From Cyanophora paradoxa CCMP329 (taxonomy: Eukaryota; Plantae; Glaucophyta), in contig QPMI01000567.1 in NCBI GenBank assembly GCA_004431415.1, positions 6,456 to 70,455 of the forward strand: a DNA stretch of 64,000 nt, written 5' to 3'. The notes under the pieces are model-generated. The model had not been told where the DNA came from, ran no database searches, and worked only from the letters and a program-made list of their open reading frames with translations. Shown one piece after another: positions 1 to 64,000 of this stretch; positions within the stretch are counted from its first letter, which is position 1, and the number at the start of each line of letters is the position of its first letter. The position numbers were made by a program, and so were the translations under genes.

Positions 1-947
1 ATGTATGTTTCAGTGAATGCTAGCATATCTGGGATCTTAGAAGTGTCATCAAGGGAGCTTACTATGTGATTTGGAAGTGGGACTGATAGCCTATAGTATC
101 TCCCATAATCCTGATCATAGTTGTAGGGTAACAACTCCTCCATCTTATCAAGGGCAGAAAGCTCACTTGCAGCCATGAGCATGTTAATCAATGGGCTTCC
201 ATCTGTTGAGGCAATCCATGAGAGAATGCCCCAGCTGTTTACAGTCTCATAAGCATAACCCACATAATCAGACTCTAAATGTGGGTCCACCTCACCACAA
301 GAGATACTTATTACTATAATATCATCATCATCACTGTAAATCTTCTTTGCATGGCTGTAACCACACACACTGGGATTATTGTTTCCCGAAATGGCACCAT
401 CAATGAGACAGACAAATACTCCCCGATTGAAATCAACAATGCTTACAGGAGAGAAATATGTAGGAGCAGCAGAAGTAGCCCTAGCAGCAATCTTACAAGG
501 CATAAAGTTGTAGTTGTTGTCATTTGTGATAAATATTGGTTTCATATTCTGAGTATCAAAGGATGTAATCACAATGTCCTTTAGGGAATCCTGTATTAGT
601 GATTCACCAGTAACTGAATTGATTGCAGTCTCCAAGGGTCCCACATCATACTTTGTATTAAAAAGGGCATTTTCGATTATATTTCGAGGATTTGCGAAAA
701 TCAAGGGCAGTTGAGTTAGGTAAATATTGTGTAAATCGTTTGCTGTCAGTTTAGGTTCACCTGGTTTATCAGGATGCCTGATATTCAAACCTATTGCAAT
801 GATCCCACCAGTGGAAGTTCCACTTACAAGATCCACAAGATCGATTATTCTCCTGCCAGTTCGATTTTCGATTTCTTTTAGCAGCCTGGTTATGATAATG
901 CCCCTTGCACCTCCCCCTGATAAAGACAGGCAGATTTTCAAGGGCAT
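1..947 (-). CDS. Patatin-like phospholipase (3'-partial, runs off the left edge)
   Basis: Manual translation from ATG 947: MPLKICLSLSGGGARGIII (oxyanion motif), DLVSGTSTGGIIA (GxSxG nucleophile), ATSAAPTYF, LIDGAISGNNNP (catalytic Asp), SLDDTS near the C-terminus. Confidence 0.93.
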   Translation of the reverse strand, partial: MPLKICLSLSGGGARGIIITRLLKEIENRTGRRIIDLVDLVSGTSTGGIIAIGLNIRHPDKPGEPKLTANDLHNIYLTQLPLIFANPRNIIENALFNTKYDVGPLETAINSVTGESLIQDSLKDIVITSFDTQNMKPIFITNDNNYNFMPCKIAARATSAAPTYFSPVSIVDFNRGVFVCLIDGAISGNNNPSVCGYSHAKKIYSDDDDIIVISISCGEVDPHLESDYVGYAYETVNSWGILSWIASTDGSPLINMLMAASELSALDKMEELLPYNYDQDYGRYYRLSVPLPNHIVSSLDDTSKIPDMLAFTETY

Positions 948-990
948 CTTTTACTTATCAGGAATTTTATAAATCCATATAGTAAAAGCC
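948..990. promoter_or_regulatory. Candidate bidirectional viral promoter with AGTAAAAG on both strands
   Basis: 43-bp divergent gap; CTTTTACT at 948-955 (AGTAAAAG on the minus strand, abutting the patatin ATG) and AGTAAAAG at 981-988; the same 8-mer occurs at 7221-7228. Confidence 0.5.
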
Positions 991-3900
991 ATGAGCTTCA
1001 ATTACCCACCCAATCTAGAAACCATTCAAGATGATAATGCAAGCAGCACCAAGCATGTGAACTTTGATAATATTAAAGTAAAGGGTTCAGTTTCAATTGA
1101 CCACAGTTCCGATAATTCATCCAAGACTCAATCAAGGGAGCATGCTTTATCTGTGAATCAAACTGATCCAAATAAAGAAGATGTCAGTGTTGCTTTTAGT
1201 TTGGGTAATGTGAAAGCCAACCAAGTAGCAGAGATCAAAGCAACAAGAAGGAGACCTAGGAAACTGAAAACCAGTGGCACTCACCCAGATATACCTTCCA
1301 GGTTCGATAGTGGTCGATTGATTTTCAATGTTCAAGATGAGCAGGGCAAACAGAACACAGCTTTGCGAATTTACAATGAGGGCAGCACTGCAAAAGCTGA
1401 GGTCCCCCAAGTTTTGCAAGTTGGTCCTATTGCCAATACAAATCAGGTCTCCTACACAAATGATGTATACCCTAAGGATATTACATATGACTTTGCGAGG
1501 AATGAGCCTTTTGGTTTCTTTACTCCAAAAGATGTCCATCAAAAAAAGCCATCAATTACAATCAACAGTAGCCCCAGTCAACCAGTAGCAATCCATTTAC
1601 ATCCTGATTTAGTCGAAATGGATAGGCACCTTTTGCCTTTGTATAGCAATGTGAAAGACCTTGGAATTCGAACCAGGCAATGGCGAAATATCCATGGCAG
1701 CAATGTGTATGCAAATGGTGAGAAGCTTGTAAGTGAGAAGACCATAAGAGAGATCTTTGAGTATTATGGACCTGTCCCAGTTCCCTTCCCTCTTCCATGG
1801 GATCCACCGGATTTAACACCGAAAAAGCAACCAGGCAGAGAGTACACAGCAACTGAAGATGTAGCCTTTGGGCAGCATATTGTGAGTTGGGAGCAAGTTC
1901 GCAATAAACCTATAATTGAACCCAGAAAGCAAATAGATGAGCAGTATTTACCTCCTGAAGTCGATATATTAGAGCTTGATGAATATCAATTCGTTCCAGA
2001 TGAGGAAGAGTATTTACCAGATGGTTTCGACCCACAAGAGTATGAATATGATCAATATGACCCCAATGAGGAGGAGATACTACCAGATGGCTTAGATCCA
2101 CAAGAGTTTGAGTATGAGCAGAACTATGAACCTGATGAGGAGTATTTGCCAGATGGGCATGATCCACCAGCTGTTGATTATGAGCAACCTTATGAACCCC
2201 ATGAGGAACTATTACCAGATGGATTTCGCCCAGAGATTTGGGAATTCTTCCCTGATTGGGAGCAGATCAACAATAAACCAGCCAGATATCCACCAGAGGA
2301 TCACAACCATGACTGGGATGAGATCTTAGGCAAACCTCAAAAGTATCCACCAGAGGATCACAGGCATGATTGGGGTGATCTGGATGGGATACCAGATAAG
2401 TTTGCAGCAAGCAACCATGAACACACTTGGGATGAGATCAATGACCAACCAGAATTCGCAAAGGTAGAGCCTCTTGATAACTTGGGGGTTTCTCTTTATC
2501 AGACTTGTAATGTCCCTGAAAGAATCTTTTTGAATGAACACTATGTTCATGTGAATGGGACACTTGCGAATTCAGCTATGAGAGGACCACTTCATATTAG
2601 GACACTACCAGGCTCTTATAATCCACCACCTGAACCAGGAGCAACCATACCAAATATCTTTGTGTCAAGCTACATGGAGGCTGACATTCCCACAGATACA
2701 TTCAGAGTCCCAACAGACCCAGCAACCTACCAAAATTTCAACTCTGCTATACAGGTTCATGTAGCAGATGTAAGCAGTTTAGATGGCTCAAGACCAATGA
2801 TAGTATTCAGCAGAGATAAATATTCGTATATTCCCATAGTGGGAACTGCAAATGATAATTATGGGAGGGCAGAGCTTGCATGGATTAAAACCGATTATGG
2901 TGGGGTCCTGGAAGCCAATCAGAGGATGGCAGCAAAAAACATACACAATGAAAATATTTCGAGAGTAGTCACAGAGGATTATTTAGAAGAGCAAGGATAT
3001 ATTGATGAAGGTGAACTCACAAATATTCTTTCTCTTTTTGTGATCAAAAATGACACAAACCTTACAGTCACTTCCAATATCTACACCAGTAACCTTTATA
3101 CAAGTAACATTTTCACAAGTAACCTATGGGCAAGTAACATTTGGACAAGAAAACTATGGGCAGATGATATTTACACAAGTAATCTTACAGTGTATCGAAA
3201 TATAACAATTGGAACACAAAACACTATACAAATACTTTATAGACCTTACTATGCTGTTACTACTGTCATTGATCCAGCCCCAATTATTCCAAATTGTATA
3301 TTTGCATGGAAAGCATCAGGTCAACATGGTCAGTTGATATATTATCAAGGTCAGATATATAACAGAGTTACTACACAGATACCATATCTAACAAATTATT
3401 CGAATTGGGAAACTGTTTATTATTATTTGAATGCAACCCTAAACAATCAAATTTCGATTGGGAAAGAATTAAACATGGCTTATAGGAATAGTGTTTCAAT
3501 AGATTGGTCATTAGGTCTTACATTATTCTTTATAGGTAGGATCAATACTACAAATCCTTCTTATATGTTGAGTATAAGGGATAGTTCTTATCAAAATTGG
3601 ATTGGATATGGTTGTAAAAATCAAAAGTTTGGTGTTTCACTACAAATTCAAAACGATATAGAAAATGCAACTCCTCCATTATTCGATGCATCATATATTT
3701 ATAATTCGTGGAATTATTGGGATTTCACTGTTTCCTCAGAGCAAATTGTCGTAGGAATGGGTGGTATTGATATTGGAACATCATCGGGTGATTTTCTTCC
3801 ACCTTCTAATTTTGCATCATTTGGTTCTTCTGTTGCTAATGGAGATCTTGCCGAAATTATCGTTTTCAATCGTGCGTTATCTATTGAAGAAAAGAACGCG

Positions 3901-6885
3901 GTTAGATATTATATACAATTATTGTATGGATTTCCAAATACGCAGCCCATATTGAATAATGAAGATCTTAAAATTAATTCGAGCAATATATTTATTGAAA
4001 ATCTCACAGTTACCAAAAATGCAACTCTACCACATCATCCAACATCGAATGTTGTTTTAGATTGGTTAGCAAAACAAAAACACACAAAAGCAGATATTAC
4101 GGATTTCGCCCATACTCACACAAAAGATCAAATCACAGATTTCGCCCATACACACACCAAAGATCAAATAACAGATTTCGCACATACTCACACAAAAGAT
4201 CAAATAACAGATTTCGCACATACTCACACAAAAGATCAAATAACAGATTTCGCCCATACTCATTTATGGGAGCATATCACAAATCCTCCGTTAACCTTCC
4301 CACCTGATTCACACACTCATGATTATTCAGAGATTACAAATAGCAACCACAGGCACCCATGGAGCGAAATAGACGAACAGCCAGTTTTTGCCCAATTGAA
4401 TGCAATCGGAAACGTTTTTAATGGAGTCACACTTTACCAATCGAGTAATACACCTGAAAGGCTATTTTTGAATGATCATTATGTTAGTCTCAATGGTTCA
4501 TTTACAGGTCAAGACGGCACACCGATGGTGGGAACTCTTGCAGTAAGATTACCCAGGGATCCAATCGTAAATGGAGTGTATAGTGGCGATTTCAATGTAG
4601 GAGTAAACGATACTTTCCCCAGTATCTATGTTACGAATTATCACCCAGGAGAAATAGGACAAGTAGCGGATTTTTCAGCAGCTATTCAAATTAACGTAAC
4701 AGATCAAAGCGCATATGATGGAGCAAGACCTAAAATAGTATTCACAAGGGAGAAAGTTGTAAACTATCTTCCCGTTGCGGGACAACCCACAGATGATCAC
4801 GGGAAATGTGAGATGGCGTGGATTAAAACGACATCAGGTGGCGCCTTAGAAGTCAATCAAAGAATGGCGGCGAAAAACTTACACAATACAACCCTTTCAG
4901 GTGTCGTTACAGATGATTACCTTACCAATAAAGGATATCTTACCACCGCAGATCTCAGCAGTTATGTAACAGAAACTGAATTAACGACGGCGTTAAATCC
5001 TTACGCAACAGATGCAGAATTAACTACGGCTCTTGCGAATTATTTACCTCTTACAGGTGGAACCGTCACCGGAACCGTTAACGCTACCACTTTACAAATT
5101 GGCGGAACCACAATACCGAAAGGTTACGAATTCGACCAATTAGATACTGTTTCGACAGATAGAAGCGCTAATAATTGGACTGTAACATGGGGAGCGAGAA
5201 CAGGGCAAACAGGGTGTTTTACTACACCAGCAAATGATGAAGATTGCAGCGGTTGTTTTATGCGTTGGATAGTTCCGACAGGTATGAAATCATTTTATAT
5301 TCAGCATTTACCGTGGAGTAGTGGGAGATATTTTGATATCTACGGTCAAACTCTAAATGGGTTTCAGCATTTCTTAAAACGAGTTAATAATTATCAAGCA
5401 ATAGCAACTACCGGAATTCAAGATGGAACACATCCGGCTATTCTCTTTATTTCAATAAATTGTGAGTTTTACAAGTATATTTATGTTCAAGGTCGAAAAG
5501 GTCGCATTCATCTTACGGGGGTTTTCGGTTGGAGTAGACAAAGAGCAACGGATAATGAGGTTGGTATGATCTCTTGGGATAATATATTTAGCAAACCGTC
5601 ATTTTACTCAGCCGCAGACCTTCCACAAACCGCAACATGGGCAACAAATACATGGTTAAAATCAGTAGATGCAGTCGAGCGAATTTGGTTTGGTAATGGC
5701 GATTGCACATATATACGAGGGAGACCGAATGGTGTCGGTGTGTCAATTGAATTTAGAGACTCAGCAGATGGAGCAATTTTAAAGTCTTATAACAATGGTA
5801 ACTTTTGGGTGAAAAACACTATTACAGCACCTACTATTAATGCAACCACCACACTCCAAATAAACGGTAATGATGTCCCAAAGTTTCACACAGTAGATAA
5901 AGCAGTAGGAGGTATTGCATTTAATAGATGTTCTGAGGGTTGGACATGGGCATGGAGTTCAGAATGGGATCCATATTATAATTATGGTTCATATGTTTAT
6001 AATAATCAAACGGATGATCAAACATCTACCGCTTGGATTGACTTCGATATACCCGATGGATACCACACAGGAACAGCATTTTTAACCTATTTACCTTGGA
6101 CTAACTCACGAATTTTTGAAATTTGGGGACTCAATCGACAAGGGAATGAAGTTTTTATTACATCAGTAAATAGTTATCAACCATACAGCACATCTCCTAA
6201 TAGTAACCACAGCGGTTTAAATAATGTTCCTATACATCTCGGTAATCGATTTTTGACTATTCGGATTAGACCAAAGATTGGAAGAGTTCATATTATGGGT
6301 ATAAGTTACATGAAAATTTGGGTTGGACATAGTTATGGAGGTCACACCGGTTATATTCATTGGAATAATGTTTATAGTAAACCAAATATCTTAACAGGGG
6401 CATTGGATCTTTGGTTTAACTCTAATGATGGATATAATCGTATCTATTTTACGAATAATAGCACCACGTATTTTAAAGGAAGAGGAACTTATCCAATAAG
6501 ATTTCGAAATGAATTAGATTCTGATATTTGTTGGATCGATCATGACGGGCGGATGTGGATAAACAATTATTTAACACAAGGAAGTGACAGAAGATACAAA
6601 ACAGATATTAAAAAGATAACCGGCGCTCTTTCAGCAATCGAAAAATTAGAAGGAGTGAGTTTTAAACGAATTGGGAGTGAAAAAGACGGAACAAAATTAG
6701 GTTTAATTGCGCAAGATGTAGAAAAGGTAATACCAGAAATTGTAAGTGTCACAAAAGAAGATGGTTACCTTTCTCTCGAATACACGGGTTTAATTCCAGT
6801 TCTCATTGAAGCTGTGAAGGAGTTGTCCCAAAAATGCAAAGATCTACAGGATCAAATAGACCAAATTAAAAATGTCAAAGTATAA
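991..6885 (+). CDS. Large modular fibre/adhesin protein with C-terminal intramolecular chaperone (peptidase S74)
   Basis: C-terminal SDRRYKTDI...LGLIAQDVEKVIPEIV...LEYTGLIPVLIEAVKEL plus coiled coil; tail-fibre His repeats (HTHTKDQITDF, HxHxWxxIxxKP); TSNxx pentapeptide repeats; LamG/ConA-like end motif GDLAEIIVFNRALS; two internally duplicated domains. Confidence 0.88.
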   Translation: MSFNYPPNLETIQDDNASSTKHVNFDNIKVKGSVSIDHSSDNSSKTQSREHALSVNQTDPNKEDVSVAFSLGNVKANQVAEIKATRRRPRKLKTSGTHPDIPSRFDSGRLIFNVQDEQGKQNTALRIYNEGSTAKAEVPQVLQVGPIANTNQVSYTNDVYPKDITYDFARNEPFGFFTPKDVHQKKPSITINSSPSQPVAIHLHPDLVEMDRHLLPLYSNVKDLGIRTRQWRNIHGSNVYANGEKLVSEKTIREIFEYYGPVPVPFPLPWDPPDLTPKKQPGREYTATEDVAFGQHIVSWEQVRNKPIIEPRKQIDEQYLPPEVDILELDEYQFVPDEEEYLPDGFDPQEYEYDQYDPNEEEILPDGLDPQEFEYEQNYEPDEEYLPDGHDPPAVDYEQPYEPHEELLPDGFRPEIWEFFPDWEQINNKPARYPPEDHNHDWDEILGKPQKYPPEDHRHDWGDLDGIPDKFAASNHEHTWDEINDQPEFAKVEPLDNLGVSLYQTCNVPERIFLNEHYVHVNGTLANSAMRGPLHIRTLPGSYNPPPEPGATIPNIFVSSYMEADIPTDTFRVPTDPATYQNFNSAIQVHVADVSSLDGSRPMIVFSRDKYSYIPIVGTANDNYGRAELAWIKTDYGGVLEANQRMAAKNIHNENISRVVTEDYLEEQGYIDEGELTNILSLFVIKNDTNLTVTSNIYTSNLYTSNIFTSNLWASNIWTRKLWADDIYTSNLTVYRNITIGTQNTIQILYRPYYAVTTVIDPAPIIPNCIFAWKASGQHGQLIYYQGQIYNRVTTQIPYLTNYSNWETVYYYLNATLNNQISIGKELNMAYRNSVSIDWSLGLTLFFIGRINTTNPSYMLSIRDSSYQNWIGYGCKNQKFGVSLQIQNDIENATPPLFDASYIYNSWNYWDFTVSSEQIVVGMGGIDIGTSSGDFLPPSNFASFGSSVANGDLAEIIVFNRALSIEEKNAVRYYIQLLYGFPNTQPILNNEDLKINSSNIFIENLTVTKNATLPHHPTSNVVLDWLAKQKHTKADITDFAHTHTKDQITDFAHTHTKDQITDFAHTHTKDQITDFAHTHTKDQITDFAHTHLWEHITNPPLTFPPDSHTHDYSEITNSNHRHPWSEIDEQPVFAQLNAIGNVFNGVTLYQSSNTPERLFLNDHYVSLNGSFTGQDGTPMVGTLAVRLPRDPIVNGVYSGDFNVGVNDTFPSIYVTNYHPGEIGQVADFSAAIQINVTDQSAYDGARPKIVFTREKVVNYLPVAGQPTDDHGKCEMAWIKTTSGGALEVNQRMAAKNLHNTTLSGVVTDDYLTNKGYLTTADLSSYVTETELTTALNPYATDAELTTALANYLPLTGGTVTGTVNATTLQIGGTTIPKGYEFDQLDTVSTDRSANNWTVTWGARTGQTGCFTTPANDEDCSGCFMRWIVPTGMKSFYIQHLPWSSGRYFDIYGQTLNGFQHFLKRVNNYQAIATTGIQDGTHPAILFISINCEFYKYIYVQGRKGRIHLTGVFGWSRQRATDNEVGMISWDNIFSKPSFYSAADLPQTATWATNTWLKSVDAVERIWFGNGDCTYIRGRPNGVGVSIEFRDSADGAILKSYNNGNFWVKNTITAPTINATTTLQINGNDVPKFHTVDKAVGGIAFNRCSEGWTWAWSSEWDPYYNYGSYVYNNQTDDQTSTAWIDFDIPDGYHTGTAFLTYLPWTNSRIFEIWGLNRQGNEVFITSVNSYQPYSTSPNSNHSGLNNVPIHLGNRFLTIRIRPKIGRVHIMGISYMKIWVGHSYGGHTGYIHWNNVYSKPNILTGALDLWFNSNDGYNRIYFTNNSTTYFKGRGTYPIRFRNELDSDICWIDHDGRMWINNYLTQGSDRRYKTDIKKITGALSAIEKLEGVSFKRIGSEKDGTKLGLIAQDVEKVIPEIVSVTKEDGYLSLEYTGLIPVLIEAVKELSQKCKDLQDQIDQIKNVKV
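1940..2450 (+). repeat. Acidic ~20-aa coding repeats (EEYLPDGxDP) followed by HxHxWxxI repeats
   Basis: Visible in the translation of the fibre ORF. Confidence 0.85.
4080..4265 (+). repeat. 33-bp coding tandem repeat (HTHTKDQITDFA-type, ~5 copies)
   Basis: cacacaaaagatcaaataacagatttcgc-type unit repeated in frame. Confidence 0.92.
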
Positions 6886-6888
6886 TAA

Positions 6889-7194
6889 ATGGCGACCTAT
6901 CCTCTTGGTGGAACCACCTATTCTACTGAGCCTGTTGCGCTTTCTTTTGATACAATCACCCTTGTAAACGCATTACAAACAGTTGAAAAAACGATTCAGC
7001 AAACTAACAAGCTCTCACCAGTTGTCAATGAGTATAAAAACCTCTTGGTTAATGTCCTTGCCAAATCTGCATATGGTGACCCTGTTGCTAAATACACTGA
7101 GTGTGATAACAATATTAAAGCAATGACATCCAACCTTCAAACACTTTCAGTTGCCTACCAATCCCTTGGATCGAATTTAATCACTTTGGCTTGA
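6889..7194 (+). CDS. Hypothetical 101-aa helical viral protein
   Basis: ATG 3 nt after the fibre stop; same strand; amphipathic, heptad-like composition. Confidence 0.7.
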   Translation: MATYPLGGTTYSTEPVALSFDTITLVNALQTVEKTIQQTNKLSPVVNEYKNLLVNVLAKSAYGDPVAKYTECDNNIKAMTSNLQTLSVAYQSLGSNLITLA

Positions 7195-7233
7195 TTGCAG
7201 TTTATTTTTCTTTCCTTCTTAGTAAAAGAAGCA

Positions 7234-8088
7234 ATGGGTGAATATAATCGAGTTCAACTGCCTATATATTCCCTTGGATCCCCTGCAATGCATTTTCGCC
7301 AGCATGAAGTAAATGATGAGGTTCGTGGTTTAGAATCCACAGAGAGACCCAATTCCAATGGCAACTCCTTTGATAAAAATTCGATTATTCGAGTTAAAGA
7401 GCTGAGAGCTGATAAGAATTCTGGTGTGGTTAAAACAACTCGACTTCTTGTCACAAATGCTAACTTCTTTCAGCCTACTAATGGAGGTCCTGATGCTTAC
7501 AGTGTTGATCTGAAAGCCCTTGATTATGATAAAAACACTGCTGCTGTAACTGTGAGATCAGGAGGAGCATTTATTGGTGGTGGCTGCAGAGTTTCAGGTC
7601 AGCTATCTTCATCTGTTTCCTACAATGATGTCCCAGATACTCTCGAACAAAATGTGGAGAACCCACAACGAATTCGTTTCTACACACCTGTTGCACAGCA
7701 ACCTTTTTTGCATTTCTATGTTGCATCCTCTGTAACTCTTGAGAATTCGGAATTAGTTTCCATTACAGGAACTGATCGAGTAAGAAGAAATATTCCTCTT
7801 CCCACTGCAATGCTTTCCATGTGTAGAGCCAATAATAATCAACCAGGACACAACTACTTATTCTTTGTTCAAGCTTCGAACCATTTTGGCAGAGGATATT
7901 GTGTTTATAACAATTTGACATTTACCTATGATCTGTTTGTCACTGAGGTTGGAGTATACAATACTATGATTATGGGACTGAGAACAGATATAGCAGCTGT
8001 ATCAGCACTTCGTGGGGTAAATGTTGCTGATATATTCACAACAGGATTTTACCAAGAATTAGATGTAATTGATGACCCAACCCCATAA
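7234..8088 (+). CDS. Short fibre-like viral protein, paralog 1 (start corrected to ATG 7234)
   Basis: Clear paralogy with the next ORF (EVRGLESTE...ELRADKNSGVVKTTRLLVTNANF...SGGAFIGGG); preceded by AGTAAAAG. The fibre-like call is inference. Confidence 0.75.
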   Translation: MGEYNRVQLPIYSLGSPAMHFRQHEVNDEVRGLESTERPNSNGNSFDKNSIIRVKELRADKNSGVVKTTRLLVTNANFFQPTNGGPDAYSVDLKALDYDKNTAAVTVRSGGAFIGGGCRVSGQLSSSVSYNDVPDTLEQNVENPQRIRFYTPVAQQPFLHFYVASSVTLENSELVSITGTDRVRRNIPLPTAMLSMCRANNNQPGHNYLFFVQASNHFGRGYCVYNNLTFTYDLFVTEVGVYNTMIMGLRTDIAAVSALRGVNVADIFTTGFYQELDVIDDPTP

Positions 8089-8111
8089 AAGATATATCCC
8101 TTTAATGTAAA

Positions 8112-8945
8112 ATGGCTGAGCAACCCCCACTTGAACGAATTATTACACCTCAGCTATCATTAGCTGCACCAGCAAACCATGTTCTGCAGCATGCTACTTT
8201 TGATGATGTAGAGGGTCTCCAATCAACAGAGGTCCAACCTACAATGAACACCTTTGGTTCCACCCATAAACTGAGATTACAGGAACTCAGATGTGATAAA
8301 AATAATGGAATAGTTAAGACAACTAAGCTACTTGTTACCAATGCAAACTTTTCTGCTCATTATGGAGACCCAGATAGCTATGGAGATCCTCTTTCTACTT
8401 ATTCTTTTGAATCTAGGTCGGGAGCTATTAACTGCAAATCGGGGGGAGCTTATATTGGTGATGGTCTTAGGGTTGGTGGGGCTGTTGGAGCGCCTTTATT
8501 TGTGAATGATCAACCCAATCCCATTGATCCCAATACAAGAATTCGAACCTATGTCCCCAGCATGAATGCCCCCTATATAATCAAAATATTCCCCATTGTA
8601 GTAAATGAACAGACAGCAGTAGTAGATTCTCTTGTTGAGATTGGTGACCACTACAAGGTTGTTGTGGATATTCCACCAGATGTATATGCTGTATGTCAAG
8701 TGGAGGGTGGAACTCCTAATTTTGCAGTTGTGATCACCCCATATGATAATTTTGGTATTGCTTATCATGGAGTCAATTTCGGTTTGGAAGACTATCAGTT
8801 TCTGGTTAGAGCCACCAAGTTTGGTATCTACAAGTGTGTATTATATGCTGAGAGAACCGATTTTATTGCAAAGCAGAATACCTATGCTGAATACTATGGG
8901 ACAAATCGATATTTCCCCATTTTTGGGCAGGATACTGCTCCATAA
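8112..8945 (+). CDS. Short fibre-like viral protein, paralog 2
   Basis: DVEGLQSTE...ELRCDKNNGIVKTTKLLVTNANF...SGGAYIGDG; C-terminal VxIP..V.ITP...FG..Y...F.V...AERTD pattern resembles C-terminal modules of tail-fibre-associated proteins. Confidence 0.75.
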   Translation: MAEQPPLERIITPQLSLAAPANHVLQHATFDDVEGLQSTEVQPTMNTFGSTHKLRLQELRCDKNNGIVKTTKLLVTNANFSAHYGDPDSYGDPLSTYSFESRSGAINCKSGGAYIGDGLRVGGAVGAPLFVNDQPNPIDPNTRIRTYVPSMNAPYIIKIFPIVVNEQTAVVDSLVEIGDHYKVVVDIPPDVYAVCQVEGGTPNFAVVITPYDNFGIAYHGVNFGLEDYQFLVRATKFGIYKCVLYAERTDFIAKQNTYAEYYGTNRYFPIFGQDTAP

Positions 8946-8967
8946 GAATATTGGTTATATATAGAGT

Positions 8968-9240
8968 ATGGATAGTAAAACAAAAAAGTTTATTGATGCT
9001 GCTATGACAGTTCATGGTAAAGATAAATTCGATTACAGTGAGACACATTACATCAAAGCTCAAGAGAAAGTATCTGTTAGATGTTTGCAGTGTAATAAGG
9101 TGATCCTTACCTATCCCTTTAATCATGTGAAGGGATCAGGTTGCAGGGAATGCAACAAAAAACATTCTCAGGCTTACAGGAAAAGGGCTTCTTCATCAAT
9201 CACAGTGGAATATAGGGATGTTTGCATTAGGTTCGATTAG
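8968..9240 (+). CDS. DUF723-like zinc-ribbon protein
   Basis: F..A..VHG.DKFDYS...Y.....KV...CxxC......P.NH..GSGCxxC pattern, as in domains attached to phage/NCLDV endonucleases. Confidence 0.7.
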   Translation: MDSKTKKFIDAAMTVHGKDKFDYSETHYIKAQEKVSVRCLQCNKVILTYPFNHVKGSGCRECNKKHSQAYRKRASSSITVEYRDVCIRFD

Positions 9241-9269
9241 GTTTAATTAATTTTTCTAAGGTATTCTTA

Positions 9270-9668
9270 ATGGAGACTCAATACAGAGGCTTTCATGTTA
9301 TGCTTGATTACAAGGCTAAATCAGCTATTGCAACAGGACATGAGCATGTTAGCTTCCTAGGTAATTGGATTATGGGAACCCTTGAACAAGCTATATTAAG
9401 ACAAGGCATAAGAATTGTTCATAAACACTGTGAGATATTTGATGGGAAACTATCACCTCCTGGATTTGCATTGGTTCTGCTATTAGATGAAAGCCATTGC
9501 ACAGCTCATTGTTATTCCAATGAAGGCATGTTAGCAATTGATATATTCAGTTGTGGTAAAGAAGCTCAGCATAAAACACAAGCAGTAGCAGATGAGATAG
9601 ATAAAACAATGAATTTCCTCACATTTGAGAAGACTGAGAGAAATAAACATGAAAGATTCCCGTTTTGA
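9270..9668 (+). CDS. speD: S-adenosylmethionine decarboxylase proenzyme, short prokaryotic type (pyruvoyl-dependent)
   Basis: G.H...D N-terminus, P.G....LL.ESH autocleavage site, H after ESH, A.DIFSCG catalytic Cys; 132 aa. Confidence 0.88.
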   Translation: METQYRGFHVMLDYKAKSAIATGHEHVSFLGNWIMGTLEQAILRQGIRIVHKHCEIFDGKLSPPGFALVLLLDESHCTAHCYSNEGMLAIDIFSCGKEAQHKTQAVADEIDKTMNFLTFEKTERNKHERFPF

Positions 9669-9954
9669 TGAGTTTCTATAATGATTTGTTAAAGGATTCC
9701 TTTGTTTTCTAACAATAACATTGATCAGCTACTGTTACAAAAGGATATAATATATCCATTTCCTACAGTAGCTTTCTACAATGATTATTTTCCGGATTCC
9801 GGTTATTGTTTACAGTAGAAATCTAATGTATGATGTAGCCGAAATATGAATGCACCCTACACCTTCAGGTGTAAGATTTCGAATACTATTCGATTTCCTT
9901 ACACTAAAACTCAGCATCTGCCCTAGATTCCCCCTATTATATAATATTTATATT

Positions 9955-10395
9955 AAAGTGGACTCAAGGTTGACTCATATTAATCGTAAAAGTAGTAATA
10001 GTATATGGATTTTGTTACGAATTCAATGCAAGGGTTGACTAAGTGGGTTGAGTTGACTCAAATTTCACAGGAAATATTTGGGACCTAAAGTTTTCTAAAA
10101 AGGATTTCAAAAAATGTGTCAACTCCCCCCACTTAGTCAACCCTGACCATAAACAGTAAGGATTTGAGCTAACATGTATCACAAAGTGAACATTTTGAGT
10201 CCACTTAGAAGATCCACTTTTGAAATCCAAGTTGATTTTGCTTGAAATTTCAAAGTTGATCTAAAAGTGAGTCCACCCTGATTGATTATGGTAACAAAGT
10301 TGACTAAGTTGACTAAGTTGAGTCATCTTAAGAAATTCAAAGAGACTAAGAGTTCAAAATGTTTATGAAAAGTGAGTCAACTTAGACCACTTCTG
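9955..10395. repeat. Subterminal array 1: AAGT(T/G)GACT(A/C)-type motifs in both orientations
   Basis: More than ten GTTGACT/AGTCAAC/GTGGACTC/GAGTCCAC variants; perfect 17-bp inverted pair AGGGTTGACTAAGTGGG (~10031) and CCCACTTAGTCAACCCT (~10128). Confidence 0.8.
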
Positions 10396-10419
10396 ATAAC
10401 AAAGTTAAATATTTAATTG

Positions 10420-10669
10420 ATTTAATCGGAAAAGAACATGATTTAATCGAATTTATTGATATAATTCCGATTAGATTCATTTAGGATTCAATTAAGATCA
10501 ATCGAAGTTATTGATATAATTCCGATTAACTACAATTAAGATACAATATCGATTAATCGAGTTTATCGATATAACATCGATTAAATTAATTGAAAATGCA
10601 TATAAAAATATGAAAATTCAGGTGAAAATTCAAATAAATTAATCGATTTTATTGATATAACATCGAATC
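10420..10669. repeat. Subterminal array 2: four ~29-bp direct repeats AATCGAnnTTAT(T/C)GATATAAnnnCGA
   Basis: Copies at ~10445, ~10500, ~10555 and ~10641. Confidence 0.85.
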
Positions 10670-10742
10670 ACACATATGAATATTCATATTTTAATCCTGA
10701 GGCGGAACGCCGAGGGATTAAAATATGAATATTCATATGTGT
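10670..10742. other. Terminal hairpin: 28-bp perfect inverted repeat with inner GGCG-GAA-CGCC mini-hairpin
   Basis: ACACATATGAATATTCATATTTTAATCC (10670-10697) pairs with 10715-10742; each arm contains the 16-bp palindrome ATATGAATATTCATAT. Confidence 0.92.
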
Positions 10743-10765
10743 ATAGTGTTATAAAATATCCGAAC

Positions 10766-13700
10766 CGAGACGGCGCCGGTCTTCGCGGCGACGGGGGCGA
10801 CCGAAGCGAAGAACGTGACGAGCGAGCCAGCGGTCTGACGGGATCGGAGGCGGGCTCGAATTCAGAGCCGTTGCGTGGAAGAGGTTTTTATATTGAGCAC
10901 CTTGGCATCAGCGAGGTTCACGCCAGACTTCGTGGCCTCCTGGTTAACGACCTGCAGTAAAAGGCTGCATTCAGACTGCGAAAGAGACCGAATAAAACGA
11001 CGCTGGAATTCAAGGGCGGACGTTCATGACGTTGGTGAGGGCGCCGGAGAGGGACGAGAGGATGTCACTGCTGGCCCCGGTGGTCTGACGCAGGGCGCGC
11101 CGCAGGCGCAGCTTCACGCCGGACGCGCTGCTGTAGTAGGACTTCAGCGTCTCGACCAGGGCGAGGATCTTCTGCAGCTTAGTCTCGAACGCGTCGTTGC
11201 TCTGCCGCAGGGCGTCAAGGTACGATCGCGGGCGAAGAAACCACTGGCTGATCATGAAAGTGTCTGAAACGCGGACCTGGGTGATCGCCGTCATCTGCGA
11301 ATTGAACGTGTCGACGACGCTCTGCGATGCGTGAGCAAAGTCAGATGACAATGCAAGAGAACGGATGCTTTCGAATTTAAGAGTGAAGCACCTTGAAAGC
11401 GGCCACGGCGTCCGCGGAGGTGTTCGTGGAGACCAACGGCTTCACCTCCACCGCAGTGGTGATGGGGAAGGAGGCGGTCAGCCCCTTCGTGTCCTTGACG
11501 ACGACCGTGAGCTTGGCGGTCTTCGTCGTGCCGTCGTTCTGCAACACGAAATTCATTTCCGTGCCTTGAGTGCATTAATTCTATCTAGATCTATCGAGGA
11601 AGACGCACAGAAGGGAAGAAGAAGTCGATGGTCGGCGTGGTAGAGTCGATCGCGAGCGGCGAAGCGAAGATGTCGGCGCGGACGGTGTACCTGCATCAGA
11701 TATTAATGTGTGCGAAAAGCTGCAGCTGACGTGCGCGTGAATGTCGAGGTCGGGCTGCTCACACGAGGGGGGTAGAAGCGGACTGCCAGCCAGAGCACGT
11801 CACCTGCGGGCAGAGTTTCAAGTTTAATTTGAACTCGTCGTGAATGTAAAGCTTGAGGCTAACTCACCGTGACCTTGTCGAGGGCCGCCTGGGCGGAGAG
11901 CGGGGAGACCGAGCACGAGCCTCCAGTGGGAGGAGAGCTGGAATCGACCGGGCCCGGGGTCGTGACGTCGACGACGGGGGTCGGTGTGGGCTCGGGCTCG
12001 GGCGCCGGGGTCGGAGACGGCGTGGGCGTGGGGGACGGCGAAGGCGTCTGCGACGGGGTCGGTGACGGGCTGGGCGTCTGGCTGGGCGTCGGCGTCGGCG
12101 GCCGAGTCGGCTGCGGTGCGAGCGGCCCAGTAAAGACTGCCGCGAAGGTGCAGCCATCAGCACTCGCGCGCGCGCGAGGGTAATATCTGATCAACAGAGC
12201 GGTGACCACGCACGGCGCATTCCCCAAGCCTCGGGCCGCACCCACGCCGCCGGGCTCGTCAGAGCCGGGCAGGTGGTCGCAAAGCCGGTGGCCGAGTAGG
12301 TATAGGGGGTGAAGATGAAGTCGTCGTCGCTCTCGTCCGCCGTTCCCTTATCATCGAGGCTTTCCGCCTCGACCACCCTCGACAGCGTTTTTGCTGTGCA
12401 GGTCCGCGTGGTGTCAATTCGCCGGCTTCGGTAGCCTCCAACCACGTATCTGCAACGTGCCGGGTGCATTGTGAGCGTGGCTTGCGCAAACAAAGAAAAG
12501 TATGTTACAAAACGCGCACATGTTGCAGTCACCGTCGTACGCACTCGCCCCGAACGCCAAGAGGGGGCGCTTCCGATGAGCACTTGTGAGCGCAGTGCTC
12601 GTCAGCGCCGCCTGCGAGGTGGCCTTATCGTTGATGAAGTCAGTGCCCGCCGTCCAGGTGACCGCCTTGTCCGTCGTGCCGAAGGTCATCTGGCCGGGGG
12701 ACGGGAAGCTGGTGTCCAGGTACACCATGCTCGACGGGGCCGTCTTGAGGTTGGTCACGTTGCTGGCTGTGATCGCCGATTTCGCAATTAATTGCAAGGC
12801 AAACAGCGGAAACGGTATTCACGCAAGCGTATATAGTTATGAAATACAGTCTAGTCTACTACAACCCGCAACGCACTCTGTGGATCGTAAACCGCAACGG
12901 TTGCGTCTCCGGTCCATCGCCCCTCTTTGAACATAGTCTCGTTGTAATATACTCCGGACCACCCGCTGAAAGAGACGAGGCTGTACATGAAGAGCTTGTT
13001 GTTGCAAATCCCAACAAACGGCGCTTCAAGGGCCGCTGCGTAAGTGTCATCGACTTCTGTTAGCTCTACTCCTGCCGCCGCAGCTTCGCTTGATGTCAAC
13101 GTTTTCGTTTCCGATGGCCTGGGCCAGACGTCAAAGTGCTCTGACATGTTCCGAGCTTGCAAGTCGATGACACTGCAATGCATACCCGGGGCCGTCACGC
13201 AAATGAAATGAAAGGATGTAAATATAATCAAGAACAGCTCAAACAAATTTGCGCACAAGAGGGTGTTCATTGCTGAAGACGCGACGTAACCATCGAATGC
13301 ATCTTTCGTTTCGACCCCGCCAACGACGTACCAGTTCTTCCCTGTGATAATGGTGCGCATGCGTTGGCCGTCTTTTGCGCACAGCAAAAAGCAGCATCGC
13401 ACCGTCGCGAGCGCAGCTCATGAAGGCGTTCTTCCGAATTTTATTGCCCAATGTGTCCTGGTTCAGTGTCCCAGCGTCATCATATTCCGGCGGGTTGGGA
13501 AAATCGAGAATCGTCTCCCACGTGCCGTTCGTGATGTTGTACCTGCACAATTTCGGTACCGTTATGAATCTTCAGAAACGTTTGCAGTAATCGATAAGCA
13601 CCGCGCGCACCGGTAAATGTTGATATTTGCGCCGGAGTTCCCATCCGGAAGCCCATACACCCCGCCCACAATCTATGAGGTGCGAAAAATTGACTTCAAT

Positions 13701-14773
13701 ATAAAAAACTTGTAAGCAGTATGACTATAATAGATAATTGTACCCAGACGCCATCTTCGAAGACAGTCATGCACGCGCCGTAGACCCCACCGTTCGGAAT
13801 GGGCGCGAGCTCGGTGATCGTTCCCAGGCTGGTGTCCACGCTGTAGAACTTGTCGGAGGAGAGCGGATACTGGGGAACCTTCGCCGAATTTTCATCGTTC
13901 GAATCCAACAGATCGTACTTGAAGCCCGAGACGCCGCCGCCGCAGTAGATCCTGCTGGACTCGCCGACGACCTCGTCCCAGGCGCAGTGCGACCAGATCG
14001 TTGCGTTCGGCGCAGTGAGCGGCGCCTTCGTGAACGACCAGACCGAGATAGGGCCGCCGCCTGCGTTTTCCCGACATCATGATTAGCTGGTTACATAAAC
14101 AGCCGCATCATAGCTATCTCCAAAGACTTCTGCGCAGAAACGAACGCATCGAAGAACAAACGCACTGATATCTGCGGACCAGAAGTCGTCTAGCAGCGCT
14201 GAAGTGACAGCCTGCATAGTTGTCACTCCCGCAACGCTCTTGTGCTTCCATATCTGGTCATAAAAGATTGCTCCATCGGGTTGCGGGTTTGGTACTTGGA
14301 CACTGTCGTAAGGTCGCCACTCCTCGAACGCGTCTCCGCTGCCGCCCTTCTGGCCGCCGTGGATGAGCATCCGGGCGTTGCCCGAGGGGTCCTTGTAGTA
14401 CACGCTGGCCGCCCCCGCCCGCTTGAGCGTCGGGTTGGCGGTGGCCGCCTGGTTGAGGCCGTCATTGTACAGCGTGCGGATGTGGTACTCGGCTGCCGCA
14501 GTGCGTAGCGCGTTAGCGCGCATGCGGAGCTCGAGATCTAGAGGCCGCATCGTGCATGTTTATTATGCGTATTCAAGCCCGGAAGGCCATGATCATGAGG
14601 GCACACTCAGGTCGGGAAAGCCGCGCGCTACACCTATATATCCCATGGCCAGCAGCGTGCGCACCTGACACGCCGGAGAAGGCGGCGGCCAGGAGCGCGA
14701 TTGCAAGCGCCAGGAGCGCGCCTGTGCCTGCGGCCGGACTCCCACGACGCATCGTTATCTTCAACTTAGCCAT
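10766..14773 (-). CDS. Multi-exon host gene: secreted kelch-like beta-propeller protein with Pro/Thr linker; 3' end apparently cut by the viral element
   Basis: Signal-peptide-like first exon (ALLALAIALLAAAFSGVS); kelch-like motifs (KRAGAAS...MLIHGG, YVVGG); PTPSQTPSPSPTP linker; GC-rich exons alternate with short GT..AG introns (e.g. 10900-10835). Exon structure only partly resolved. Confidence 0.7.
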
Positions 14774-15083
14774 ATATCCGTGGCCGCCAGGCGTCTAGAG
14801 CTAGACTCTAGATCTAGTACAGCCGCTGAACTGCGAACTGCTGCTGGCCCAGTGGCATGCGCAGCCTGCTGCTGCTCCTGAGCTCAAGATCTCAGAGTCT
14901 GTGAGGCTGTGTGCCACAGACTGGCTCACAGTGAGCAGGTCCGACGGTCAGAGCGACCGTTGCAAAAAGCGTTATTTTTTGTCCCATATCAGAGAAGCTG
15001 ATACTTCAAATACTCCATCGCCAACCTCTAGAATAGAAACTGAAATAGTAGACTCAGTTGTACTAGGCCCCGTAACTAGGGTA

Positions 15084-15344
15084 CCGTAGAGCAGGAAAAT
15101 AGTGGGCCGGAAATTAGTGGACTAGAAAACTTGGCCCTCCCTTAGGCAAAATACTGGAGCCCGAAATTAGTGGACCAAAACCTTCTCAGGCTTGTATGGG
15201 GCGGTAATTTTGGGGGGTACTGTATGGGGCAGCCTAGCAGCAGGGAAATACTGGAGCCCGAAATTAGTGGACTGAGTCAAGTTTTCGGTCCACTAATTTC
15301 GGGCTCCACTAATTTTCTGCGTCCAGTATTTTCCTGCTCTACGG
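15084..15344. mobile_element. MITE, Tc1/mariner-pogo type
   Basis: 18-bp perfect TIR CCGTAGAGCAGGAAAATA; TA on both flanks (15082-83, 15345-46); subterminal AAATTAGTGGA repeats; no ORF. Confidence 0.88.
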
Positions 15345-15411
15345 TAGCAGAACTTCGGAAGCCAACTTAAGCTTGAAGGCCGGGCCTCCTCCGAGTCAGA
15401 GGCTCCGACTA

Positions 15412-16347
15412 CCGTGTATTCGGCGTGTAATACTTAATTAGTGCGCCACAAATCACTGCCGCAGTGCGCCACTCACGCGGCCGAGTCACTGAGTCCGCGG
15501 CGCGGCGGCGCCGCCGCGCCGGCCGTCCGCCGACTCGGCGCCCAGTCGGACGCGGTCGATCGGCGGACTCGGCGGCGGATCCCGGACTCCTGGACCCGGA
15601 GTCGGCGCCGACGTCGACTCGCGAGTCGCGATCGCCGCCGAGTCGGCGGCGAGACCGTGAGACTCTGATCATGCATGATGAGAGTCCGGGGCCTCCGGGA
15701 TCCGGGCGGCTGTCCGGCGCCGCCGCGCCGATGATCGCGATCTCAGCCGATTCTCAGGATCTCGGCCCGGGGCCCGGGGGCCGGGGCGGCGGGGCCGGGC
15801 CGGCGACCGCGGCCCGTCCGAGCCGACTCCGAGGGCCCGTCCGGCGTCCGGTCGCCCGCCGAATCCGATGATCGCGATCGGCGCCGATGAAAATTAATTA
15901 AACTCGGCGTCCCGGCCCGGGTCCCGCCGCCGGCGCCGGGCTGCCGGGCCGATCCGGATCCGACTTCCGGATTCCGGATCGGACTCCGGGATCCGGTCCA
16001 TTCGAATTCGAATTCGGAGTCCGGACTCCGGACCCGGGACTCCGGGACCGTCGGACTCGCGATCGGCCCGGATCGGGGATCGAGGCCGCGGCCGGGCGGA
16101 TCCTGAATCCTGATGATGTCATCATGATCATCGATATCATGATCATGGCATGAATTCTTTTTTATGTGAATAAATGTGCGTATAAAAACCGTATATACGT
16201 GCGTATATATATACACGCGTACGCATATATGGCAATATATGCCTTTCCGAGTTTCCCTTAAGCGCCGGCCGGGCTTGCTCGACGGCCGCATCGATATTGT
16301 CGGCGAATATAAATATATATTATAATTTGTCGCCGTCGGCGCCACGG
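15412..16347. other. Palindrome-dense low-complexity tract, possibly a decayed CCGT-ended TIR element
   Basis: Bounded by TA|CCGTG and CACGG|TA; interior built from CCGG, GATC, GACTC/GAGTC, ATGATCAT and TATA/CGTA words. Confidence 0.4.
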
Positions 16348-17477
16348 TAGTAATCGGTACTGTACCAGCCTGACAGTGTACCCGGGTGATGCGGCACATG
16401 ATCGTCGCTAGCTTCGCTCCGTTCCGAACTAAGTACTGTAGGAATGCTTTTTTAGCCGATGTTTTAAATTGCCGTATATTGAACCGTCTCATTTACCTAT
16501 GGCTGGACCGTAGCTAGCCAAAAAAACTCGCAGACGCAGCTAAAAAACCCGACGCACTCATAAACTGGCGTCGCTAGAAACCTCTGTGGCCGTCGCTGGC
16601 AGGAAAATAATTAGAATGATTGCTGTCAATGGGATTCCAGCTAACGGGTCAGGGGTCGAGCTAGCGCTTGGAAAACGGTTCGCGAGTCAATCGCGCAGTC
16701 GAGTTTTCGTCTGCGAATGAAGGGAGGGTACAGGTGGATACACCCCCCAACGAACGACGGGAGGGTACGATTCCTCCTGCGTACTACGCAGGAGGCCGCC
16801 AGCAGGCGGCTGCAGTTCCTCTTTAGCTAGTGCCAAAGCGCACGCCTGCGGCCCGAATGCGGCCCGTCAGCTTGCCGTCGCCGGCCAGCAACGGCTACTA
16901 CGCCAACGACTCCCCGGAGTTCGCGGGTCCGCTGTTTCAGCGTCGGCTACGTTCAGAGAGCTCAGTAAAAGGCTGCCGAACCTCAGCCGCAGCCCCGGCG
17001 GATGCCGCACGAGAATGCAGATGCCCCGATGCGACGGCACTTTCAGGCCCGCACGGTGCCCTGCAGACTGATGCTACACTTGCTGTAGGTGCTCTCGTGC
17101 TGGCACACTGCCTGCTCACCCGGCCTCACCGCCCGCTGCCTCATCCGCCCGATGCTGACCTCTTTGACCTCGCAGTCCGAGCTCACTGAGTCAGGCGACG
17201 TGCTGAATGGATGAAGCGTTGTTTTTAGCTAGCTTTGCGTGTACTGGTGACCCCACTTGAGTCCCGAACAGTCGGCGCCCGCCACACCGTACCGTGCGCT
17301 CGGCCCTCGCGAGCCTCCAACAGCGGCACGGCGGCGCCTCTCCCGCGATGCGTGCGCGTCCCTCTGATGCCCCGCCGCCTGGGCACTGCGACGCCTCGCC
17401 GCCCCGCCTCGCTGACGGCCTTGCACAGCTCGGGGCTGTCCTCCCGCGGCCCTTGTGAGGCGAGTCTGAAGAGGAAC

Positions 17478-18850
17478 TCCCGCCCCGCCTCGGCCTCGCG
17501 CAGTGCGCGCCCCGCCTCGCCCCCGGGCCCCGCCCCGGCCCCGGCCTTGCATCGCTGACTTCTCTGCGCAGCGCCGCGGGCTTTCTGCCCCGCACAAGCT
17601 CCTCCCGCCCCGCCTCGGCCTCCCGCCCCGCCTCGGCCTCGCGCAGTGCGCGCCCCGCCTCGCCCCCGGGCCCGCCCCGGCCCCGGCCTTGCATCGCTGA
17701 CTTCTCTGCGCAGCGCCGCGGGCTTTCTGCCCCGCACAAGCTCCTCCCGCCCCGCCTCGCCTCCCGCCCCGCCTCGGCCTCGCGCAGTGCGCGCCCGCCT
17801 CGCCCCGGGCCCCGCCCCGGCCCCGGCCTTGCATCGCTGACTTCTCTGCGCAGCGCCGTGGGCTTTCTGCCCCGCACAAGCTCCTCCCGCCCCGTCTCGG
17901 CCTCCCGCCCCGGCCCTGGCCTCGCGCAGTGCGCGCCCCCGCCTCGCCCTGGGCCCCGCCCCGGCCCCGGCCTTGCGTCGCTGATTTCTCTGCGCAGCGC
18001 CGCGGGCTTTCTGCCCCGCACAAGCTCCTCCCGCCCCGCCTCGGCCTCCCGCCCCGCCTCGGCCTCGCGCAGTGCGCGCCCCGCCTCGCCCCGGGCCCCG
18101 CCCCGGCCCGGCCTTGCATCGCTGACTTCTCTGCGCAGCGCCGCGGGCTTTCTGCCCCGCACAAGCTCCTCCCGCCCCGCCTCGGCCTCCCGCCCCGCCT
18201 CGGCCTCGCGCAGTGCGCGCCCCGCCTCGCCCCCGGGCCCCGCCCCGGCCCCGGCCTTGCATCGCTGACTTCTCTGCGCAGCGCCGTGGGCTTTCTGCCC
18301 CGCACAAGCTCCTCCCGCCCCGTCTCGGCCTCCCGCCCCGGCCCTGGCCTCGCGCAGTGCGCGCCCCCGCCTCGCCCCTGGGCCCCGCCCCGGCCCCGGC
18401 CTTGCGTCGCTGATTTCTCTGCGCAGCGCCGCGGGCTTTCTGCCCCGCACAAGCTCCTCCCGCCCCGCCTCGGCCTCCCGCCCCGCCTCGGCCTCGCGCA
18501 GTGCGCGCCCCGCCTCGCCCCCGGGCCCCGCCCCGGCCCCGGCCTTGCGTCGCTGATTTCTCTGCGCAGCGCCGCGGGCTTTCTGCCCCGCACAAGCTCC
18601 TCCCGCCCCGCCTCGGCCTCCGCCCGCCTCGGCCTCGCGCAGTGCGCGCCCCGCCTCGCCCCGGGCCCGCCCCGGCCCCGGCCTTGCATCGCTGACTTCT
18701 CTGAGCAGCGCCGCGGGCTTTCTGCGGGTCCCCTTGAGCCAAGCGCCCGCGCAATGCGGCAAGCTCCTCCGGGATCCCGCCCCGCCTCGGCCTCGCGCAG
18801 TGCGCACCACGCCTGGCCGCCCGCACCCGGCCCCGCCCCGGCCTTGCGTT
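17478..18850. repeat. GC-rich ~142-bp tandem repeat, ~9.5 copies
   Basis: CCTTGC(A/G)TCGCTGA anchor at ~17545, 17687, 17827, 17971, 18112, 18255, 18400, 18543 and 18682. Confidence 0.95.
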
Positions 18851-19828
18851 CTGCAAAAATTGATTGCATGATATATGTTCGAGCCCGCGCGCGGCCGAAC
18901 GCCCCAGCGAGCTCGAGCGAGGGAGGCCGCACAGTACTAGTAAGAGAGGGCCCGAGATGATGCATGCAAGTGATAATATAATTCGCTGCGTGCACGCGCA
19001 CTGCTGAACCGAATTCGAACCTGCAGCTGCAGCTGACTCTAGATCTCGGACTCCGCGCGCCCGGGAGCGCGGCCGCGGACTGTCACGTGCACTCACTCAG
19101 CTGCGAGCTGCCGAGGTCGCTGCGAGCGACCGTCGCTCGCGATCGTACGCGGAGTGAGACGTATAACACGTACGCGTCGTTGCGACGTGAATGTGGGGGG
19201 TACGTGTCGTTAAATAAAATTTGTACCCCAAGTCGCGAGCTCCACGGGCTCAGCGCGAAGCCAGCGCCGTGGAACGCCAGCGACAGCGGAGCGTGAGTGT
19301 CTGGCCCAGCTGAACAACAGCGCCTTAGTCAAACACGCAAATGTACCGCGGAAGCGTCGGCGGTCCGTCGCACCATCACGGCTGGCGTCGCCCCCCGCAT
19401 CGCTGAACTCCCTATGAGTTAACTCACCGAGGCGAATGCGCAGGCACCGATACGCTGCGGGCCGATGCGCCGCTTTCGTGTCCTGCGAGGCAGAGGCTGC
19501 GCTGTGCTGTTCCGCGAGCCAGTGACCGCGAGCCAGAGAGAAGAATGCTCCTGTGGTCGGAGAACCACCCGTCGCCGAGGATTCCGGAGCGCGCTTGACC
19601 CACGGCAATCGGCCATAGTTTCTCCATATCTCACACGTGCCACAGTGTGCTCGGATGCTTTTGTGACTCTATTCTGCTTGTTTAATCTCGCGCAGATGCA
19701 AACGAAGCGGGGGCGCGGAGGCCGCCGAAGCGTGTACGTCCTCTTTCGCTTCCCCAGGGTGCGCGAACGCCGATCCCCAGGGTGCGCGATCTCACTGCAC
19801 CACTATCTGCAAATCTATAGTCTATAGA

Positions 19829-22800
19829 TCGCCGGGCCGGCGCTCCTCGCCCAGGGCGCGTACAGACTCCGCGCATGTTCCAACGCCTTCATAGACATAT
19901 ATATAAGATAGAGCACCCCTGTGAAACTTCAGAATCCGGGTTCTCAATAGTAGGCGGGCCTTAGCGCGAAATTGCCTAGGGGCGGCATCGAACCCGGGTT
20001 GTTCCATTCCAACAGAATTCTTGAAGTTCGGGTACCTTTAGCTGGACTTAACAATAGGAAGCTAGCGACTCCGTGACGGGCCGGAGGTTCCTAGCGAGCT
20101 TAGCTGGGTTTATGAGAAGGCTCTATTTCTACATGCATCATTGAAGTTGTCCTTCTAACCCAGGGCATGCGCAGAGCCGGCTCTGCCTTCGCGTACGCGT
20201 GCGCCCTCGGGCGCGTCGCCGTGACGCGACGACGTAATGGTGGCCACTCCGCCCCGGATGCCCCGTGCGCCATCCCTTCCCCGCGCCGGGCCCCGCGGCG
20301 CTCCTCTGAGGCGGCGGGACAGGCCGCGGGCGGCTGTGGTGAGCGGGCAGGCCCTCGCGGCCTCCGCCCAGCAGATCATCGCCGCCTCCGCCTCGGGCGT
20401 CGGCGTGTGCGCGCCGGCCCCCGCCCCGGCCTCCCGCCCCCGGCGCTTGCTGAGAAACAAGCCGCAAGCCGGCGGGGCGCGGGGCGCTGCGGCTCATGGA
20501 GGTGGCGGCGCTCGTCCTCGCCGCCGCCCTCAAGGCCGGCAACGAGCGCCTGTGCGCCGGCCGCCCGCCCCCGCCCCCGCCCCGCCCCGCCGCCTCGCCC
20601 TGAGGGGCGCGGGGTGCCCAGCAGCCTGACGATGGCGGCGGACAAGTACGCGAGGCTCTTTGCGCACGCCGACGCCCCGCGGCCTCGCCCTGCAGCTCTC
20701 CACCGCCACCGCGTCGACCCCCGCTCCTCGCCGCCCCATCGCCCACCCGCCCGCTTCTCCCTCGTCGCCCTCCTCGGCCTGCCCCGCCCCGCCCGCTCGT
20801 CCCTCGCAGGGCCTGACGGGGCGGGGCGGGGGCAGATCCCGGGGCGGCCTCCTTCACGCCCCTCTTCCGGGCGCACGCGGCCGGCGCCTGAGACCGCGCC
20901 ATCGCCATGCAGGCGCCCGGACCCCTCCCGCCCCGCCCGCCCCGCCCCGCCCGCCCCGCGCCCTCTGACGGAGCCGCAGGGCGCGCCCCCGCCGCCCCTC
21001 CCTGCCCTCGTACACATCCCCGAACTCCTCTTCTCCCTCGTCTCCAGTGCGCCGTACCCCTCCCGAACCCGGCGCGGCGCCTCGTACCCCGCCCCGACGC
21101 CGGCGCCGCTCCGGCAGACGTCGACGCGCCGCTGGTGGCCGGCTCGGCGACCTCTTCCACGAGCTCCCCAGCCACGCCAGCGAGCTCCCCAGCCACGCCA
21201 GCAGGCCCGTACCCCCCCCCAACTAGACTCGGCGTACCCCCCTCAACCCCGGGCGCGCAGGGCGATGTACAGGGCGCTGCTGGAGGTGCTGGGGGGCCCC
21301 GGTACCCCCCAGGACATCGGTCAGGCCTGCCTGGCCGCCGCCGTCGTCCTCCCGAGCCCCCATGGGCGCCCCCGCCGGCGCGCCGCTGGCGCGCTGCAGC
21401 ACCGCCGGCCGGCGCCGCCGGGCTGCACGGGCGCCGCCACGGGCCCGCCGGCGCCTCCCAGCAAACACGCTGCTCAACCGTCCGTGCGAGCTTTCTTCGC
21501 CCCGCCCTCCCCCCTCCCCCCTAGCTTGCTTCGTCCGCCGTTTTTTGGAGCGGATCCAACGCTGCCGTTTTTTCGCCCCTCCCCCCCCCTCCCCCTCTGC
21601 CGTTTTTTGGAGCGGAACCAACGCTGACGCTGGCCGTGCAGCACGCATCCGCCGGCAAAGAGCTCTGACTGACTGAATTCGACTGGCGGTGCAGTGGGTT
21701 AGACGTTGCTGTAGCTGCAGCAACGGCGGCCGGGGAGGCTGATCGCGGTGCCGTCCCTGCCCCGCCCACCCGAGCATGCGCAGCGGCTTCTGACGGTGCC
21801 GCGCCTCTTGGGCCAGGAAGCTGGCGGAAGCCCGGAGCCAGTGACCATCGCTGTTCCAGCCTGGCTAGCGGATCACACGTACGCCCGTACCCTTCCGCGG
21901 CATCAATATATAACCCTCCCCGCTCATTCGCTCCGCACTACAGGCAGGAAGCAGCGAAGCAGAGAGCAGCGCGCGCCCGAGTTCTTCTGCAGCGACGTCG
22001 ACCGGCCGAGAGGAAGTCAATTTGATCCGTCATATAGGGGCAGGAAAGCATGTAGAAAGCGTTTCAGGAAGCATTTTTAGATCAGTGTAGATGCGCTACA
22101 ATGTCTGAGCAGCGTTTGGTAGTCGGCAACCCGAGAAATTCGGTCTGCCAGCTGCCATACAAACCCAACCACTGGTGGTTGGGAATGTATGGCAGTTGGC
22201 AAGCGAGGGTACGGGGAAATCCGTGCAAATCGGGCGAGAATTGTGTTAATTTACGACAAAATTACGACATAAAATAGACCGAATTACCTAATTTTGGGGG
22301 GAAGAAACACGAAAATTGCGCTATTTTATCGAAATTCCGGCTCCCACCCCCCGATCAAAATCCCCACCGTGTGGCACCAAATTAAAATATTGAGCACGAA
22401 ATTGGCCACTTCCTAGCGCAAGCTCTAGGTCGCCGGGCCGGCGCTCCTCGCCCAGGGCGCGTACAGACTCCGCGCATGTTCCAACGCCTTCATAGACATA
22501 TATATAAGATAGAGCACCCCTGTGAAACTTCAGAATCCGGGTTCTCAATAGTAGGCGGGCCTTAGCGCGAAATTGCCTAGGGGCGGCATCGAACCCGGGT
22601 TGTTCCATTCCAACAGAATTCTTGAAGTTCGGGTACCTTTAGCTGGACTTAACAATAGGAAGCTAGCGACTCCGTGACGGGCCGGAGGTTCCTAGCGAGC
22701 TTAGCTGGGTTTATGAGAAGGCTCTATTTCTACATGCATCATTGAAGTTGTCCTTCTAACCCAGGGCATGCGCAGAGCCGGCTCTGCCTTCGCGTACGCG

Positions 22801-25800
22801 TGCGCCCTCGGGCGCGTCGCCGTGACGCGACGACGGTAATGGTGGCCACTCCGCCCGGATGCCCCGTGCGCCATCCTTCCCCCGCGCCGGGCCCCGCGGC
22901 GCTCCTCTGAGGCGGCGGGACAGGCCGCGGGCGGCTGTGGTGAGCGGGCAGGCCCTCGCGGCCTCCGCCCAGCAGATCATCGCCGCCTCCGCCTCGGGCG
23001 TCGGCGTGTGCGCGCCGGCCCCCGCCCCGGCCTCCCGCCCCCCGGCGCTTGCTGAGAAACAAGCCGCAAGCCGGCGGGGCGCGGGGCGCTGCGGCTCATG
23101 GAGGTGGCGGCGCTCGTCCTCGCCGCCGCCCTCAAGGCCGGCAACGAGCGCCTGTGCGCCGGCCGCCCCGCCCCGCCCCGCCCCGCCCCCGCCGCCTCGC
23201 CCTGAGGGGCGCGGGGTGCCCAGCAGCCTGACGATGGCGGCGGACAAGTACGCGAGGCTCTTTGCGCACGCCGACGCCCCCGCGGCCCTCGCCCTGCAGC
23301 TCCTCCACCGCCACCGCGTCGACCCCCCGCTCCTCGCCGCCCCCATCGCCCACCCCGCCCGCTTCTCCCTCGTCGCCCTCCTCGGCCTGCCCCGCCCCGC
23401 CCGCTCGTCCCTCGCAGGGCCTGACGGGGCGGGGCGGGGGCAGATCCCGGGGCGGCCTCCTTCACGCCCCTCTTCCGGGCGCACGCGGCCGGCGCCTGAG
23501 ACCGCGCCATCGCCATGCAGGCGCCCGGACCCCTCCCGCCCCGCCCCGCCCCGCCCCGCCCCGCCCCGCGCCCTCTGACGGAGCCGCAGGGCGCGCCCCC
23601 GCCGCCCCTCCCTGCCCTCGTACACATCCCCGAACTCCTCTTCTCCCTCGTCTCCAGTGCGCCGTACCCTCCCGAACCCGGCGCGGCGCCTCGTACCCCG
23701 CCCGACGCCGGCGCCGCTCCGGCAGACGTCGACGCGCCGCTGGTGGCCGGCTCGGCGACCTCTTCCACGAGCTCCCCAGCCACGCCAGCGAGCTCCCCAG
23801 CCACGCCAGCAGGCCCGTACCCCCCCCCCAACTAGACTCGGCGTACCCCCCTCAACCCCGGGCGCGCAGGGCGATGTACAGGGCGCTGCTGGAGGTGCTG
23901 GGGGGCCCCGGTACCCCCCAGGACATCGGTCAGGCCTGCCTGGCCGCCGCCGTCGTCCTCCCCGAGCCCCCCATGGGCGCCCCCGCCGGCGCGCCGCTGG
24001 CGCGCTGCAGCACCGCCGGCCGGCGCCGCCGGGCTGCACGGGCGCCGCCACGGGCCCGCCGGCGCCTCCCAGCAAACACGCTGCTCAACCGTCCGTGCGA
24101 GCTTTCTTCGCCCCGCCCTCCCCCCTCCCCCCTAGCTTGCTTCGTCCGCCGTTTTTTGGAGCGGATCCAACGCTGCCGTTTTTTCGCCCCTCCCCCCCCT
24201 CCCCTCTGCCGTTTTTTGGAGCGGAACCAACGCTGACGCTGGCCGTGCAGCACGCATCCGCCGGCAAAGAGCTCTGACTGACTGAATTCGACTGGCGGTG
24301 CAGTGGGTTAGACGTTGCTGTAGCTGCAGCAACGGCGGCCGGGAGGCTGATCGCGGTGCCGTCCTGCCCCGCCCACCCGAGCATGCGCAGCGGCTTCTGA
24401 CGGTGCCGCGCCTCTTGGGCCAGGAAGCTGGCGGAAGCCCGGAGCCAGTGACCATCGCTGTTCCAGCCTGGCTAGCGGATCACACGTACGCCCGTACCCC
24501 TTCCGCGGCATCAATATATAACCCCTCCCCGCTCATTCGCTCCGCACTACAGGCAGGAAGCAGCGAAGCAGAGAGCAGCGCGCGCCCGAGTTCTTCTGCA
24601 GCGACGTCGACCGGCCGAGAGGAAGTCAATTTGATCCGTCATATAGGGGCAGGAAAGCATGTAGAAAGCGTTTCAGGAAGCATTTTTAGATCAGTGTAGA
24701 TGCGCTACAATGTCTGAGCAGCGTTTGGTAGTCGGCAACCCGAGAAATTCGGTCTGCCAGCTGCCATACAAACCCAACCACTGGTGGTTGGGAATGTATG
24801 GCAGTTGGCAAGCGAGGGGTACGGGGAAATCCGTGCAAATCGGGCGAGAATTGTGTTAATTTACGACAAAATTACGACATAAAATAGACCGAATTACCTA
24901 ATTTTGGGGGGAAGAAACACGAAAATTGCGCTATTTTATCGAAATTCCGGCTCCCACCCCCCGATCAAAATCCCCACCGTGTGGCACCAAATTAAAATAT
25001 TGAGCACGAAATTGGCCACTTCCTAGCGCAAGCTCTAGGTCGCCGGGCCGGCGCTCCTCGCCCAGGGCGCGTACAGACTCCGCGCATGTTCCAACGCCTT
25101 CATAGACATATATATAAGATAGAGCACCCCTGTGAAACTTCAGAATCCGGGTTCTCAATAGTAGGCGGGCCTTAGCGCGAAATTGCCTAGGGGCGGCATC
25201 GAACCCGGGTTGTTCCATTCCAACAGAATTCTTGAAGTTCGGGTACCTTTAGCTGGACTTAACAATAGGAAGCTAGCGACTCCGTGACGGGCCGGAGGTT
25301 CCTAGCGAGCTTAGCTGGGTTTATGAGAAGGCTCTATTTCTACATGCATCATTGAAGTTGTCCTTCTAACCAGGGCATGCGCAGAGCCGGCTCTGCCTTC
25401 GCGTACGCGTGCGCCCTCGGGCGCGTCGCCGTGACGCGACGACGGTAATGGTGGCCACTCCGCCCCGGATGCCCCGTGCGCCATCCCTTCCCCCGCGCCG
25501 GGCCCCGCGGCGCTCCTCTGAGGCGGCGGGACAGGCCGCGGGCGGCTGTGGTGAGCGGGCAGGCCCTCGCGGCCTCCGCCCAGCAGATCATCGCCGCCTC
25601 CGCCTCGGGCGTCGGCGTGTGCGCGCCGGCCCCCGCCCCGGCCTCCCGCCCCCCGGCGCTTGCTGAGAAACAAGCCGCAAGCCGGCGGGGCGCGGGGCGC
25701 TGCGGCTCATGGAGGTGGCGGCGCTCGTCCTCGCCGCCGCCCTCAAGGCCGGCAACGAGCGCCTGTGCGCCGGCCGCCCCGCCCCCGCCCCGCCCCGCCC

Positions 25801-28800
25801 CCGCCGCCTCGCCCTGAGGGGCGCGGGTGCCCAGCAGCCTGACGATGGCGGCGGACAAGTACGCGAGGCTCTTTGCGCACGCCGACGCCCCCGCGGCCCT
25901 CGCCCTGCAGCTCCTCCACCGCCACCGCGTCGACCCCCCGCTCCTCGCCGCCCCATCGCCCACCCGCCCGCTTCTCCCTCGTCGCCCTCCTCGGCCTGCC
26001 CCGCCCGCCCGCTCGTCCCTCGCAGGGCCTGACGGGGCGGGGCGGGGGCAGATCCCGGGGCGGCCTCCTTCACGCCCCTCTTCCGGGCGCACGCGGCCGG
26101 CGCCTGAGACCGCGCCATCGCCATGCAGGCGCCCGGACCCCTCCGCCCGCCCCGCCCGCCCCGCCCCGCCCGCGCCCTCTGACGGAGCCGCAGGCGCGCC
26201 CCCGCCGCCCCTCCCTGCCCTCGTACACATCCCGAACTCCTCTTCTCCCTCGTCTCCAGTGCGCCGTACCCCTCCCGAACCCGGCGCGGCGCCTCGTACC
26301 CCGCCCCGACGCCGGCGCCGCTCCGGCAGACGTCGACGCGCCGCTGGTGGCCGGCTCGGCGACCTCTTCCACGAGCTCCCCAGCCACGCCAGCGAGCTCC
26401 CCAGCCACGCCAGCAGGCCCGTACCCCCCCCCAACTAGACTCGGCGTACCCCCTCAACCCCGGGCGCGCAGGGCGATGTACAGGGCGCTGCTGGAGGTGC
26501 TGGGGGCCCCGGTACCCCCAGGACATCGGTCAGGCCTGCCTGGCCGCCGCCGTCGTCCTCCCCGAGCCCCCCATGGGCGCCCCCGCCGGCGCGCCGCTGG
26601 CGCGCTGCAGCACCGCCGGCCGGCGCCGCCGGGCTGCACGGGCGCCGCCACGGGCCCGCCGGCGCCTCCCAGCAAACACGCTGCTCAACCGTCCGTGCGA
26701 GCTTTCTTCGCCCCGCCCCCCCCCCCCCCCCCCCCTAGCTTGCTTCGTCCGCCGTTTTTTGGAGCGGATCCAACGCTGCCGTTTTTTCGCCCCTCCCCCC
26801 CCCTCCCCTCTGCCGTTTTTTGGAGCGGAACCAACGCTGACGCTGGCCGTGCAGCACGCATCCGCCGGCAAAGAGCTCTGACTGACTGAATTCGACTGGC
26901 GGTGCAGTGGGTTAGACGTTGCTGTAGCTGCAGCAACGGCGGCCGGGGAGGCTGATCGCGGTGCCGTCCCTGCCCCGCCCACCCGAGCATGCGCAGCGGC
27001 TTCTGACGGTGCCGCGCCTCTTGGGCCAGGAAGCTGGCGGAAGCCCGGAGCCAGTGACCATCGCTGTTCCAGCCTGGCTAGCGGATCACACGTACGCCCG
27101 TACCCTTCCGCGGCATCAATATATAACCCCTCCCCGCTCATTCGCTCCGCACTACAGGCAGGAAGCAGCGAAGCAGAGAGCAGCGCGCGCCCGAGTTCTT
27201 CTGCAGCGACGTCGACCGGCCGAGAGGAAGTCAATTTGATCCGTCATATAGGGGCAGGAAAGCATGTAGAAAGCGTTTCAGGAAGCATTTTTAGATCAGT
27301 GTAGATGCGCTACAATGTCTGAGCAGCGTTTGGTAGTCGGCAACCCGAGAAATTCGGTCTGCCAGCTGCCATACAAACCCAACCACTGGTGGTTGGGAAT
27401 GTATGGCAGTTGGCAAGCGAGGGGTACGGGAAATCCGTGCAAATCGGGCGAGAATTGTGTTAATTTACGACAAAATTACGACATAAAATAGACCGAATTA
27501 CCTAATTTTGGGGGAAGAAACACGAAAATTGCGCTATTTTATCGAAATTCCGGCTCCCACCCCCGATCAAAATCCCCACCGTGTGGCACCAAATTAAAAT
27601 ATTGAGCACGAAATTGGCCACTTCCTAGCGCAAGCTCTAGGTCGCCGGGCCGGCGCTCCTCGCCCAGGCGCGTACAGACTCCGCGCATGTTCCAACGCCT
27701 TCATAGACATATATATAAGATAGAGCACCCCTGTGAAACTTCAGAATCCGGGTTCTCAATAGTAGGCGGGCCTTAGCGCGAAATTGCCTAGGGCGGCATC
27801 GAACCCGGGTTGTTCCATTCCAACAGAATTCTTGAAGTTCGGGTACCTTTAGCTGGACTTAACAATAGGAAGCTAGCGACTCCGTGACGGGCCGGAGGTT
27901 CCTAGCGAGCTTAGCTGGGTTTATGAGAAGGCTCTATTTCTACATGCATCATTGAAGTTGTCCTTCTAACCCAGGGCATGCGCAGAGCCGGCTCTGCCTT
28001 CGCGTACGCGTGCGCCCTCGGGCGCGTCGCCGTGACGCGACGACGGTAATGGTGGCCACTCCGCCCCGGATGCCCCGTGCGCCATCCCTTCCCCCGCGCC
28101 GGGCCCCGCGGCGCTCCTCTGAGGCGGCGGGACAGGCCGCGGGCGGCTGTGGTGAGCGGGCAGGCCCTCGCGGCCTCCGCCCAGCAGATCATCGCCGCCT
28201 CCGCCTCGGGCGTCGGCGTGTGCGCGCCGGCCCCGCCCCGGCCTCCCGCCCCCGGCGCTTGCTGAGAAACAAGCCGCAAGCCGGCGGGGCGCGGGGCGCT
28301 GCGGCTCATGGAGGTGGCGGCGCTCGTCCTCGCCGCCGCCCTCAAGGCCGGCAACGAGCGCCTGTGCGCCGGCCGCCCCGCCCCCGCCCCCGCCCCGCCC
28401 CCGCCGCCTCGCCCTGAGGGGCGCGGGGTGCCCAGCAGCCTGACGATGGCGGCGGACAAGTACGCGAGGCTCTTTGCGCACGCCGACGCCCCCGCGGCCC
28501 TCGCCCTGCAGCTCCTCCACCGCCACCGCGTCGACCCCCGCTCCTCGCCGCCCCATCGCCCACCCCGCCCGCTTCTCCCTCGTCGCCCTCCTCGCCTGCC
28601 CGCCCGCCCGCTCGTCCCTCGCAGGGCCTGACGGGGCGGGCGGGGGCAGATCCCGGGGCGGCCTCCTTCACGCCCCTCTTCCGGGCGCACGCGGCCGGCG
28701 CCTGAGACCGCGCCATCGCCATGCAGGCGCCCGGACCCCTCCCGCCCCGCCCGCCCCGCCCCGCCCCGCCCCGCGCCCTCTGACGGAGCCGCAGGGCGCG

Positions 28801-28930
28801 CCCCCGCCGCCCCTCCCTGCCCTCGTACACATCCCCGAACTCCTCTTCTCCCTCGTCTCCAGTGCGCCGTACCCCTCCCGAACCCGGCGCGGCGCCTCGT
28901 ACCCCGCCCCGACGCCGGCGCCGCTCCGGC
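19829..28930. repeat. 2.6-kb tandem array, block 1 (~3.5 units)
   Basis: Unit anchor TCGCCGGGCCGGCGCTCC at 19829, 22430, 25040 and 27642; the last unit is truncated at 28930. Confidence 0.95.
22146..22201. other. 26-bp-arm hairpin present in every complete 2.6-kb unit
   Basis: TGCCAGCTGCCATACAAACCCAACCA-ctgg-TGGTTGGGAATGTATGGCAGTTGGCA; 23 of 26 positions are Watson-Crick pairs. Confidence 0.85.
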
Positions 28931-29099
28931 GCCGCCCGATGGTGACCCTGTTGCTAAATACACTGAGTGTGATAACAATATTAAAGCAATGACATCCAAC
29001 CTTCAAACACTTTCAGTTGCCTACCAATCCCTTGGATCGAATTTAATCACTTTGGCTTGATTGCAGTTTATTTTTCTTTCCTTCTTAGTAAAAGAAGCA

Positions 29100-29952
29100 A
29101 TGGGTGAATATAATCGAGTTCAACTGCCTATATATTCCCTTGGATCCCCTGCAATGCATTTTCGCCAGCATGAAGTAAATGATGAGGTTCGTGGTTTAGA
29201 ATCCACAGAGAGACCCAATTCCAATGGCAACTCCTTTGATAAAAATTCGATTATTCGAGTTAAAGAGCTGAGAGCTGATAAGAATTCTGGTGTGGTTAAA
29301 ACAACTCGACTTCTTGTCACAAATGCTAACTTCTTTCAGCCTACTAATGGAGGTCCTGATGCTTACAGTGTTGATCTGAAAGCCCTTGATTATGATAAAA
29401 CACTGCTGCTGTAACTGTGAGATCAGGAGGAGCATTTATTGGTGGTGGCTGCAGAGTTTCAGGTCAGCTATCTTCATCTGTTTCCTACAATGATGTCCCA
29501 GATACTCTCGAACAAAATGTGGAGAACCCACAACGAATTCGTTTCTACACACCTGTTGCACAGCAACCTTTTTTGCATTTCTATGTTGCATCCTCTGTAA
29601 CTCTTGAGAATTCGGAATTAGTTTCCATTACAGGAACTGATCGAGTAAGAAGAAATATTCCTCTTCCACTGCAATGCTTTCCATGTGTAGAGCCAATAAT
29701 AATCAACCAGGACACAACTACTTATTCTTTGTTCAAGCTTCGAACCATTTTGGCAGAGGATATTGTGTTTATAACAATTTGACATTTACCTATGATCTGT
29801 TTGTCACTGAGGTTGGAGTATACAATACTATGATTATGGGACTGAGAACAGATATAGCAGCTGTATCAGCACTTCGTGGGGTAAATGTTGCTGATATATT
29901 CACAACAGGATTTTACCAAGAATTAGATGTAATTGATGACCCAACCCCATAA
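29100..29952 (+). pseudogene. Frameshifted copy of fibre-like paralog 1
   Basis: Matches 7234-8088 with 1-bp deletions near 29400 and 29665 (probably consensus errors). Confidence 0.8.
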
Positions 29953-29975
29953 AAGATATATCCCTTTAATGTAAA

Positions 29976-30808
29976 ATGGCTGAGCAACCCCCACTTGAAC
30001 GAATTATTACACCTCAGCTATCATTAGCTGCACCAGCAAACCATGTTCTGCAGCATGCTACTTTTGATGATGTAGAGGGTCTCCAATCAACAGAGGTCCA
30101 ACCTACAATGAACACCTTTGGTTCCACCCATAAACTGAGATTACAGGAACTCAGATGTGATAAAAATAATGGAATAGTTAAGACAACTAAGCTACTTGTT
30201 ACCAATGCAAACTTTTCTGCTCATTATGGAGACCCAGATAGCTATGGAGATCCTCTTTCTACTTATTCTTTTGAATCTAGGTCGGGAGCTATTAACTGCA
30301 AATCGGGGGAGCTTATATTGGTGATGGTCTTAGGGTTGGTGGGGCTGTTGGAGCGCCTTTATTTGTGAATGATCAACCCAATCCCATTGATCCCAATACA
30401 AGAATTCGAACCTATGTCCCCAGCATGAATGCCCCCTATATAATCAAAATATTCCCCATTGTAGTAAATGAACAGACAGCAGTAGTAGATTCTCTTGTTG
30501 AGATTGGTGACCACTACAAGGTTGTTGTGGATATTCCACCAGATGTATATGCTGTATGTCAAGTGGAGGGTGGAACTCCTAATTTTGCAGTTGTGATCAC
30601 CCCATATGATAATTTTGGTATTGCTTATCATGGAGTCAATTTCGGTTTGGAAGACTATCAGTTTCTGGTTAGAGCCACCAAGTTTGGTATCTACAAGTGT
30701 GTATTATATGCTGAGAGAACCGATTTTATTGCAAAGCAGAATACCTATGCTGAATACTATGGGACAAATCGATATTTCCCCATTTTTGGGCAGGATACTG
30801 CTCCATAA
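29976..30808 (+). pseudogene. Frameshifted copy of fibre-like paralog 2
   Basis: Matches 8112-8945 with one G lost from a G run near 30305. Confidence 0.8.
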
Positions 30809-30830
30809 GAATATTGGTTATATATAGAGT

Positions 30831-31101
30831 ATGGATAGTAAAACAAAAAGTTTATTGATGCTGCTATGACAGTTCATGGTAAAGATAAATTCGATTACAG
30901 TGAGACACATTACATCAAAGCTCAAGAGAAAGTATCTGTTAGATGTTTGCAGTGTAATAAGGTGATCCTTACCTATCCCTTTAATCATGTGAAGGGATCA
31001 GGTTGCAGGGAATGCAACAAAAAACATTCTCAGGCTTACAGGAAAAGGGCTTCTTCATCAATCACAGTGGAATATAGGATGTTTGCATTAGGTTCGATTA
31101 G
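30831..31101 (+). pseudogene. Frameshifted copy of the DUF723-like gene
   Basis: Matches 8968-9240 with homopolymer deletions. Confidence 0.75.
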
Positions 31102-31130
31102 GTTTAATTAATTTTTCTAAGGTATTCTTA

Positions 31131-31529
31131 ATGGAGACTCAATACAGAGGCTTTCATGTTATGCTTGATTACAAGGCTAAATCAGCTATTGCAACAGGAC
31201 ATGAGCATGTTAGCTTCCTAGGTAATTGGATTATGGGAACCCTTGAACAAGCTATATTAAGACAAGGCATAAGAATTGTTCATAAACACTGTGAGATATT
31301 TGATGGGAAACTATCACCTCCTGGATTTGCATTGGTTCTGCTATTAGATGAAAGCCATTGCACAGCTCATTGTTATTCCAATGAAGGCATGTTAGCAATT
31401 GATATATTCAGTTGTGGTAAAGAAGCTCAGCATAAAACACAAGCAGTAGCAGATGAGATAGATAAAACAATGAATTTCCTCACATTTGAGAAGACTGAGA
31501 GAAATAAACATGAAAGATTCCCGTTTTGA
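31131..31529 (+). CDS. speD: AdoMet decarboxylase, second identical copy
   Basis: Translation identical to 9270-9668. Confidence 0.85.
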   Translation: METQYRGFHVMLDYKAKSAIATGHEHVSFLGNWIMGTLEQAILRQGIRIVHKHCEIFDGKLSPPGFALVLLLDESHCTAHCYSNEGMLAIDIFSCGKEAQHKTQAVADEIDKTMNFLTFEKTERNKHERFPF

Positions 31530-32527
31530 TGAGTTTCTATAATGATTTGTTAAAGGATTCCTTTGTTTTCTAACAATAACATTGATCAGCTACTGTTACA
31601 AAAGGATATAATATATCCATTTCCTACAGTAGCTTTCTACAATGATTATTTTCCGGATTCCGGTTATTGTTTACAGTAGAAATCTAATGTATGATGTAGC
31701 CGAAATATGAATGCACCCTACACCTTCAGGTGTAAGATTTCGAATACTATTCGATTTCCTTACACTAAAACTCAGCATCTGCCCTAGATTCCCCTATTAT
31801 ATAATATTTATATTAAAGTGGACTCAAGGTTGACTCATATTAATCGTAAAAGTAGTAATAGTATATGGATTTTGTTACGAATTCAATGCAAGGGTTGACT
31901 AAGTGGGTTGAGTTGACTCAAATTTCACAGGAAATATTTGGGACCTAAAGTTTCTAAAAAGGATTTCAAAAAATGTGTCAACTCCCCCACTTAGTCAACC
32001 CTGACCATAAACAGTAAGGATTTGAGCTAACATGTATCACAAAGTGAACATTTTGAGTCCACTTAGAAGATCCACTTTTGAAATCCAAGTTGATTTTGCT
32101 TGAAATTTCAAAGTTGATCTAAAAGTGAGTCCACCCTGATTGATTATGGTAACAAAGTTGACTAAGTTGACTAAGTTGAGTCATCTTAAGAAATTCAAAG
32201 AGACTAAGAGTTCAAAATGTTTATGAAAAGTGAGTCAACTTAGACCACTTCTGATAACAAAGTTAAATATTTAATTGATTTAATCGGAAAAGAACATGAT
32301 TTAATCGAATTTATTGATATAATTCCGATTAGATTCATTTAGGATTCAATTAAGATCAATCGAAGTTATTGATATAATTCCGATTAACTACAATTAAGAT
32401 ACAATATCGATTAATCGAGTTTATCGATATAACATCGATTAAATTAATTGAAAATGCATATAAAAATATGAAAATTCAGGTGAAAATTCAAATAAATTAA
32501 TCGATTTTATTGATATAACATCGAATC

Positions 32528-32600
32528 ACACATATGAATATTCATATTTTAATCCTGAGGCGGAACGCCGAGGGATTAAAATATGAATATTCATATGTGT
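32528..32600. other. Second copy of the viral terminal hairpin
   Basis: Same sequence as 10670-10742. Confidence 0.9.
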
Positions 32601-32623
32601 ATAGTGTTATAAAATATCCGAAC

Positions 32624-35600
32624 CGAGACGGCGCCGGTCTTCGCGGCGACGGGGCGACCGAAGCGAAGAACGTGACGAGCGAGCCAGCGGTCTGACGGGA
32701 TCGGAGGCGGGCTCGAATTCAGAGCCGTTGCGTGGAAGAGGTTTTTATATTGAGCACCTTGGCATCAGCGAGGTTCACGCCAGACTTCGTGGCCTCCTGG
32801 TTAACGACCTGCAGTAAAAGGCTGCATTCAGACTGCGAAAGAGACCGAATAAAACGACGCTGGAATTCAAGGGCGGACGTTCATGACGTTGGTGAGGGCG
32901 CCGGAGAGGGACGAGAGGATGTCACTGCTGGCCCGGTGGTCTGACGCAGGGCGCGCCGCAGGCGCAGCTTCACGCCGGACGCGCTGCTGTAGTAGGACTT
33001 CAGCGTCTCGACCAGGGCGAGGATCTTCTGCAGCTTAGTCTCGAACGCGTCGTTGCTCTGCCGCAGGGCGTCAAGGTACGATCGCGGGCGAAGAAACCAC
33101 TGGCTGATCATGAAAGTGTCTGAAACGCGGACCTGGGTGATCGCCGTCATCTGCGAATTGAACGTGTCGACGACGCTCTGCGATGCGTGAGCAAAGTCAG
33201 ATGACAATGCAAGAGAACGGATGCTTTCGAATTTAAGAGTGAAGCACCTTGAAAGCGGCCACGGCGTCCGCGGAGGTGTTCGTGGAGACCAACGGCTTCA
33301 CCTCCACCGCAGTGGTGATGGGAAGGAGGCGGTCAGCCCCTTCGTGTCCTTGACGACGACCGTGAGCTTGGCGTCTTCGTCGTGCCGTCGTTCTGCAACA
33401 CGAAATTCATTTCCGTGCCTTGAGTGCATTAATTCTATCTAGATCTATCGAGGAAGACGCACAGAAGGAAGAAGAAGTCGATGGTCGGCGTGGTAGAGTC
33501 GATCGCGAGCGGCGAAGCGAAGATGTCGGCGCGGACGGTGTACCTGCATCAGATATTAATGTGTGCGAAAAGCTGCAGCTGACGTGCGCGTGAATGTCGA
33601 GGTCGGGCTGCTCACACGAGGGGGGTAGAAGCGGACTGCCAGCCAGAGCACGTCACCTGCGGGCAGAGTTTCAAGTTTAATTTGAACTCGTCGTGAATGT
33701 AAAGCTTGAGGCTAACTCACCGTGACCTTGTCGAGGGCCGCCTGGGCGGAGAGCGGGGAGACCGAGCACGAGCCTCCAGTGGGAGGAGAGCTGGAATCGA
33801 CCGGGCCCGGGGTCGTGACGTCGACGACGGGGGTCGGTGTGGGCTCGGGCTCGGGCGCCGGGGTCGGAGACGGCGTGGGCGTGGGGGACGGCGAAGGCGT
33901 CTGCGACGGGGTCGGTGACGGGCTGGGCGTCTGGCTGGGCGTCGGCGTCGGCGGCCGAGTCGGCTGCGGTGCGAGCGGCCCAGTAAAGACTGCCGCGAAG
34001 GTGCAGCCATCAGCACTCGCGCGCGCGCGAGGGTAATATCTGATCAACAGAGCGGTGACCACGCACGGCGCATTCCCCAAGCCTCGGGCCGCACCCACGC
34101 CGCCGGGCTCGTCAGAGCCGGGCAGGTGGTCGCAAAGCCGGTGGCCGAGTAGGTATAGGGGGTGAAGATGAAGTCGTCGTCGCTCTCGTCCGCCGTTCCC
34201 TTATCATCGAGGCTTTCCGCCTCGACCACCCTCGACAGCGTTTTTGCTGTGCAGGTCCGCGTGGTGTCAATTCGCCGGCTTCGGTAGCCTCCAACCACGT
34301 ATCTGCAACGTGCCGGGTGCATTGTGAGCGTGGCTTGCGCAAACAAAGAAAAGTATGTTACAAAACGCGCACATGTTGCAGTCACCGTCGTACGCACTCG
34401 CCCCGAACGCCAAGAGGGGGCGCTTCCGATGAGCACTTGTGAGCGCAGTGCTCGTCAGCGCCGCCTGCGAGGTGGCCTTATCGTTGATGAAGTCAGTGCC
34501 CGCCGTCCAGGTGACCGCCTTGTCCGTCGTGCCGAAGGTCATCTGGCCGGGGGACGGGAAGCTGGTGTCCAGGTACACCATGCTCGACGGGGCCGTCTTG
34601 AGGTTGGTCACGTTGCTGGCTGTGATCGCCGATTTCGCAATTAATTGCAAGGCAAACAGCGGAAACGGTATTCACGCAAGCGTATATAGTTATGAAATAC
34701 AGTCTAGTCTACTACAACCCGCAACGCACTCTGTGGATCGTAAACCGCAACGGTTGCGTCTCCGGTCCATCGCCCCTCTTTGAACATAGTCTCGTTGTAA
34801 TATACTCCGGACCACCCGCTGAAAGAGACGAGGCTGTACATGAAGAGCTTGTTGTTGCAAATCCCAACAAACGGCGCTTCAAGGGCCGCTGCGTAAGTGT
34901 CATCGACTTCTGTTAGCTCTACTCCTGCCGCCGCAGCTTCGCTTGATGTCAACGTTTTCGTTTCCGATGGCCTGGGCCAGACGTCAAAGTGCTCTGACAT
35001 GTTCCGAGCTTGCAAGTCGATGACACTGCAATGCATACCCGGGGCCGTCACGCAAATGAAATGAAAGGATGTAAATATAATCAAGAACAGCTCAAACAAA
35101 TTTGCGCACAAGAGGGTGTTCATTGCTGAAGACGCGACGTAACCATCGAATGCATCTTTCGTTTCGACCCCGCCAACGACGTACCAGTTCTTCCCTGTGA
35201 TAATGGTGCGCATGCGTTGGCCGTCTTTTGCGCACAGCAAAAAGCAGCATCGCACCGTCGCGAGCGCAGCTCATGAAGGCGTTCTTCCGAATTTTATTGC
35301 CCAATGTGTCCTGGTTCAGTGTCCCAGCGTCATCATATTCCGGCGGGTTGGGAAAATCGAGAATCGTCTCCCACGTGCCGTTCGTGATGTTGTACCTGCA
35401 CAATTTCGGTACCGTTATGAATCTTCAGAAACGTTTGCAGTAATCGATAAGCACCGCGCGCACCGGTAAATGTTGATATTTGCGCCGGAGTTCCCATCCG
35501 GAAGCCCATACACCCCGCCCACAATCTATGAGGTGCGAAAATTGACTTCAATATAAAAAACTTGTAAGCAGTATGACTATAATAGATAATTGTACCCAGA

Positions 35601-36623
35601 CGCCATCTTCGAAGACAGTCATGCACGCGCCGTAGACCCACCGTTCGGAATGGGCGCGAGCTCGGTGATCGTTCCCAGGCTGGTGTCCACGCTGTAGAAC
35701 TTGTCGGAGGAGAGCGGATACTGGGGAACCTTCGCCGAATTTTCATCGTTCGAATCCAACAGATCGTACTTGAAGCCCGAGACGCCGCCGCCGCAGTAGA
35801 TCCTGCTGGACTCGCCGACGACCTCGTCCCAGGCGCAGTGCGACCAGATCGTTGCGTTCGGCGCAGTGAGCGGCGCCTTCGTGAACGACCAGACCGAGAT
35901 AGGGCCGCCGCCTGCGTTTTCCCGACATCATGATTAGCTGGTTACATAAACAGCCGCATCATAGCTATCTCCAAAGACTTCTGCGCAGAAACGAACGCAT
36001 CGAAGAACAAACGCACTGATATCTGCGGACCAGAAGTCGTCTAGCAGCGCTGAAGTGACAGCCTGCATAGTTGTCACTCCCGCAACGCTCTTGTGCTTCC
36101 ATATCTGGTCATAAAAGATTGCTCCATCGGGTTGCGGGTTTGGTACTTGGACACTGTCGTAAGGTCGCCACTCCTCGAACGCGTCTCCGCTGCCGCCCTT
36201 CTGGCCGCCGTGGATGAGCATCCGGGCGTTGCCCGAGGGGTCCTTGTAGTACACGCTGGCCGCCCCGCCCGCTTGAGCGTCGGGTTGGCGGTGGCCGCCT
36301 GGTTGAGGCCGTCATTGTACAGCGTGCGGATGTGGTACTCGGCTGCCGCAGTGCGTAGCGCGTTAGCGCGCATGCGGAGCTCGAGATCTAGAGGCCGCAT
36401 CGTGCATGTTTATTATGCGTATTCAAGCCCGGAAGGCCATGATCATGAGGGCACACTCAGGTCGGGAAAGCCGCGCGCTACACCTATATATCCCATGGCC
36501 AGCAGCGTGCGCACCTGACACGCCGGAGAAGGCGGCGGCCAGGAGCGCGATTGCAAGCGCCAGGAGCGCGCCTGTGCCTGCGGCCGGACTCCCACGACGC
36601 ATCGTTATCTTCAACTTAGCCAT
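32624..36623 (-). pseudogene. Duplicate of the kelch-like host gene with indels
   Basis: Colinear with 10766-14773; several 1-bp deletions. Confidence 0.65.
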
Positions 36624-36932
36624 ATATCCGTGGCCGCCAGGCGTCTAGAGCTAGACTCTAGATCTAGTACAGCCGCTGAACTGCGAACTGCTGCTGGCCC
36701 AGTGCATGCGCAGCCTGCTGCTGCTCCTGAGCTCAAGATCTCAGAGTCTGTGAGGCTGTGTGCCACAGACTGGCTCACAGTGAGCAGGTCCGACGGTCAG
36801 AGCGACCGTTGCAAAAAGCGTTATTTTTTGTCCCATATCAGAGAAGCTGATACTTCAAATACTCCATCGCCAACCTCTAGAATAGAAACTGAAATAGTAG
36901 ACTCAGTTGTACTAGGCCCCGTAACTAGGGTA

Positions 36933-37193
36933 CCGTAGAGCAGGAAAATAGTGGGCCGGAAATTAGTGGACTAGAAAACTTGGCCCTCCCTTAGGCAAAA
37001 TACTGGAGCCCGAAATTAGTGGACCAAAACCTTCTCAGGCTTGTATGGGGCGGTAATTTTGGGGGGTACTGTATGGGGCAGCCTAGCAGCAGGGAAATAC
37101 TGGAGCCCGAAATTAGTGGACTGAGTCAAGTTTTCGGTCCACTAATTTCGGGCTCCACTAATTTTCTGCGTCCAGTATTTTCCTGCTCTACGG
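36933..37193. mobile_element. Second copy of the MITE
   Basis: Same TIRs and TA flanks as 15084-15344. Confidence 0.85.
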
Positions 37194-38324
37194 TAGCAGA
37201 ACTTCGGAAGCCAACTTAAGCTTGAAGGCCGGGCCTCCTCCGAGTCAGAGGCTCCGACTACCGTGTATTCGGCGTGTAATACTTAATTAGTGCGCCACAA
37301 ATCACTGCCGCAGTGCGCCACTCACGCGGCCGAGTCACTGAGTCCGCGGCGCGGCGGCGCCGCCGCGCCGGCCGTCCGCCGACTCGGCGCCCAGTCGGAC
37401 GCGGTCGATCGGCGGACTCGGCGGCGGATCCCGGACTCCTGGACCCGGAGTCGGCGCCGACGTCGACTCGCGAGTCGCGATCGCCGCCGAGTCGGCGGCG
37501 AGACCGTGAGACTCTGATCATGCATGATGAGAGTCCGGGGCCTCCGGGATCCGGGCGGCTGTCCGGCGCCGCCGCGCCGATGATCGCGATCTCAGCCGAT
37601 TCTCAGGATCTCGGCCCGGGGCCCGGGGCCGGGGCGGCGGGGCCGGGCCGGCGACCGCGGCCCGTCCGAGCCGACTCCGAGGGCCCGTCCGGCGTCCGGT
37701 CGCCCGCCGAATCCGATGATCGCGATCGGCGCCGATGAAAATTAATTAAACTCGGCGTCCCGGCCCGGGTCCCGCCGCCGGCGCCGGGCTGCCGGGCCGA
37801 TCCGGATCGACTTCCGGATTCCGGATCGGACTCCGGGATCCGGTCCATTCGAATTCGAATTCGGAGTCCGGACTCCGGACCCGGGACTCCGGGACCGTCG
37901 GACTCGCGATCGGCCCGGATCGGGGATCGAGGCCGCGGCCGGGCGGATCCTGAATCCTGATGATGTCATCATGATCATCGATATCATGATCATGGCATGA
38001 ATTCTTTTTTATGTGAATAAATGTGCGTATAAAAACCGTATATACGTGCGTATATATATACACGCGTACGCATATATGGCAATATATGCCTTTCCGAGTT
38101 TCCCTTAAGCGCCGGCCGGGCTTGCTCGACGGCCGCATCGATATTGTCGGCGAATATAAATATATATTATAATTTGTCGCCGTCGGCGCCACGGTAGTAA
38201 TCGGTACTGTACCAGCCTGACAGTGTACCCGGGTGATGCGGCACATGATCGTCGCTAGCTTCGCTCCGTTCCGAACTAAGTACTGTAGGAATGCTTTTTT
38301 AGCCGATGTTTTAAATTGCCGTAT

Positions 38325-41300
38325 TATTTCTACATGCATCATTGAAGTTGTCCTTCTAACCCAGGGCATGCGCAGAGCCGGCTCTGCCTTCGCGTACGCG
38401 TGCGCCCTCGGGCGCGTCGCCGTGACGCGACGACGGTAATGGTGGCCACTCCGCCCCGGATGCCCCGTGCGCCATCCCTTCCCCCGCGCCGGGCCCCGCG
38501 GCGCTCCTCTGAGGCGGCGGGACAGGCCGCGGGCGGCTGTGGTGAGCGGGCAGGCCCTCGCGGCCTCCGCCCAGCAGATCATCGCCGCCTCCGCCTCGGG
38601 CGTCGGCGTGTGCGCGCCGGCCCCCGCCCCGGCCTCCCGCCCCCGGCGCTTGCTGAGAAACAAGCCGCAAGCCGGCGGGGCGCGGGGCGCTGCGGCTCAT
38701 GGAGGTGGCGGCGCTCGTCCTCGCCGCCGCCCTCAAGGCCGGCAACGAGCGCCTGTGCGCCGGCCGCCCCGCCCCGCCCCCGCCCCGCCCCGCCGCCTCG
38801 CCCTGAGGGGCGCGGGGTGCCCAGCAGCCTGACGATGGCGGCGGACAAGTACGCGAGGCTCTTTGCGCACGCCGACGCCCCGCGGCCCTCGCCCTGCAGC
38901 TCCTCCACCGCCACCGCGTCGACCCCCCGCTCCTCGCCGCCCCCATCGCCCACCCCGCCCGCTTCTCCTCGTCGCCCTCCTCGGCCTGCCCCGCCCCGCC
39001 CGCTCGTCCCTCGCAGGGCCTGACGGGGCGGGGCGGGGGCAGATCCCGGGGCGGCCTCCTTCACGCCCCTCTTCCGGGCGCACGCGGCCGGCGCCTGAGA
39101 CCGCGCCATCGCCATGCAGGCGCCCGGACCCTCCCGCCCCGCCCCGCCCCGCCCGCCCCGCCCCGCGCCCTCTGACGGAGCCGCAGGGCGCGCCCCCGCC
39201 GCCCCTCCCTGCCCTCGTACACATCCCCGAACTCCTCTTCTCCCTCGTCTCCAGTGCGCCGTACCCCTCCCGAACCCGGCGCGGCGCCTCGTACCCCGCC
39301 CCGACGCCGGCGCCGCTCCGGCAGACGTCGACGCGCCGCTGGTGGCCGGCTCGGCGACCTCTTCCACGAGCTCCCAGCCACGCCAGCGAGCTCCCCAGCC
39401 ACGCCAGCAGGCCCGTACCCCCCCCAACTAGACTCGGCGTACCCCCTCAACCCCGGGCGCGCAGGGCGATGTACAGGGCGCTGCTGGAGGTGCTGGGGGC
39501 CCGGTACCCCCAGGACATCGGTCAGGCCTGCCTGGCCGCCGCCGTCGTCCTCCCCGAGCCCCCATGGGCGCCCCCGCCGGCGCGCCGCTGGCGCGCTGCA
39601 GCACCGCCGGCCGGCGCCGCCGGGCTGCACGGGCGCCGCCACGGGCCCGCCGGCGCCTCCCAGCAAACACGCTGCTCAACCGTCCGTGCGAGCTTTCTTC
39701 GCCCCGCCCCTCCCCCCTCCCCCCTAGCTTGCTTCGTCCGCCGTTTTTTGGAGCGGATCCAACGCTGCCGTTTTTTCGCCCCTCCCCCCCCCTCCCCCTC
39801 TGCCGTTTTTTGGAGCGGAACCAACGCTGACGCTGGCCGTGCAGCACGCATCCGCCGGCAAAGAGCTCTGACTGACTGAATTCGACTGGCGGTGCAGTGG
39901 GTTAGACGTTGCTGTAGCTGCAGCAACGGCGGCCGGGGAGGCTGATCGCGGTGCCGTCCTGCCCCGCCCACCCGAGCATGCGCAGCGGCTTCTGACGGTG
40001 CCGCGCCTCTTGGGCCAGGAAGCTGGCGGAAGCCCGGAGCCAGTGACCATCGCTGTTCCAGCCTGGCTAGCGGATCACACGTACGCCCGTACCCTTCCGC
40101 GGCATCAATATATAACCCCTCCCCGCTCATTCGCTCCGCACTACAGGCAGGAAGCAGCGAAGCAGAGAGCAGCGCGCGCCCGAGTTCTTCTGCAGCGACG
40201 TCGACCGGCCGAGAGGAAGTCAATTTGATCCGTCATATAGGGGCAGGAAAGCATGTAGAAAGCGTTTCAGGAAGCATTTTTAGATCAGTGTAGATGCGCT
40301 ACAATGTCTGAGCAGCGTTTGGTAGTCGGCAACCCGAGAAATTCGGTCTGCCAGCTGCCATACAAACCCAACCACTGGTGGTTGGGAATGTATGGCAGTT
40401 GGCAAGCGAGGGGTACGGGGAAATCCGTGCAAATCGGGCGAGAATTGTGTTAATTTACGACAAAATTACGACATAAAATAGACCGAATTACCTAATTTTG
40501 GGGGGAAGAAACACGAAAATTGCGCTATTTTATCGAAATTCCGGCTCCCACCCCCGATCAAAATCCCCACCGTGTGGCACCAAATTAAAATATTGAGCAC
40601 GAAATTGGCCACTTCCTAGCGCAAGCTCTAGGTCGCCGGGCCGGCGCTCCTCGCCCAGGCGCGTACAGACTCCGCGCATGTTCCAACGCCTTCATAGACA
40701 TATATATAAGATAGAGCACCCCTGTGAAACTTCAGAATCCGGGTTCTCAATAGTAGGCGGGCCTTAGCGCGAAATTGCCTAGGGGCGGCATCGAACCCGG
40801 GTTGTTCCATTCCAACAGAATTCTTGAAGTTCGGGTACCTTTAGCTGGACTTAACAATAGGAAGCTAGCGACTCCGTGACGGGCCGGAGGTTCCTAGCGA
40901 GCTTAGCTGGGTTTATGAGAAGGCTCTATTTCTACATGCATCATTGAAGTTGTCCTTCTAACCCAGGGCATGCGCAGAGCCGGCTCTGCCTTCGCGTACG
41001 CGTGCGCCCTCGGGCGCGTCGCCGTGACGCGACGACGGTAATGGTGGCCACTCCGCCCCGGATGCCCCGTGCGCCATCCCTTCCCCGCGCCGGGCCCCGC
41101 GGCGCTCCTCTGAGGCGGCGGGACAGGCCGCGGGCGGCTGTGGTGAGCGGGCAGGCCCTCGCGGCCTCCGCCCAGCAGATCATCGCCGCCTCCGCCTCGG
41201 GCGTCGGCGTGTGCGCGCCGGCCCCGCCCCGGCCTCCCGCCCCCGGCGCTTGCTGAGAAACAAGCCGCAAGCCGGCGGGGCGCGGGGCGCTGCGGCTCAT

Positions 41301-44300
41301 GGAGGTGGCGGCGCTCGTCCTCGCCGCCGCCCTCAAGGCGGCAACGAGCGCCTGTGCGCCGGCCGCCCGCCCCCGCCCCCGCCCCCGCCCCCGCCGCCTC
41401 GCCCTGAGGGGCGCGGGGTGCCCAGCAGCCTGACGATGGCGGCGGACAAGTACGCGAGGCTCTTTGCGCACGCCGACGCCCCCGCGGCCCTCGCCCTGCA
41501 GCTCCTCCACCGCCACCGCGTCGACCCCCCGCTCCTCGCCGCCCCCATCGCCCACCCCGCCCGCTTCTCCCTCGTCGCCCTCCTCGGCCTGCCCCGCCCC
41601 GCCCGCTCGTCCCTCGCAGGGCCTGACGGGGCGGGGCGGGGGCAGATCCCGGGGCGGCCTCCTTCACGCCCCTCTTCCGGGCGCACGCGGCCGGCGCCTG
41701 AGACCGCGCCATCGCCATGCAGGCGCCCGGACCCCTCCCGCCCCGCCCCGCCCCGCCCCGCCCCGCCCGCGCCCTCTGACGGAGCCGCAGGGCGCGCCCC
41801 CGCCGCCCCTCCCTGCCCTCGTACACATCCCCGAACTCCTCTTCTCCTCGTCTCCAGTGCGCCGTACCCCTCCCGAACCCGGCGCGGCGCCTCGTACCCC
41901 GCCCCGACGCCGGCGCCGCTCCGGCAGACGTCGACGCGCCGCTGGTGGCCGGCTCGGCGACCTCTTCCACGAGCTCCCCAGCCACGCCAGCGAGCTCCCC
42001 AGCCACGCCAGCAGGCCCGTACCCCCCCCCCAACTAGACTCGGCGTACCCCCCTCAACCCCGGGCGCGCAGGGCGATGTACAGGGCGCTGCTGGAGGTGC
42101 TGGGGGCCCCGGTACCCCCAGGACATCGGTCAGGCCTGCCTGGCCGCCGCCGTCGTCCTCCCCGAGCCCCCATGGGCGCCCCCGCCGGCGCGCCGCTGGC
42201 GCGCTGCAGCGCCGCCGGCCGGCGCCGCCGGGCTGCACGGGCGCCGCCACGGGCCCGCCGGCGCCTCCCAGCAAACACGCTGCTCAACCGTCCGTGCGAG
42301 CTTTCTTCGCCCCGCCCTCCCCCCTCCCCCCTAGCTTGCTTCGTCCGCCGTTTTTTGGAGCGGATCCAACGCTGCCGTTTTTTCGCCCCTCCCCCCCCTC
42401 CCCTCTGCCGTTTTTTGGAGCGGAACCAACGCTGACGCTGGCCGTGCAGCACGCATCCGCCGGCAAAGAGCTCTGACTGACTGAATTCGACTGGCGGTGC
42501 AGTGGGTTAGACGTTGCTGTAGCTGCAGCAACGGCGGCCGGGGAGGCTGATCGCGGTGCCGTCCCTGCCCCGCCCACCCGAGCATGCGCAGCGGCTTCTG
42601 ACGGTGCCGCGCCTCTTGGGCCAGGAAGCTGGCGGAAGCCCGGAGCCAGTGACCATCGCTGTTCCAGCCTGGCTAGCGGATCACACGTACGCCCGTACCC
42701 CTTCCGCGGCATCAATATATAACCCCTCCCCGCTCATTCGCTCCGCACTACAGGCAGGAAGCAGCGAAGCAGAGAGCAGCGCGCGCCCGAGTTCTTCTGC
42801 AGCGACGTCGACCGGCCGAGAGGAAGTCAATTTGATCCGTCATATAGGGGCAGGAAAGCATGTAGAAAGCGTTTCAGGAAGCATTTTTAGATCAGTGTAG
42901 ATGCGCTACAATGTCTGAGCAGCGTTTGGTAGTCGGCAACCCGAGAAATTCGGTCTGCCAGCTGCCATACAAACCCAACCACTGGTGGTTGGGAATGTAT
43001 GGCAGTTGGCAAGCGAGGGGTACGGGGAAATCCGTGCAAATCGGGCGAGAATTGTGTTAATTTACGACAAAATTACGACATAAAATAGACCGAATTACCT
43101 AATTTTGGGGGGAAGAAACACGAAAATTGCGCTATTTTATCGAAATTCCGGCTCCCACCCCCCGATCAAAATCCCCACCGTGTGGCACCAAATTAAAATA
43201 TTGAGCACGAAATTGGCCACTTCCTAGCGCAAGCTCTAGGTCGCCGGGCCGGCGCTCCTCGCCCAGGGCGCGTACAGACTCCGCGCATGTTCCAACGCCT
43301 TCATAGACATATATATAAGATAGAGCACCCCTGTGAAACTTCAGAATCCGGGTTCTCAATAGTAGGCGGGCCTTAGCGCGAAATTGCCTAGGGGCGGCAT
43401 CGAACCCGGGTTGTTCCATTCCAACAGAATTCTTGAAGTTCGGGTACCTTTAGCTGGACTTAACAATAGGAAGCTAGCGACTCCGTGACGGGCCGGAGGT
43501 TCCTAGCGAGCTTAGCTGGGTTTATGAGAAGGCTCTATTTCTACATGCATCATTGAAGTTGTCCTTCTAACCCAGGGCATGCGCAGAGCCGGCTCTGCCT
43601 TCGCGTACGCGTGCGCCCTCGGGCGCGTCGCCGTGACGCGACGACGGTAATGGTGGCCACTCCGCCCCGGATGCCCCGTGCGCCATCCCTTCCCCCGCGC
43701 CGGGCCCCGCGGCGCTCCTCTGAGGCGGCGGGACAGGCCGCGGGCGGCTGTGGTGAGCGGGCAGGCCCTCGCGGCCTCCGCCCAGCAGATCATCGCCGCC
43801 TCCGCCTCGGGCGTCGGCGTGTGCGCGCCGGCCCCCGCCCCGGCCTCCCGCCCCCCGGCGCTTGCTGAGAAACAAGCCGCAAGCCGGCGGGGCGCGGGGC
43901 GCTGCGGCTCATGGAGGTGGCGGCGCTCGTCCTCGCCGCCGCCCTCAAGGCCGGCAACGAGCGCCTGTGCGCCGGCCGCCCCGCCCCCGCCCCGCCCCCG
44001 CCCCGCCGCCTCGCCCTGAGGGGCGCGGGGTGCCCAGCAGCCTGACGATGGCGGCGGACAAGTACGCGAGGCTCTTTGCGCACGCCGACGCCCCCGCGGC
44101 CCTCGCCCTGCAGCTCCTCCACCGCCACCGCGTCGACCCCCGCTCCTCGCCGCCCCATCGCCCACCCCGCCCGCTTCTCCCTCGTCGCCCTCCTCGGCCT
44201 GCCCCGCCCCGCCCGCTCGTCCCTCGCAGGGCCTGACGGGGCGGGCGGGGGCAGATCCCGGGCGGCCTCCTTCACGCCCCTCTTCCGGGCGCACGCGGCC

Positions 44301-46138
44301 GGCGCCTGAGACCGCGCCATCGCCATGCAGGCGCCCGGACCCCTCCCGCCCCGCCCGCCCCGCCCCGCCCCGCCCGCGCCCTCTGACGGAGCCGCAGGGC
44401 GCGCCCCGCCGCCCCTCCCTGCCCTCGTACACATCCCCGAACTCCTCTTCTCCCTCGTCTCCAGTGCGCCGTACCCCTCCCGAACCCGGCGCGGCGCCTC
44501 GTACCCCGCCCGACGCCGGCGCCGCTCCGGCAGACGTCGACGCGCCGCTGGTGGCCGGCTCGGCGACCTCTTCCACGAGCTCCCCAGCCACGCCAGCGAG
44601 CTCCCCAGCCACGCCAGCAGGCCCGTACCCCCCCCCAACTAGACTCGGCGTACCCCCCTCAACCCGGGCGCGCAGGGCGATGTACAGGGCGCTGCTGGAG
44701 GTGCTGGGGGCCCCGGTACCCCCAGGACATCGGTCAGGCCTGCCTGGCCGCCGCCGTCGTCCTCCCCGAGCCCCCATGGGCGCCCCGCCGGCGCGCCGCT
44801 GGCGCGCTGCAGCGCCGCCGGCCGGCGCCGCCGGGCTGCACGGGCGCCGCCACGGGCCCGCCGGCGCCTCCCAGCAAACACGCTGCTCAACCGTCCGTGC
44901 GAGCTTTCTTCGCCCCGCCCTCCCCCCTCCCCCCTAGCTTGCTTCGTCCGCCGTTTTTTGGAGCGGATCCAACGCTGCCGTTTTTTCGCCCCTCCCCCCC
45001 CTCCCCCTCTGCCGTTTTTTGGAGCGGAACCAACGCTGACGCTGGCCGTGCAGCACGCATCCGCCGGCAAAGAGCTCTGACTGACTGAATTCGACTGGCG
45101 GTGCAGTGGGTTAGACGTTGCTGTAGCTGCAGCAACGGCGGCCGGGAGGCTGATCGCGGTGCCGTCCCTGCCCCGCCCACCCGAGCATGCGCAGCGGCTT
45201 CTGACGGTGCCGCGCCTCTTGGGCCAGGAAGCTGGCGGAAGCCCGGAGCCAGTGACCATCGCTGTTCCAGCCTGGCTAGCGGATCACACGTACGCCCGTA
45301 CCCCTTCCGCGGCATCAATATATAACCCCTCCCCGCTCATTCGCTCCGCACTACAGGCAGGAAGCAGCGAAGCAGAGAGCAGCGCGCGCCCGAGTTCTTC
45401 TGCAGCGACGTCGACCGGCCGAGAGGAAGTCAATTTGATCCGTCATATAGGGGCAGGAAAGCATGTAGAAAGCGTTTCAGGAAGCATTTTTAGATCAGTG
45501 TAGATGCGCTACAATGTCTGAGCAGCGTTTGGTAGTCGGCAACCCGAGAAATTCGGTCTGCCAGCTGCCATACAAACCCAACCACTGGTGGTTGGGAATG
45601 TATGGCAGTTGGCAAGCGAGGGGTACGGGGAAATCCGTGCAAATCGGGCGAGAATTGTGTTAATTTACGACAAAATTACGACATAAAATAGACCGAATTA
45701 CCTAATTTTGGGGGGAAGAAACACGAAAATTGCGCTATTTTATCGAAATTCCGGCTCCCACCCCCCGATCAAAATCCCCACCGTGTGGCACCAAATTAAA
45801 ATATTGAGCACGAAATTGGCCACTTCCTAGCGCAAGCTCTAGGTCGCCGGGCCGGCGCTCCTCGCCCAGGGCGCGTACAGACTCCGCGCATGTTCCAACG
45901 CCTTCATAGACATATATATAAGATAGAGCACCCCTGTGAAACTTCAGAATCCGGGTTCTCAATAGTAGGCGGGCCTTAGCGCGAAATTGCCTAGGGGCGG
46001 CATCGAACCCGGGTTGTTCCATTCCAACAGAATTCTTGAAGTTCGGGTACCTTTAGCTGGACTTAACAATAGGAAGCTAGCGACTCCGTGACGGGCCGGA
46101 GGTTCCTAGCGAGCTTAGCTGGGTTTATGAGAAGGCTC
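38325..46138. repeat. 2.6-kb tandem array, block 2 (3 units)
   Basis: Anchors at 40633, 43241 and 45844; ends exactly after the 295-bp segment, at GAAGGCTC. Confidence 0.95.
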
Positions 46139-46500
46139 ATTGCCGAGAGGCCGAATTCGGCAATTTAGAGCCGCGGCAATTCTCAGGGGGTAGGGCTAAA
46201 AGGCCGCTTTTGTATGGCGCCATCGAAGAAATCCAGAATATCGGCAATTTATCGCCACGGCAATTCTGGTTTTGGTCGAAATCGGCAATTTAACTACGCG
46301 GCAATTTAAGCATTCCTACAGTAGTTCGACTCCTAGCGAATTACTAGGAGCACCATCGTATATACGTAGAGGTTTGCTTGAAGGCCCGGCCACAGGGCCA
46401 CAGCTGCAGGCTGCAGCCTGCAGCTCGCGGCAGGCGCCGGCAGCTGCAGCCTCGCGCGCGTATATACAGTAAATTAAAGTTGACTCATCGATCAGTGAAG

Positions 46501-46533
46501 TTATTATTATTATTATTATTATTATTATATTAT
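46501..46533. repeat. (TTA)n microsatellite
   Basis: Direct reading. Confidence 0.95.
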
Positions 46534-47178
46534 AAACCGATCAGTGGAGTCCGTGAGCTCCCAGGCGGGCCAAGCGGCCTCCGCCCGGGCGACCTCGACG
46601 ACCTAGCTCGCCCTCCCGGTGCGCCCCCCCCCCGCGGCGGCGGCGCGGCCCGCCCCCGCGCGTAACAGTCCGGCGCCCGGGGAAAAAAGCGCGGCGGGCG
46701 GGATGCAGGGGCACCGTGGAGCATGATGCGAGTCCTGCCGCCGTCGCGGCGCGGCGACTCCCAGATGTCGCCGACCATCTTCTCGAGCACGTCCTTGCGC
46801 TCGGGGCCGGAGGAGACGACGTGGTGGTCGACGAACCGCTTGTTCTGGGGCGGCTTGCGCTTCTCCTGCAGCTGCGTCACCTCCAGCCCCGTCGCTTCCG
46901 CCCACGCCTGGAACTGCTCCAGAGTCACGTTCGGAATCTGCGCGACCTGCGGACGCACGTCAGCGGGCGCAGCGCGCGCGGGCGTGACGAGGCGAGCGGA
47001 CCTGGAGACCGCTCATCGCGTTCACGCGGACGACCCGGTTGCGCAGCAGCTTCGCCATGCACTCCGAGAGGCGGACGTCGCTCGGTGTCGGATGAGAGGA
47101 TTCCCACCCGGTGCAGCGTCCGTGCGGTCACGCACGGGCTGGGGCTGTAGCTGGGAGCACAAGTGGTCTATTCACAAG

Positions 47179-47836
47179 TGTACCCGTCCAGGGATCGCGT
47201 ACCCCCAAACGGAGTCGCGCCCGGCGCTAAGTCAGAATACAGAGAGTGCTAGAGCTAGCTGCTCGATAGCACTAGACTAGGGCTAGCGGCTACGCATAGA
47301 CTGCCGGCTAGCCTAATCCGAGGGAATCGCGGCACGCGACAACTCCTCACTCTGCATACGGTGCGTCCTCGCACCGGACCGCGCCAAGCCGAACGTCGAG
47401 TCTGCATGCTCGACGGGGCGTCCACCCCACCGCCGGGGTGTGCACCAACCACGGCAGCGACAGGGCGGCGGCGAGTGAACTCCTCTCGAAGTAGAATGTC
47501 CGTCGTCAGCAACCAGATATGCCAGGTAGCATAGCTCGCGACCGAAATAGGAGCCGATACCAGCATAGTGCATGTACCTAGGCAACCCCAGGCCAAGCTC
47601 GAAAGATGGAAAAGCATAGAACTCGAAACCCCCAAAAGCTGGCCCAAACTCGCTCCAACGGCGAGAGCCGAAGGAGAGTGGCACGGATGGGAAGTTTCAC
47701 CGCCTCGGGAAGAAACCAGCGAGGAGGTATCCGGGCCGCCCATCAGGCCCAACGAAAGGATAGGGCACGACTGAGTGCACCCCCAGCCAGCAACCTCGAG
47801 CCCCTCACGGACCCGCAGGCACCCGGGAGGCCTACA
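47179..47836 (-). repeat. Candidate 3' LTR (~660 bp)
   Basis: TGTA...TACA ends with an imperfect terminal IR (TGTAcccgTCCaGGG vs TGTAggccTCCcGGG); adjacent purine-rich tract; ~200 bp past the integrase stop. No partner LTR available to confirm. Confidence 0.6.
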
Positions 47837-47852
47837 CCCAGCCACTCTCCAC
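47837..47852 (-). promoter_or_regulatory. Candidate polypurine tract
   Basis: Minus-strand TGGAGAGTGGCTGGG lies immediately 5' of TGTA. Confidence 0.5.
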
Positions 47853-48030
47853 GAGCGACGGGCCCAGATCCCAGAAAATGGAACGAAAGGCCCAGATGGC
47901 GCCCCGTGATTGGCCACCAGCCAACCCACGTCCCACCTCGGAAGCCAGGGCTGAGGCAAAGCGGGCAAAGAAATCTGCCCCACGGCGCAAGCACAGCGAT
48001 CGCAAAGGGAACAGCAATGGGACGAGCTTC

Positions 48031-49691
48031 TCACAGGTCGTCGACCAAAATCGCGTCATCCATCCCAACCTCGTCGCCCTCGGCAGCCCGCTCGGGGCCC
48101 TCGGCGTCGACGTCAGGGGCGAGAGGTGGATTTTGTTCTTGAGCGGGCGAGTCCGCGAGTGCGGGGTCGATCGCCGGCTCGTCGGCGTTCACAGCAGTCT
48201 TCCGAGGCCGACCAACGCGGGGACGGGCTTGAGACTCGGAGAGACGCGTGCGGAACGGAAGCATGCAGTCGATGTGGGCAACAGTCTCACGCAGAGGACG
48301 GGTACGGGCATCGTCCTTGGCGGAGTAGGGCTTAGCCGACCCCTTGACCGTGTAGGTGTAACCGCCAGGGTTAACACCAGTCACAGTGTAGGGCCCGACC
48401 CACGAATTGTACAGCCCTTTGTTGTGTTCGCCCATCCAGCACAATACCTTGTCGCCAACCTCAAAGCGGCGACGATGAGGCGGGTTGCCGGTGCGAGCAA
48501 CCATGCGGTTCCGATAGAACCGACGGTACTCGCGCGAGGCAGCGTCGGCGCTCGCGGCAGCTCGCGTCATCGCGAGAAGGTAATCAGCCGGGTGCGTGTG
48601 GTCGGGGTTCACGAAGCGGACGCCGGCTCCGAAGCGCACTTCGCAGGGCAGGTGCACTTCAGAACCGCGGTGCAAGACCATCGGGAGAACCCGGTGGCGG
48701 AGTGCACGGTGGTCCGCAACGCGAGAACGATATCGGCGTTGTAAAGAGGCCAGTCAGAGAGCGGCCGCTTGTGCTCACGGCACATGGCGTAAGCGAGAGT
48801 CTTGTAGACTCCGCCCAGGCGCTCGGCGCCGCCGTTCGAGGCGTGGTGGTAGGCGGCCGCGTGCACGAACCGGGTACCCTTCTCCTTGAAGAACGCGTTC
48901 CACGCGCCCCCAACGAGTTGGGACCCGCGGTCCGTCAGGATGCGCGCGGGCACGCCCTCGTGCGTATAGAAGTCGATCGCGGTGGCGAGCAAGGCCTCGC
49001 CGGAGATACGGGAGAGCGGGTAGATATAGCAGAACTTGGTGTATGCGTCGACGTACGCGATGATGTATCGCGAACCGTCTTCGTGCATATCCAAGTGGAA
49101 GATATCCACCTGCCACAGGTCTCCCTTGCCCGAAGGCTGTATCACCTGAATGGCGGTACGGCGGGGCTTCGCGGCCTTCGCGAACTGACAGTGCGGGCAC
49201 GACCGCACAAAGCGAGCGATGGAGGCGTACATGCCAGGCCACCAGAACCGCAGGGCGATCCGACGGGCTATCACGGGCGCGCCTCGATGGGCCCAGCCCT
49301 CGTGATAGGCGTAGAGCACCCTGTCGATCCAAGCGTCCGGCAAGACGGGTAGGAACCGGCCGGCAGGGACCAAGGGGTTGCGCTCGATGACGCCGTCGTC
49401 GGCCAGGCTGAACTCGCCGGCCAGGCGTGCAAAGCGCTCCTTGGCCCGCAGGCAGTGAGCGCAGCTGGGCGAGCAGGGATCTGCGTCGCGCCTCGAGCCG
49501 CGGGTACAGACAGTTGGATTCTCGCCCTCTGCGTGGAAGGCGAGAAGCTTCTTGCAGAAGGAATCCTCCTTCTGAGCGGCGAGCAGACGCTTGCGCTTCT
49601 CGGGCGGGAACATACGGCGCAGCGCGTCGGGGAGCGCCCCATCGACGGCTGGCGAGGGTCCGCAGGCCCACGCGTCGAGGACGGTATCCAC
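48031..49691 (-). CDS. pol: Integrase (HHCC, DDE core, GPY/F C-terminus); one frameshift near 48685
   Basis: YHEGWAHRG...FWWPGM...CPHCQ; WQVDIFH; ILTDRGSQ; SNGGAER; FEVGDKVL...WVGPYTV. Confidence 0.95.
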
Positions 49692-50989
49692 GAAGACCGG
49701 CTTGCACGGCGGGCGAACGTCCCGGCCTCTAGGGTCGAGTTCTACCCACCGCTGCGGGGCAGCGGCCTCGGCGGCGACCGTCTCAGGCTCGAGCGGGGCG
49801 GCGTCGTCGGAAGCCTGCCCGCGGGCAGAGGGGCGACCTCGAGCCCGCGGCGCTGGCTTGGGGTCCGGGGGACCGGCCGAACGCGGATCTGGTGGCGAGC
49901 AGTCTCCGGGGAGAGCGAGCGTCGGCGCGGAGGCCCGGGAGGCGGCTCGCCCTCAGGGTCCTCCGGCTCCCACTCAATATGAATCGGCACCGGCCGATCC
50001 GAGGGGTCGACCGGGGAGCGCCAGTGGCGCGTGTTGTACTCATCTCGAGGCTGCCGCCTCAAGGCGGGGCCGCGAGGGAAGAGCGCGTCGGGATGCAGGG
50101 GCCGCGGCTCGGCAAATCCCTTGGCGCCCCACCGACGGGGCCCGGTTTCCGAGCGCTTCGGGACTCGCTCCGCAAGAGCGAGGGGAAGCCGTCAGCGTCG
50201 CAGGCGTCGGAGGGGACAGGCCCTTCCGGCAGCGACTCGTCATCGATCTCGCCCGAGGCCTCGGCCTCTGCGTGAGCGTCCTCTAGCAGCGCGGCCGGGG
50301 CGCCCAGGTCGCCCTCAGGGGCGTCGGGCATCTCCGCGTCCGAGGGAGCCTCGCGCTCCTCGACAGCGGGCGCCGGGCCCGGCTCTCGTCGTTTCGGGGG
50401 CGGCGAGACCGACTCTGGCGCGGGAGGCGCGAAGCGCTCTGGGGCGGCCCGCGCTCGCTTGCGCGTGGCGGCGTCAGTAGCCGAGGCGGAGGCCTTGGCC
50501 TCAGCGAACCCAGCCGACGCAGCAAGCTTGGCGAGCTCGCGGGGCAGGCGTCGCGGCGCGCGCTCTGGCGGCGGGGGCTCGGCGTCGGAATCGGTTTCCG
50601 CAGCACCGCCAGCCTCACCCTCAGGCTCGGGCGCGGGCGCTTCAGGGGCGCCGGCGTCGGGCTCGGCCTCAGGAGCACTGGCTGGCACAGGGGCCGCGAC
50701 TCCTCCTCTGCATAAGAGGAGCGGCCCGGCGGGGAAGAGGGGGCGCTCGCAGGCGCCGCCGGGGCGCTCGGCGTCTAGCGGCTCGGCCACCCTCGGCTGG
50801 GGCTTCCGCGCGGAAGCCGGCGGAGTTGGCGAGCTGGCGCAGGGCCCGCTCGGTCGGGCCCAGCTGCATCCTAAAGATGCCCAGCGGGACGTCGGGATCC
50901 TCAGGCTCAGCCCCTACAGCATGTTGCGGGATGCCGAAGCCTTCGGCGCCCTTGTAGGCCGCGGGCTTGGACGAGGAACCGTCTGCACC

Positions 50990-51480
50990 GCCTGGCTGCC
51001 AGACGGGGTGGTCCTTAGGGAGACGCGAGCACGCGTCGGGACCCCCGTTCTGCTTGCCAGGGCGGTAGACGATCTCAAAGTCGTAGGCCTGCAAGAGCAG
51101 GGACCAGCGACCGAGGCGGCCCGTCGTCGGGTCCAGCGTCTTCAGCCACTGGAGGCGTGGTGGTCGGTCCGCACCAGGAACTGGGGGCCGCCCAGCAGAT
51201 AGTGGCGCCAATACTTAATGGCCCAGACTACTGCGAGGCACTCCAGCTCCGTAGCGGAGTAGTTCATCTCGGCCGGCAGCAGCGTGCGGCTGATGAACGC
51301 GAGCGGCCGCTCGACGCCTTTGTCGTCGGCCTGGCTCAGAATTGCGCCGATAGCGTAGGTGCTGGCGTCCGTCTGGAGAATGAAGGGCTTCGAGAAGTCC
51401 GGGAACCGCAATATAATATCGCGGCCCAGGAGTTCTTTCAGCTCCTTAAAGGCGCGGTCGGCGGGCCGTCCTCTGGCCAA
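50990..51480 (-). CDS. pol: RNase H domain (frameshifted)
   Basis: FPDFSKPFILQTDASTYAIGAILSQ...NYSATELECLAVVWA...VRTDH; RLGRWSLLLQAYDFEIVYRPGKQN..PDACSR. Confidence 0.95.
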
Positions 51481-52330
51481 CTCCAGACGGCGTCCTTCAA
51501 TAGAAGGCGCTGCATGGCGTGCACCACTTTGGAGAAGTTCTCGACAAAGCGGCGGTAGTAGCCGGCGAGGCCGAGGAACGAGCGGAGCTCGTCCGCGTTC
51601 TTCGGCGTCTGCCAGTCCGTGATCACCTTGGTCTTCGCAGGGTCCTGGCGGATCCCTTCGGCGGAGATGCGGTGGCCGAGAAGGTCGATTTCAGGCACGC
51701 AGAAGCGGCACTTCGACGGCTTCAGGCGCAGGTTCGCCTTAGAGATCGTCTCGAAGAGCGCCTTCAAGTCTAGAAGGTGCTGATCGATGGACGGTGAGAA
51801 GACCGTGATATCGTCGATGTACGCGACGACGCAGGTGGTCAGCAAGGGGCCCAGGATCGCAGTGATCGCGCGGGAGAATGCCGCGGGCCCGTTCGTGACC
51901 CCAAACGGCGTAACCTTCCACTGAAAGTGACCCCAGGGACCACAAATGCAGTGTAGGCTCGGGAGCCGGGGTGCAGAGGCAGCTGCCAGAAGCCGGCAGT
52001 CGCGTCAGCAGTCGAGAAGACCATCGAGCCGCGGAGGCGCTCGAGCTGGTCGTCTATGCGGGGTAGGGGAAACACGTCCCGCTCGGTGATCTGATTCAGC
52101 CTCCGATAGTCGACACAGAAACGCCAAGTGCCGTCCTTTTTGGGGCCAGCACTACCGGCGAGCCATATGCCGCTTGGGAGGGCTCGATCAGCCCAAGCTC
52201 AAGGAGTTTCTGAATTTCCTTGCGGGCGTGTTCCTCGGCGTGCGGGTTCATACGCCGCGGAGGCGTGAACACCGGAAGGCGAGTCGTGAGTTTGATCACG
52301 TGCTCGTAATAGAGCAGGTTGCTGGTGCCC
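51481..52330 (-). CDS. pol: Reverse transcriptase domain (frameshifted)
   Basis: IEPSQAAYGSPVVL; FPLPRIDDQL; FSTADATAGFWQL; VAYIDDITVFS; KCRF; LLGHRIS; LRSFLGLAGYYRRFV. Confidence 0.95.
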
Positions 52331-53499
52331 TCTTTGGCCTCGACCTTGTCTGCGAAGACATCCTTGTAGCGCCGCAGGAGCGCGTGAAGTTCGGCTTTCT
52401 GCGCCGTCGTGATTGACGGGTGAGAGCCGAGCTCAGGAATCTTCTTCAGCAGCTCTTGCCACTCCTCCTCTGCATTAGGCACCGGCCGCGGTGCCTCAGC
52501 GGGCTTCGCGTCGGGTGCTGCAGTCGTAGGGGTGGGGCATCGGGCCGGGCCGAAAGCGAGGCTGTGACCACACTCTGGGGTGGGGCCTCGGCGTCGGCGA
52601 CCGGTGCGGCCTTGCGGACCGTAACGTCGCCGCGCATGGCGCGGACTGCATCGAGCAAGTCGCGCTCCGCTTTTTCGGAGAGACCGGGAAGGTCGAGCGC
52701 AGGGTGGCGTCTCTGGGGACGGACACTGCCTCGACTGCGGCGACGAACTCGTCGACCGAGGGCCTGTGATCGGGGCCGGCGTTGGGGACGCGCTTCGTGA
52801 CGACGTGCTCATAGCATCGTCGTCGAGGCTAATGATGCTCATAGCATCAAGGTCCTGCAACGGCCGGTCGGCTGTGTCGAAGGGCAGCTCGCCAAACGTG
52901 ACGACTATATCGTCGACGTCGTAGGCGGTGCGCGGGGTGGGTCGGCGGGCTCAGCAGGCGCTGCGCTAGACAGAGCGCGCTGCTTTTCCGCCTCATCTAC
53001 GACAGAACGTAGGGTGGAGATTATTTTCTCAACGTCTTTGGCGGGCTCATATGCCGCGCCAAGCATGCGTGCTTTTCTATTAAAGTGGCGGAGTCCAGTG
53101 CGGCGTTTGGCAGGCACGATTCGCAGCCGGCGAATCAAGAGGTCTGTCAATGCACTCGCACTACAAGGCATTTGCTCAGGTTCGTACTCAAAATCACCAG
53201 GCGGTAGGGCGACCGCCGAAGCGACCGCTACTACCGATCCTAGCGGCAGGGTTACCGGCTGCCGGCCAGGATTGCACAACCGCACGTGAAACATTTTGTC
53301 TCCCGGGTGATTATGCAGCTGGTAAGGGCAGAGTACGCCCAAGGCTTGCGGGGACTCCGGCGACGGCTCGACGTAGAGGTGCGGCAACTCACGCGTTGCC
53401 GGGCCCTGCCCATTGAGCGTGCATGGGACGAGGGCCTCTCCGACGGGGAGCTTTACTGGTCCCAGGACTCGGACCAGGATCCCAAGCTGGTCCGGAGCC

Positions 53500-53930
53500 G
53501 AAAAGGACGACGACTTCGCGGTGCAGGTGGTCACGGGCCCGGAGGCACCACCCGGACAGCGTCGTGTCGATCTGGCCGTGGACGGCCTGGATCGCGTCCA
53601 GGCCGAGCAGAATGTCCGGCTCAACGCCCATGGCGCCGCGCGGGACGACGAAGACGCGGCGGCAGAAGCGGAGCGAGCCCAGAACGAAGACTACGTCGGC
53701 GCGGCGACAACGAATTTTGTCCCGGTCCATGAAACCGCGGACTATCGTGTGGCCCTCGACGTAATTGACTTCGTCGGGCGGCAGGCGGTCGAGGACTTCC
53801 TGGGGAACTACAGTTCCCTGGGCGCCCGTGTCGACAACAATGCGAGCGGGCCGTTCAGCGCCGGAGCGGCCGTTCGGCAGGCGCATAGCAATGCTGCCGT
53901 GAATGTGCAGTGTCTTTGGCCGGAAGAATT
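53500..53930 (-). CDS. pol: Retropepsin-type aspartic protease
   Basis: IVVDTGAQGTVV catalytic motif and DILLGLDAI. Confidence 0.9.
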
Positions 53931-54290
53931 CCAGGGCCCGGTCGCGCGGGAAGCTAGGTCGGGCGCGGCGGACGTGGAATTCTGGTTCCGGCGGCGCGGG
54001 TGGACCCGACAGGTCCGTTGCGCTTGCGGTTGGGATGGGGCCGGGACTGGCGAGCCGCGGCTCGCTCGGCGACTCGGCGCTGCTCTGCCTGGTCGGCCAA
54101 CGGCGAGGGCTTGGTCCGCTTGCGCGGGCCCGGGCCGTGGCGGTTGGCGTAGAGCAACTCGTCGCTGGGCGGGTCATAGCCGGCGCGCGTTCCCAGCGGC
54201 GTCTCCTCTGCCGGGCGGGGCACGGCGAGGGACGGGCGGTTTTTGGAGCCCAGGGCGTGGCCCGCGGCATGAGAGCTTCCTCGTCGGAGG

Positions 54291-55724
54291 TCAGGCCTCG
54301 GGGTAAATGATCGCGGCGGCCTCGAGCGCGTTCTGCGGGGCGAACGCCGCTGTCGGCGCTGAACCCGAGAACCACGCGCGAGTCGGCCGTGGCGGGGCCT
54401 TGTAGCCCGTTTTGCGCATCGAGATGCCGTAGCGGTCCATGATCGCCTGATGCACCGCGCGTAAGGCGGGCTCCAGGGTCTTTGGATCGACCTGCAGCAT
54501 TTGCGCGGGTTCGACAGCCAGTTGAAGACCAGCACGGTCGAGCGCGGCCCGAGCTTGTGCAGCAGGCGGCGGGCCCAGGCCGGCGCAGGCTCGCGGCTCT
54601 TTGGTGGGGCCGGGCGGGCGGCGCGGCTGGCGCCGCGGCGCGACTGTTTGAGCGGGCGGCTCGTGGACGACCGTCTGGACGCGGCGGATCGAGATGTACT
54701 TCTCGTCCGCCGGCACCGGCACAGCGGCCCGGACCGACGCCGGCGTATGCAAGTGGGCGGGAAGGTCACAGGGCGCGCGGGCCTCGTGCCCGCGGGGTGA
54801 CGACGCTTCTGCGACGGTGTATACCGCGAAGAAGGGCTTTGGGTTGGCTTTTGCCGCGGCCTGCATTGCCACGCGAGCCTCGTGCTGGCGCTCGCGCTCA
54901 AGCAAGGCTCGCCAGTCTTTGGTGCGATCGAGCGTGGCCCGCAGAGCCTCGAGATCGGCACGGGGCCCGTCTGGGAGGAGCGAGATCATCATGCCCGTCT
55001 CCCCAGCGGAGAGGCTGATCTGCATATCGATGCCGGCCCGGAGGGCGCGGCAGACGTCTTCCAGGGCCCGCCGAGCGGCCTGCTTTGCCTGGGCGAAGGC
55101 TTCGTCTGAGACCTTCTGAGCGCCGCCGGGCTTGGCGCGCGTCTCGGCGTGGCTAGCGGCGGTGCGGATCTGGCGCTCGACTGTTTGAAGCCAAAGCCCC
55201 AATTCCGTGACCCCTTGGCCCCGGATCTTCACGTCGCGGCAGCTCGAGCACTCGCGCACAAACTGCAGGAGGCCCCCTGCTGGGACGTCAGCCTGGGGGT
55301 TGAAAGTCGTGGCGGCGGAGGCGCGCGGCGCGGCCACTGAGGCGCGCGGCTGCTCCGGCGTCGACTGGTCTGCGCGCGGCGGCTCGGCCTGGCTCGCACG
55401 CGATGACCGCTCCTGGGCCTGAGAGATGGAGGCGCGACCCTCCGCAGGCTTGGACGGCGCCGCCGACTGCGGACCGGCCTCGCTCTGCCCCTCAGGCCCC
55501 TCTAGAAAGGGCTGCTGGCGCTCGTTGCGTCCGCCCGTCGGCGGCTGCCCACCCGATGGTGGCGCGGCGGCGCGGGCCGAGGACGACGCGGACTGAGCGT
55601 CCATCTGGTTCTGGAGCTTGATCAGGACCAGCGCGGTGGCCTGCTCAGCTCGCGCGGACGCCGAGAGCGAGTCTGGCATCTCAGCGTACTGCGCCTTCCA
55701 GACCATGTCGAAGAGCTCGCGCAA
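54291..55724 (-). CDS. Possible gag capsid-like segment of the polyprotein
   Basis: Lies upstream of the protease; helical segment KIRGQGVTELGLWLQTVERQI weakly resembles gag F.G.....WL..E motifs. Confidence 0.4.
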   Translation of the reverse strand: MRELFDMVWKAQYAEMPDSLSASARAEQATALVLIKLQNQMDAQSASSSARAAAPPSGGQPPTGGRNERQQPFLEGPEGQSEAGPQSAAPSKPAEGRASISQAQERSSRASQAEPPRADQSTPEQPRASVAAPRASAATTFNPQADVPAGGLLQFVRECSSCRDVKIRGQGVTELGLWLQTVERQIRTAASHAETRAKPGGAQKVSDEAFAQAKQAARRALEDVCRALRAGIDMQISLSAGETGMMISLLPDGPRADLEALRATLDRTKDWRALLERERQHEARVAMQAAAKANPKPFFAVYTVAEASSPRGHEARAPCDLPAHLHTPASVRAAVPVPADEKYISIRRVQTVVHEPPAQTVAPRRQPRRPPGPTKEPRACAGLGPPPAAQARAALDRAGLQLAVEPAQMLQVDPKTLEPALRAVHQAIMDRYGISMRKTGYKAPPRPTRAWFSGSAPTAAFAPQNALEAAAIIYPEA

Positions 55725-58700
55725 TGTGGGCGGGCAGCCTCGCAGGCGGGCGTCGTTCTCGTGCCGCTTGTACGCAGCGTCTACGGCGCCGCGCGGCGGG
55801 TCCGGCGGGCGGCGAGAGGACTGGCTGCTGCGAGGGCTGCGGCGGTCTCGCGGCGAGGCGCGGTCGCGCGAGCCCTTCTTCGAGCTTTTGCGCCGCTTAT
55901 CGTCATGGCGGGGCTCCGGCTCGGGCTCCGATCGCGCGAGCGCGAGCGGGAGCTAGAGCGGGACGGTGTTCGGCTCCGGCGGCGTTCCCGCGAGCCTCGG
56001 CGAGGGCTCCGCCTGTCGCGAGTGTCGCGAGCCGTGGACCGTCGGCTCGGCGGGCTGCGGTCGCGGCGCGGCGGCGAGCGATCACGGCGGTCCGGGGAGC
56101 GGCGGCGGGAGGCCTCGCGGTCCCGGCGGTCCGGCGAAGGGCGTCGGAGCCTCGCGATCGCGGCGTTCCAACGAACGGCGGGACGGCGGCGGCGCCCGGG
56201 ATTGCCGGTGGGGCTCCGGGAGCGCTCGCGGCGCGTGGAGGGGCCCCGCGTCTCGCGCCTGTCTGGGGTGCGAGAGCGGCGACTGGACGGGGCTCGGCGC
56301 GGCTCGGGTGTGCGCGAGCGGCGCTGAGACGAGGCCCGCTCAGGGGTCCGGCGGGCCTGCGACGCGCGACTGGCCGTGTCGTCCCTGCGGCTCGAGCTTG
56401 CCTCGGCCTGGCGGCTCGAGCTGGGCGCGGCATCAAGGTCCGGGAGGGAGTCTCAGCCGGCGGGGCTTGGTCTGGCGGAGCGCTCTCGGCGATCCGCTCG
56501 ACCTTCACCTTCCCGTCCGAGACGGTTACGCGCATGGTCTTGGGGTCATACCCCTGCTGCCGCGCGAGGAACGCATCCAGCCCGAACGGGTCGTTCGGGT
56601 CGACAGCGGGTTGTGCGGGTTGCGCCTGGCCACCGCCGCGGTCGCCGCCACGGTCACGGTGGCCTCGGCCGTCGCGACCGCGGTGCCGGCCGCCCCGCTG
56701 GTGACCCTGCCCGCGGCCGCCTCGGCCAACGGCCTGGCCCGCGTTGCGCCGGGCCGCGCCTGCTGCGGCGCCGTCGGCGGCGCGGCGGTCTGCGCAGCGG
56801 CCTGCGCCGGCGCGGGCGCCGACGGGGTGGCGGATGGCGCCGCCTCGGCGGGGTCGTCCGCGAGCCCGCCGACGATGGTTGAGGGCGGCTGGAACCGCAC
56901 GCCCGCCCACGTCGCGCGGACCGCTCCTTCGTAGATCGGCTGGTACGGCGTGCGAACCAGAAGGCTTTCGGCCTCCTTATCGACAGCCGCCGTCGCAGTC
57001 AGGCTGCGCCGGGCCGAGGGCGCGGCGCCCTTGTTCTGGACCGCGTCCCACATCAGCGCCGGGCGCAGAGCCTCAACGTCCCAGTCGGGAGCACGGGTCG
57101 TCCGTCTCCCAGTCGATCGGGCGCGCGAGGCGGATCGCGACATTCAGATCGGCGTAGAGCGAACGGAGCATCGTCTCGAACTGAGGCCGCAGGGGTATAG
57201 CCTCATCGGTAAAGATGAGCCCCAGCGGGAAGTTCCCGGGACAGTTCTCCAGCTCCTCGGCGGCGCGGGCGGCCTCGAGGTGGCGCTGTATCCCACTCTT
57301 GCCCCGGCGCCAAGGTCATCGCCGGCGGGCCACGCGTCCTCGGCGCCGGCCATCGGGGGCGAGCCGAGCTCAAGACGCTGGTACCCGAGACCGTGCGGCA
57401 TGTTTGTGAGGTACGCGCGGATGCCGTCCGCCAGCGCGCGGGCATCCGAGTCGGCGCACTCATCCCTCGTCATAGTGCGCAAGAGGGCCCTGAAGACCTC
57501 GGCCACGTTCTGGGGCATGGCGGCGTTCAGGGCGCACAGTTGTCCACCCGCTGCGCGAGCAGCGGGATGCGGGGATACTGGAAGCCTGCAGCATCGCGAG
57601 CAGGATCCGCCCACAGATCGCCGCACGACCCTCGTGGTCCGGCACGACCGCATTGTTCGGGCCAAACTTCCACGCAAGCGTGGGATGACCGTCCGGTACG
57701 TCGGCCTCGCGTCCGCGTCGAAGACCTTCTTGCCCTGAGGCAAGACGTCGGACCCGCGGTCCGGCTTGGCCGTCGGCTTAGTCAGGAAGGCCTCGTGAAT
57801 GAACACCATCAGACCGTCCGGCACCACGCAGCGGAACGAGTTCAACACCTTGTTGAAGTCATCCATGTGATCGGCGACCGCCCGAGCGATCTCGGGGACG
57901 TAGTCAGCCGGGCGTTCCGACTCGACGTCCATGGCCGCAGCCGACAGAAAGTCATCAGCCCAGTGCTGGCTGCGGAGGTGCTTGCCCGGCGCGTGACGCT
58001 GGAAGAAGCGCGCGTGCCAGGCCAGCGTAAAACCGATGGCCGTCGCGAGGATTTCCTCTTCCGCCGGGATCGGCGCCCAAGGGCACGTCCCGGAGGTGAG
58101 TTCGGGAAAGGCGGCAGCTCGTAACCGAACGCGGTGACGAGCCGCGGGTTCGCGTGGCTCTTCTTGGGCTGGCTCGCAAGCTGGGCGACCGTCACTGCGA
58201 GCCACAGCTTCTTGTTCTCGCGCTGGTGCGGCGCGCCCCCTGCGACGTCCTTGTCGCAGGCAGCGTTCGGCGCGGGCGTGGCCGTGCCTGCCACGAGGCG
58301 GGGCGCGTAGATGCGCCGCGTCTGCAGGCGACCCTCAACGTTCTCGACGCGCTTGTCGGCGAGCGGGCGCAGCAGGGCCAGCACGGCGACGTCGCGCGCG
58401 AAGCGGGTCGCGAACGGCGTCCTGGCGTCCTCCTCGTTCGGGTCGGCGATGTTACCGCCCAAGACTGAGGTGTGCAGGGTGGGGCGCTCGGGGTGCGGCA
58501 TGTACGGCGGCGGGGCGTTCCGCGCGCCGCCGCCTTCGTGGAAGAAGGCGGTATACAGCACCCGCGAGACCTGGCCAGGGTCGAACACACGGGTGCGTGG
58601 GCTGTGCCCTCGTGCGTGAGATCCCAGGCGCCCGTGTACGTCGGGACGGCAGACTGTGCGGTACGGGTCCCGACCGCGAGGTACTGCACGATATCCAAGC

Positions 58701-61700
58701 TGACGCCGCAGGCGGCGTGCGGGAATGCAAGCCCCTGCAGGTCGAAGAGCTCCGGATCCTCGTCGAACGGCCGCTGAGGCGGGCCTACGAGCGAGAACCA
58801 GTTCACTATGCCGCGCGCGCGGGGCCGACGCGCTTGAGCATAGTTGAGCACAGCTCGCCCATGTGCTGGTCCTGCAGCGTGAGCACGTCGACGTTGTACT
58901 CGTCAACGTCGCCGGCGTGCTGCCAGCGCAAGGGGTAGCTGATCGCGGGCAGCGTTGCCCATTCAGTGAACCCTGGCTCATAGCATTCCAGGGCCGGAAA
59001 AACGCGTGTTTCCGGTCCATGTACTCGCGCAAGAGCTTGTGATCGTTGGCGTACGTCGGGTCCGCCAACGAGAACAGCGGCCGCGGCTGCCAGTCCTTGT
59101 GCGGCTCGAACGGCCTGTGCGCCGCCGCAGGGATGGCAGCCGGCGCCTCTTCCTTCTCGCCCTCTTCCTCTTCGCTCTCGACATGGTCAATGTCGAGCGG
59201 CTCGAGGCGGGGCTCAGGCTCATCGGCGATGTAGGTGCCCACAAGCGCATCGTCGAACGTGAACGACTGCCGTGCAGCGTGACGCTCGAGGGCATGCAAG
59301 ACCTTCTCCTGGAAGGCCGCGCGCTGGGCGGTCAGGGCCAAGCCCTGTGCGGGTCGCTCTCGGCGGCTTCCTCCTGCGCGCGCGTCCTAGCTGCAGGTGG
59401 CGGCGCAGCCAGCGAACCCCGTACGGAACTCCAGGCCGGCGCGTTCCGCGGAGGGAACGGTGGTCCCAACCGCCTCGGCGCGGAACATGGTGTGAGCACG
59501 CAAGAGGTACTGGGCCCACTGCGGCGGGATGACGGCCGCGCTCGGTTGAAGCGGCCCCCGTGCGTCCACCGCGGCAGGCGCGTGGCAGGGATCGTCCAAC
59601 GCAGAGTCAGGAAGTGCTCCAACTGCTGCTCCGTCCACTCATGCAGGTGGAACGGGAGATCGTGGGAGTGGGGCGTGACGGGGCCACGGAGCCCCAGCGC
59701 GATCATGAAGAGCTCGAACGCGGCCGCGTTGAGCCGCGCGAGGCGAACGGTGCGATCGGCTCTGAGCGCGACGCGGCCCTCCGGCGGCTCCTCGTGCGGC
59801 ACGGGCGGCCCATCCAGGCGGTTCTGGATTGGCGTGCTCCTCTCGCTGGCGAGAAACGCCTTGAGGTGCGGGACCCGCAGGTCCTCGAACGTGCCCTTCA
59901 GTGCGTCGAAGGGGATGCTCCAGCGGTGGGCGAGATCAGACCGGGCCGTCATGGGCCACTCGGTGATCTGTTTCCCCTCACAGAGCCGAGGCGGGCACCC
60001 CGGCACTGCGAGGACGCCGCTCATCACGCCCATAGCCTCGTACAGGGCCCGCTGGCTCAGGTTCTCATCGATAGCCGACGGCGGCGGCGGCGGCGGCGCT
60101 TCCTCGGGCGCCTCATCGCCGTCGCCCGCTCGCCCATCTCGGCGTCTTCCCCTCAGCCTGCCCACGGCGGGCGCTGCGGGTTCGTGGCCCCTGCGAGCCG
60201 CGCCCACGGGTGCTGACGCGCACGACCCCGTCCCGCGGCCACGCTCGCCGCGACGGCGGCCTGCCGGGGAGCCGGCGCGGTCGCGCGCGCGACGTCGAGT
60301 AGCGGCTCGCTCAGGCGAGGCTCGACAGGCGCGGCTCAGTGGCGGGCGGCGTCGGAGCGGCGGTGGGCCGCGGCGCCATCGGGCTCGCAGCGGCGGCCAT
60401 GTTGCCGCGGCGTGCAAGGTCACGAGCTTCGCCGTCGGTGCAGGCGGCGGGACAGGAACGGGCGCCGGCCGCGCCGGCGCTGGCGGTCCCTCGGCGAGAG
60501 CGCCTTCACAGGCGGGCGCGGCGGCAGGCAGGCCTTAGCCTCCTTGATCGTCGCGCTGACGGCCTTCGCCGTGTAGGCGCCCGTCGTGTCCGACGCCGGC
60601 TTCGGCGTGGTGGGCAGGTCGTGGAGAGGAGTGGGGTGCGGCTGCCCGCATCCGTGCGCCACTTCTCCACGAGCGCGATCATGTCCTTGACAGCCTCGTC
60701 ATTGAAACCGGCCCGCTTCTTCAGCAGCCTACGGAATAGAATGACGAGGTGGGCCCGGTCGCCCGCCTTGGCCCCTCGATGTACCGGAGCAGCTCCGCGG
60801 CCCCGGCGGATCCGGGAACCGTGCGGGCCCAGGCTGCATCGCACAGGGCGGTGAGCGGCGGGCGCGGGCCGAGCTGGCTCAGCACGTAGAGCTCCTCAGG
60901 CACGATCGTGGGCAGCTGCCCGCCTCGCGTCGTGCCGTGCAGGGGCAACTGCGTGGTGCGCGTGATCGGGCGCACGCGGCCGACCCTCCACGTGCCAGGC
61001 TCTGCCCCGTGCAGGCGCGGCCAGTGCAGCCAGTGTCGCACAAGTGCAGGTCCCGGAGGTGCAGAACGCGGGCGGCGGCGACGCGGGGCTCCACCGGAAC
61101 GCGTTCAACCGTGCGGGACTCGCCCTCGCTCACGACCGGGAAGGCGGGGGCACGGCCGTCGCGGTACGCAGTCAGACGCTCCGCGAGCGCTGCCCGCAGC
61201 CATCCCTCGGCGTCCGATCCGAGCGGAGACGTGCCCGCCCCGGGATCGGAACCTCAACGGAGGCAGCCAGGACGGCAAGCGAGTGAACGGCTTCCGTGAA
61301 CTCCGAGTCCGAGGGGACAAGAGGGTTCCCGTCGGCCAGGGCAACGGCGCTCTTGTGGGCGTCGTGGGGACCGGCGCGGCCGCCGATGCAAGCCACGGTC
61401 TTCCACTGGATCGCGTGCTCGAGGGCCAGCAGGGCGAAGCCATAGGCGTCGACCCGCGCGTCCACATGAGCGGCTCGGCGAACTTAAAGAAGCGGCGAGG
61501 ATCTTCTCGACGGCGCCGGCGGTGCCCGGGGCACCGTAGTCGACGCGGTGCAGGAAATAGCCCGCAACAGTCGAGGCGCACGCAAGGCGGAGGCGTCCTG
61601 TGCGGCAACAGCTCGCTCAGCTCGATTAGCTGCGGCGGCCCGACACTGTCATCTCGTGCGGCTCGAGAGAGGCCGCCACGGCGAGTGCTGGCCAATGCTC

Positions 61701-62900
61701 CAGTGGCGGCGGTATGGCTCCAGCCAGCCGGCGGTAGCGACGCACTCGTCCCAAGCTTCGTAAGCTTGTGGGCGTCGGGCTCGACTGCGGGGCGACCCTC
61801 GGGCGTGAGGCCCTCGCGTGCGGCCACGCGTGGCCCCCGGCCCACTTCGCGGCGACGCGAGAGGCCTGTGCGTGAGGCTCATGATTTCATAATAGTGCGT
61901 CGGCCAGGCGTGAGCCAGCGTGTCCTGGGACAGCGGGTCATGCCCCAGCATCTGCAGGAACGCAGTGGGGAGGGTCCGCGAGCCGAGGTACGTGCTCTCG
62001 GTGGCGAGCGGCTGAGAGAACGCCGCAAGCAAGAAGGAGAGCGTCTGGCGGGTGCGGGCCGGGCAGCGGAACGCAGTGGCATACCACTGCTCGTCCCGGA
62101 CCTCGATCAGCCCTCGCTCACAGTGCAGCCGCAGTGAGTCTCGCACGGCGCTGGGTACAGGAACGCCGCGCGGTCGAGCGGACCGACGCGGCGCCCTTCA
62201 GCTTGTGCGCGTCCACGTTCCAGAGAGGAACGGGCCCCAGCTCGTGCTCGCGGCCCTTCACCGGCTCTAACTCAACGGCTCCGAAGTGAGTGAGGTCTAG
62301 GCCGGGGCTAGCGCTGAGGAGGCGAGCGCGGTTGAGGCGCAGGGTCTCCTTAGACGCTACGTCGCGTCCTCGTCGGCGAGGGAGGCGCCGTCGTCGGTCA
62401 CCTCGAGGCTCGCTACCGTCTCGGCCCCGAGGAGTACCCAGGCAGCAGCCCACGCCGGCGGCGGGGTCCGCCGGAGCCTCGGCGGCGGCGGTCTCGGGAC
62501 CGACTTGGTGGAGCGAGCTCCGTCGCGGGCTCGGGACCCTTCGCTTCTGCGTCAGCGCCCTCGACCTCCGTTGGGTCCGGGCGCCGCCAAGAGGAGTGCG
62601 ACCTCCTCAAGGGCGGCGTCCACGATGCCGGCGGCGAGCTCGGCGGGAAAGAAGTCGGCACGGGCGTCGGCGCGGGACCCTTCGCTGCTGCGTCAGCGCC
62701 CTCGACCTCCGTTGGGTCCGGGCGGCCGCCAAGAGGAGTGCGATTCCTCGAGGGCGGCGTCCACTGCGTCGAACGCGACCTTCTTCTCCCCCTCGTCCAG
62801 GCCCGACTCCGGCGGGTCGGCAACAGGTCCTGCGCCTCGCAGGGGGCCGGCCTCTCGGCTCCCGTGGGCACAGGTCTGGGCGGCTTTCCCCGGACAGCTG
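55725..62900 (-). CDS. Long frameshift-fragmented coding region of unknown function (RS-rich tract, acidic tracts, several globular-looking segments)
   Basis: Protein-like stretches chain across minus-strand ORFs 56526-57143, 57144-58205, 57842-59341, 58192-58851, 59332-60423, 61172-61465, 61649-62146 and 62118-62453 by single frame switches; no intron-like AT-rich gaps. Confidence 0.6.
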
Positions 62901-62902
62901 CA

Positions 62903-64000
62903 CTACTGCGATCGCGAAAGCGTGGCGGCTGCGGCGACCGCGTTGAGAGCGGGGCGTCCCGGGGTCCTGCAGCGCGGCGGCGTGCGCCGCGGCCGCTGCG
63001 TGAAGGCTCGGAAGTATCGTCGACCAACGCCTCGTCGCTGCGCACGATGCGCACACGGTACACGTGCTTTTCCTTGCCAAGCTCGCGGGCGCCGGGCCGC
63101 CGTGGGCCCCGACCGTGGCCGCGGTCGCGCGGAAGCAGTGCAGTCGCGGACGGGCGGCGGCGCCGCTTCGGCAGCCTGCTCGAGCATGGCGGCGCGATCG
63201 TGAAGGCGTTGGGTCAGCCCAGGGCGCCGGCGTCGCGGGCGGCACGGGCGGGCTGCAGCGGCGGCGGCGTGTTCTGCAAGCGCGCGGCGGACCGCGGCCT
63301 CGAGCGTCTGCGCCTGGGCCGGGCAGGACGCGGCCAGGTGGCCGGTTTTGCCGCAGTTGTAGCACGCCCGGGGCCCTGCAGCTTGCTGGGGCGGGGGGCT
63401 CGAGCGGCCGTTCCCACCCTGCGGCGCGGGGTAAACCGCGCTTCGGGTCACCGGTGCCTGCGCCCGTTGGCCGCGGCGCTTGGCCGGGTTGATTGCCGAC
63501 CACTCGGGCAGAGGCCGCGGTTGGTCCGGCACTCAAACGAGTAGTGCGACTCGCCGCAGTGGCACGGCCGCCGGGGCTTCTCGGGGAGACCCCGGGCCTT
63601 CAGGAAGTCTTTGATCTTCTGCTGATAGACCGGGTCGTCAAGGCGGCCGGGGCGGCGGTGCGGACGCCGACGGGTAGAGCGCGCGGACTACGACGAGGGG
63701 CTCGTCCGAGCAATGAGCTGCAGGAACGAGATGACCTCGGCGTTCTGATCCTCGGCGTCGTCCGCGTCCCACCCGTACGCGTTTGCCTCAAGCTCTGCGA
63801 TCTCGGCTTCCGACACCGTCGTCGCGAGCATGATGCGCGTGCCCGCGCCGGCGCCCGCGTTCGAGCGCGAGGGGACGACGGGACAGCTGGCGTGTGCGTG
63901 ATCGGCGGCGCGCTCTGCGGCGTGCGCGAGGCAGCCGTGGGCGCCTGCAGCGGCGTCCGCGCGAGCCCAGCCTAGGGCCGAGCCGGGGACTTTGGAGATA
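62903..64000 (-). CDS. Gag-like region with zinc knuckles (5'-partial)
   Basis: CYNCGKTGHLAASC (CX2CX4HX4C) at ~63320-63365; manual translation gives CHCGESHYSFEC (CXCX3HX4C) at ~63530-63565. Confidence 0.75.

Follow-up and report, generated by a model that had tools for sequence, protein, structure and literature searches.

In part of an AT-rich, virus-like element of Cyanophora paradoxa CCMP329, CpG is retained almost only where it is preceded by T or followed by A, and the remaining class, VCGB, is close to absent from two blocks of the element, whereas the module that lies between them carries VCGB at the expected frequency. Our reading of this pattern, which is tentative and somewhat more doubtful than secure, is that a polinton-like virus lineage rewrote its own genome with a C5 methyltransferase of previously undescribed VCGB specificity.

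The window, by which we mean the whole stretch of DNA analysed (64,000 nucleotides of contig QPMI01000567.1), contains only the right ~10.8 kb of the element (Table 1), with a single AT-rich end bearing a terminal palindrome; the opposite end lies outside the window. The GC content of the element (0.38-0.39) is distinct from that of the surrounding DNA (0.58-0.71), as in Polinton-like viruses. Every ORF of the first copy is open, and 15 in-frame CGA codons are retained. Among the element's seven ORFs in the window, Pfam and PHROG searches gave no match to a double jelly-roll capsid, penton or A32-like ATPase. Of the loci fetched, those that best match the SAM decarboxylase-like ORF are 50-52% identical to it, one of them being a contig that also encodes an NCLDV capsid protein. 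The predicted fold of the 277-aa ORF is of low confidence and gave no information (pLDDT 42.6; best Z 5.0 in a structure search). Past position 10800 the summed contig depth drops ~100-fold; in the public run X2 it is ~20,000-67,000 over most core genes versus 330-370 beyond 10800, values that are not to be read as copy number, and the element appears to be present in many copies. The duplicate at 28939-38328 is not independent evidence and was left out of the counts; it shows single-base indels in the assembly.

Table 1. Features of the window, numbered from its first letter
Feature	Position	Strand	Evidence
CpG-depleted block A: patatin gene and N-terminal half of fibre gene	1..3874	.	VCGB 1/38 in 1-3860; change point 3875
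Patatin-like phospholipase ORF, truncated by window start	3..947	-	PF01734 E 6e-21
Fibre-like ORF, 1964 aa, mosaic for the CpG signature	991..6885	+	PF13884 Peptidase_S74 E 1.3e-15; PHROG tail-fibre matches; internal repeat 49% identical
Undepleted module: distal fibre, second copy of repeated domain, S74 chaperone, start of next ORF	3875..6969	.	VCGB 54/108
101-aa ORF across right boundary of undepleted module	6889..7194	+	no Pfam/PHROG family
CpG-depleted block B	6970..9660	.	VCGB 1/24 in 7000-9655
ORF, paralog of 8112..8945 ORF (33% identity)	7195..8088	+	
277-aa ORF, predicted beta-rich C-terminal domain	8112..8945	+	2 homologs, 63-64% identity
90-aa zinc-ribbon ORF, like non-catalytic part of phage endonucleases	8968..9240	+	phrog_681, phrog_559 E ~1e-8
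S-adenosylmethionine decarboxylase-like ORF, 132 aa, the element's final gene	9270..9668	+	PF02675 E 4.7e-11
AT-rich non-coding end region, TCGA-rich	9661..10700	.	TCGA 10, hemi-class 6, VCGB 3
CpG-rich imperfect palindrome, likely element end, exempt from depletion	10701..10850	.	VCGB 10/21 CpG; hairpin fold
Near-identical duplicate of 7073-16480	28939..38328	+	99.8% identity, 0 mismatches, 20 gap openings

A first-pass annotation had described CG as kept nearly only as TCG or CGA over the whole of 1..9660, and this holds for 1-3860 and 7000-9655 and fails for 3861-6999. Its counts for the two outer blocks were right, the only VCGB sites being CCGG at 1807, among 38 CpGs, and GCGC at 8490, among 24, and so was its estimate that composition alone predicts about half of the CpGs to be VCGB: the computed share is 48%, against 2 of 62 when the two blocks are pooled (binomial p 3e-15; the depleted sample is small, with ~6.5 kb and 62 CpGs). 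The neighbouring DNA is rich in CpG in all classes, as the annotation had also said, with observed/expected ratios (O/E) for VCGB of 1.05-1.21 in four regions.

The depletion is graded rather than all-or-none. Within the depleted blocks the overall CpG O/E is 0.25, and by class it is 1.21 for TCGA, which alone is spared, 0.30 for TCGB/VCGA, and 0.02 (95% CI 0.002-0.06) for VCGB. Synonymous-codon shuffles over 6,354 coding bases of these blocks show an under-representation beyond that given by codon usage, with VCGB observed 3 times versus 52.7+/-5.7 in shuffles, TCGB 19 versus 34.3, VCGA 13 versus 39.0, and the spared TCGA 28 versus 23.7. At codon junctions of the form VC/GB, C is used in none of 146 choices between C and T, compared with 239 of 616 before a base other than G. 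The shuffles and the junction test together indicate that neither codon usage nor a uniform loss of CpG accounts for the depletion. An A or T at position -2 gives extra protection in the depleted blocks (73 TCG versus 405 TCA/TTG after A/T, 15 versus 233 after C/G; p 2e-4 for the contrast), and this protection is absent in the undepleted block. An explanation from stop codons, by which CGA is kept because it cannot become TGA, was rejected, since CpGs are retained in every reading frame and TCG is spared too.

In 3861-6999, 54 of 108 CpGs are VCGB (O/E 1.01; 54 versus 47.9 in shuffles), and the best change points of the signature fall at 3875 and 6969. The left boundary of this module is spanned by contigs from public runs (3154-4040 in X2 and X5, 3556-4071 in X1), so that the arrangement is bridged in three of four runs, with 0-1 differences from the window, and other copies have TG or CA at several CpGs of the module. 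CpG-depleted and undepleted alleles thus coexist within one host, and the module was likely recombined in from a sister lineage. Neither the undepleted block nor the avoidance of GTAC and GGCC described below was noticed in the first-pass annotation.

The evidence for deamination products is equivocal, and the tests of mutation against selection are mixed. Among the best-supported 40 of 75 variants between 4600 and 5130, which come from short contigs and are unpolarised, 9 of 12 C>T/G>A changes lie at CpG, against a CpG share of 56 among the 225 C/G positions (p 2.5e-4). When this set is limited to the third position of codons, variants are found at 8 of 28 CpG and 1 of 27 other C/G sites (p 0.025). 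Synonymous changes account for 8 of the 9 CpG transitions. Both TG and CA variants are present at the CpG at 5004/5005. In X2 the T alleles at 5076 and 5082 account for 93-97% of the summed depth, which suggests that most copies are CpG-free at these sites, where the window copy keeps CpG. The O/E of TG is 1.32 in the depleted blocks versus 1.13 in the undepleted block, a rise that is not context-specific (TTGA 1.26, TTGB 1.51, VTGA 1.25, VTGB 1.27), and T shows no enrichment ahead of G inside the depleted blocks (54 T:54 A vs 93:83; p 0.71). A comparison of the depleted with the undepleted blocks gives an excess on the TG side (odds ratio 2.8, p 0.034) and none on the CA side (0.77, p 0.36).

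A two-flank model, with an effect of ~30-fold for each flank, fits the three classes with a -logL of 6.55, equal to that of the saturated model, as is expected of two parameters and three counts; a one-flank model (19.0) and a uniform model (47.9) do not fit. The explanation that we prefer, and that falls only a little short of an even chance, is a virus-lineage C5 methyltransferase disfavouring 5'-T and 3'-A, followed by unrepaired deamination. The C5-cytosine methyltransferase of the element's main lineage would methylate VCGB and read both flanks, 5'-T and 3'-A each reducing its activity ~30-fold; it would be encoded by the virus, in the part of the element outside the window, and not by the host. 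The methylated cytosines would decay to T without repair, presumably while the DNA replicates outside the chromosome and is packaged, stages at which T:G repair would be poor, and the 3875-6969 module would have been acquired by recombination from a sister lineage without the enzyme, with its decay still to come. C5 methylases can deaminate C to U directly when SAM is low, and perhaps, as a very improbable addition, the element's SAM decarboxylase lowers SAM and so drives the methylase to this chemistry.

Pfam searches of the seven ORFs and a tblastn search with a viral C5 methylase (no match at E 1) found no methyltransferase in the window; methyltransferase genes are reported from most PLV genomes (bioRxiv 2026.06.19.733378). 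Counting against the preferred explanation, iridoviruses with their own CpG methylase are described as having a CpG O/E of only 0.5-0.84 (PMC2396429). The first-pass annotation had proposed the footprint of a context-specific methylase, deaminase or nuclease, and the best reading is still that the virus has been acted on by an enzyme that reads the sequence context. A nuclease is unlikely, because the window copy has 54 VCGB in 3.1 kb, in the contig-bridged arrangement. Less came of its argument that the palindromic nature of VCGB points to an enzyme target, since any process acting on double-stranded DNA yields a reverse-complement-symmetric set.

In the main alternative the enzyme would be the host's. 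A DNMT1 or DNMT3 that is biased by the flanking bases, acting poorly at 5'-T and 3'-A, could methylate the provirus or the DNA replicating in the nucleus, with CpGs lost by deamination or through selection for escape from silencing, and the undepleted module would then be a recent arrival from another host; we regard this as possible and on balance unlikely. The likely host is reported to have 32% mCG, methylated repeats and viral genes, two DNMT1 and one DNMT3 (PMC12344493), and context-biased mCG is known from another protist, Amoebidium, at CGC/GCG (PMC11244446). That T is not in excess ahead of G in the depleted blocks suits selection. The undepleted allele could just as well have come from another host, in line with an enzyme of the host. 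The retroelement ORFs in the window are slightly rich in TCGA (34 vs 23.8+/-3.3) and VCGA (89 vs 76.6+/-5.5); however, despite the reported CpG methylation of repeats, these retroelements show no loss of VCGB (279 versus 279.3 in shuffles; O/E 1.05-1.09), and undepleted alleles of the same family are present in runs from the same species. Mammalian DNMT1 is described as disfavouring G(-1) and C(-2), not T(-1) (PMC7381644), and in vertebrate genomes the reported trend is opposite, with 5'-T CpGs preferentially lost (PMC5054122). A host process acting on integrated copies is unlikely, given that the ORFs are intact and that neither the middle block of the same copy nor the retroelements next to it have been affected.

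Over the 10.75 kb seen, the element also avoids GTAC (1 vs 25.6 expected) and GGCC (0 vs 10.3), and the undepleted module is likewise without GTAC (0 vs 9.7 expected) and GGCC (0 vs 2.2). This avoidance, which occurs in all blocks, is a separate restriction-type signature, and its sharing by both kinds of block suggests a similar environment but a different CpG exposure. It bears on the improbable alternative in which VCGB has been removed by selection as the cognate site of a very frequent cutter, or of a restriction factor that reads CpG, belonging to the host or to a helper giant virus and having star activity at one-mismatch sites. The near-total absence of a palindromic class, down to none of 146 junction sites, is what such a factor would give, true restriction-type avoidance occurs in the same element, and pandoraviruses are reported to show a 4-mer purge without an identified enzyme (10.1101/712018). 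Avoidance throughout the seen element is nevertheless found for GTAC and GGCC and not for VCGB, with 54 VCGB sites in 3875-6969 and 10 more in the terminal palindrome of the same molecule. A lethal cutter is incompatible with these sites unless they are methylated, which leads back to a methylase.

RIP-like or other post-insertion mutagenesis of integrated copies is largely refuted and can be given very little credence: the element is seemingly repeated many times and, among the best 40 of 75 variants, CpG changes are mostly transitions, but the first-copy ORFs are all open with their CGA codons kept, 8 of the 9 CpG transitions in that set are synonymous, some stand at >90% of depth, and the middle block and adjacent repeats are unaffected. 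Codon usage, amino-acid composition or an assembly artefact is refuted as the cause, for although the CpGs are few (62) and the assembly's duplicate copy has its indels, the shuffles and junction tests, the match of public-run contigs to the window over the left boundary, and a lowest VCGB O/E of 0.37 across 43 fetched loci (of which L036, L037 and L038 overlap in one record) all stand against it.

Searches of viral contigs with the 277-aa ORF, the patatin, the fibre N-terminus and a fibre motif found no relative, the 277-aa alignment had no match in metagenome contigs, no match was found in phages, and a search of shorter proteins with fibre residues 40-700 likewise gave no homolog. A search with the fibre-domain alignment gave one weak locus, and the patatin search gave proteins only 31-42% identical among the matches listed. 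Two SAM-decarboxylase searches yielded 11 and 23 loci, none with the CpG signature and none with the element's other genes, bar zinc-ribbon matches in a giant virus (L002). This virus shows the same rank order of classes in mild form (VCGB ~0.5) and encodes a C5 methylase, a lead that was dropped because the pattern is missing from five further loci that carry homologs of this methylase (VCGB 0.64-0.99, TCGA 0.32-0.90).

The element resembles the Polinton-like and adintovirus-like elements of protists: it is AT-rich, seemingly present in many copies in a eukaryotic genome of high GC content, carries fibre and lipase genes, and ends in a palindrome. Adintovirus-like contigs have been reported from Cyanophora paradoxa (PMC8502044). 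The element is a candidate member of the group, whose capsid, ATPase, replicase and integrase genes would lie outside the window. The CpG-context signature was not found in the PLV literature searched, nor was a VCGB-type context of methylation or depletion found in a literature search that lay outside REBASE, subscription journals and preprint supplements. A strong CpG deficit with raised TG/CA, proposed to stem from the genome's own C5 methylase, is described for Mycoplasma penetrans with M.MpeI (PMC11282364) and for vertebrate iridoviruses (PMC2396429). Unlike in those systems, not all NCGN are affected here (TCGA 1.21 vs VCGB 0.02) and the methylase is only putative. ISKNV, reported as methylated in every CpG context (PMC10899263), and M.SssI, with a very weak -1 preference (PMC11879396), also differ from the flank dependence observed here. 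Another comparable case is the AGCT anomaly of pandoraviruses, in which a palindromic 4-mer class was purged in one viral lineage and not in a same-host sister, from an unknown cause (10.1101/712018). That anomaly is described as concerning a single word with random replacement, whereas here nine CpG-centred words and a graded one-mismatch class are involved, transitions are enriched among the variants shown, and the mosaic lies inside one gene. Amoebidium provides another flank-dependent CpG effect in a protist host with endogenous viruses (PMC11244446), there reported at the level of host methylation in the CGC/GCG context and here seen as sequence depletion in a virus.

The depletion of CpG from viral genomes is usually viewed as a dinucleotide effect. 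The case described here depends strongly on both flanks, and it comes with a built-in control in that alleles which recombine with one another, within a single viral family and host, differ in CpG loss. If the enzyme is viral, it would be a new methylase specificity in polinton-like viruses and a possible reagent, and the signature would mark the lineage in such a way that recombination within individual genes could be mapped and roughly dated. If it is the host's, it would represent an unreported flank bias of a glaucophyte DNMT, strong enough to reshape a virus. The element offers a tractable instance of unexplained k-mer purges such as those of pandoraviruses.

The CpG-context signature in this virus-like insertion is real, strong and mosaic. 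The first-pass annotation held that CG between 1 and 9660 is kept almost only as TCG or CGA, so that VCGB (CG with neither T before nor A after) is avoided. Its counts are correct, with one of 38 CpGs in 1-3860 and one of 24 in 7000-9655 in this context, as is its expectation of about one half (48% from composition, 2/62 observed, p = 3 × 10^-15). The claim stands for these two depleted blocks but not for 3861-6999, where 54 of 108 CpGs are VCGB (Fisher p = 1.6 × 10^-11 against the depleted blocks); the change points of the signature are 3875 and 6969. With both strands counted, the observed/expected (O/E) ratios in the depleted blocks are 1.21 for TCGA (56/46), 0.30 for TCGB or VCGA (32/105) and 0.02 for VCGB (4/239; 95% CI 0.002-0.06). 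The depletion persists in 1000 synonymous-codon shuffles over 6,354 coding bases [observed vs. shuffled: VCGB 3 vs. 52.7, TCGB 19 vs. 34.3, VCGA 13 vs. 39.0, TCGA 28 vs. 23.7]. At codon junctions, C is used in 0/146 C/T-ending codons for VC-GB, 6/104 for VC-GA, 5/74 for TC-GB and 11/43 for TC-GA, the share ahead of non-G being 0.39. These three results indicate that neither codon usage nor equal depletion of all NCGN contexts, the two objections foreseen in the annotation, accounts for the loss.

Features of the window and their positions
Feature	Position	Remarks
Element	1 to ~10,850	right end only; GC 0.38-0.39, inside GC-rich DNA
Patatin ORF		element; first among the genes listed
Fibre ORF, 1964 aa	991-6885	with S74 chaperone
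101-aa ORF		element
Two ORFs of unassigned family		element; paralogs of each other
Zinc-ribbon ORF		element
SAM-decarboxylase-like ORF	9270-9668	last gene of the element
CpG-rich imperfect palindrome, preceded by the AT-rich end region (9661-10700)	10701-10850	likely element end; CGAAG near centre
Moderately GC-rich DNA (0.58)	10850-16500	ORFs broken, no Pfam matches in 6 tested; perhaps one end of a further mobile element
Short repeats	15000-15360	
Nested GA/TC-rich palindromes	15460-16150	
9.4-kb repeat	7073-16480, recurring at 28939-38328	0 mismatches, 20 gaps
Tandem array, period ~143 bp, plus head-to-tail 2.6-kb units in two runs	17200-18850, 19855-28900, 38300-46200	
LTR retroelement	~48,000-55,000, minus strand	integrase, reverse transcriptase, protease; frameshift-broken; CpG undepleted

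The element is likely polinton-like, known here from a right end without capsid and replication genes in the window, and adintovirus-like contigs are reported in Cyanophora paradoxa in the available part of PMC8502044. At least half of its words are present in 14 of the 24 listed sequencing runs, all of one organism. Summed contig depth, which is not a copy number, drops by a factor of about 100 past 10800, and the excess over the element indicates a repeated, variable family. The 9.4-kb repeat arose either by duplication in the very recent past or as an error of assembly, and its second copy was left out of the counts. The SAM-decarboxylase-like gene keeps the ESH cleavage motif, and a giant-virus contig is among the fetched loci that match it best; the putative enzyme could alter SAM levels and hence methylation, or could serve polyamine synthesis.

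The undepleted block, which holds the distal fibre module, is a natural control for the depletion. Its left boundary is not an assembly join, because contigs of three of four runs cross it [3154-4040 in public runs X2 and X5, 1 difference each; 3556-4071 in X1, 0 differences]; at the right boundary, where the ORF is open, no spanning piece was found among those listed. Three runs were compared over 4600-5130, and among the best 40 of 75 variant rows, tool-selected and unpolarised, 9 of 12 C>T/G>A rows lie in CpG (7 VCGB, 2 VCGA), against 56 of 225 C/G positions (p = 2.5 × 10^-4). At third codon positions in the same rows, transitions affect 8/28 CpG and 1/27 other C/G sites (p = 0.025). The T allele makes up 97% of X2 summed depth at 5076 and 93% at 5082. 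Variants gaining CpG are also present (rows 4944 and 4950, and loose ends with VCGB words). Contig depth varies strongly along the fibre gene, which suggests several exchangeable variants. This gene contains two copies of a ~200-aa domain, 49% identical, one in a depleted and the other in the undepleted block.

Scaled to the undepleted block, the depleted blocks retain a fraction of 0.94 for TCGA, 0.37 for TCGB or VCGA and 0.017 for VCGB. Uniform loss fails to describe these fractions (-logL 47.9), as does one protecting flank per strand (19.0). A two-flank model does fit (6.55, with 2 parameters for 3 counts); its penalty, a drop to ~3% of the activity, applies separately to T at -1 and to A at +1. 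A/T at -2 protects further (p = 2 × 10^-4). Graded profiles are typical of enzyme flanking preference in the accessible portions of PMC11879396 and PMC7381644, but this one resembles neither M.SssI, with a very weak -1 effect (PMC11879396), nor DNMT1, which disfavours G(-1) and C(-2) (PMC7381644). The sparing of 5'-T CpGs is opposite to their preferential loss in vertebrate genomes, as described in the part of PMC5054122 available. TG O/E is 1.32 vs. 1.13 in the undepleted block, without context specificity, and T before G is not elevated inside the depleted blocks (p = 0.71). Relative to the control block, an increase is seen on the TG side (p = 0.034) but not on the CA side (p = 0.36), which makes the evidence on mutation versus selection as the route of loss mixed.

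We tentatively attribute the depletion to a methylase of the virus lineage. The viral source is inferred because no methylase was found in the window [Pfam on 7 ORFs; tblastn with a viral C5 methylase, nothing at E 1]. In the excerpts available, methyltransferases occur in most polinton-like viruses (bioRxiv 2026.06.19.733378; 2026.10.13.758929) and Dcm-like genes in some related viruses (PMC8502044). Host DNMTs are a less probable cause. Published data on the likely host give 32% mCG, methylation of repeats and three genes for DNMT1/3 (PMC12344493, whose available text yielded no flank analysis of host methylation), but VCGB is at its expected count in the retroelement ORFs of the window (279 vs. 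279.3 in shuffles); whatever methylation the host may place on this chromosomal DNA therefore leaves CpG uneroded. A nuclease is improbable, since VCGB is not lost uniformly along the molecule, unlike the presumed cut sites GTAC and GGCC, whose avoidance is uniform [1 vs. 25.6 and 0 vs. 10.3 in codon shuffles of 1-10750, all blocks; GTAC 0 vs. a Markov expectation of 9.7 inside the undepleted block]. GTAC is low too in several unrelated viral loci, and its loss with GGCC looks like ordinary restriction-site avoidance. CTAG (6 vs. 17.6) and, within the depleted blocks, GCAC/GTGC (10 vs. 29) are scarce as well, and the shortage of all these words is likely avoidance of helper-virus or host restriction sites. 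Mutagenesis after insertion is very improbable as the source of the signature, and an artefact even more so; a small remainder of the probability is given to none of these causes.

As far as the available portions of the sources go, the pattern resembles CpG loss next to a genome's own methylase in M. penetrans (PMC11282364) and iridoviruses (PMC2396429, PMC10899263), but differs in that not all contexts are affected; like the pandoravirus AGCT purge (10.1101/712018), it is confined to one lineage within one host. We found no description of this CpG context in the literature searched, including the accessible text of a giant-virus methylome (PMC7253447), a protist EVE survey (PMC10120064) and a punuivirus preprint (2026.10.09.758095), and 43 fetched loci, none of them close relatives, all fall well short of the signature (minimum VCGB O/E 0.37). 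The variants with fewer and with more CpGs imply that a single species harbours both depleted and undepleted alleles of one family, and that these recombine. The simplest account of the mosaic would be a methylase gene carried by one sub-lineage and missing in another.

What the first reader, a model, noticed from the sequence alone, without database searches (positions are those of the whole stretch)
3870..6975. Distal half of the fibre gene lacks the CpG signature, suggesting a recently swapped receptor-binding cassette
From ~3870 ACGC, GCGG, CCGT, ACGG and GCGT become common and stay so until ~6970, inside the 101-aa ORF, after which avoidance resumes. The block starts near the end of the LamG-like domain and the HTHTKDQITDF repeats and covers duplicated domain A2, both tip domains and S74. 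Inference: in-frame module exchange from a donor not under the same pressure, analogous to phage tail-fibre swapping that changes host range.
Basis: partly seen in the sequence, partly recalled or inferred. Interest (0 to 1): 0.8.

Follow-up and report, generated by a model that had tools for sequence, protein, structure and literature searches.

The report
Recombined fibre tip in algal provirus
In a small DNA virus inserted in many copies in a likely algal genome, the outer half of the attachment-fibre gene keeps the CG sites that the rest of the virus has lost, likely because it was recombined in from a sister virus lineage with a different methylation history, so the CG pattern could be used to map such exchanges.

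Summary
Confirmed. VCGB ([ACG]CG[CGT]) is at 0.02-0.04 of expectation in the flanks and 1.02 in the block (2dLL 108; maximum 24 in 300 simulations). Refined edges: about 3650 (3455-3850) and about 6990 (6955-7140). The DNA is the right end of an AT-rich, multi-copy endogenous virus, probably polinton-like, in a GC-rich host. Earlier AI notes name the host as Cyanophora; I did not test this. Public runs show sister copies with homologous modules (down to about 82% identical) that mostly lack the window's CGs: 8 of 14 listed C>T/G>A differences hit CG. A few sister copies are CG-rich. Contigs in three runs bridge the left edge; depth steps up 2.4-3.8-fold at the right edge. Block and flanks share GTAC/GGCC/CTAG avoidance, so the donor is likely a sister lineage, not a foreign cassette, and more than one event is likely. 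Tip B1 is predicted to be a carbohydrate-binding-type beta-sandwich. A host-range change is untested. The cause of CG loss (host 5mC or helper-virus enzymes) is open. Earlier scan notes report mosaic viruses in this genome but no CpG block.

The parts
3653..6992 (.). CG-normal block (best edges; left 95% about 3455-3850, right about 6955-7140)
991..6885 (+). 1964-aa fibre-like gene, intact ORF
   Evidence: Peptidase_S74 57.8 bits; PHROG tail-fibre hits
2260..3000 (+). H-repeat set 1 and domain A1 (CG-depleted paralog of A2)
   Evidence: 0 VCGB against 17 expected; 47% aa identity to A2
3082..3182 (+). TSNxxTSN shaft repeats (15/30-bp period)
3235..3960 (+). weakly LamG-like domain that holds the left edge; absent from some sister copies
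   Evidence: joints 3112>4018 and 3141>4027, low depth, and contigs 3154/3556-4071 with 0-1 differences
4081..4262 (+). HTHTKDQITDF repeats (36-bp period, 5.1 copies), PTR-like
   Evidence: PF12789 19.7 bits, below cut-off
4381..4950 (+). domain A2 (CG-normal paralog of A1)
   Evidence: 12 VCGB against 12.0 expected; A1 has TG/CA opposite 7 of 11 aligned VCGB CGs
5122..5640 (+). tip domain B1, predicted CBM-like beta-sandwich
   Evidence: (pLDDT 77); sister alleles with 47 differences in 268 bases
5878..6414 (+). tip domain B2, paralog of B1
   Evidence: 23% identity, E 4e-16
6583..6744 (+). Peptidase_S74 intramolecular chaperone (aa 1865-1918)
6889..7194 (+). 101-aa ORF that holds the right edge
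   Evidence: depth step
3..947 (-). patatin-like phospholipase, runs off the window, CG-depleted
7195..8088 (+). 297-aa ORF (first ATG at 7237), paralog of the 277-aa ORF, CG-depleted
8112..8945 (+). 277-aa ORF, two relatives at 63-64% identity
8968..9240 (+). 90-aa zinc-finger-like ORF resembling parts of phage endonucleases
   Evidence: (below cut-off)
9270..9668 (+). S-adenosylmethionine decarboxylase
10031..10742 (.). AT-rich terminal region: 9-bp and 55-bp repeats and a 73-nt palindrome (10670-10742) just before GC-rich host DNA
   Evidence: (z -11)
28939..38324 (+). 99.8% copy of 7073-16477 (element end plus host flank) inside a 2.6-kb tandem array

Best explanation
The window holds the right end of a multi-copy endogenous DNA virus whose fibre gene is likely a recombinant: about 3.3 kb, from the middle of the LamG-like domain into the next ORF, keeps its CG sites and likely came by homologous recombination from a sister lineage that had not undergone the CG loss seen in the rest of this copy. 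Shown: the step in CG use, the intact frame, homologous but different alleles in other copies, and contigs across the left edge. Inferred: (1) the backbone lineage lost CG in every context except TCGA over many replication rounds, most likely through 5-methylcytosine placed on integrated copies by a host enzyme that disfavours TCG/CGA, followed by C>T change or selection against silencing; (2) a CG-normal sister lineage, present in the same host species, supplied the block in at least two steps, because the left edge is shared by more copies than the tip allele; (3) the exchange is recent on the CG-loss clock, since the block shows no decay; (4) it replaces two predicted glycan-binding tips by homologous variants, which may or may not alter binding.
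For: Step and edges. Sister copies lack the window's CGs: in 4640-5660, 10 of the 40 listed differences (of 145; 105 not shown) remove a CG, 8 of them VCGB; 6 of 14 C>T/G>A rows hit VCGB against 62 of 416 C/G sites (Fisher P 0.0099); each is carried by 57% or more of depth in at least one run. CG-rich sister alleles exist: row 4950 adds a VCGB in the block; the letters at joint 2378>2346 in the N-half hold two VCGB; loose ends in organism B's run at 9486 and 9565 hold VCGB in the AdoMetDC gene. The left edge is bridged by contigs with 0-1 differences in 3 of 3 organism-A runs laid. Depth rises 2.4-3.8-fold at the right edge. The donor is kin: GTAC 1 vs 21 and 0 vs 11 expected, GGCC 0 vs 9 and 0 vs 4, CTAG 6 vs 21 and 0 vs 11, in flanks and block respectively. 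C>T trace: TG+CA 1.32 vs 1.12; T over A before G at four-fold sites OR 3.6 (P 5e-6), against 1.02 before other bases; A1 has TG/CA at 7 of 11 A2 VCGB sites. CG-normal is the default state: 12 of 12 viral loci with the tip domain have VCGB o/e 0.61-1.24. C. paradoxa has DNMT1/DNMT3, 32% mCG and methylated repeats (PMC12344493, section 6).
Against: Host DNA in this window, a Ty3-type retroelement included, has no CG loss (CG 1.17-1.25) and at most a weak TCG preference (OR 0.82-1.23), so passive host deamination alone does not explain the depletion. NCA codons are not raised where NCG was lost (OR 0.64, P 0.057), against symmetric deamination. Three of the 40 rows add a CG, so alleles do not sort cleanly into two classes. 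No listed contig bridges the right edge (tables truncated), and a 99.8% duplicate begins at 7073, inside that edge's interval. Contig depth is not a copy number. Whole sister copies could not be read (no genome held). The host name comes from unchecked AI notes.
Confidence: 0.72

Rival explanations
1. Same recombination, but the CG loss records a helper giant virus's methyltransferase or nuclease with a degenerate VCG/CGB target, not host 5mC. The two lineages would then replicate with different helpers.
For: GTAC, GGCC and CTAG avoidance is restriction-like and largely absent from host DNA, apart from low CTAG in some host segments. The block also tends to avoid RGCY (8 vs 15.6+/-3.1; P 0.006 uncorrected, 1 of 18 motifs). 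Of 12 giant-virus-like loci with the tip domain, 7 avoid TCGA (o/e 0.10-0.26) and 4 lack GGCC (some are near-duplicates). The host retroelement keeps its CGs. R-M as an anti-virophage agent is discussed in PMC7253447 (passages).
Against: All VCGB tetramers are lost together in a graded pattern, with a C>T trace. PMC7253447 found no methylation in the Mimiviridae, virophage and transpovirons it tested. No helper virus was identified here.
Confidence: 0.25
2. The block is a structurally new receptor-binding cassette from an unrelated donor such as a giant virus, taken up in one event, and it changes host range.
For: Tip-domain relatives sit in S74-, collagen- and LamG-bearing proteins of giant-virus-like contigs. 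The fold is CBM-like. Architecture varies between copies (joints).
Against: Those relatives are only 34-47% identical in protein, whereas sister copies are 82% or more identical in DNA. A2 has its paralog A1 in the same gene and no relative among the 153 proteins fetched. Palindrome avoidance is shared. Depth is uneven along the block.
Confidence: 0.1
3. The block is an assembly chimera of two different copies of a multi-copy family.
For: There are many similar copies. The duplicate starts at 7073. The right edge is not bridged by a listed contig.
Against: The left edge lies inside single contigs with 0-1 differences in runs of 2012, 2019 and 2024. Window-identical contigs exist at 4917-5024 and 5288-5487. 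The frame is intact. A collapsed assembly would tend to give majority letters, not minority ones (inference).
Confidence: 0.08
4. No exchange: this part of the gene is locally protected from methylation or constrained to keep CG.
For: Local protection from 5mC inside integrated viruses is described (10.64898/2026.10.09.758095, passages).
Against: Most sister depth lacks the CGs at the listed homologous sites. The paralog A1 has lost them. Codon shuffles exclude protein constraint.
Confidence: 0.05

Closest known systems
Phage-like modular fibre proteins of polinton-like viruses (Bulzu et al. 2025, PMC12220804; passages read)
   Same: Long modular protein with phage-tail-repeat-like units, lectin-type domains and a C-terminal Peptidase_S74. 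Patatin-like phospholipase is reported in glaucophyte PLVs.
   Different: The passages read list architectures across elements; they map no within-gene exchange, and the text has 0 uses of 'CpG'. Domain A and tip B have no Pfam family.
Multi-level mosaicism in Polisuviricotina (Barth, Ha, Aylward, 10.64898/2026.10.13.758929; abstract and one passage read)
   Same: Recombination at module and sub-gene level in small eukaryotic DNA viruses.
   Different: Concerns replicases and morphogenetic modules; 0 hits for 'fiber', 'CpG' or 'Cyanophora'.
Host 5mC on endogenous viral DNA (Sarre et al. 2025, PMC12344493; abstract, passages and section 6 read)
   Same: CG methylation by DNMT1/DNMT3 in C. paradoxa, enriched on repeats and on genes of viral origin.
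   Different: No flanking-base preference or CG loss in viruses in the text seen; supplementary figures not seen.
Bacteriophage tail-fibre tip exchange (recalled, no call)
   Same: Conserved N-terminal anchor, variable distal modules, S74 chaperone carried along with the tip.
   Different: Here the donor is marked by CG use, the allele is homologous, and no change of receptor is shown.

Membership tests
Polinton-like virus (Polisuviricotina) | double jelly-roll major capsid, minor capsid, packaging ATPase | not testable with these tools
   The window starts inside the element and no genome is held; none of the 7 visible ORFs has such a family.
Polinton-like virus (Polisuviricotina) | own replicase and integrase or tyrosine recombinase | not testable with these tools
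   Would lie outside the window.
Polinton-like virus (Polisuviricotina) | terminal inverted repeats | tested here: inconclusive
   One end only: repeats and a 73-nt palindrome at the host junction; the other end is not in view.
Polinton-like virus (Polisuviricotina) | low-GC, multi-copy insertion in a protist genome | tested here: met
   GC about 0.38-0.40 against 0.5-0.8 in the flank; thousands of variant contigs in organism-A runs.
Polinton-like virus (Polisuviricotina) | large modular fibre ending in Peptidase_S74 (common, not diagnostic) | tested here: met
Mriyaviricetes | HUH endonuclease and mriyavirus-type capsid | not testable with these tools
   Not among the visible ORFs; PMC11253617 has 0 hits for patatin, fiber, S74 or decarboxylase.
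Laminin_G_3 domain | Pfam score above cut-off or a concanavalin-like fold | tested here: inconclusive
   No hit, failed model, only a 33-aa C-terminal match.
Carbohydrate-binding module (CBM6/29/32-like) | beta-sandwich fold | tested here: met
   Model pLDDT 77; Foldseek E 1.3e-4, TM 0.39-0.50; Eph ligand-binding domains also match.
Carbohydrate-binding module (CBM6/29/32-like) | glycan binding | not testable with these tools
   Needs an assay.
Programmed fibre switching (invertase or shufflon type; recalled) | recombination repeats flanking the variable cassette and a nearby recombinase | tested here: inconclusive
   Self-comparison shows no repeat pair over 60 bp at the two edges; shorter sites were not searched; no recombinase among the visible ORFs.

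The most novel reading that the evidence does not exclude
One alga carries two lineages of the same endogenous virus family with opposite methylation histories. The TCGA-sparing CG loss is a fossil print of the host methyltransferase's flanking preference, fixed only in viruses that cycle out of the chromosome, and the long-resident lineage refreshes its receptor-binding tips from newly arrived, still CG-rich sister viruses. CG context then paints every exchange and ranks residence time across dozens of copies.
Probability: 0.3. Interest if true: 0.72.

Novelty: new variant of a known kind. Interest (0 to 1): 0.5.

Why it matters
Modular fibres and mosaicism in polinton-like viruses are known. 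A sharp, context-specific CG signature that marks donor and recipient DNA inside one gene was not found in my searches. It gives an alignment-free way to map recombination among endogenous copies and to ask whether fibre tips turn over faster than the rest of the genome. It also makes a sharp prediction about methylation by flanking base that public methylome data could test. Near-total CG loss in a virus whose host DNA keeps its CGs suggests that the virus replicates outside the chromosome or is under selection against silencing.

Tried and rejected
No whole genome is held, so sister copies could be seen only as differences. Relatives of fibre aa 1-960: 0 of 6253 candidates, lengths 1080-3437 only. 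Locus searches that found nothing: 297-aa ORF, patatin, A1/A2 alignment and 277-aa alignment in viral contigs; 277-aa alignment and a domain-A pattern in metagenomes; the same pattern in viral contigs. I first read the 0.63-0.68 word share of 14 runs as the block being absent, since 1-3106/8710 = 0.64; rejected, because contigs cover all 30 bins in the three organism-A runs. No RNA holder was listed, so nothing is said on expression. The single-sequence model of the LamG-like region failed. The protein atlas gave no answer. The PDB sequence search with the tip alignment hit S74-type tails of partner proteins and gave nothing useful on the tip. Amino-acid composition as the cause was rejected. 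The literature search for a TCGA-sparing methyltransferase gave nothing usable (listing only), and the search for restriction-site avoidance in virophages gave 0 papers. Earlier scan notes on a CpG block: none.

Full report
Setting. Bases 1 to about 10750 are AT-rich (GC about 0.38-0.40) and gene-dense. The rest of the window is GC 0.5-0.8, with tandem arrays and a Ty3-type retroelement. The AT-rich part holds a patatin, the 1964-aa fibre gene, a 101-aa ORF, two paralogous ORFs, a zinc-finger-like ORF and an AdoMet decarboxylase. It ends in repeats and a 73-nt palindrome. Public runs of one organism hold thousands of variant contigs on it, so it is a multi-copy family. Earlier AI notes on the same genome name Cyanophora paradoxa and describe polinton-like viruses and mriyaviruses; I did not test the host name. 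S74 fibres, and patatin in glaucophyte PLVs, are described in PMC12220804 (passages). A polinton-like virus is the likely class, but the core genes lie outside the window.

Observation. VCGB occurs once in 1-3869, 54 times in 3870-6975 and twice in 6976-9700 (o/e 0.00-0.02, 1.02, 0.04). The two-edge model gives 2dLL 108 against a maximum of 24 in 300 simulations. Synonymous shuffles give 1 vs 19.2 for aa 1-960 and 52 vs 44.9 for aa 961-1964. Outside the block the loss is graded (VCGB 0.03, half-sites 0.29, TCGA 1.17); inside it is flat. Using all three classes puts the edges at 3653 (about 3455-3850) and 6992 (about 6955-7140). The odds ratio for TCG over VCG is 5.54 in the flanks and 1.01 in the block, so the block shows no decay.

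Anatomy. The gene runs: N-terminal region, acidic repeats, H-repeats 1, A1, TSN shaft, a weakly LamG-like domain, H-repeats 2, A2, tips B1 and B2, S74. A1 and A2 are 47% identical; B1 and B2 are 23% identical. B1, folded with an 18-sequence alignment, reaches pLDDT 77 and matches CBM29, CBM32 and CBM6, and also Eph ligand-binding domains, at TM 0.39-0.50. In the viral library, phage host-specificity and tail proteins rank first. Glycan binding is inferred. Tip relatives are 34-47% identical and lie in 12 viral loci. Neighbours such as XRN1, DUF5767 and an SF2 helicase suggest giant viruses (inference). None of the 12 is VCGB-poor (0.61-1.24), so CG-normal is the default and the depletion is derived. 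The LamG label is inconclusive.

Sister copies. Summed contig depth is high over 1-2936, falls 20-30-fold over 3304-4037, is high over 4038-5138, intermediate over 5139-6973, and steps up 2.4-3.8-fold at about 6974, which is the right edge. Depth is not a copy number and is used only for relative statements. Joints 2403>4359, 2948>4891, 3112>4018 and 3141>4027 (short sides of 25-39 letters) suggest copies with one A domain or without the LamG-like part. Contigs with 0-1 differences cover 3556-4071 (X1), 3154-4071 (X3) and 3154-4040 (X7). They join DNA with 0 VCGB (8.2 expected in 3140-3869) to the four VCGB at 3874-3940, so the left edge is real DNA in three runs. In 4640-5660, 40 of 145 difference rows were shown. 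Ten remove a CG of the window (8 VCGB). Eight of 14 C>T/G>A rows fall in CG, and 6 of 14 in VCGB against 62 of 416 C/G sites (P 0.0099). Three rows add a CG, one of them a VCGB. Twenty-four of the 40 are synonymous. Among the 40 rows shown for the whole 11 kb, 2 remove a CG and none adds one. Window-identical contigs have depth 45 and 95 in X1 and 193 in X3, against 452 and 789 for the left-edge contig, while tip alleles with 47 differences in 268 bases have 430 and 830. The window's tip allele is therefore a minority allele, and the left edge is shared more widely than the tip. Two or more events, or later overwriting, are likely. CG-rich kin also show outside the block: letters at joint 2378>2346 in all three organism-A runs, and loose ends in organism B's run at 9486 and 9565. 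These are short strings and weak evidence alone.

Donor. Block and flanks both lack GTAC, GGCC and CTAG. Host DNA has GTAC and GGCC near expectation, with CTAG low in some segments. With paralog A1 in the same gene and sister alleles at 82% identity and above, the donor is likely a sister lineage of the same family. No long repeat pair flanks the block, so homologous recombination is the simplest route. Both edges fall inside coding DNA that copies share (inference).

Cause of CG loss. For methylation followed by C>T change: TG+CA is 1.32 against 1.12, covering roughly 140 of 177 missing CG; T over A before G has OR 3.6 against 1.02 before other bases; A1 has TG/CA at 7 of 11 aligned A2 VCGB sites; and C. 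paradoxa has 32% mCG with methylated repeats (PMC12344493, section 6). Against: host DNA here keeps its CGs, with at most a weak TCG preference (OR 1.23 in the retroelement, 0.82-1.12 elsewhere); NCA codons are not raised; and restriction-like avoidance is plainly present. I put host 5mC at about 0.6, a helper-virus enzyme at about 0.25 and other causes at about 0.15. Supplementary figure S5 of PMC12344493 and figure S6 and the tables of PMC12220804 were not seen and may bear on context preference and on whether this element is already listed.

Comparison. Modular S74 fibres (PMC12220804) and sub-gene mosaicism (10.64898/2026.10.13.758929, abstract and one passage) are known. Passages of 10.64898/2026.07.28.741278, 10.1101/2025.10.09.676808, 10.64898/2026.10.09.758095 and PMC7253447, and the abstract of PMC11253617, were read; none of what I saw describes a CG-context block. 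Searches listed no such paper; the library lacks most subscription papers.

Verdict. The feature is real and best read as a recombinant allele within a virus family, made visible by an unusually sharp CG signature. The swap is of a known kind; the marker and the CG-poor versus CG-normal kin are the new part. A host-range effect is not shown. Interest 0.5; new variant of a known kind.

Noticed in passing
window 28939-38324: A 99.8% copy of 7073-16477 sits inside a 2.6-kb tandem array. It starts inside the interval of the block's right edge. Real rearrangement or assembly artefact is not decided.
   Followed up: partly
window 9270-9668: The virus end carries an AdoMet decarboxylase with no spermidine synthase in view. 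It might lower the methyl donor and act against methylation (speculation from recalled knowledge, untested).
   Followed up: no
window 1-9700: GTAC occurs once and GGCC never in the element, and GTGC/GCAC and CTAG are low: a restriction-like avoidance that could point to a helper virus's enzymes.
   Followed up: partly
window 10670-10742: 73-nt terminal palindrome with purine-rich mismatches near the tip (z -11), similar in description to the hairpin of note e1-10595593; TCGA is enriched in 9701-10700 (10 vs 2.7 expected).
   Followed up: partly
window 7195-8945: Two paralogous ORFs (33% identity) of no known family; the 277-aa one has two relatives at 63-64% identity.
   Followed up: partly
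window 46200-55724: Ty3-type retroelement on the minus strand (integrase, aspartyl protease), without CG depletion.
   Followed up: partly
window 17477-18849 and 19822-46138: 143-bp tandem array and 2.6-kb GC-rich tandem units at about 99% identity.
   Followed up: no
L001, L002, L004, L009-L012: Giant-virus-like loci with the same tip domain avoid TCGA (o/e 0.10-0.26), the opposite of this element; L009-L012 lack GGCC and L011-L012 lack AGCT.
   Followed up: no
run X15 (organism B) on window 1-11000: A second organism label holds relatives of the element in 20 of 30 bins, some with CG at sites where the window has none.
   Followed up: partly

What the first reader, a model, noticed from the sequence alone, without database searches (positions are those of the whole stretch)
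47179..64000. Candidate giant Ty3/gypsy retroelement with ~10 kb of extra coding sequence upstream of the protease
Seen: no copy of the candidate LTR within 16 kb upstream; minus-strand protein-like sequence runs without introns from beyond 64000 to the protease; the zinc knuckles lie ~9.4 kb before PR rather than next to it. If the frame switches are consensus errors, the polyprotein could exceed 5000 aa, with ~3000 aa of unrecognised domains. Known precedents for oversized gypsy elements are plant Ogre and planarian Burro, but I do not recognise these domains.
Basis: partly seen in the sequence, partly recalled or inferred. Interest (0 to 1): 0.8.

Follow-up and report, generated by a model that had tools for sequence, protein, structure and literature searches.

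The report
Giant algal retrotransposon frameshifting after protease
A jumping gene over 17 kb long, present in many copies in the alga Cyanophora paradoxa, carries about 3,000 amino acids of unrecognised protein between its zinc knuckle and its protease, and likely makes its copying enzymes only when ribosomes slip back one base just after the protease.

Summary
Real, but two frames rather than one. The minus strand holds one oversized Ty3/gypsy element of Cyanophora paradoxa. Most frame switches are single-base assembly deletions. Ten other contigs carry the same order, extra domains then RT, in neighbouring gene models, so it is not a nested element or host gene. ORF1 (about 3,840 aa, 299 beyond the window) is Gag, zinc knuckle, about 3,190 aa of orphan sequence, protease. 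One switch is genuine: in 4 of 4 short-read runs ORF1 stops 15 codons after the protease end and RT-RNase H-integrase (about 1,830 aa) lies in the -1 frame, behind C_CCU_UUU, a 6-nt spacer and an 8-bp stem, in 153 nt where a diverged sister family shows no change. A -1 ribosomal frameshift is likely, unmeasured. The extra domains match nothing outside Cyanophora; folding failed. Related Cyanophora families are also oversized. The 5' LTR, PBS and TSD are untested. The layout has a precedent (planarian Burro); the scan earlier noted another giant family in this genome and post-protease frameshifts in two other genomes. New variant of a known kind.

The parts
47174..47178 (+).
   Evidence: sequence; untested
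47179..47341 (-). Candidate 3' LTR, about 163 bp, TGT...ACA ends
   Evidence: follows the only purine run + TG in 47179-48030; contig depth at 47628 equals the interior, so a longer LTR reaching 47628 is unlikely; no second LTR seen
47343..47353 (-). Candidate polypurine tract (10 of 11 purines)
47354..48030 (-). 3' untranslated region
   Evidence: between the ORF2 stop and the candidate PPT
48031..53504 (-). ORF2, about 1,830 aa once 13 single-base deletions are allowed for: linker-RT-RNase H-long linker-integrase; -1 frame relative to ORF1
48382..49304 (-). Integrase: HHCC, D-D-35-E, GPY motif; no chromodomain hit
   Evidence: Pfam; motif positions
49600..51000 (-). Low-complexity RNase H-integrase linker, about 450 aa
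51154..51462 (-). RNase H (D, E, D present)
51468..52275 (-). Reverse transcriptase, YIDD within 51824-51804
52932..53492 (-). First part of ORF2, conserved among Cyanophora families; dUTPase-like only by position (no Pfam hit)
   Evidence: label recalled from the Burro description
53362..53514 (-). Invariant 153-nt island: predicted -1 frameshift signal
   Evidence: one shared contig piece with 0 other letters; 14 listed differences in 53515-53560 and 5 of 30 letters in 53332-53361 in diverged contigs
53501..53506 (-). Slippery heptamer C_CCU_UUU (one base absent from the window, present in 4 of 4 runs)
53470..53494 (-). 8-bp Watson-Crick stem with 9-nt loop, 6 nt after the heptamer; loop could pair with 53429-53424 (predicted pseudoknot)
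53453..53455 (-). ORF1 stop (TAA), 15 codons after the slip site
   Evidence: same end in models P0009 and P0010
53453..64000 (-). ORF1 (open at the right edge), about 3,840 aa including 299 aa beyond the window
53507..53860 (-). Aspartyl protease, DTG within 53838-53815
54030..55790 (-). Orphan region D (mixed ordered and low-complexity)
   Evidence: no hit
55930..56450 (-). Arg/Ser-rich low-complexity tract
56880..59095 (-). Orphan region C, about 740 aa, 43-55% identical to the sister family
59237..60072 (-). Orphan region B, about 270 aa, 48% identical to the sister family
60644..62351 (-). Orphan region A, about 575 aa, 51-56% identical to the sister family
62528..62764 (-). Two 97-nt repeats (94%) coding Ala-rich peptide repeats
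63323..63364 (-). Canonical CCHC zinc knuckle
   Evidence: Pfam E 2.4e-7
63529..63564 (-). Atypical Cys/His knuckle, kept in the sister family

Best explanation
This is one multi-copy, oversized Ty3/gypsy LTR retrotransposon of Cyanophora paradoxa with two overlapping frames, whose RT, RNase H and integrase are likely made only by a -1 ribosomal frameshift just after the protease. Shown: ORF1 = N-terminal region, zinc knuckle, about 3,190 aa of orphan sequence (regions A-D and low-complexity spacers), protease; ORF2 = linker, RT, RNase H, integrase in the -1 frame. Inferred: most ribosomes would stop after the protease and give a ~3,840-aa polyprotein; a minority would slip at C_CCU_UUU against a downstream stem or pseudoknot and give ~5,650 aa. 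The protease would then cut out A-D as separate proteins made at the same level as Gag and well above RT. I take these to be accessory proteins that act in or around the particle or against host silencing (about 35% for that role; no fold or activity was found). The N-terminal 300 aa are Gag by position only.
For: Domain order and catalytic residues. Short-read contigs restore the frames across the extra region. Models of other copies: P0008 (3,082 aa) runs N-terminus to region D and the next two gene numbers give PR and RT-IN; P0028/P0009/P0159 do the same for a diverged subfamily. Of 17 contigs with family-1 extra-domain models, 10 have an RT model at neighbouring gene numbers in the expected order; 2 of 2 sister-family contigs with extras do too. 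Junction: one inserted base and no other indel in 53360-53600 in 4 of 4 runs; no change listed in 53362-53514 although a diverged family differs at 14 listed sites in the next 46 nt. P0009 and P0010 end at the same stop. Pro-Phe-Arg closes the protease in three RT lineages. An 8-bp stem 4-9 nt downstream occurs at 24 of 2,275 sampled positions, and none of the 3 other canonical heptamers has one. C_CCU_UUU is the West Nile virus -1 site (PMC11797035, passages); a structure 5-8 nt downstream is typical (PMC12789967, passages).
Against: No frameshift was measured. The stem is not unusually stable for this GC content: z -0.97 (41 nt), 0.24 (71 nt), -1.25 (101 nt), -2.19 (139 nt). Back-translation of the most distant family allows the same stem (control 6 of 204) but its -1 frame match is not significant (42 of 300 shuffles or worse). 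A pyrimidine run plus CAG at 53487 could be a splice acceptor. Invariance in the sister family is read from contig structure, not from its full DNA. One sister-family model (P0042) joins residues 1-438 straight to RT: a deleted copy or a modelling artefact. The capsid fold was not detected. 7 of the 17 contigs showed no adjacent RT model among my hits. Stretches 60995-61344, 62576-62751 and 54722-54868 are bridged by gene models only.
Confidence: 0.76

Rival explanations
1. Same giant element, but ORF2 is reached by splicing (as in Ogre) or from its own transcript rather than by ribosomal slippage.
For: Pyrimidine run and CAG at 53487; several GT sites upstream would give the right frame. Ogre joins GAG-PROT to RT-RH-INT by an intron (PMC6317226, passages).
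Against: The invariant sequence lies mostly downstream of the putative acceptor; the frames overlap instead of being 170-270 bp apart; the in-frame donors are weak GT sites and would cut the protease end; predicted introns differ from model to model.
Confidence: 0.11
2. The element is real but regions A-D are captured cargo or filler with no role in transposition.
For: No motif, fold or homolog found; much of the region is low complexity; other families carry dissimilar extras; P0042 may be a copy without them.
Against: Open frames with Pol-like codon bias kept colinear at 43-55% identity between families whose RT-RNase H is 94-99% identical; borderline similarity of B and C to a third family (z 3-6, but one unrelated pair reached 5.6).
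Confidence: 0.07
3. One continuous >5,000-aa ORF as in Burro; the junction shift is an error or a shared inactivating mutation.
For: About 95 other shifts in the element are errors; Burro has a single ORF (PMC6431247, section 7).
Against: Short-read contigs of 4 of 4 runs keep the shift, in both families; two other copies' models stop at the same TAA.
Confidence: 0.03
4. 56-64 kb is a nested element or host gene and pol belongs to an ordinary-sized element.
For: No 5' LTR in view; P0042 joins the N-terminus to RT.
Against: Colinear copies on ten other contigs, single models spanning the joins (P0008, P0009, P0162), even contig depth across 48-64 kb, same layout in the sister family and in the 4,924-aa model P0166.
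Confidence: 0.03

Closest known systems
Burro / GYPSM1 giant gypsy-like elements of planarians (PMC6431247, section 7 read in full)
   Same: N-terminal Gag with CCHC knuckles, then thousands of residues of extra domains in frame before PR, then a linker, RT, RH, IN; polyprotein near 5,000 aa.
   Different: Burro is described as one ORF of 4,873-5,140 aa with named domains (MATH, BIR, ankyrin, BCL2, SUMO-like, env) and over 30 kb; here two frames, no named domain, no clear membrane segment, about 17 kb coding, a candidate LTR of only about 163 bp.
[quoted passage not shown]
   Same: Break between protease and RT, so Gag and PR can be made in excess of RT.
   Different: Ogre ORFs are about 274 bp apart and joined by splicing; Ogre's size comes from long LTRs and separate extra ORFs. 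Here the ORFs overlap around a slippery heptamer and the extras are inside ORF1.
Retroviral pro-pol -1 frameshift (MMTV, HTLV, MPMV; PMC12789967, passages); alpharetroviral Gag-PR / Pol (recalled, no call)
   Same: X_XXY_YYZ heptamer and downstream structure just before the protease frame's stop.
   Different: Those viruses also shift between gag and pro (alpharetroviruses do not, recalled); none has a multi-thousand-residue insert; this is a retrotransposon with no env detected.
West Nile virus -1 site C_CCU_UUU (PMC11797035, passages)
   Same: Same heptamer with a downstream stem or pseudoknot.
   Different: Unrelated virus; only shows that the heptamer can work.
Giant Cyanophora gypsy family with ubiquitin-like tails (earlier scan note e1-10595186)
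   Same: Same genome, same RT branch if it is the family of P0187/P0064, extra sequence before PR.
   Different: RT about 58% identical; LRLRGG-type motifs occur in P0187 but in none of this family's models or minus-strand frames; extras not alignable.

Membership tests
Ty3/gypsy (Metaviridae) | Order PR-RT-RH-IN | tested here: met
Ty3/gypsy (Metaviridae) | Catalytic residues DTG, YxDD, RNase H D/E/D, HHCC and D-D-35-E | tested here: met
   best PDB match of the Pol part is Ty3 Gag-Pol
Ty3/gypsy (Metaviridae) | Gag with CCHC nucleocapsid | tested here: met
   zf-CCHC
Ty3/gypsy (Metaviridae) | Capsid fold in Gag | tested here: inconclusive
   no Pfam hit; hhalign to a 15-sequence gag profile gave 0.3% probability for residues 1-310
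Ty3/gypsy (Metaviridae) | Two LTRs, PBS and target-site duplication | not testable with these tools
   5' end lies beyond 64000; no genome held
Ty3/gypsy (Metaviridae) | PPT before a TG...CA 3' LTR | tested here: inconclusive
   one candidate, not checked against a second LTR
Ty3/gypsy (Metaviridae) | RT groups with a named gypsy clade | tested here: inconclusive
   28 Cyanophora rows form one long branch (SH-aLRT 100); link to plant elements only 83; quick tree, 92 of 120 hits, no outgroup
Chromovirus | Chromodomain after integrase | tested here: not met
   no chromodomain family at E up to 1 in 48034-48684; ORF2 ends there
Burro-type giant gypsy | Extra domains in frame between zinc knuckle and PR | tested here: met
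Burro-type giant gypsy | Single Gag-to-IN ORF | tested here: not met
Burro-type giant gypsy | MATH, BIR, ankyrin, BCL2, SUMO-like, env domains | tested here: inconclusive
   no Pfam hit; no HHpred library; models too poor
Burro-type giant gypsy | RT related to Burro RT | not tested
   no Burro sequence was among the hits by name
Ogre/Tat | [quoted passage not shown] | tested here: met
Ogre/Tat | ORFs apart by a spliced spacer of about 270 bp | tested here: not met
   ORFs overlap by 15 codons; splicing itself could not be tested
-1 programmed ribosomal frameshift | X_XXY_YYZ heptamer in the zero frame with the next ORF at -1 | tested here: met
-1 programmed ribosomal frameshift | Stimulatory structure 5-8 nt downstream | tested here: inconclusive
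   8-bp stem at 6 nt, background about 1%, folding z only -1 to -2.2
-1 programmed ribosomal frameshift | Measured transframe product | not testable with these tools
   needs a reporter, ribosome profiling or peptides

The most novel reading that the evidence does not exclude
Cyanophora harbours its own lineage of giant reverse-transcribing elements in which the frameshift sits after the protease so that 1,500-2,000 residues of fast-evolving orphan protein are made in capsid amounts; these are new folds that build an unusual particle or disarm host silencing, a non-env accessory module with no counterpart in described retroelements.
Probability: 0.25. Interest if true: 0.8.

Novelty: new variant of a known kind. 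Interest (0 to 1): 0.6.

Why it matters
It extends giant multi-domain gypsy elements from planarians to a glaucophyte, as a whole branch of at least six families rather than one oddity. The frameshift position predicts that the orphan domains are abundant products while RT and integrase are scarce, which gives a direct handle on what oversized elements use their cargo for. The 153-nt signal is small and testable in a reporter. It also shows that dozens of 'hypothetical' Cyanophora gene models are fragments of these elements, with false introns placed over assembly deletions and over the real frameshift.

Tried and rejected
No genome was held, so the 5' LTR, PBS and TSD could not be sought. Extra domains: nothing in Pfam, PHROGs, NCBIfam, PADLOC, PDB sequences with single proteins or 2-3-family profiles, phage records, viral, metagenome and prokaryote contigs. 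HMMER on 1.84 billion representatives with P0002 gave 16 hits, the 10 looked up plus P0002 and P0004 all Cyanophora, 4 short near-identical hits not looked up. The ESM Atlas could not be used. AlphaFold2 with shallow alignments failed: mean pLDDT 29 for B+C and 38 for A; fold searches on them gave nothing usable, which is no evidence of a new fold. Ideas dropped: a kinase-like lobe in A and an HExxxH-like motif in C (recalled resemblances; not kept in the third family's alignment); region D as a second capsid; internal duplication among regions; a Kelch-like match (E 0.078); recent recombination as the cause of the 97% RT identity (Pol linkers are only about 55-75% identical). No RNA holder listed. 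Metagenome RT relatives were ordinary, at most 44% identical. Rfam and tRNA scans found nothing; a bacterial promoter scan was irrelevant. Models P0001 and P0020 share the window's own frame breaks and were set aside as possibly not independent. The careful tree did not finish; the quick tree is quoted. Gao et al. 2003 on recoding in LTR elements was not held.
Full report
What is there. The minus strand of 47179-64000 carries zf-CCHC, aspartyl protease, RT, RNase H and integrase in gypsy order with all catalytic residues. A codon-model path crosses the whole stretch without a stop but with many frame switches, nearly all of one sign.

The switches are mostly assembly deletions. Twenty of 24 listed runs hold 78% of the sampled words. 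Laying four of them gave 103 indel rows; the 12 shown are all single bases put in. I compared by hand the length excess of the listed contig pieces with the frame changes read from other copies' gene models: +29 over 54868-60995 (one contig), +16 over 61344-62576, +22 over 62751-63619, +8 over 53486-54722, and +13 through Pol; each fits one open frame. Three short stretches (60995-61344, 62576-62751, 54722-54868) are bridged by models only. One contig runs 981 nt past 64000, and models P0008, P0028, P0029 add 299 residues there. ORF1 comes to about 3,840 aa, of which about 3,190 lie between the knuckle and the protease.

It is one element. P0008 runs from the N-terminus through regions A, B, C, the Arg/Ser tract and D; the next two gene numbers on that contig give the protease and RT-integrase. 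A subfamily 86-93% identical does the same in three consecutive models (P0028, P0009, P0159). Of 17 contigs with family-1 extra-domain models, 10 have an RT model at neighbouring gene numbers in the right order; for 7 I saw none among my hits. Gene numbers show adjacency, not distance. A sister family keeps the layout with 42% identity in the first 310 residues and 43-56% in A, B, C, while RT-RNase H is 94-99% identical and the Pol linkers about 55-75%. One sister-family model, P0042, joins residues 1-438 directly to RT; it may be a deleted copy. Regions A-D have Pol-like third-position GC.

One switch is real. Models P0009 and P0010 end 15 codons after the protease's closing Val-Pro-Phe at a TAA (53455-53453), while the sequence conserved among families continues in another frame. 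In 53360-53600, 4 of 4 runs show one inserted base and no other indel. With it the site reads C_CCU_UUU in the ORF1 frame and ORF2 lies at -1. Six bases on is an 8-bp Watson-Crick stem with a 9-nt loop; the loop could pair with 53429-53424 to give an H-type pseudoknot. Such a stem follows about 1% of positions (24 of 2,275) and none of the 3 other canonical heptamers, but its folding energy is unremarkable (z -0.97 to -2.19, and +0.24 for one window). The stronger sign is conservation: a diverged contig whose changes match sister-family model P0043 differs at 14 listed sites in 53515-53560, another at 5 of 30 letters left of 53362, yet no difference is listed in 53362-53514, where all branches merge into one piece whose depth matches their sum (1,999 against 2,010 in X1). 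Pro-Phe-Arg also closes the protease in two more distant lineages (P0166/P0167/P0171 and P0070/P0073/P0182/P0186), and none of the models that span PR to RT reads straight through the junction as far as I inspected them. Back-translation of the farthest family allows the same stem (control 6 of 204), but its -1 frame similarity was not significant. The same heptamer drives -1 shifting in West Nile virus (PMC11797035, passages).

How it likely works. Full-length RNA would give mostly a ~3,840-aa Gag-extras-protease chain and, by slippage, a minority ~5,650-aa chain that adds RT, RNase H and integrase. The protease would release the extras in Gag-like amounts. That, their open frames and their fast divergence relative to RT suggest accessory proteins in the particle or acting on the host; repeats in this alga are CpG-methylated and methylated genes mostly silent (PMC12344493, passages), so counter-silencing is one candidate. 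This last step is speculation: no search or fold identified them (see Tried and rejected). Rivals are splicing at a possible acceptor at 53487, functionless cargo, a single ORF, and nesting.

The family in context. In a quick RT-RNase H tree of 92 of 120 hits (28 left out for covering under 330 columns), the 28 Cyanophora rows (26 labelled plus P0067 and P0072) form one branch, SH-aLRT 100, length 0.7, with at least six families; its tie to plant elements is weak (83). Other families are oversized too: P0166 is a 4,924-aa model with about 2,450 aa between knuckle and protease, P0186 has at least 1,870 aa before the protease, P0187 about 800 aa with LRLRGG-type motifs. Similarity of their extras to this family is borderline (B and C of P0166, z 3-6, with one unrelated pair at 5.6) or absent.

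Ends. The only purine run followed by TG in the 3' region is at 47353-47343, giving a candidate LTR of about 163 bp ending at 47179; depth at 47628 equals the interior. Nothing tests this against a 5' LTR.

What is known. Burro elements already show Gag, large in-frame extras, protease and Pol in a ~5,000-aa ORF (PMC6431247, section 7 read whole). Some plant groups split GAG-PROT from RT-RH-INT, Ogre by an intron (PMC6317226, passages). Retroviruses such as MMTV shift -1 between pro and pol (PMC12789967, passages). A frameshifting review gave no passage on a post-protease shift in retrotransposons under my terms (PMC5009743, passages). The Cyanophora genome paper gives LTRs as 1.77% of the genome and has no occurrence of 'gypsy' or 'retrotranspos' in its main text (PMC6704402, passages; supplements not seen). 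Paper searches listed no description of these elements; PMC6338049, PMC5006619 and 10.64898/2026.05.21.726589 were seen as passages only and add nothing specific. Repbase and most subscription papers were not searchable. Earlier scan notes report another giant family in this genome and post-protease shifts in two other genomes; they are unchecked AI notes.

Verdict. A real giant gypsy element, a new variant of a known kind: Burro-like layout, orphan cargo, and a likely -1 frameshift after the protease shared by a Cyanophora-specific branch. Interest 0.6.

Noticed in passing
window 1-9700: AT-rich (37-40% GC) intronless block with a patatin-like ORF, a 1,970-aa ORF ending in a Peptidase_S74 chaperone (fibre-like) and an AdoMet decarboxylase: looks like an inserted DNA virus.
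   Followed up: no
window 7073-16477 and 28939-38324: 9.4-kb direct duplication, 99.8% identical; real segmental repeat or assembly artefact.
   Followed up: no
window 19822-28930 and 38325-46138: Tandem arrays of a 2.6-kb GC-rich unit, 98-99% identical, no Rfam or tRNA hit; a 44-nt imperfect inverted repeat links 38278-38321 with 46283-46326, whose ends are very high-copy in the runs.
   Followed up: no
window 17383-18850: Tandem array of a ~143-nt GC-rich unit.
   Followed up: no
window 46330-47178: Flank of the element: a broken minus-strand ORF ending in a (TAA)n-like tail at 46494-46538, no Pfam hit, apparently multi-copy by contig depth; perhaps another mobile element into which the gypsy inserted.
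   Followed up: partly
window 49600-51000: RNase H-integrase linker of about 450 low-complexity residues, long in all Cyanophora families seen.
   Followed up: partly
proteins P0166, P0186, P0182, P0187: Three more oversized Cyanophora gypsy families with their own unrecognised extras; P0166 has a weak LEM-domain hit (E 0.07).
   Followed up: partly
protein P0042: Sister-family model with the N-terminal region joined straight to RT, lacking knuckle, extras and protease: possible non-autonomous derivative.
   Followed up: partly
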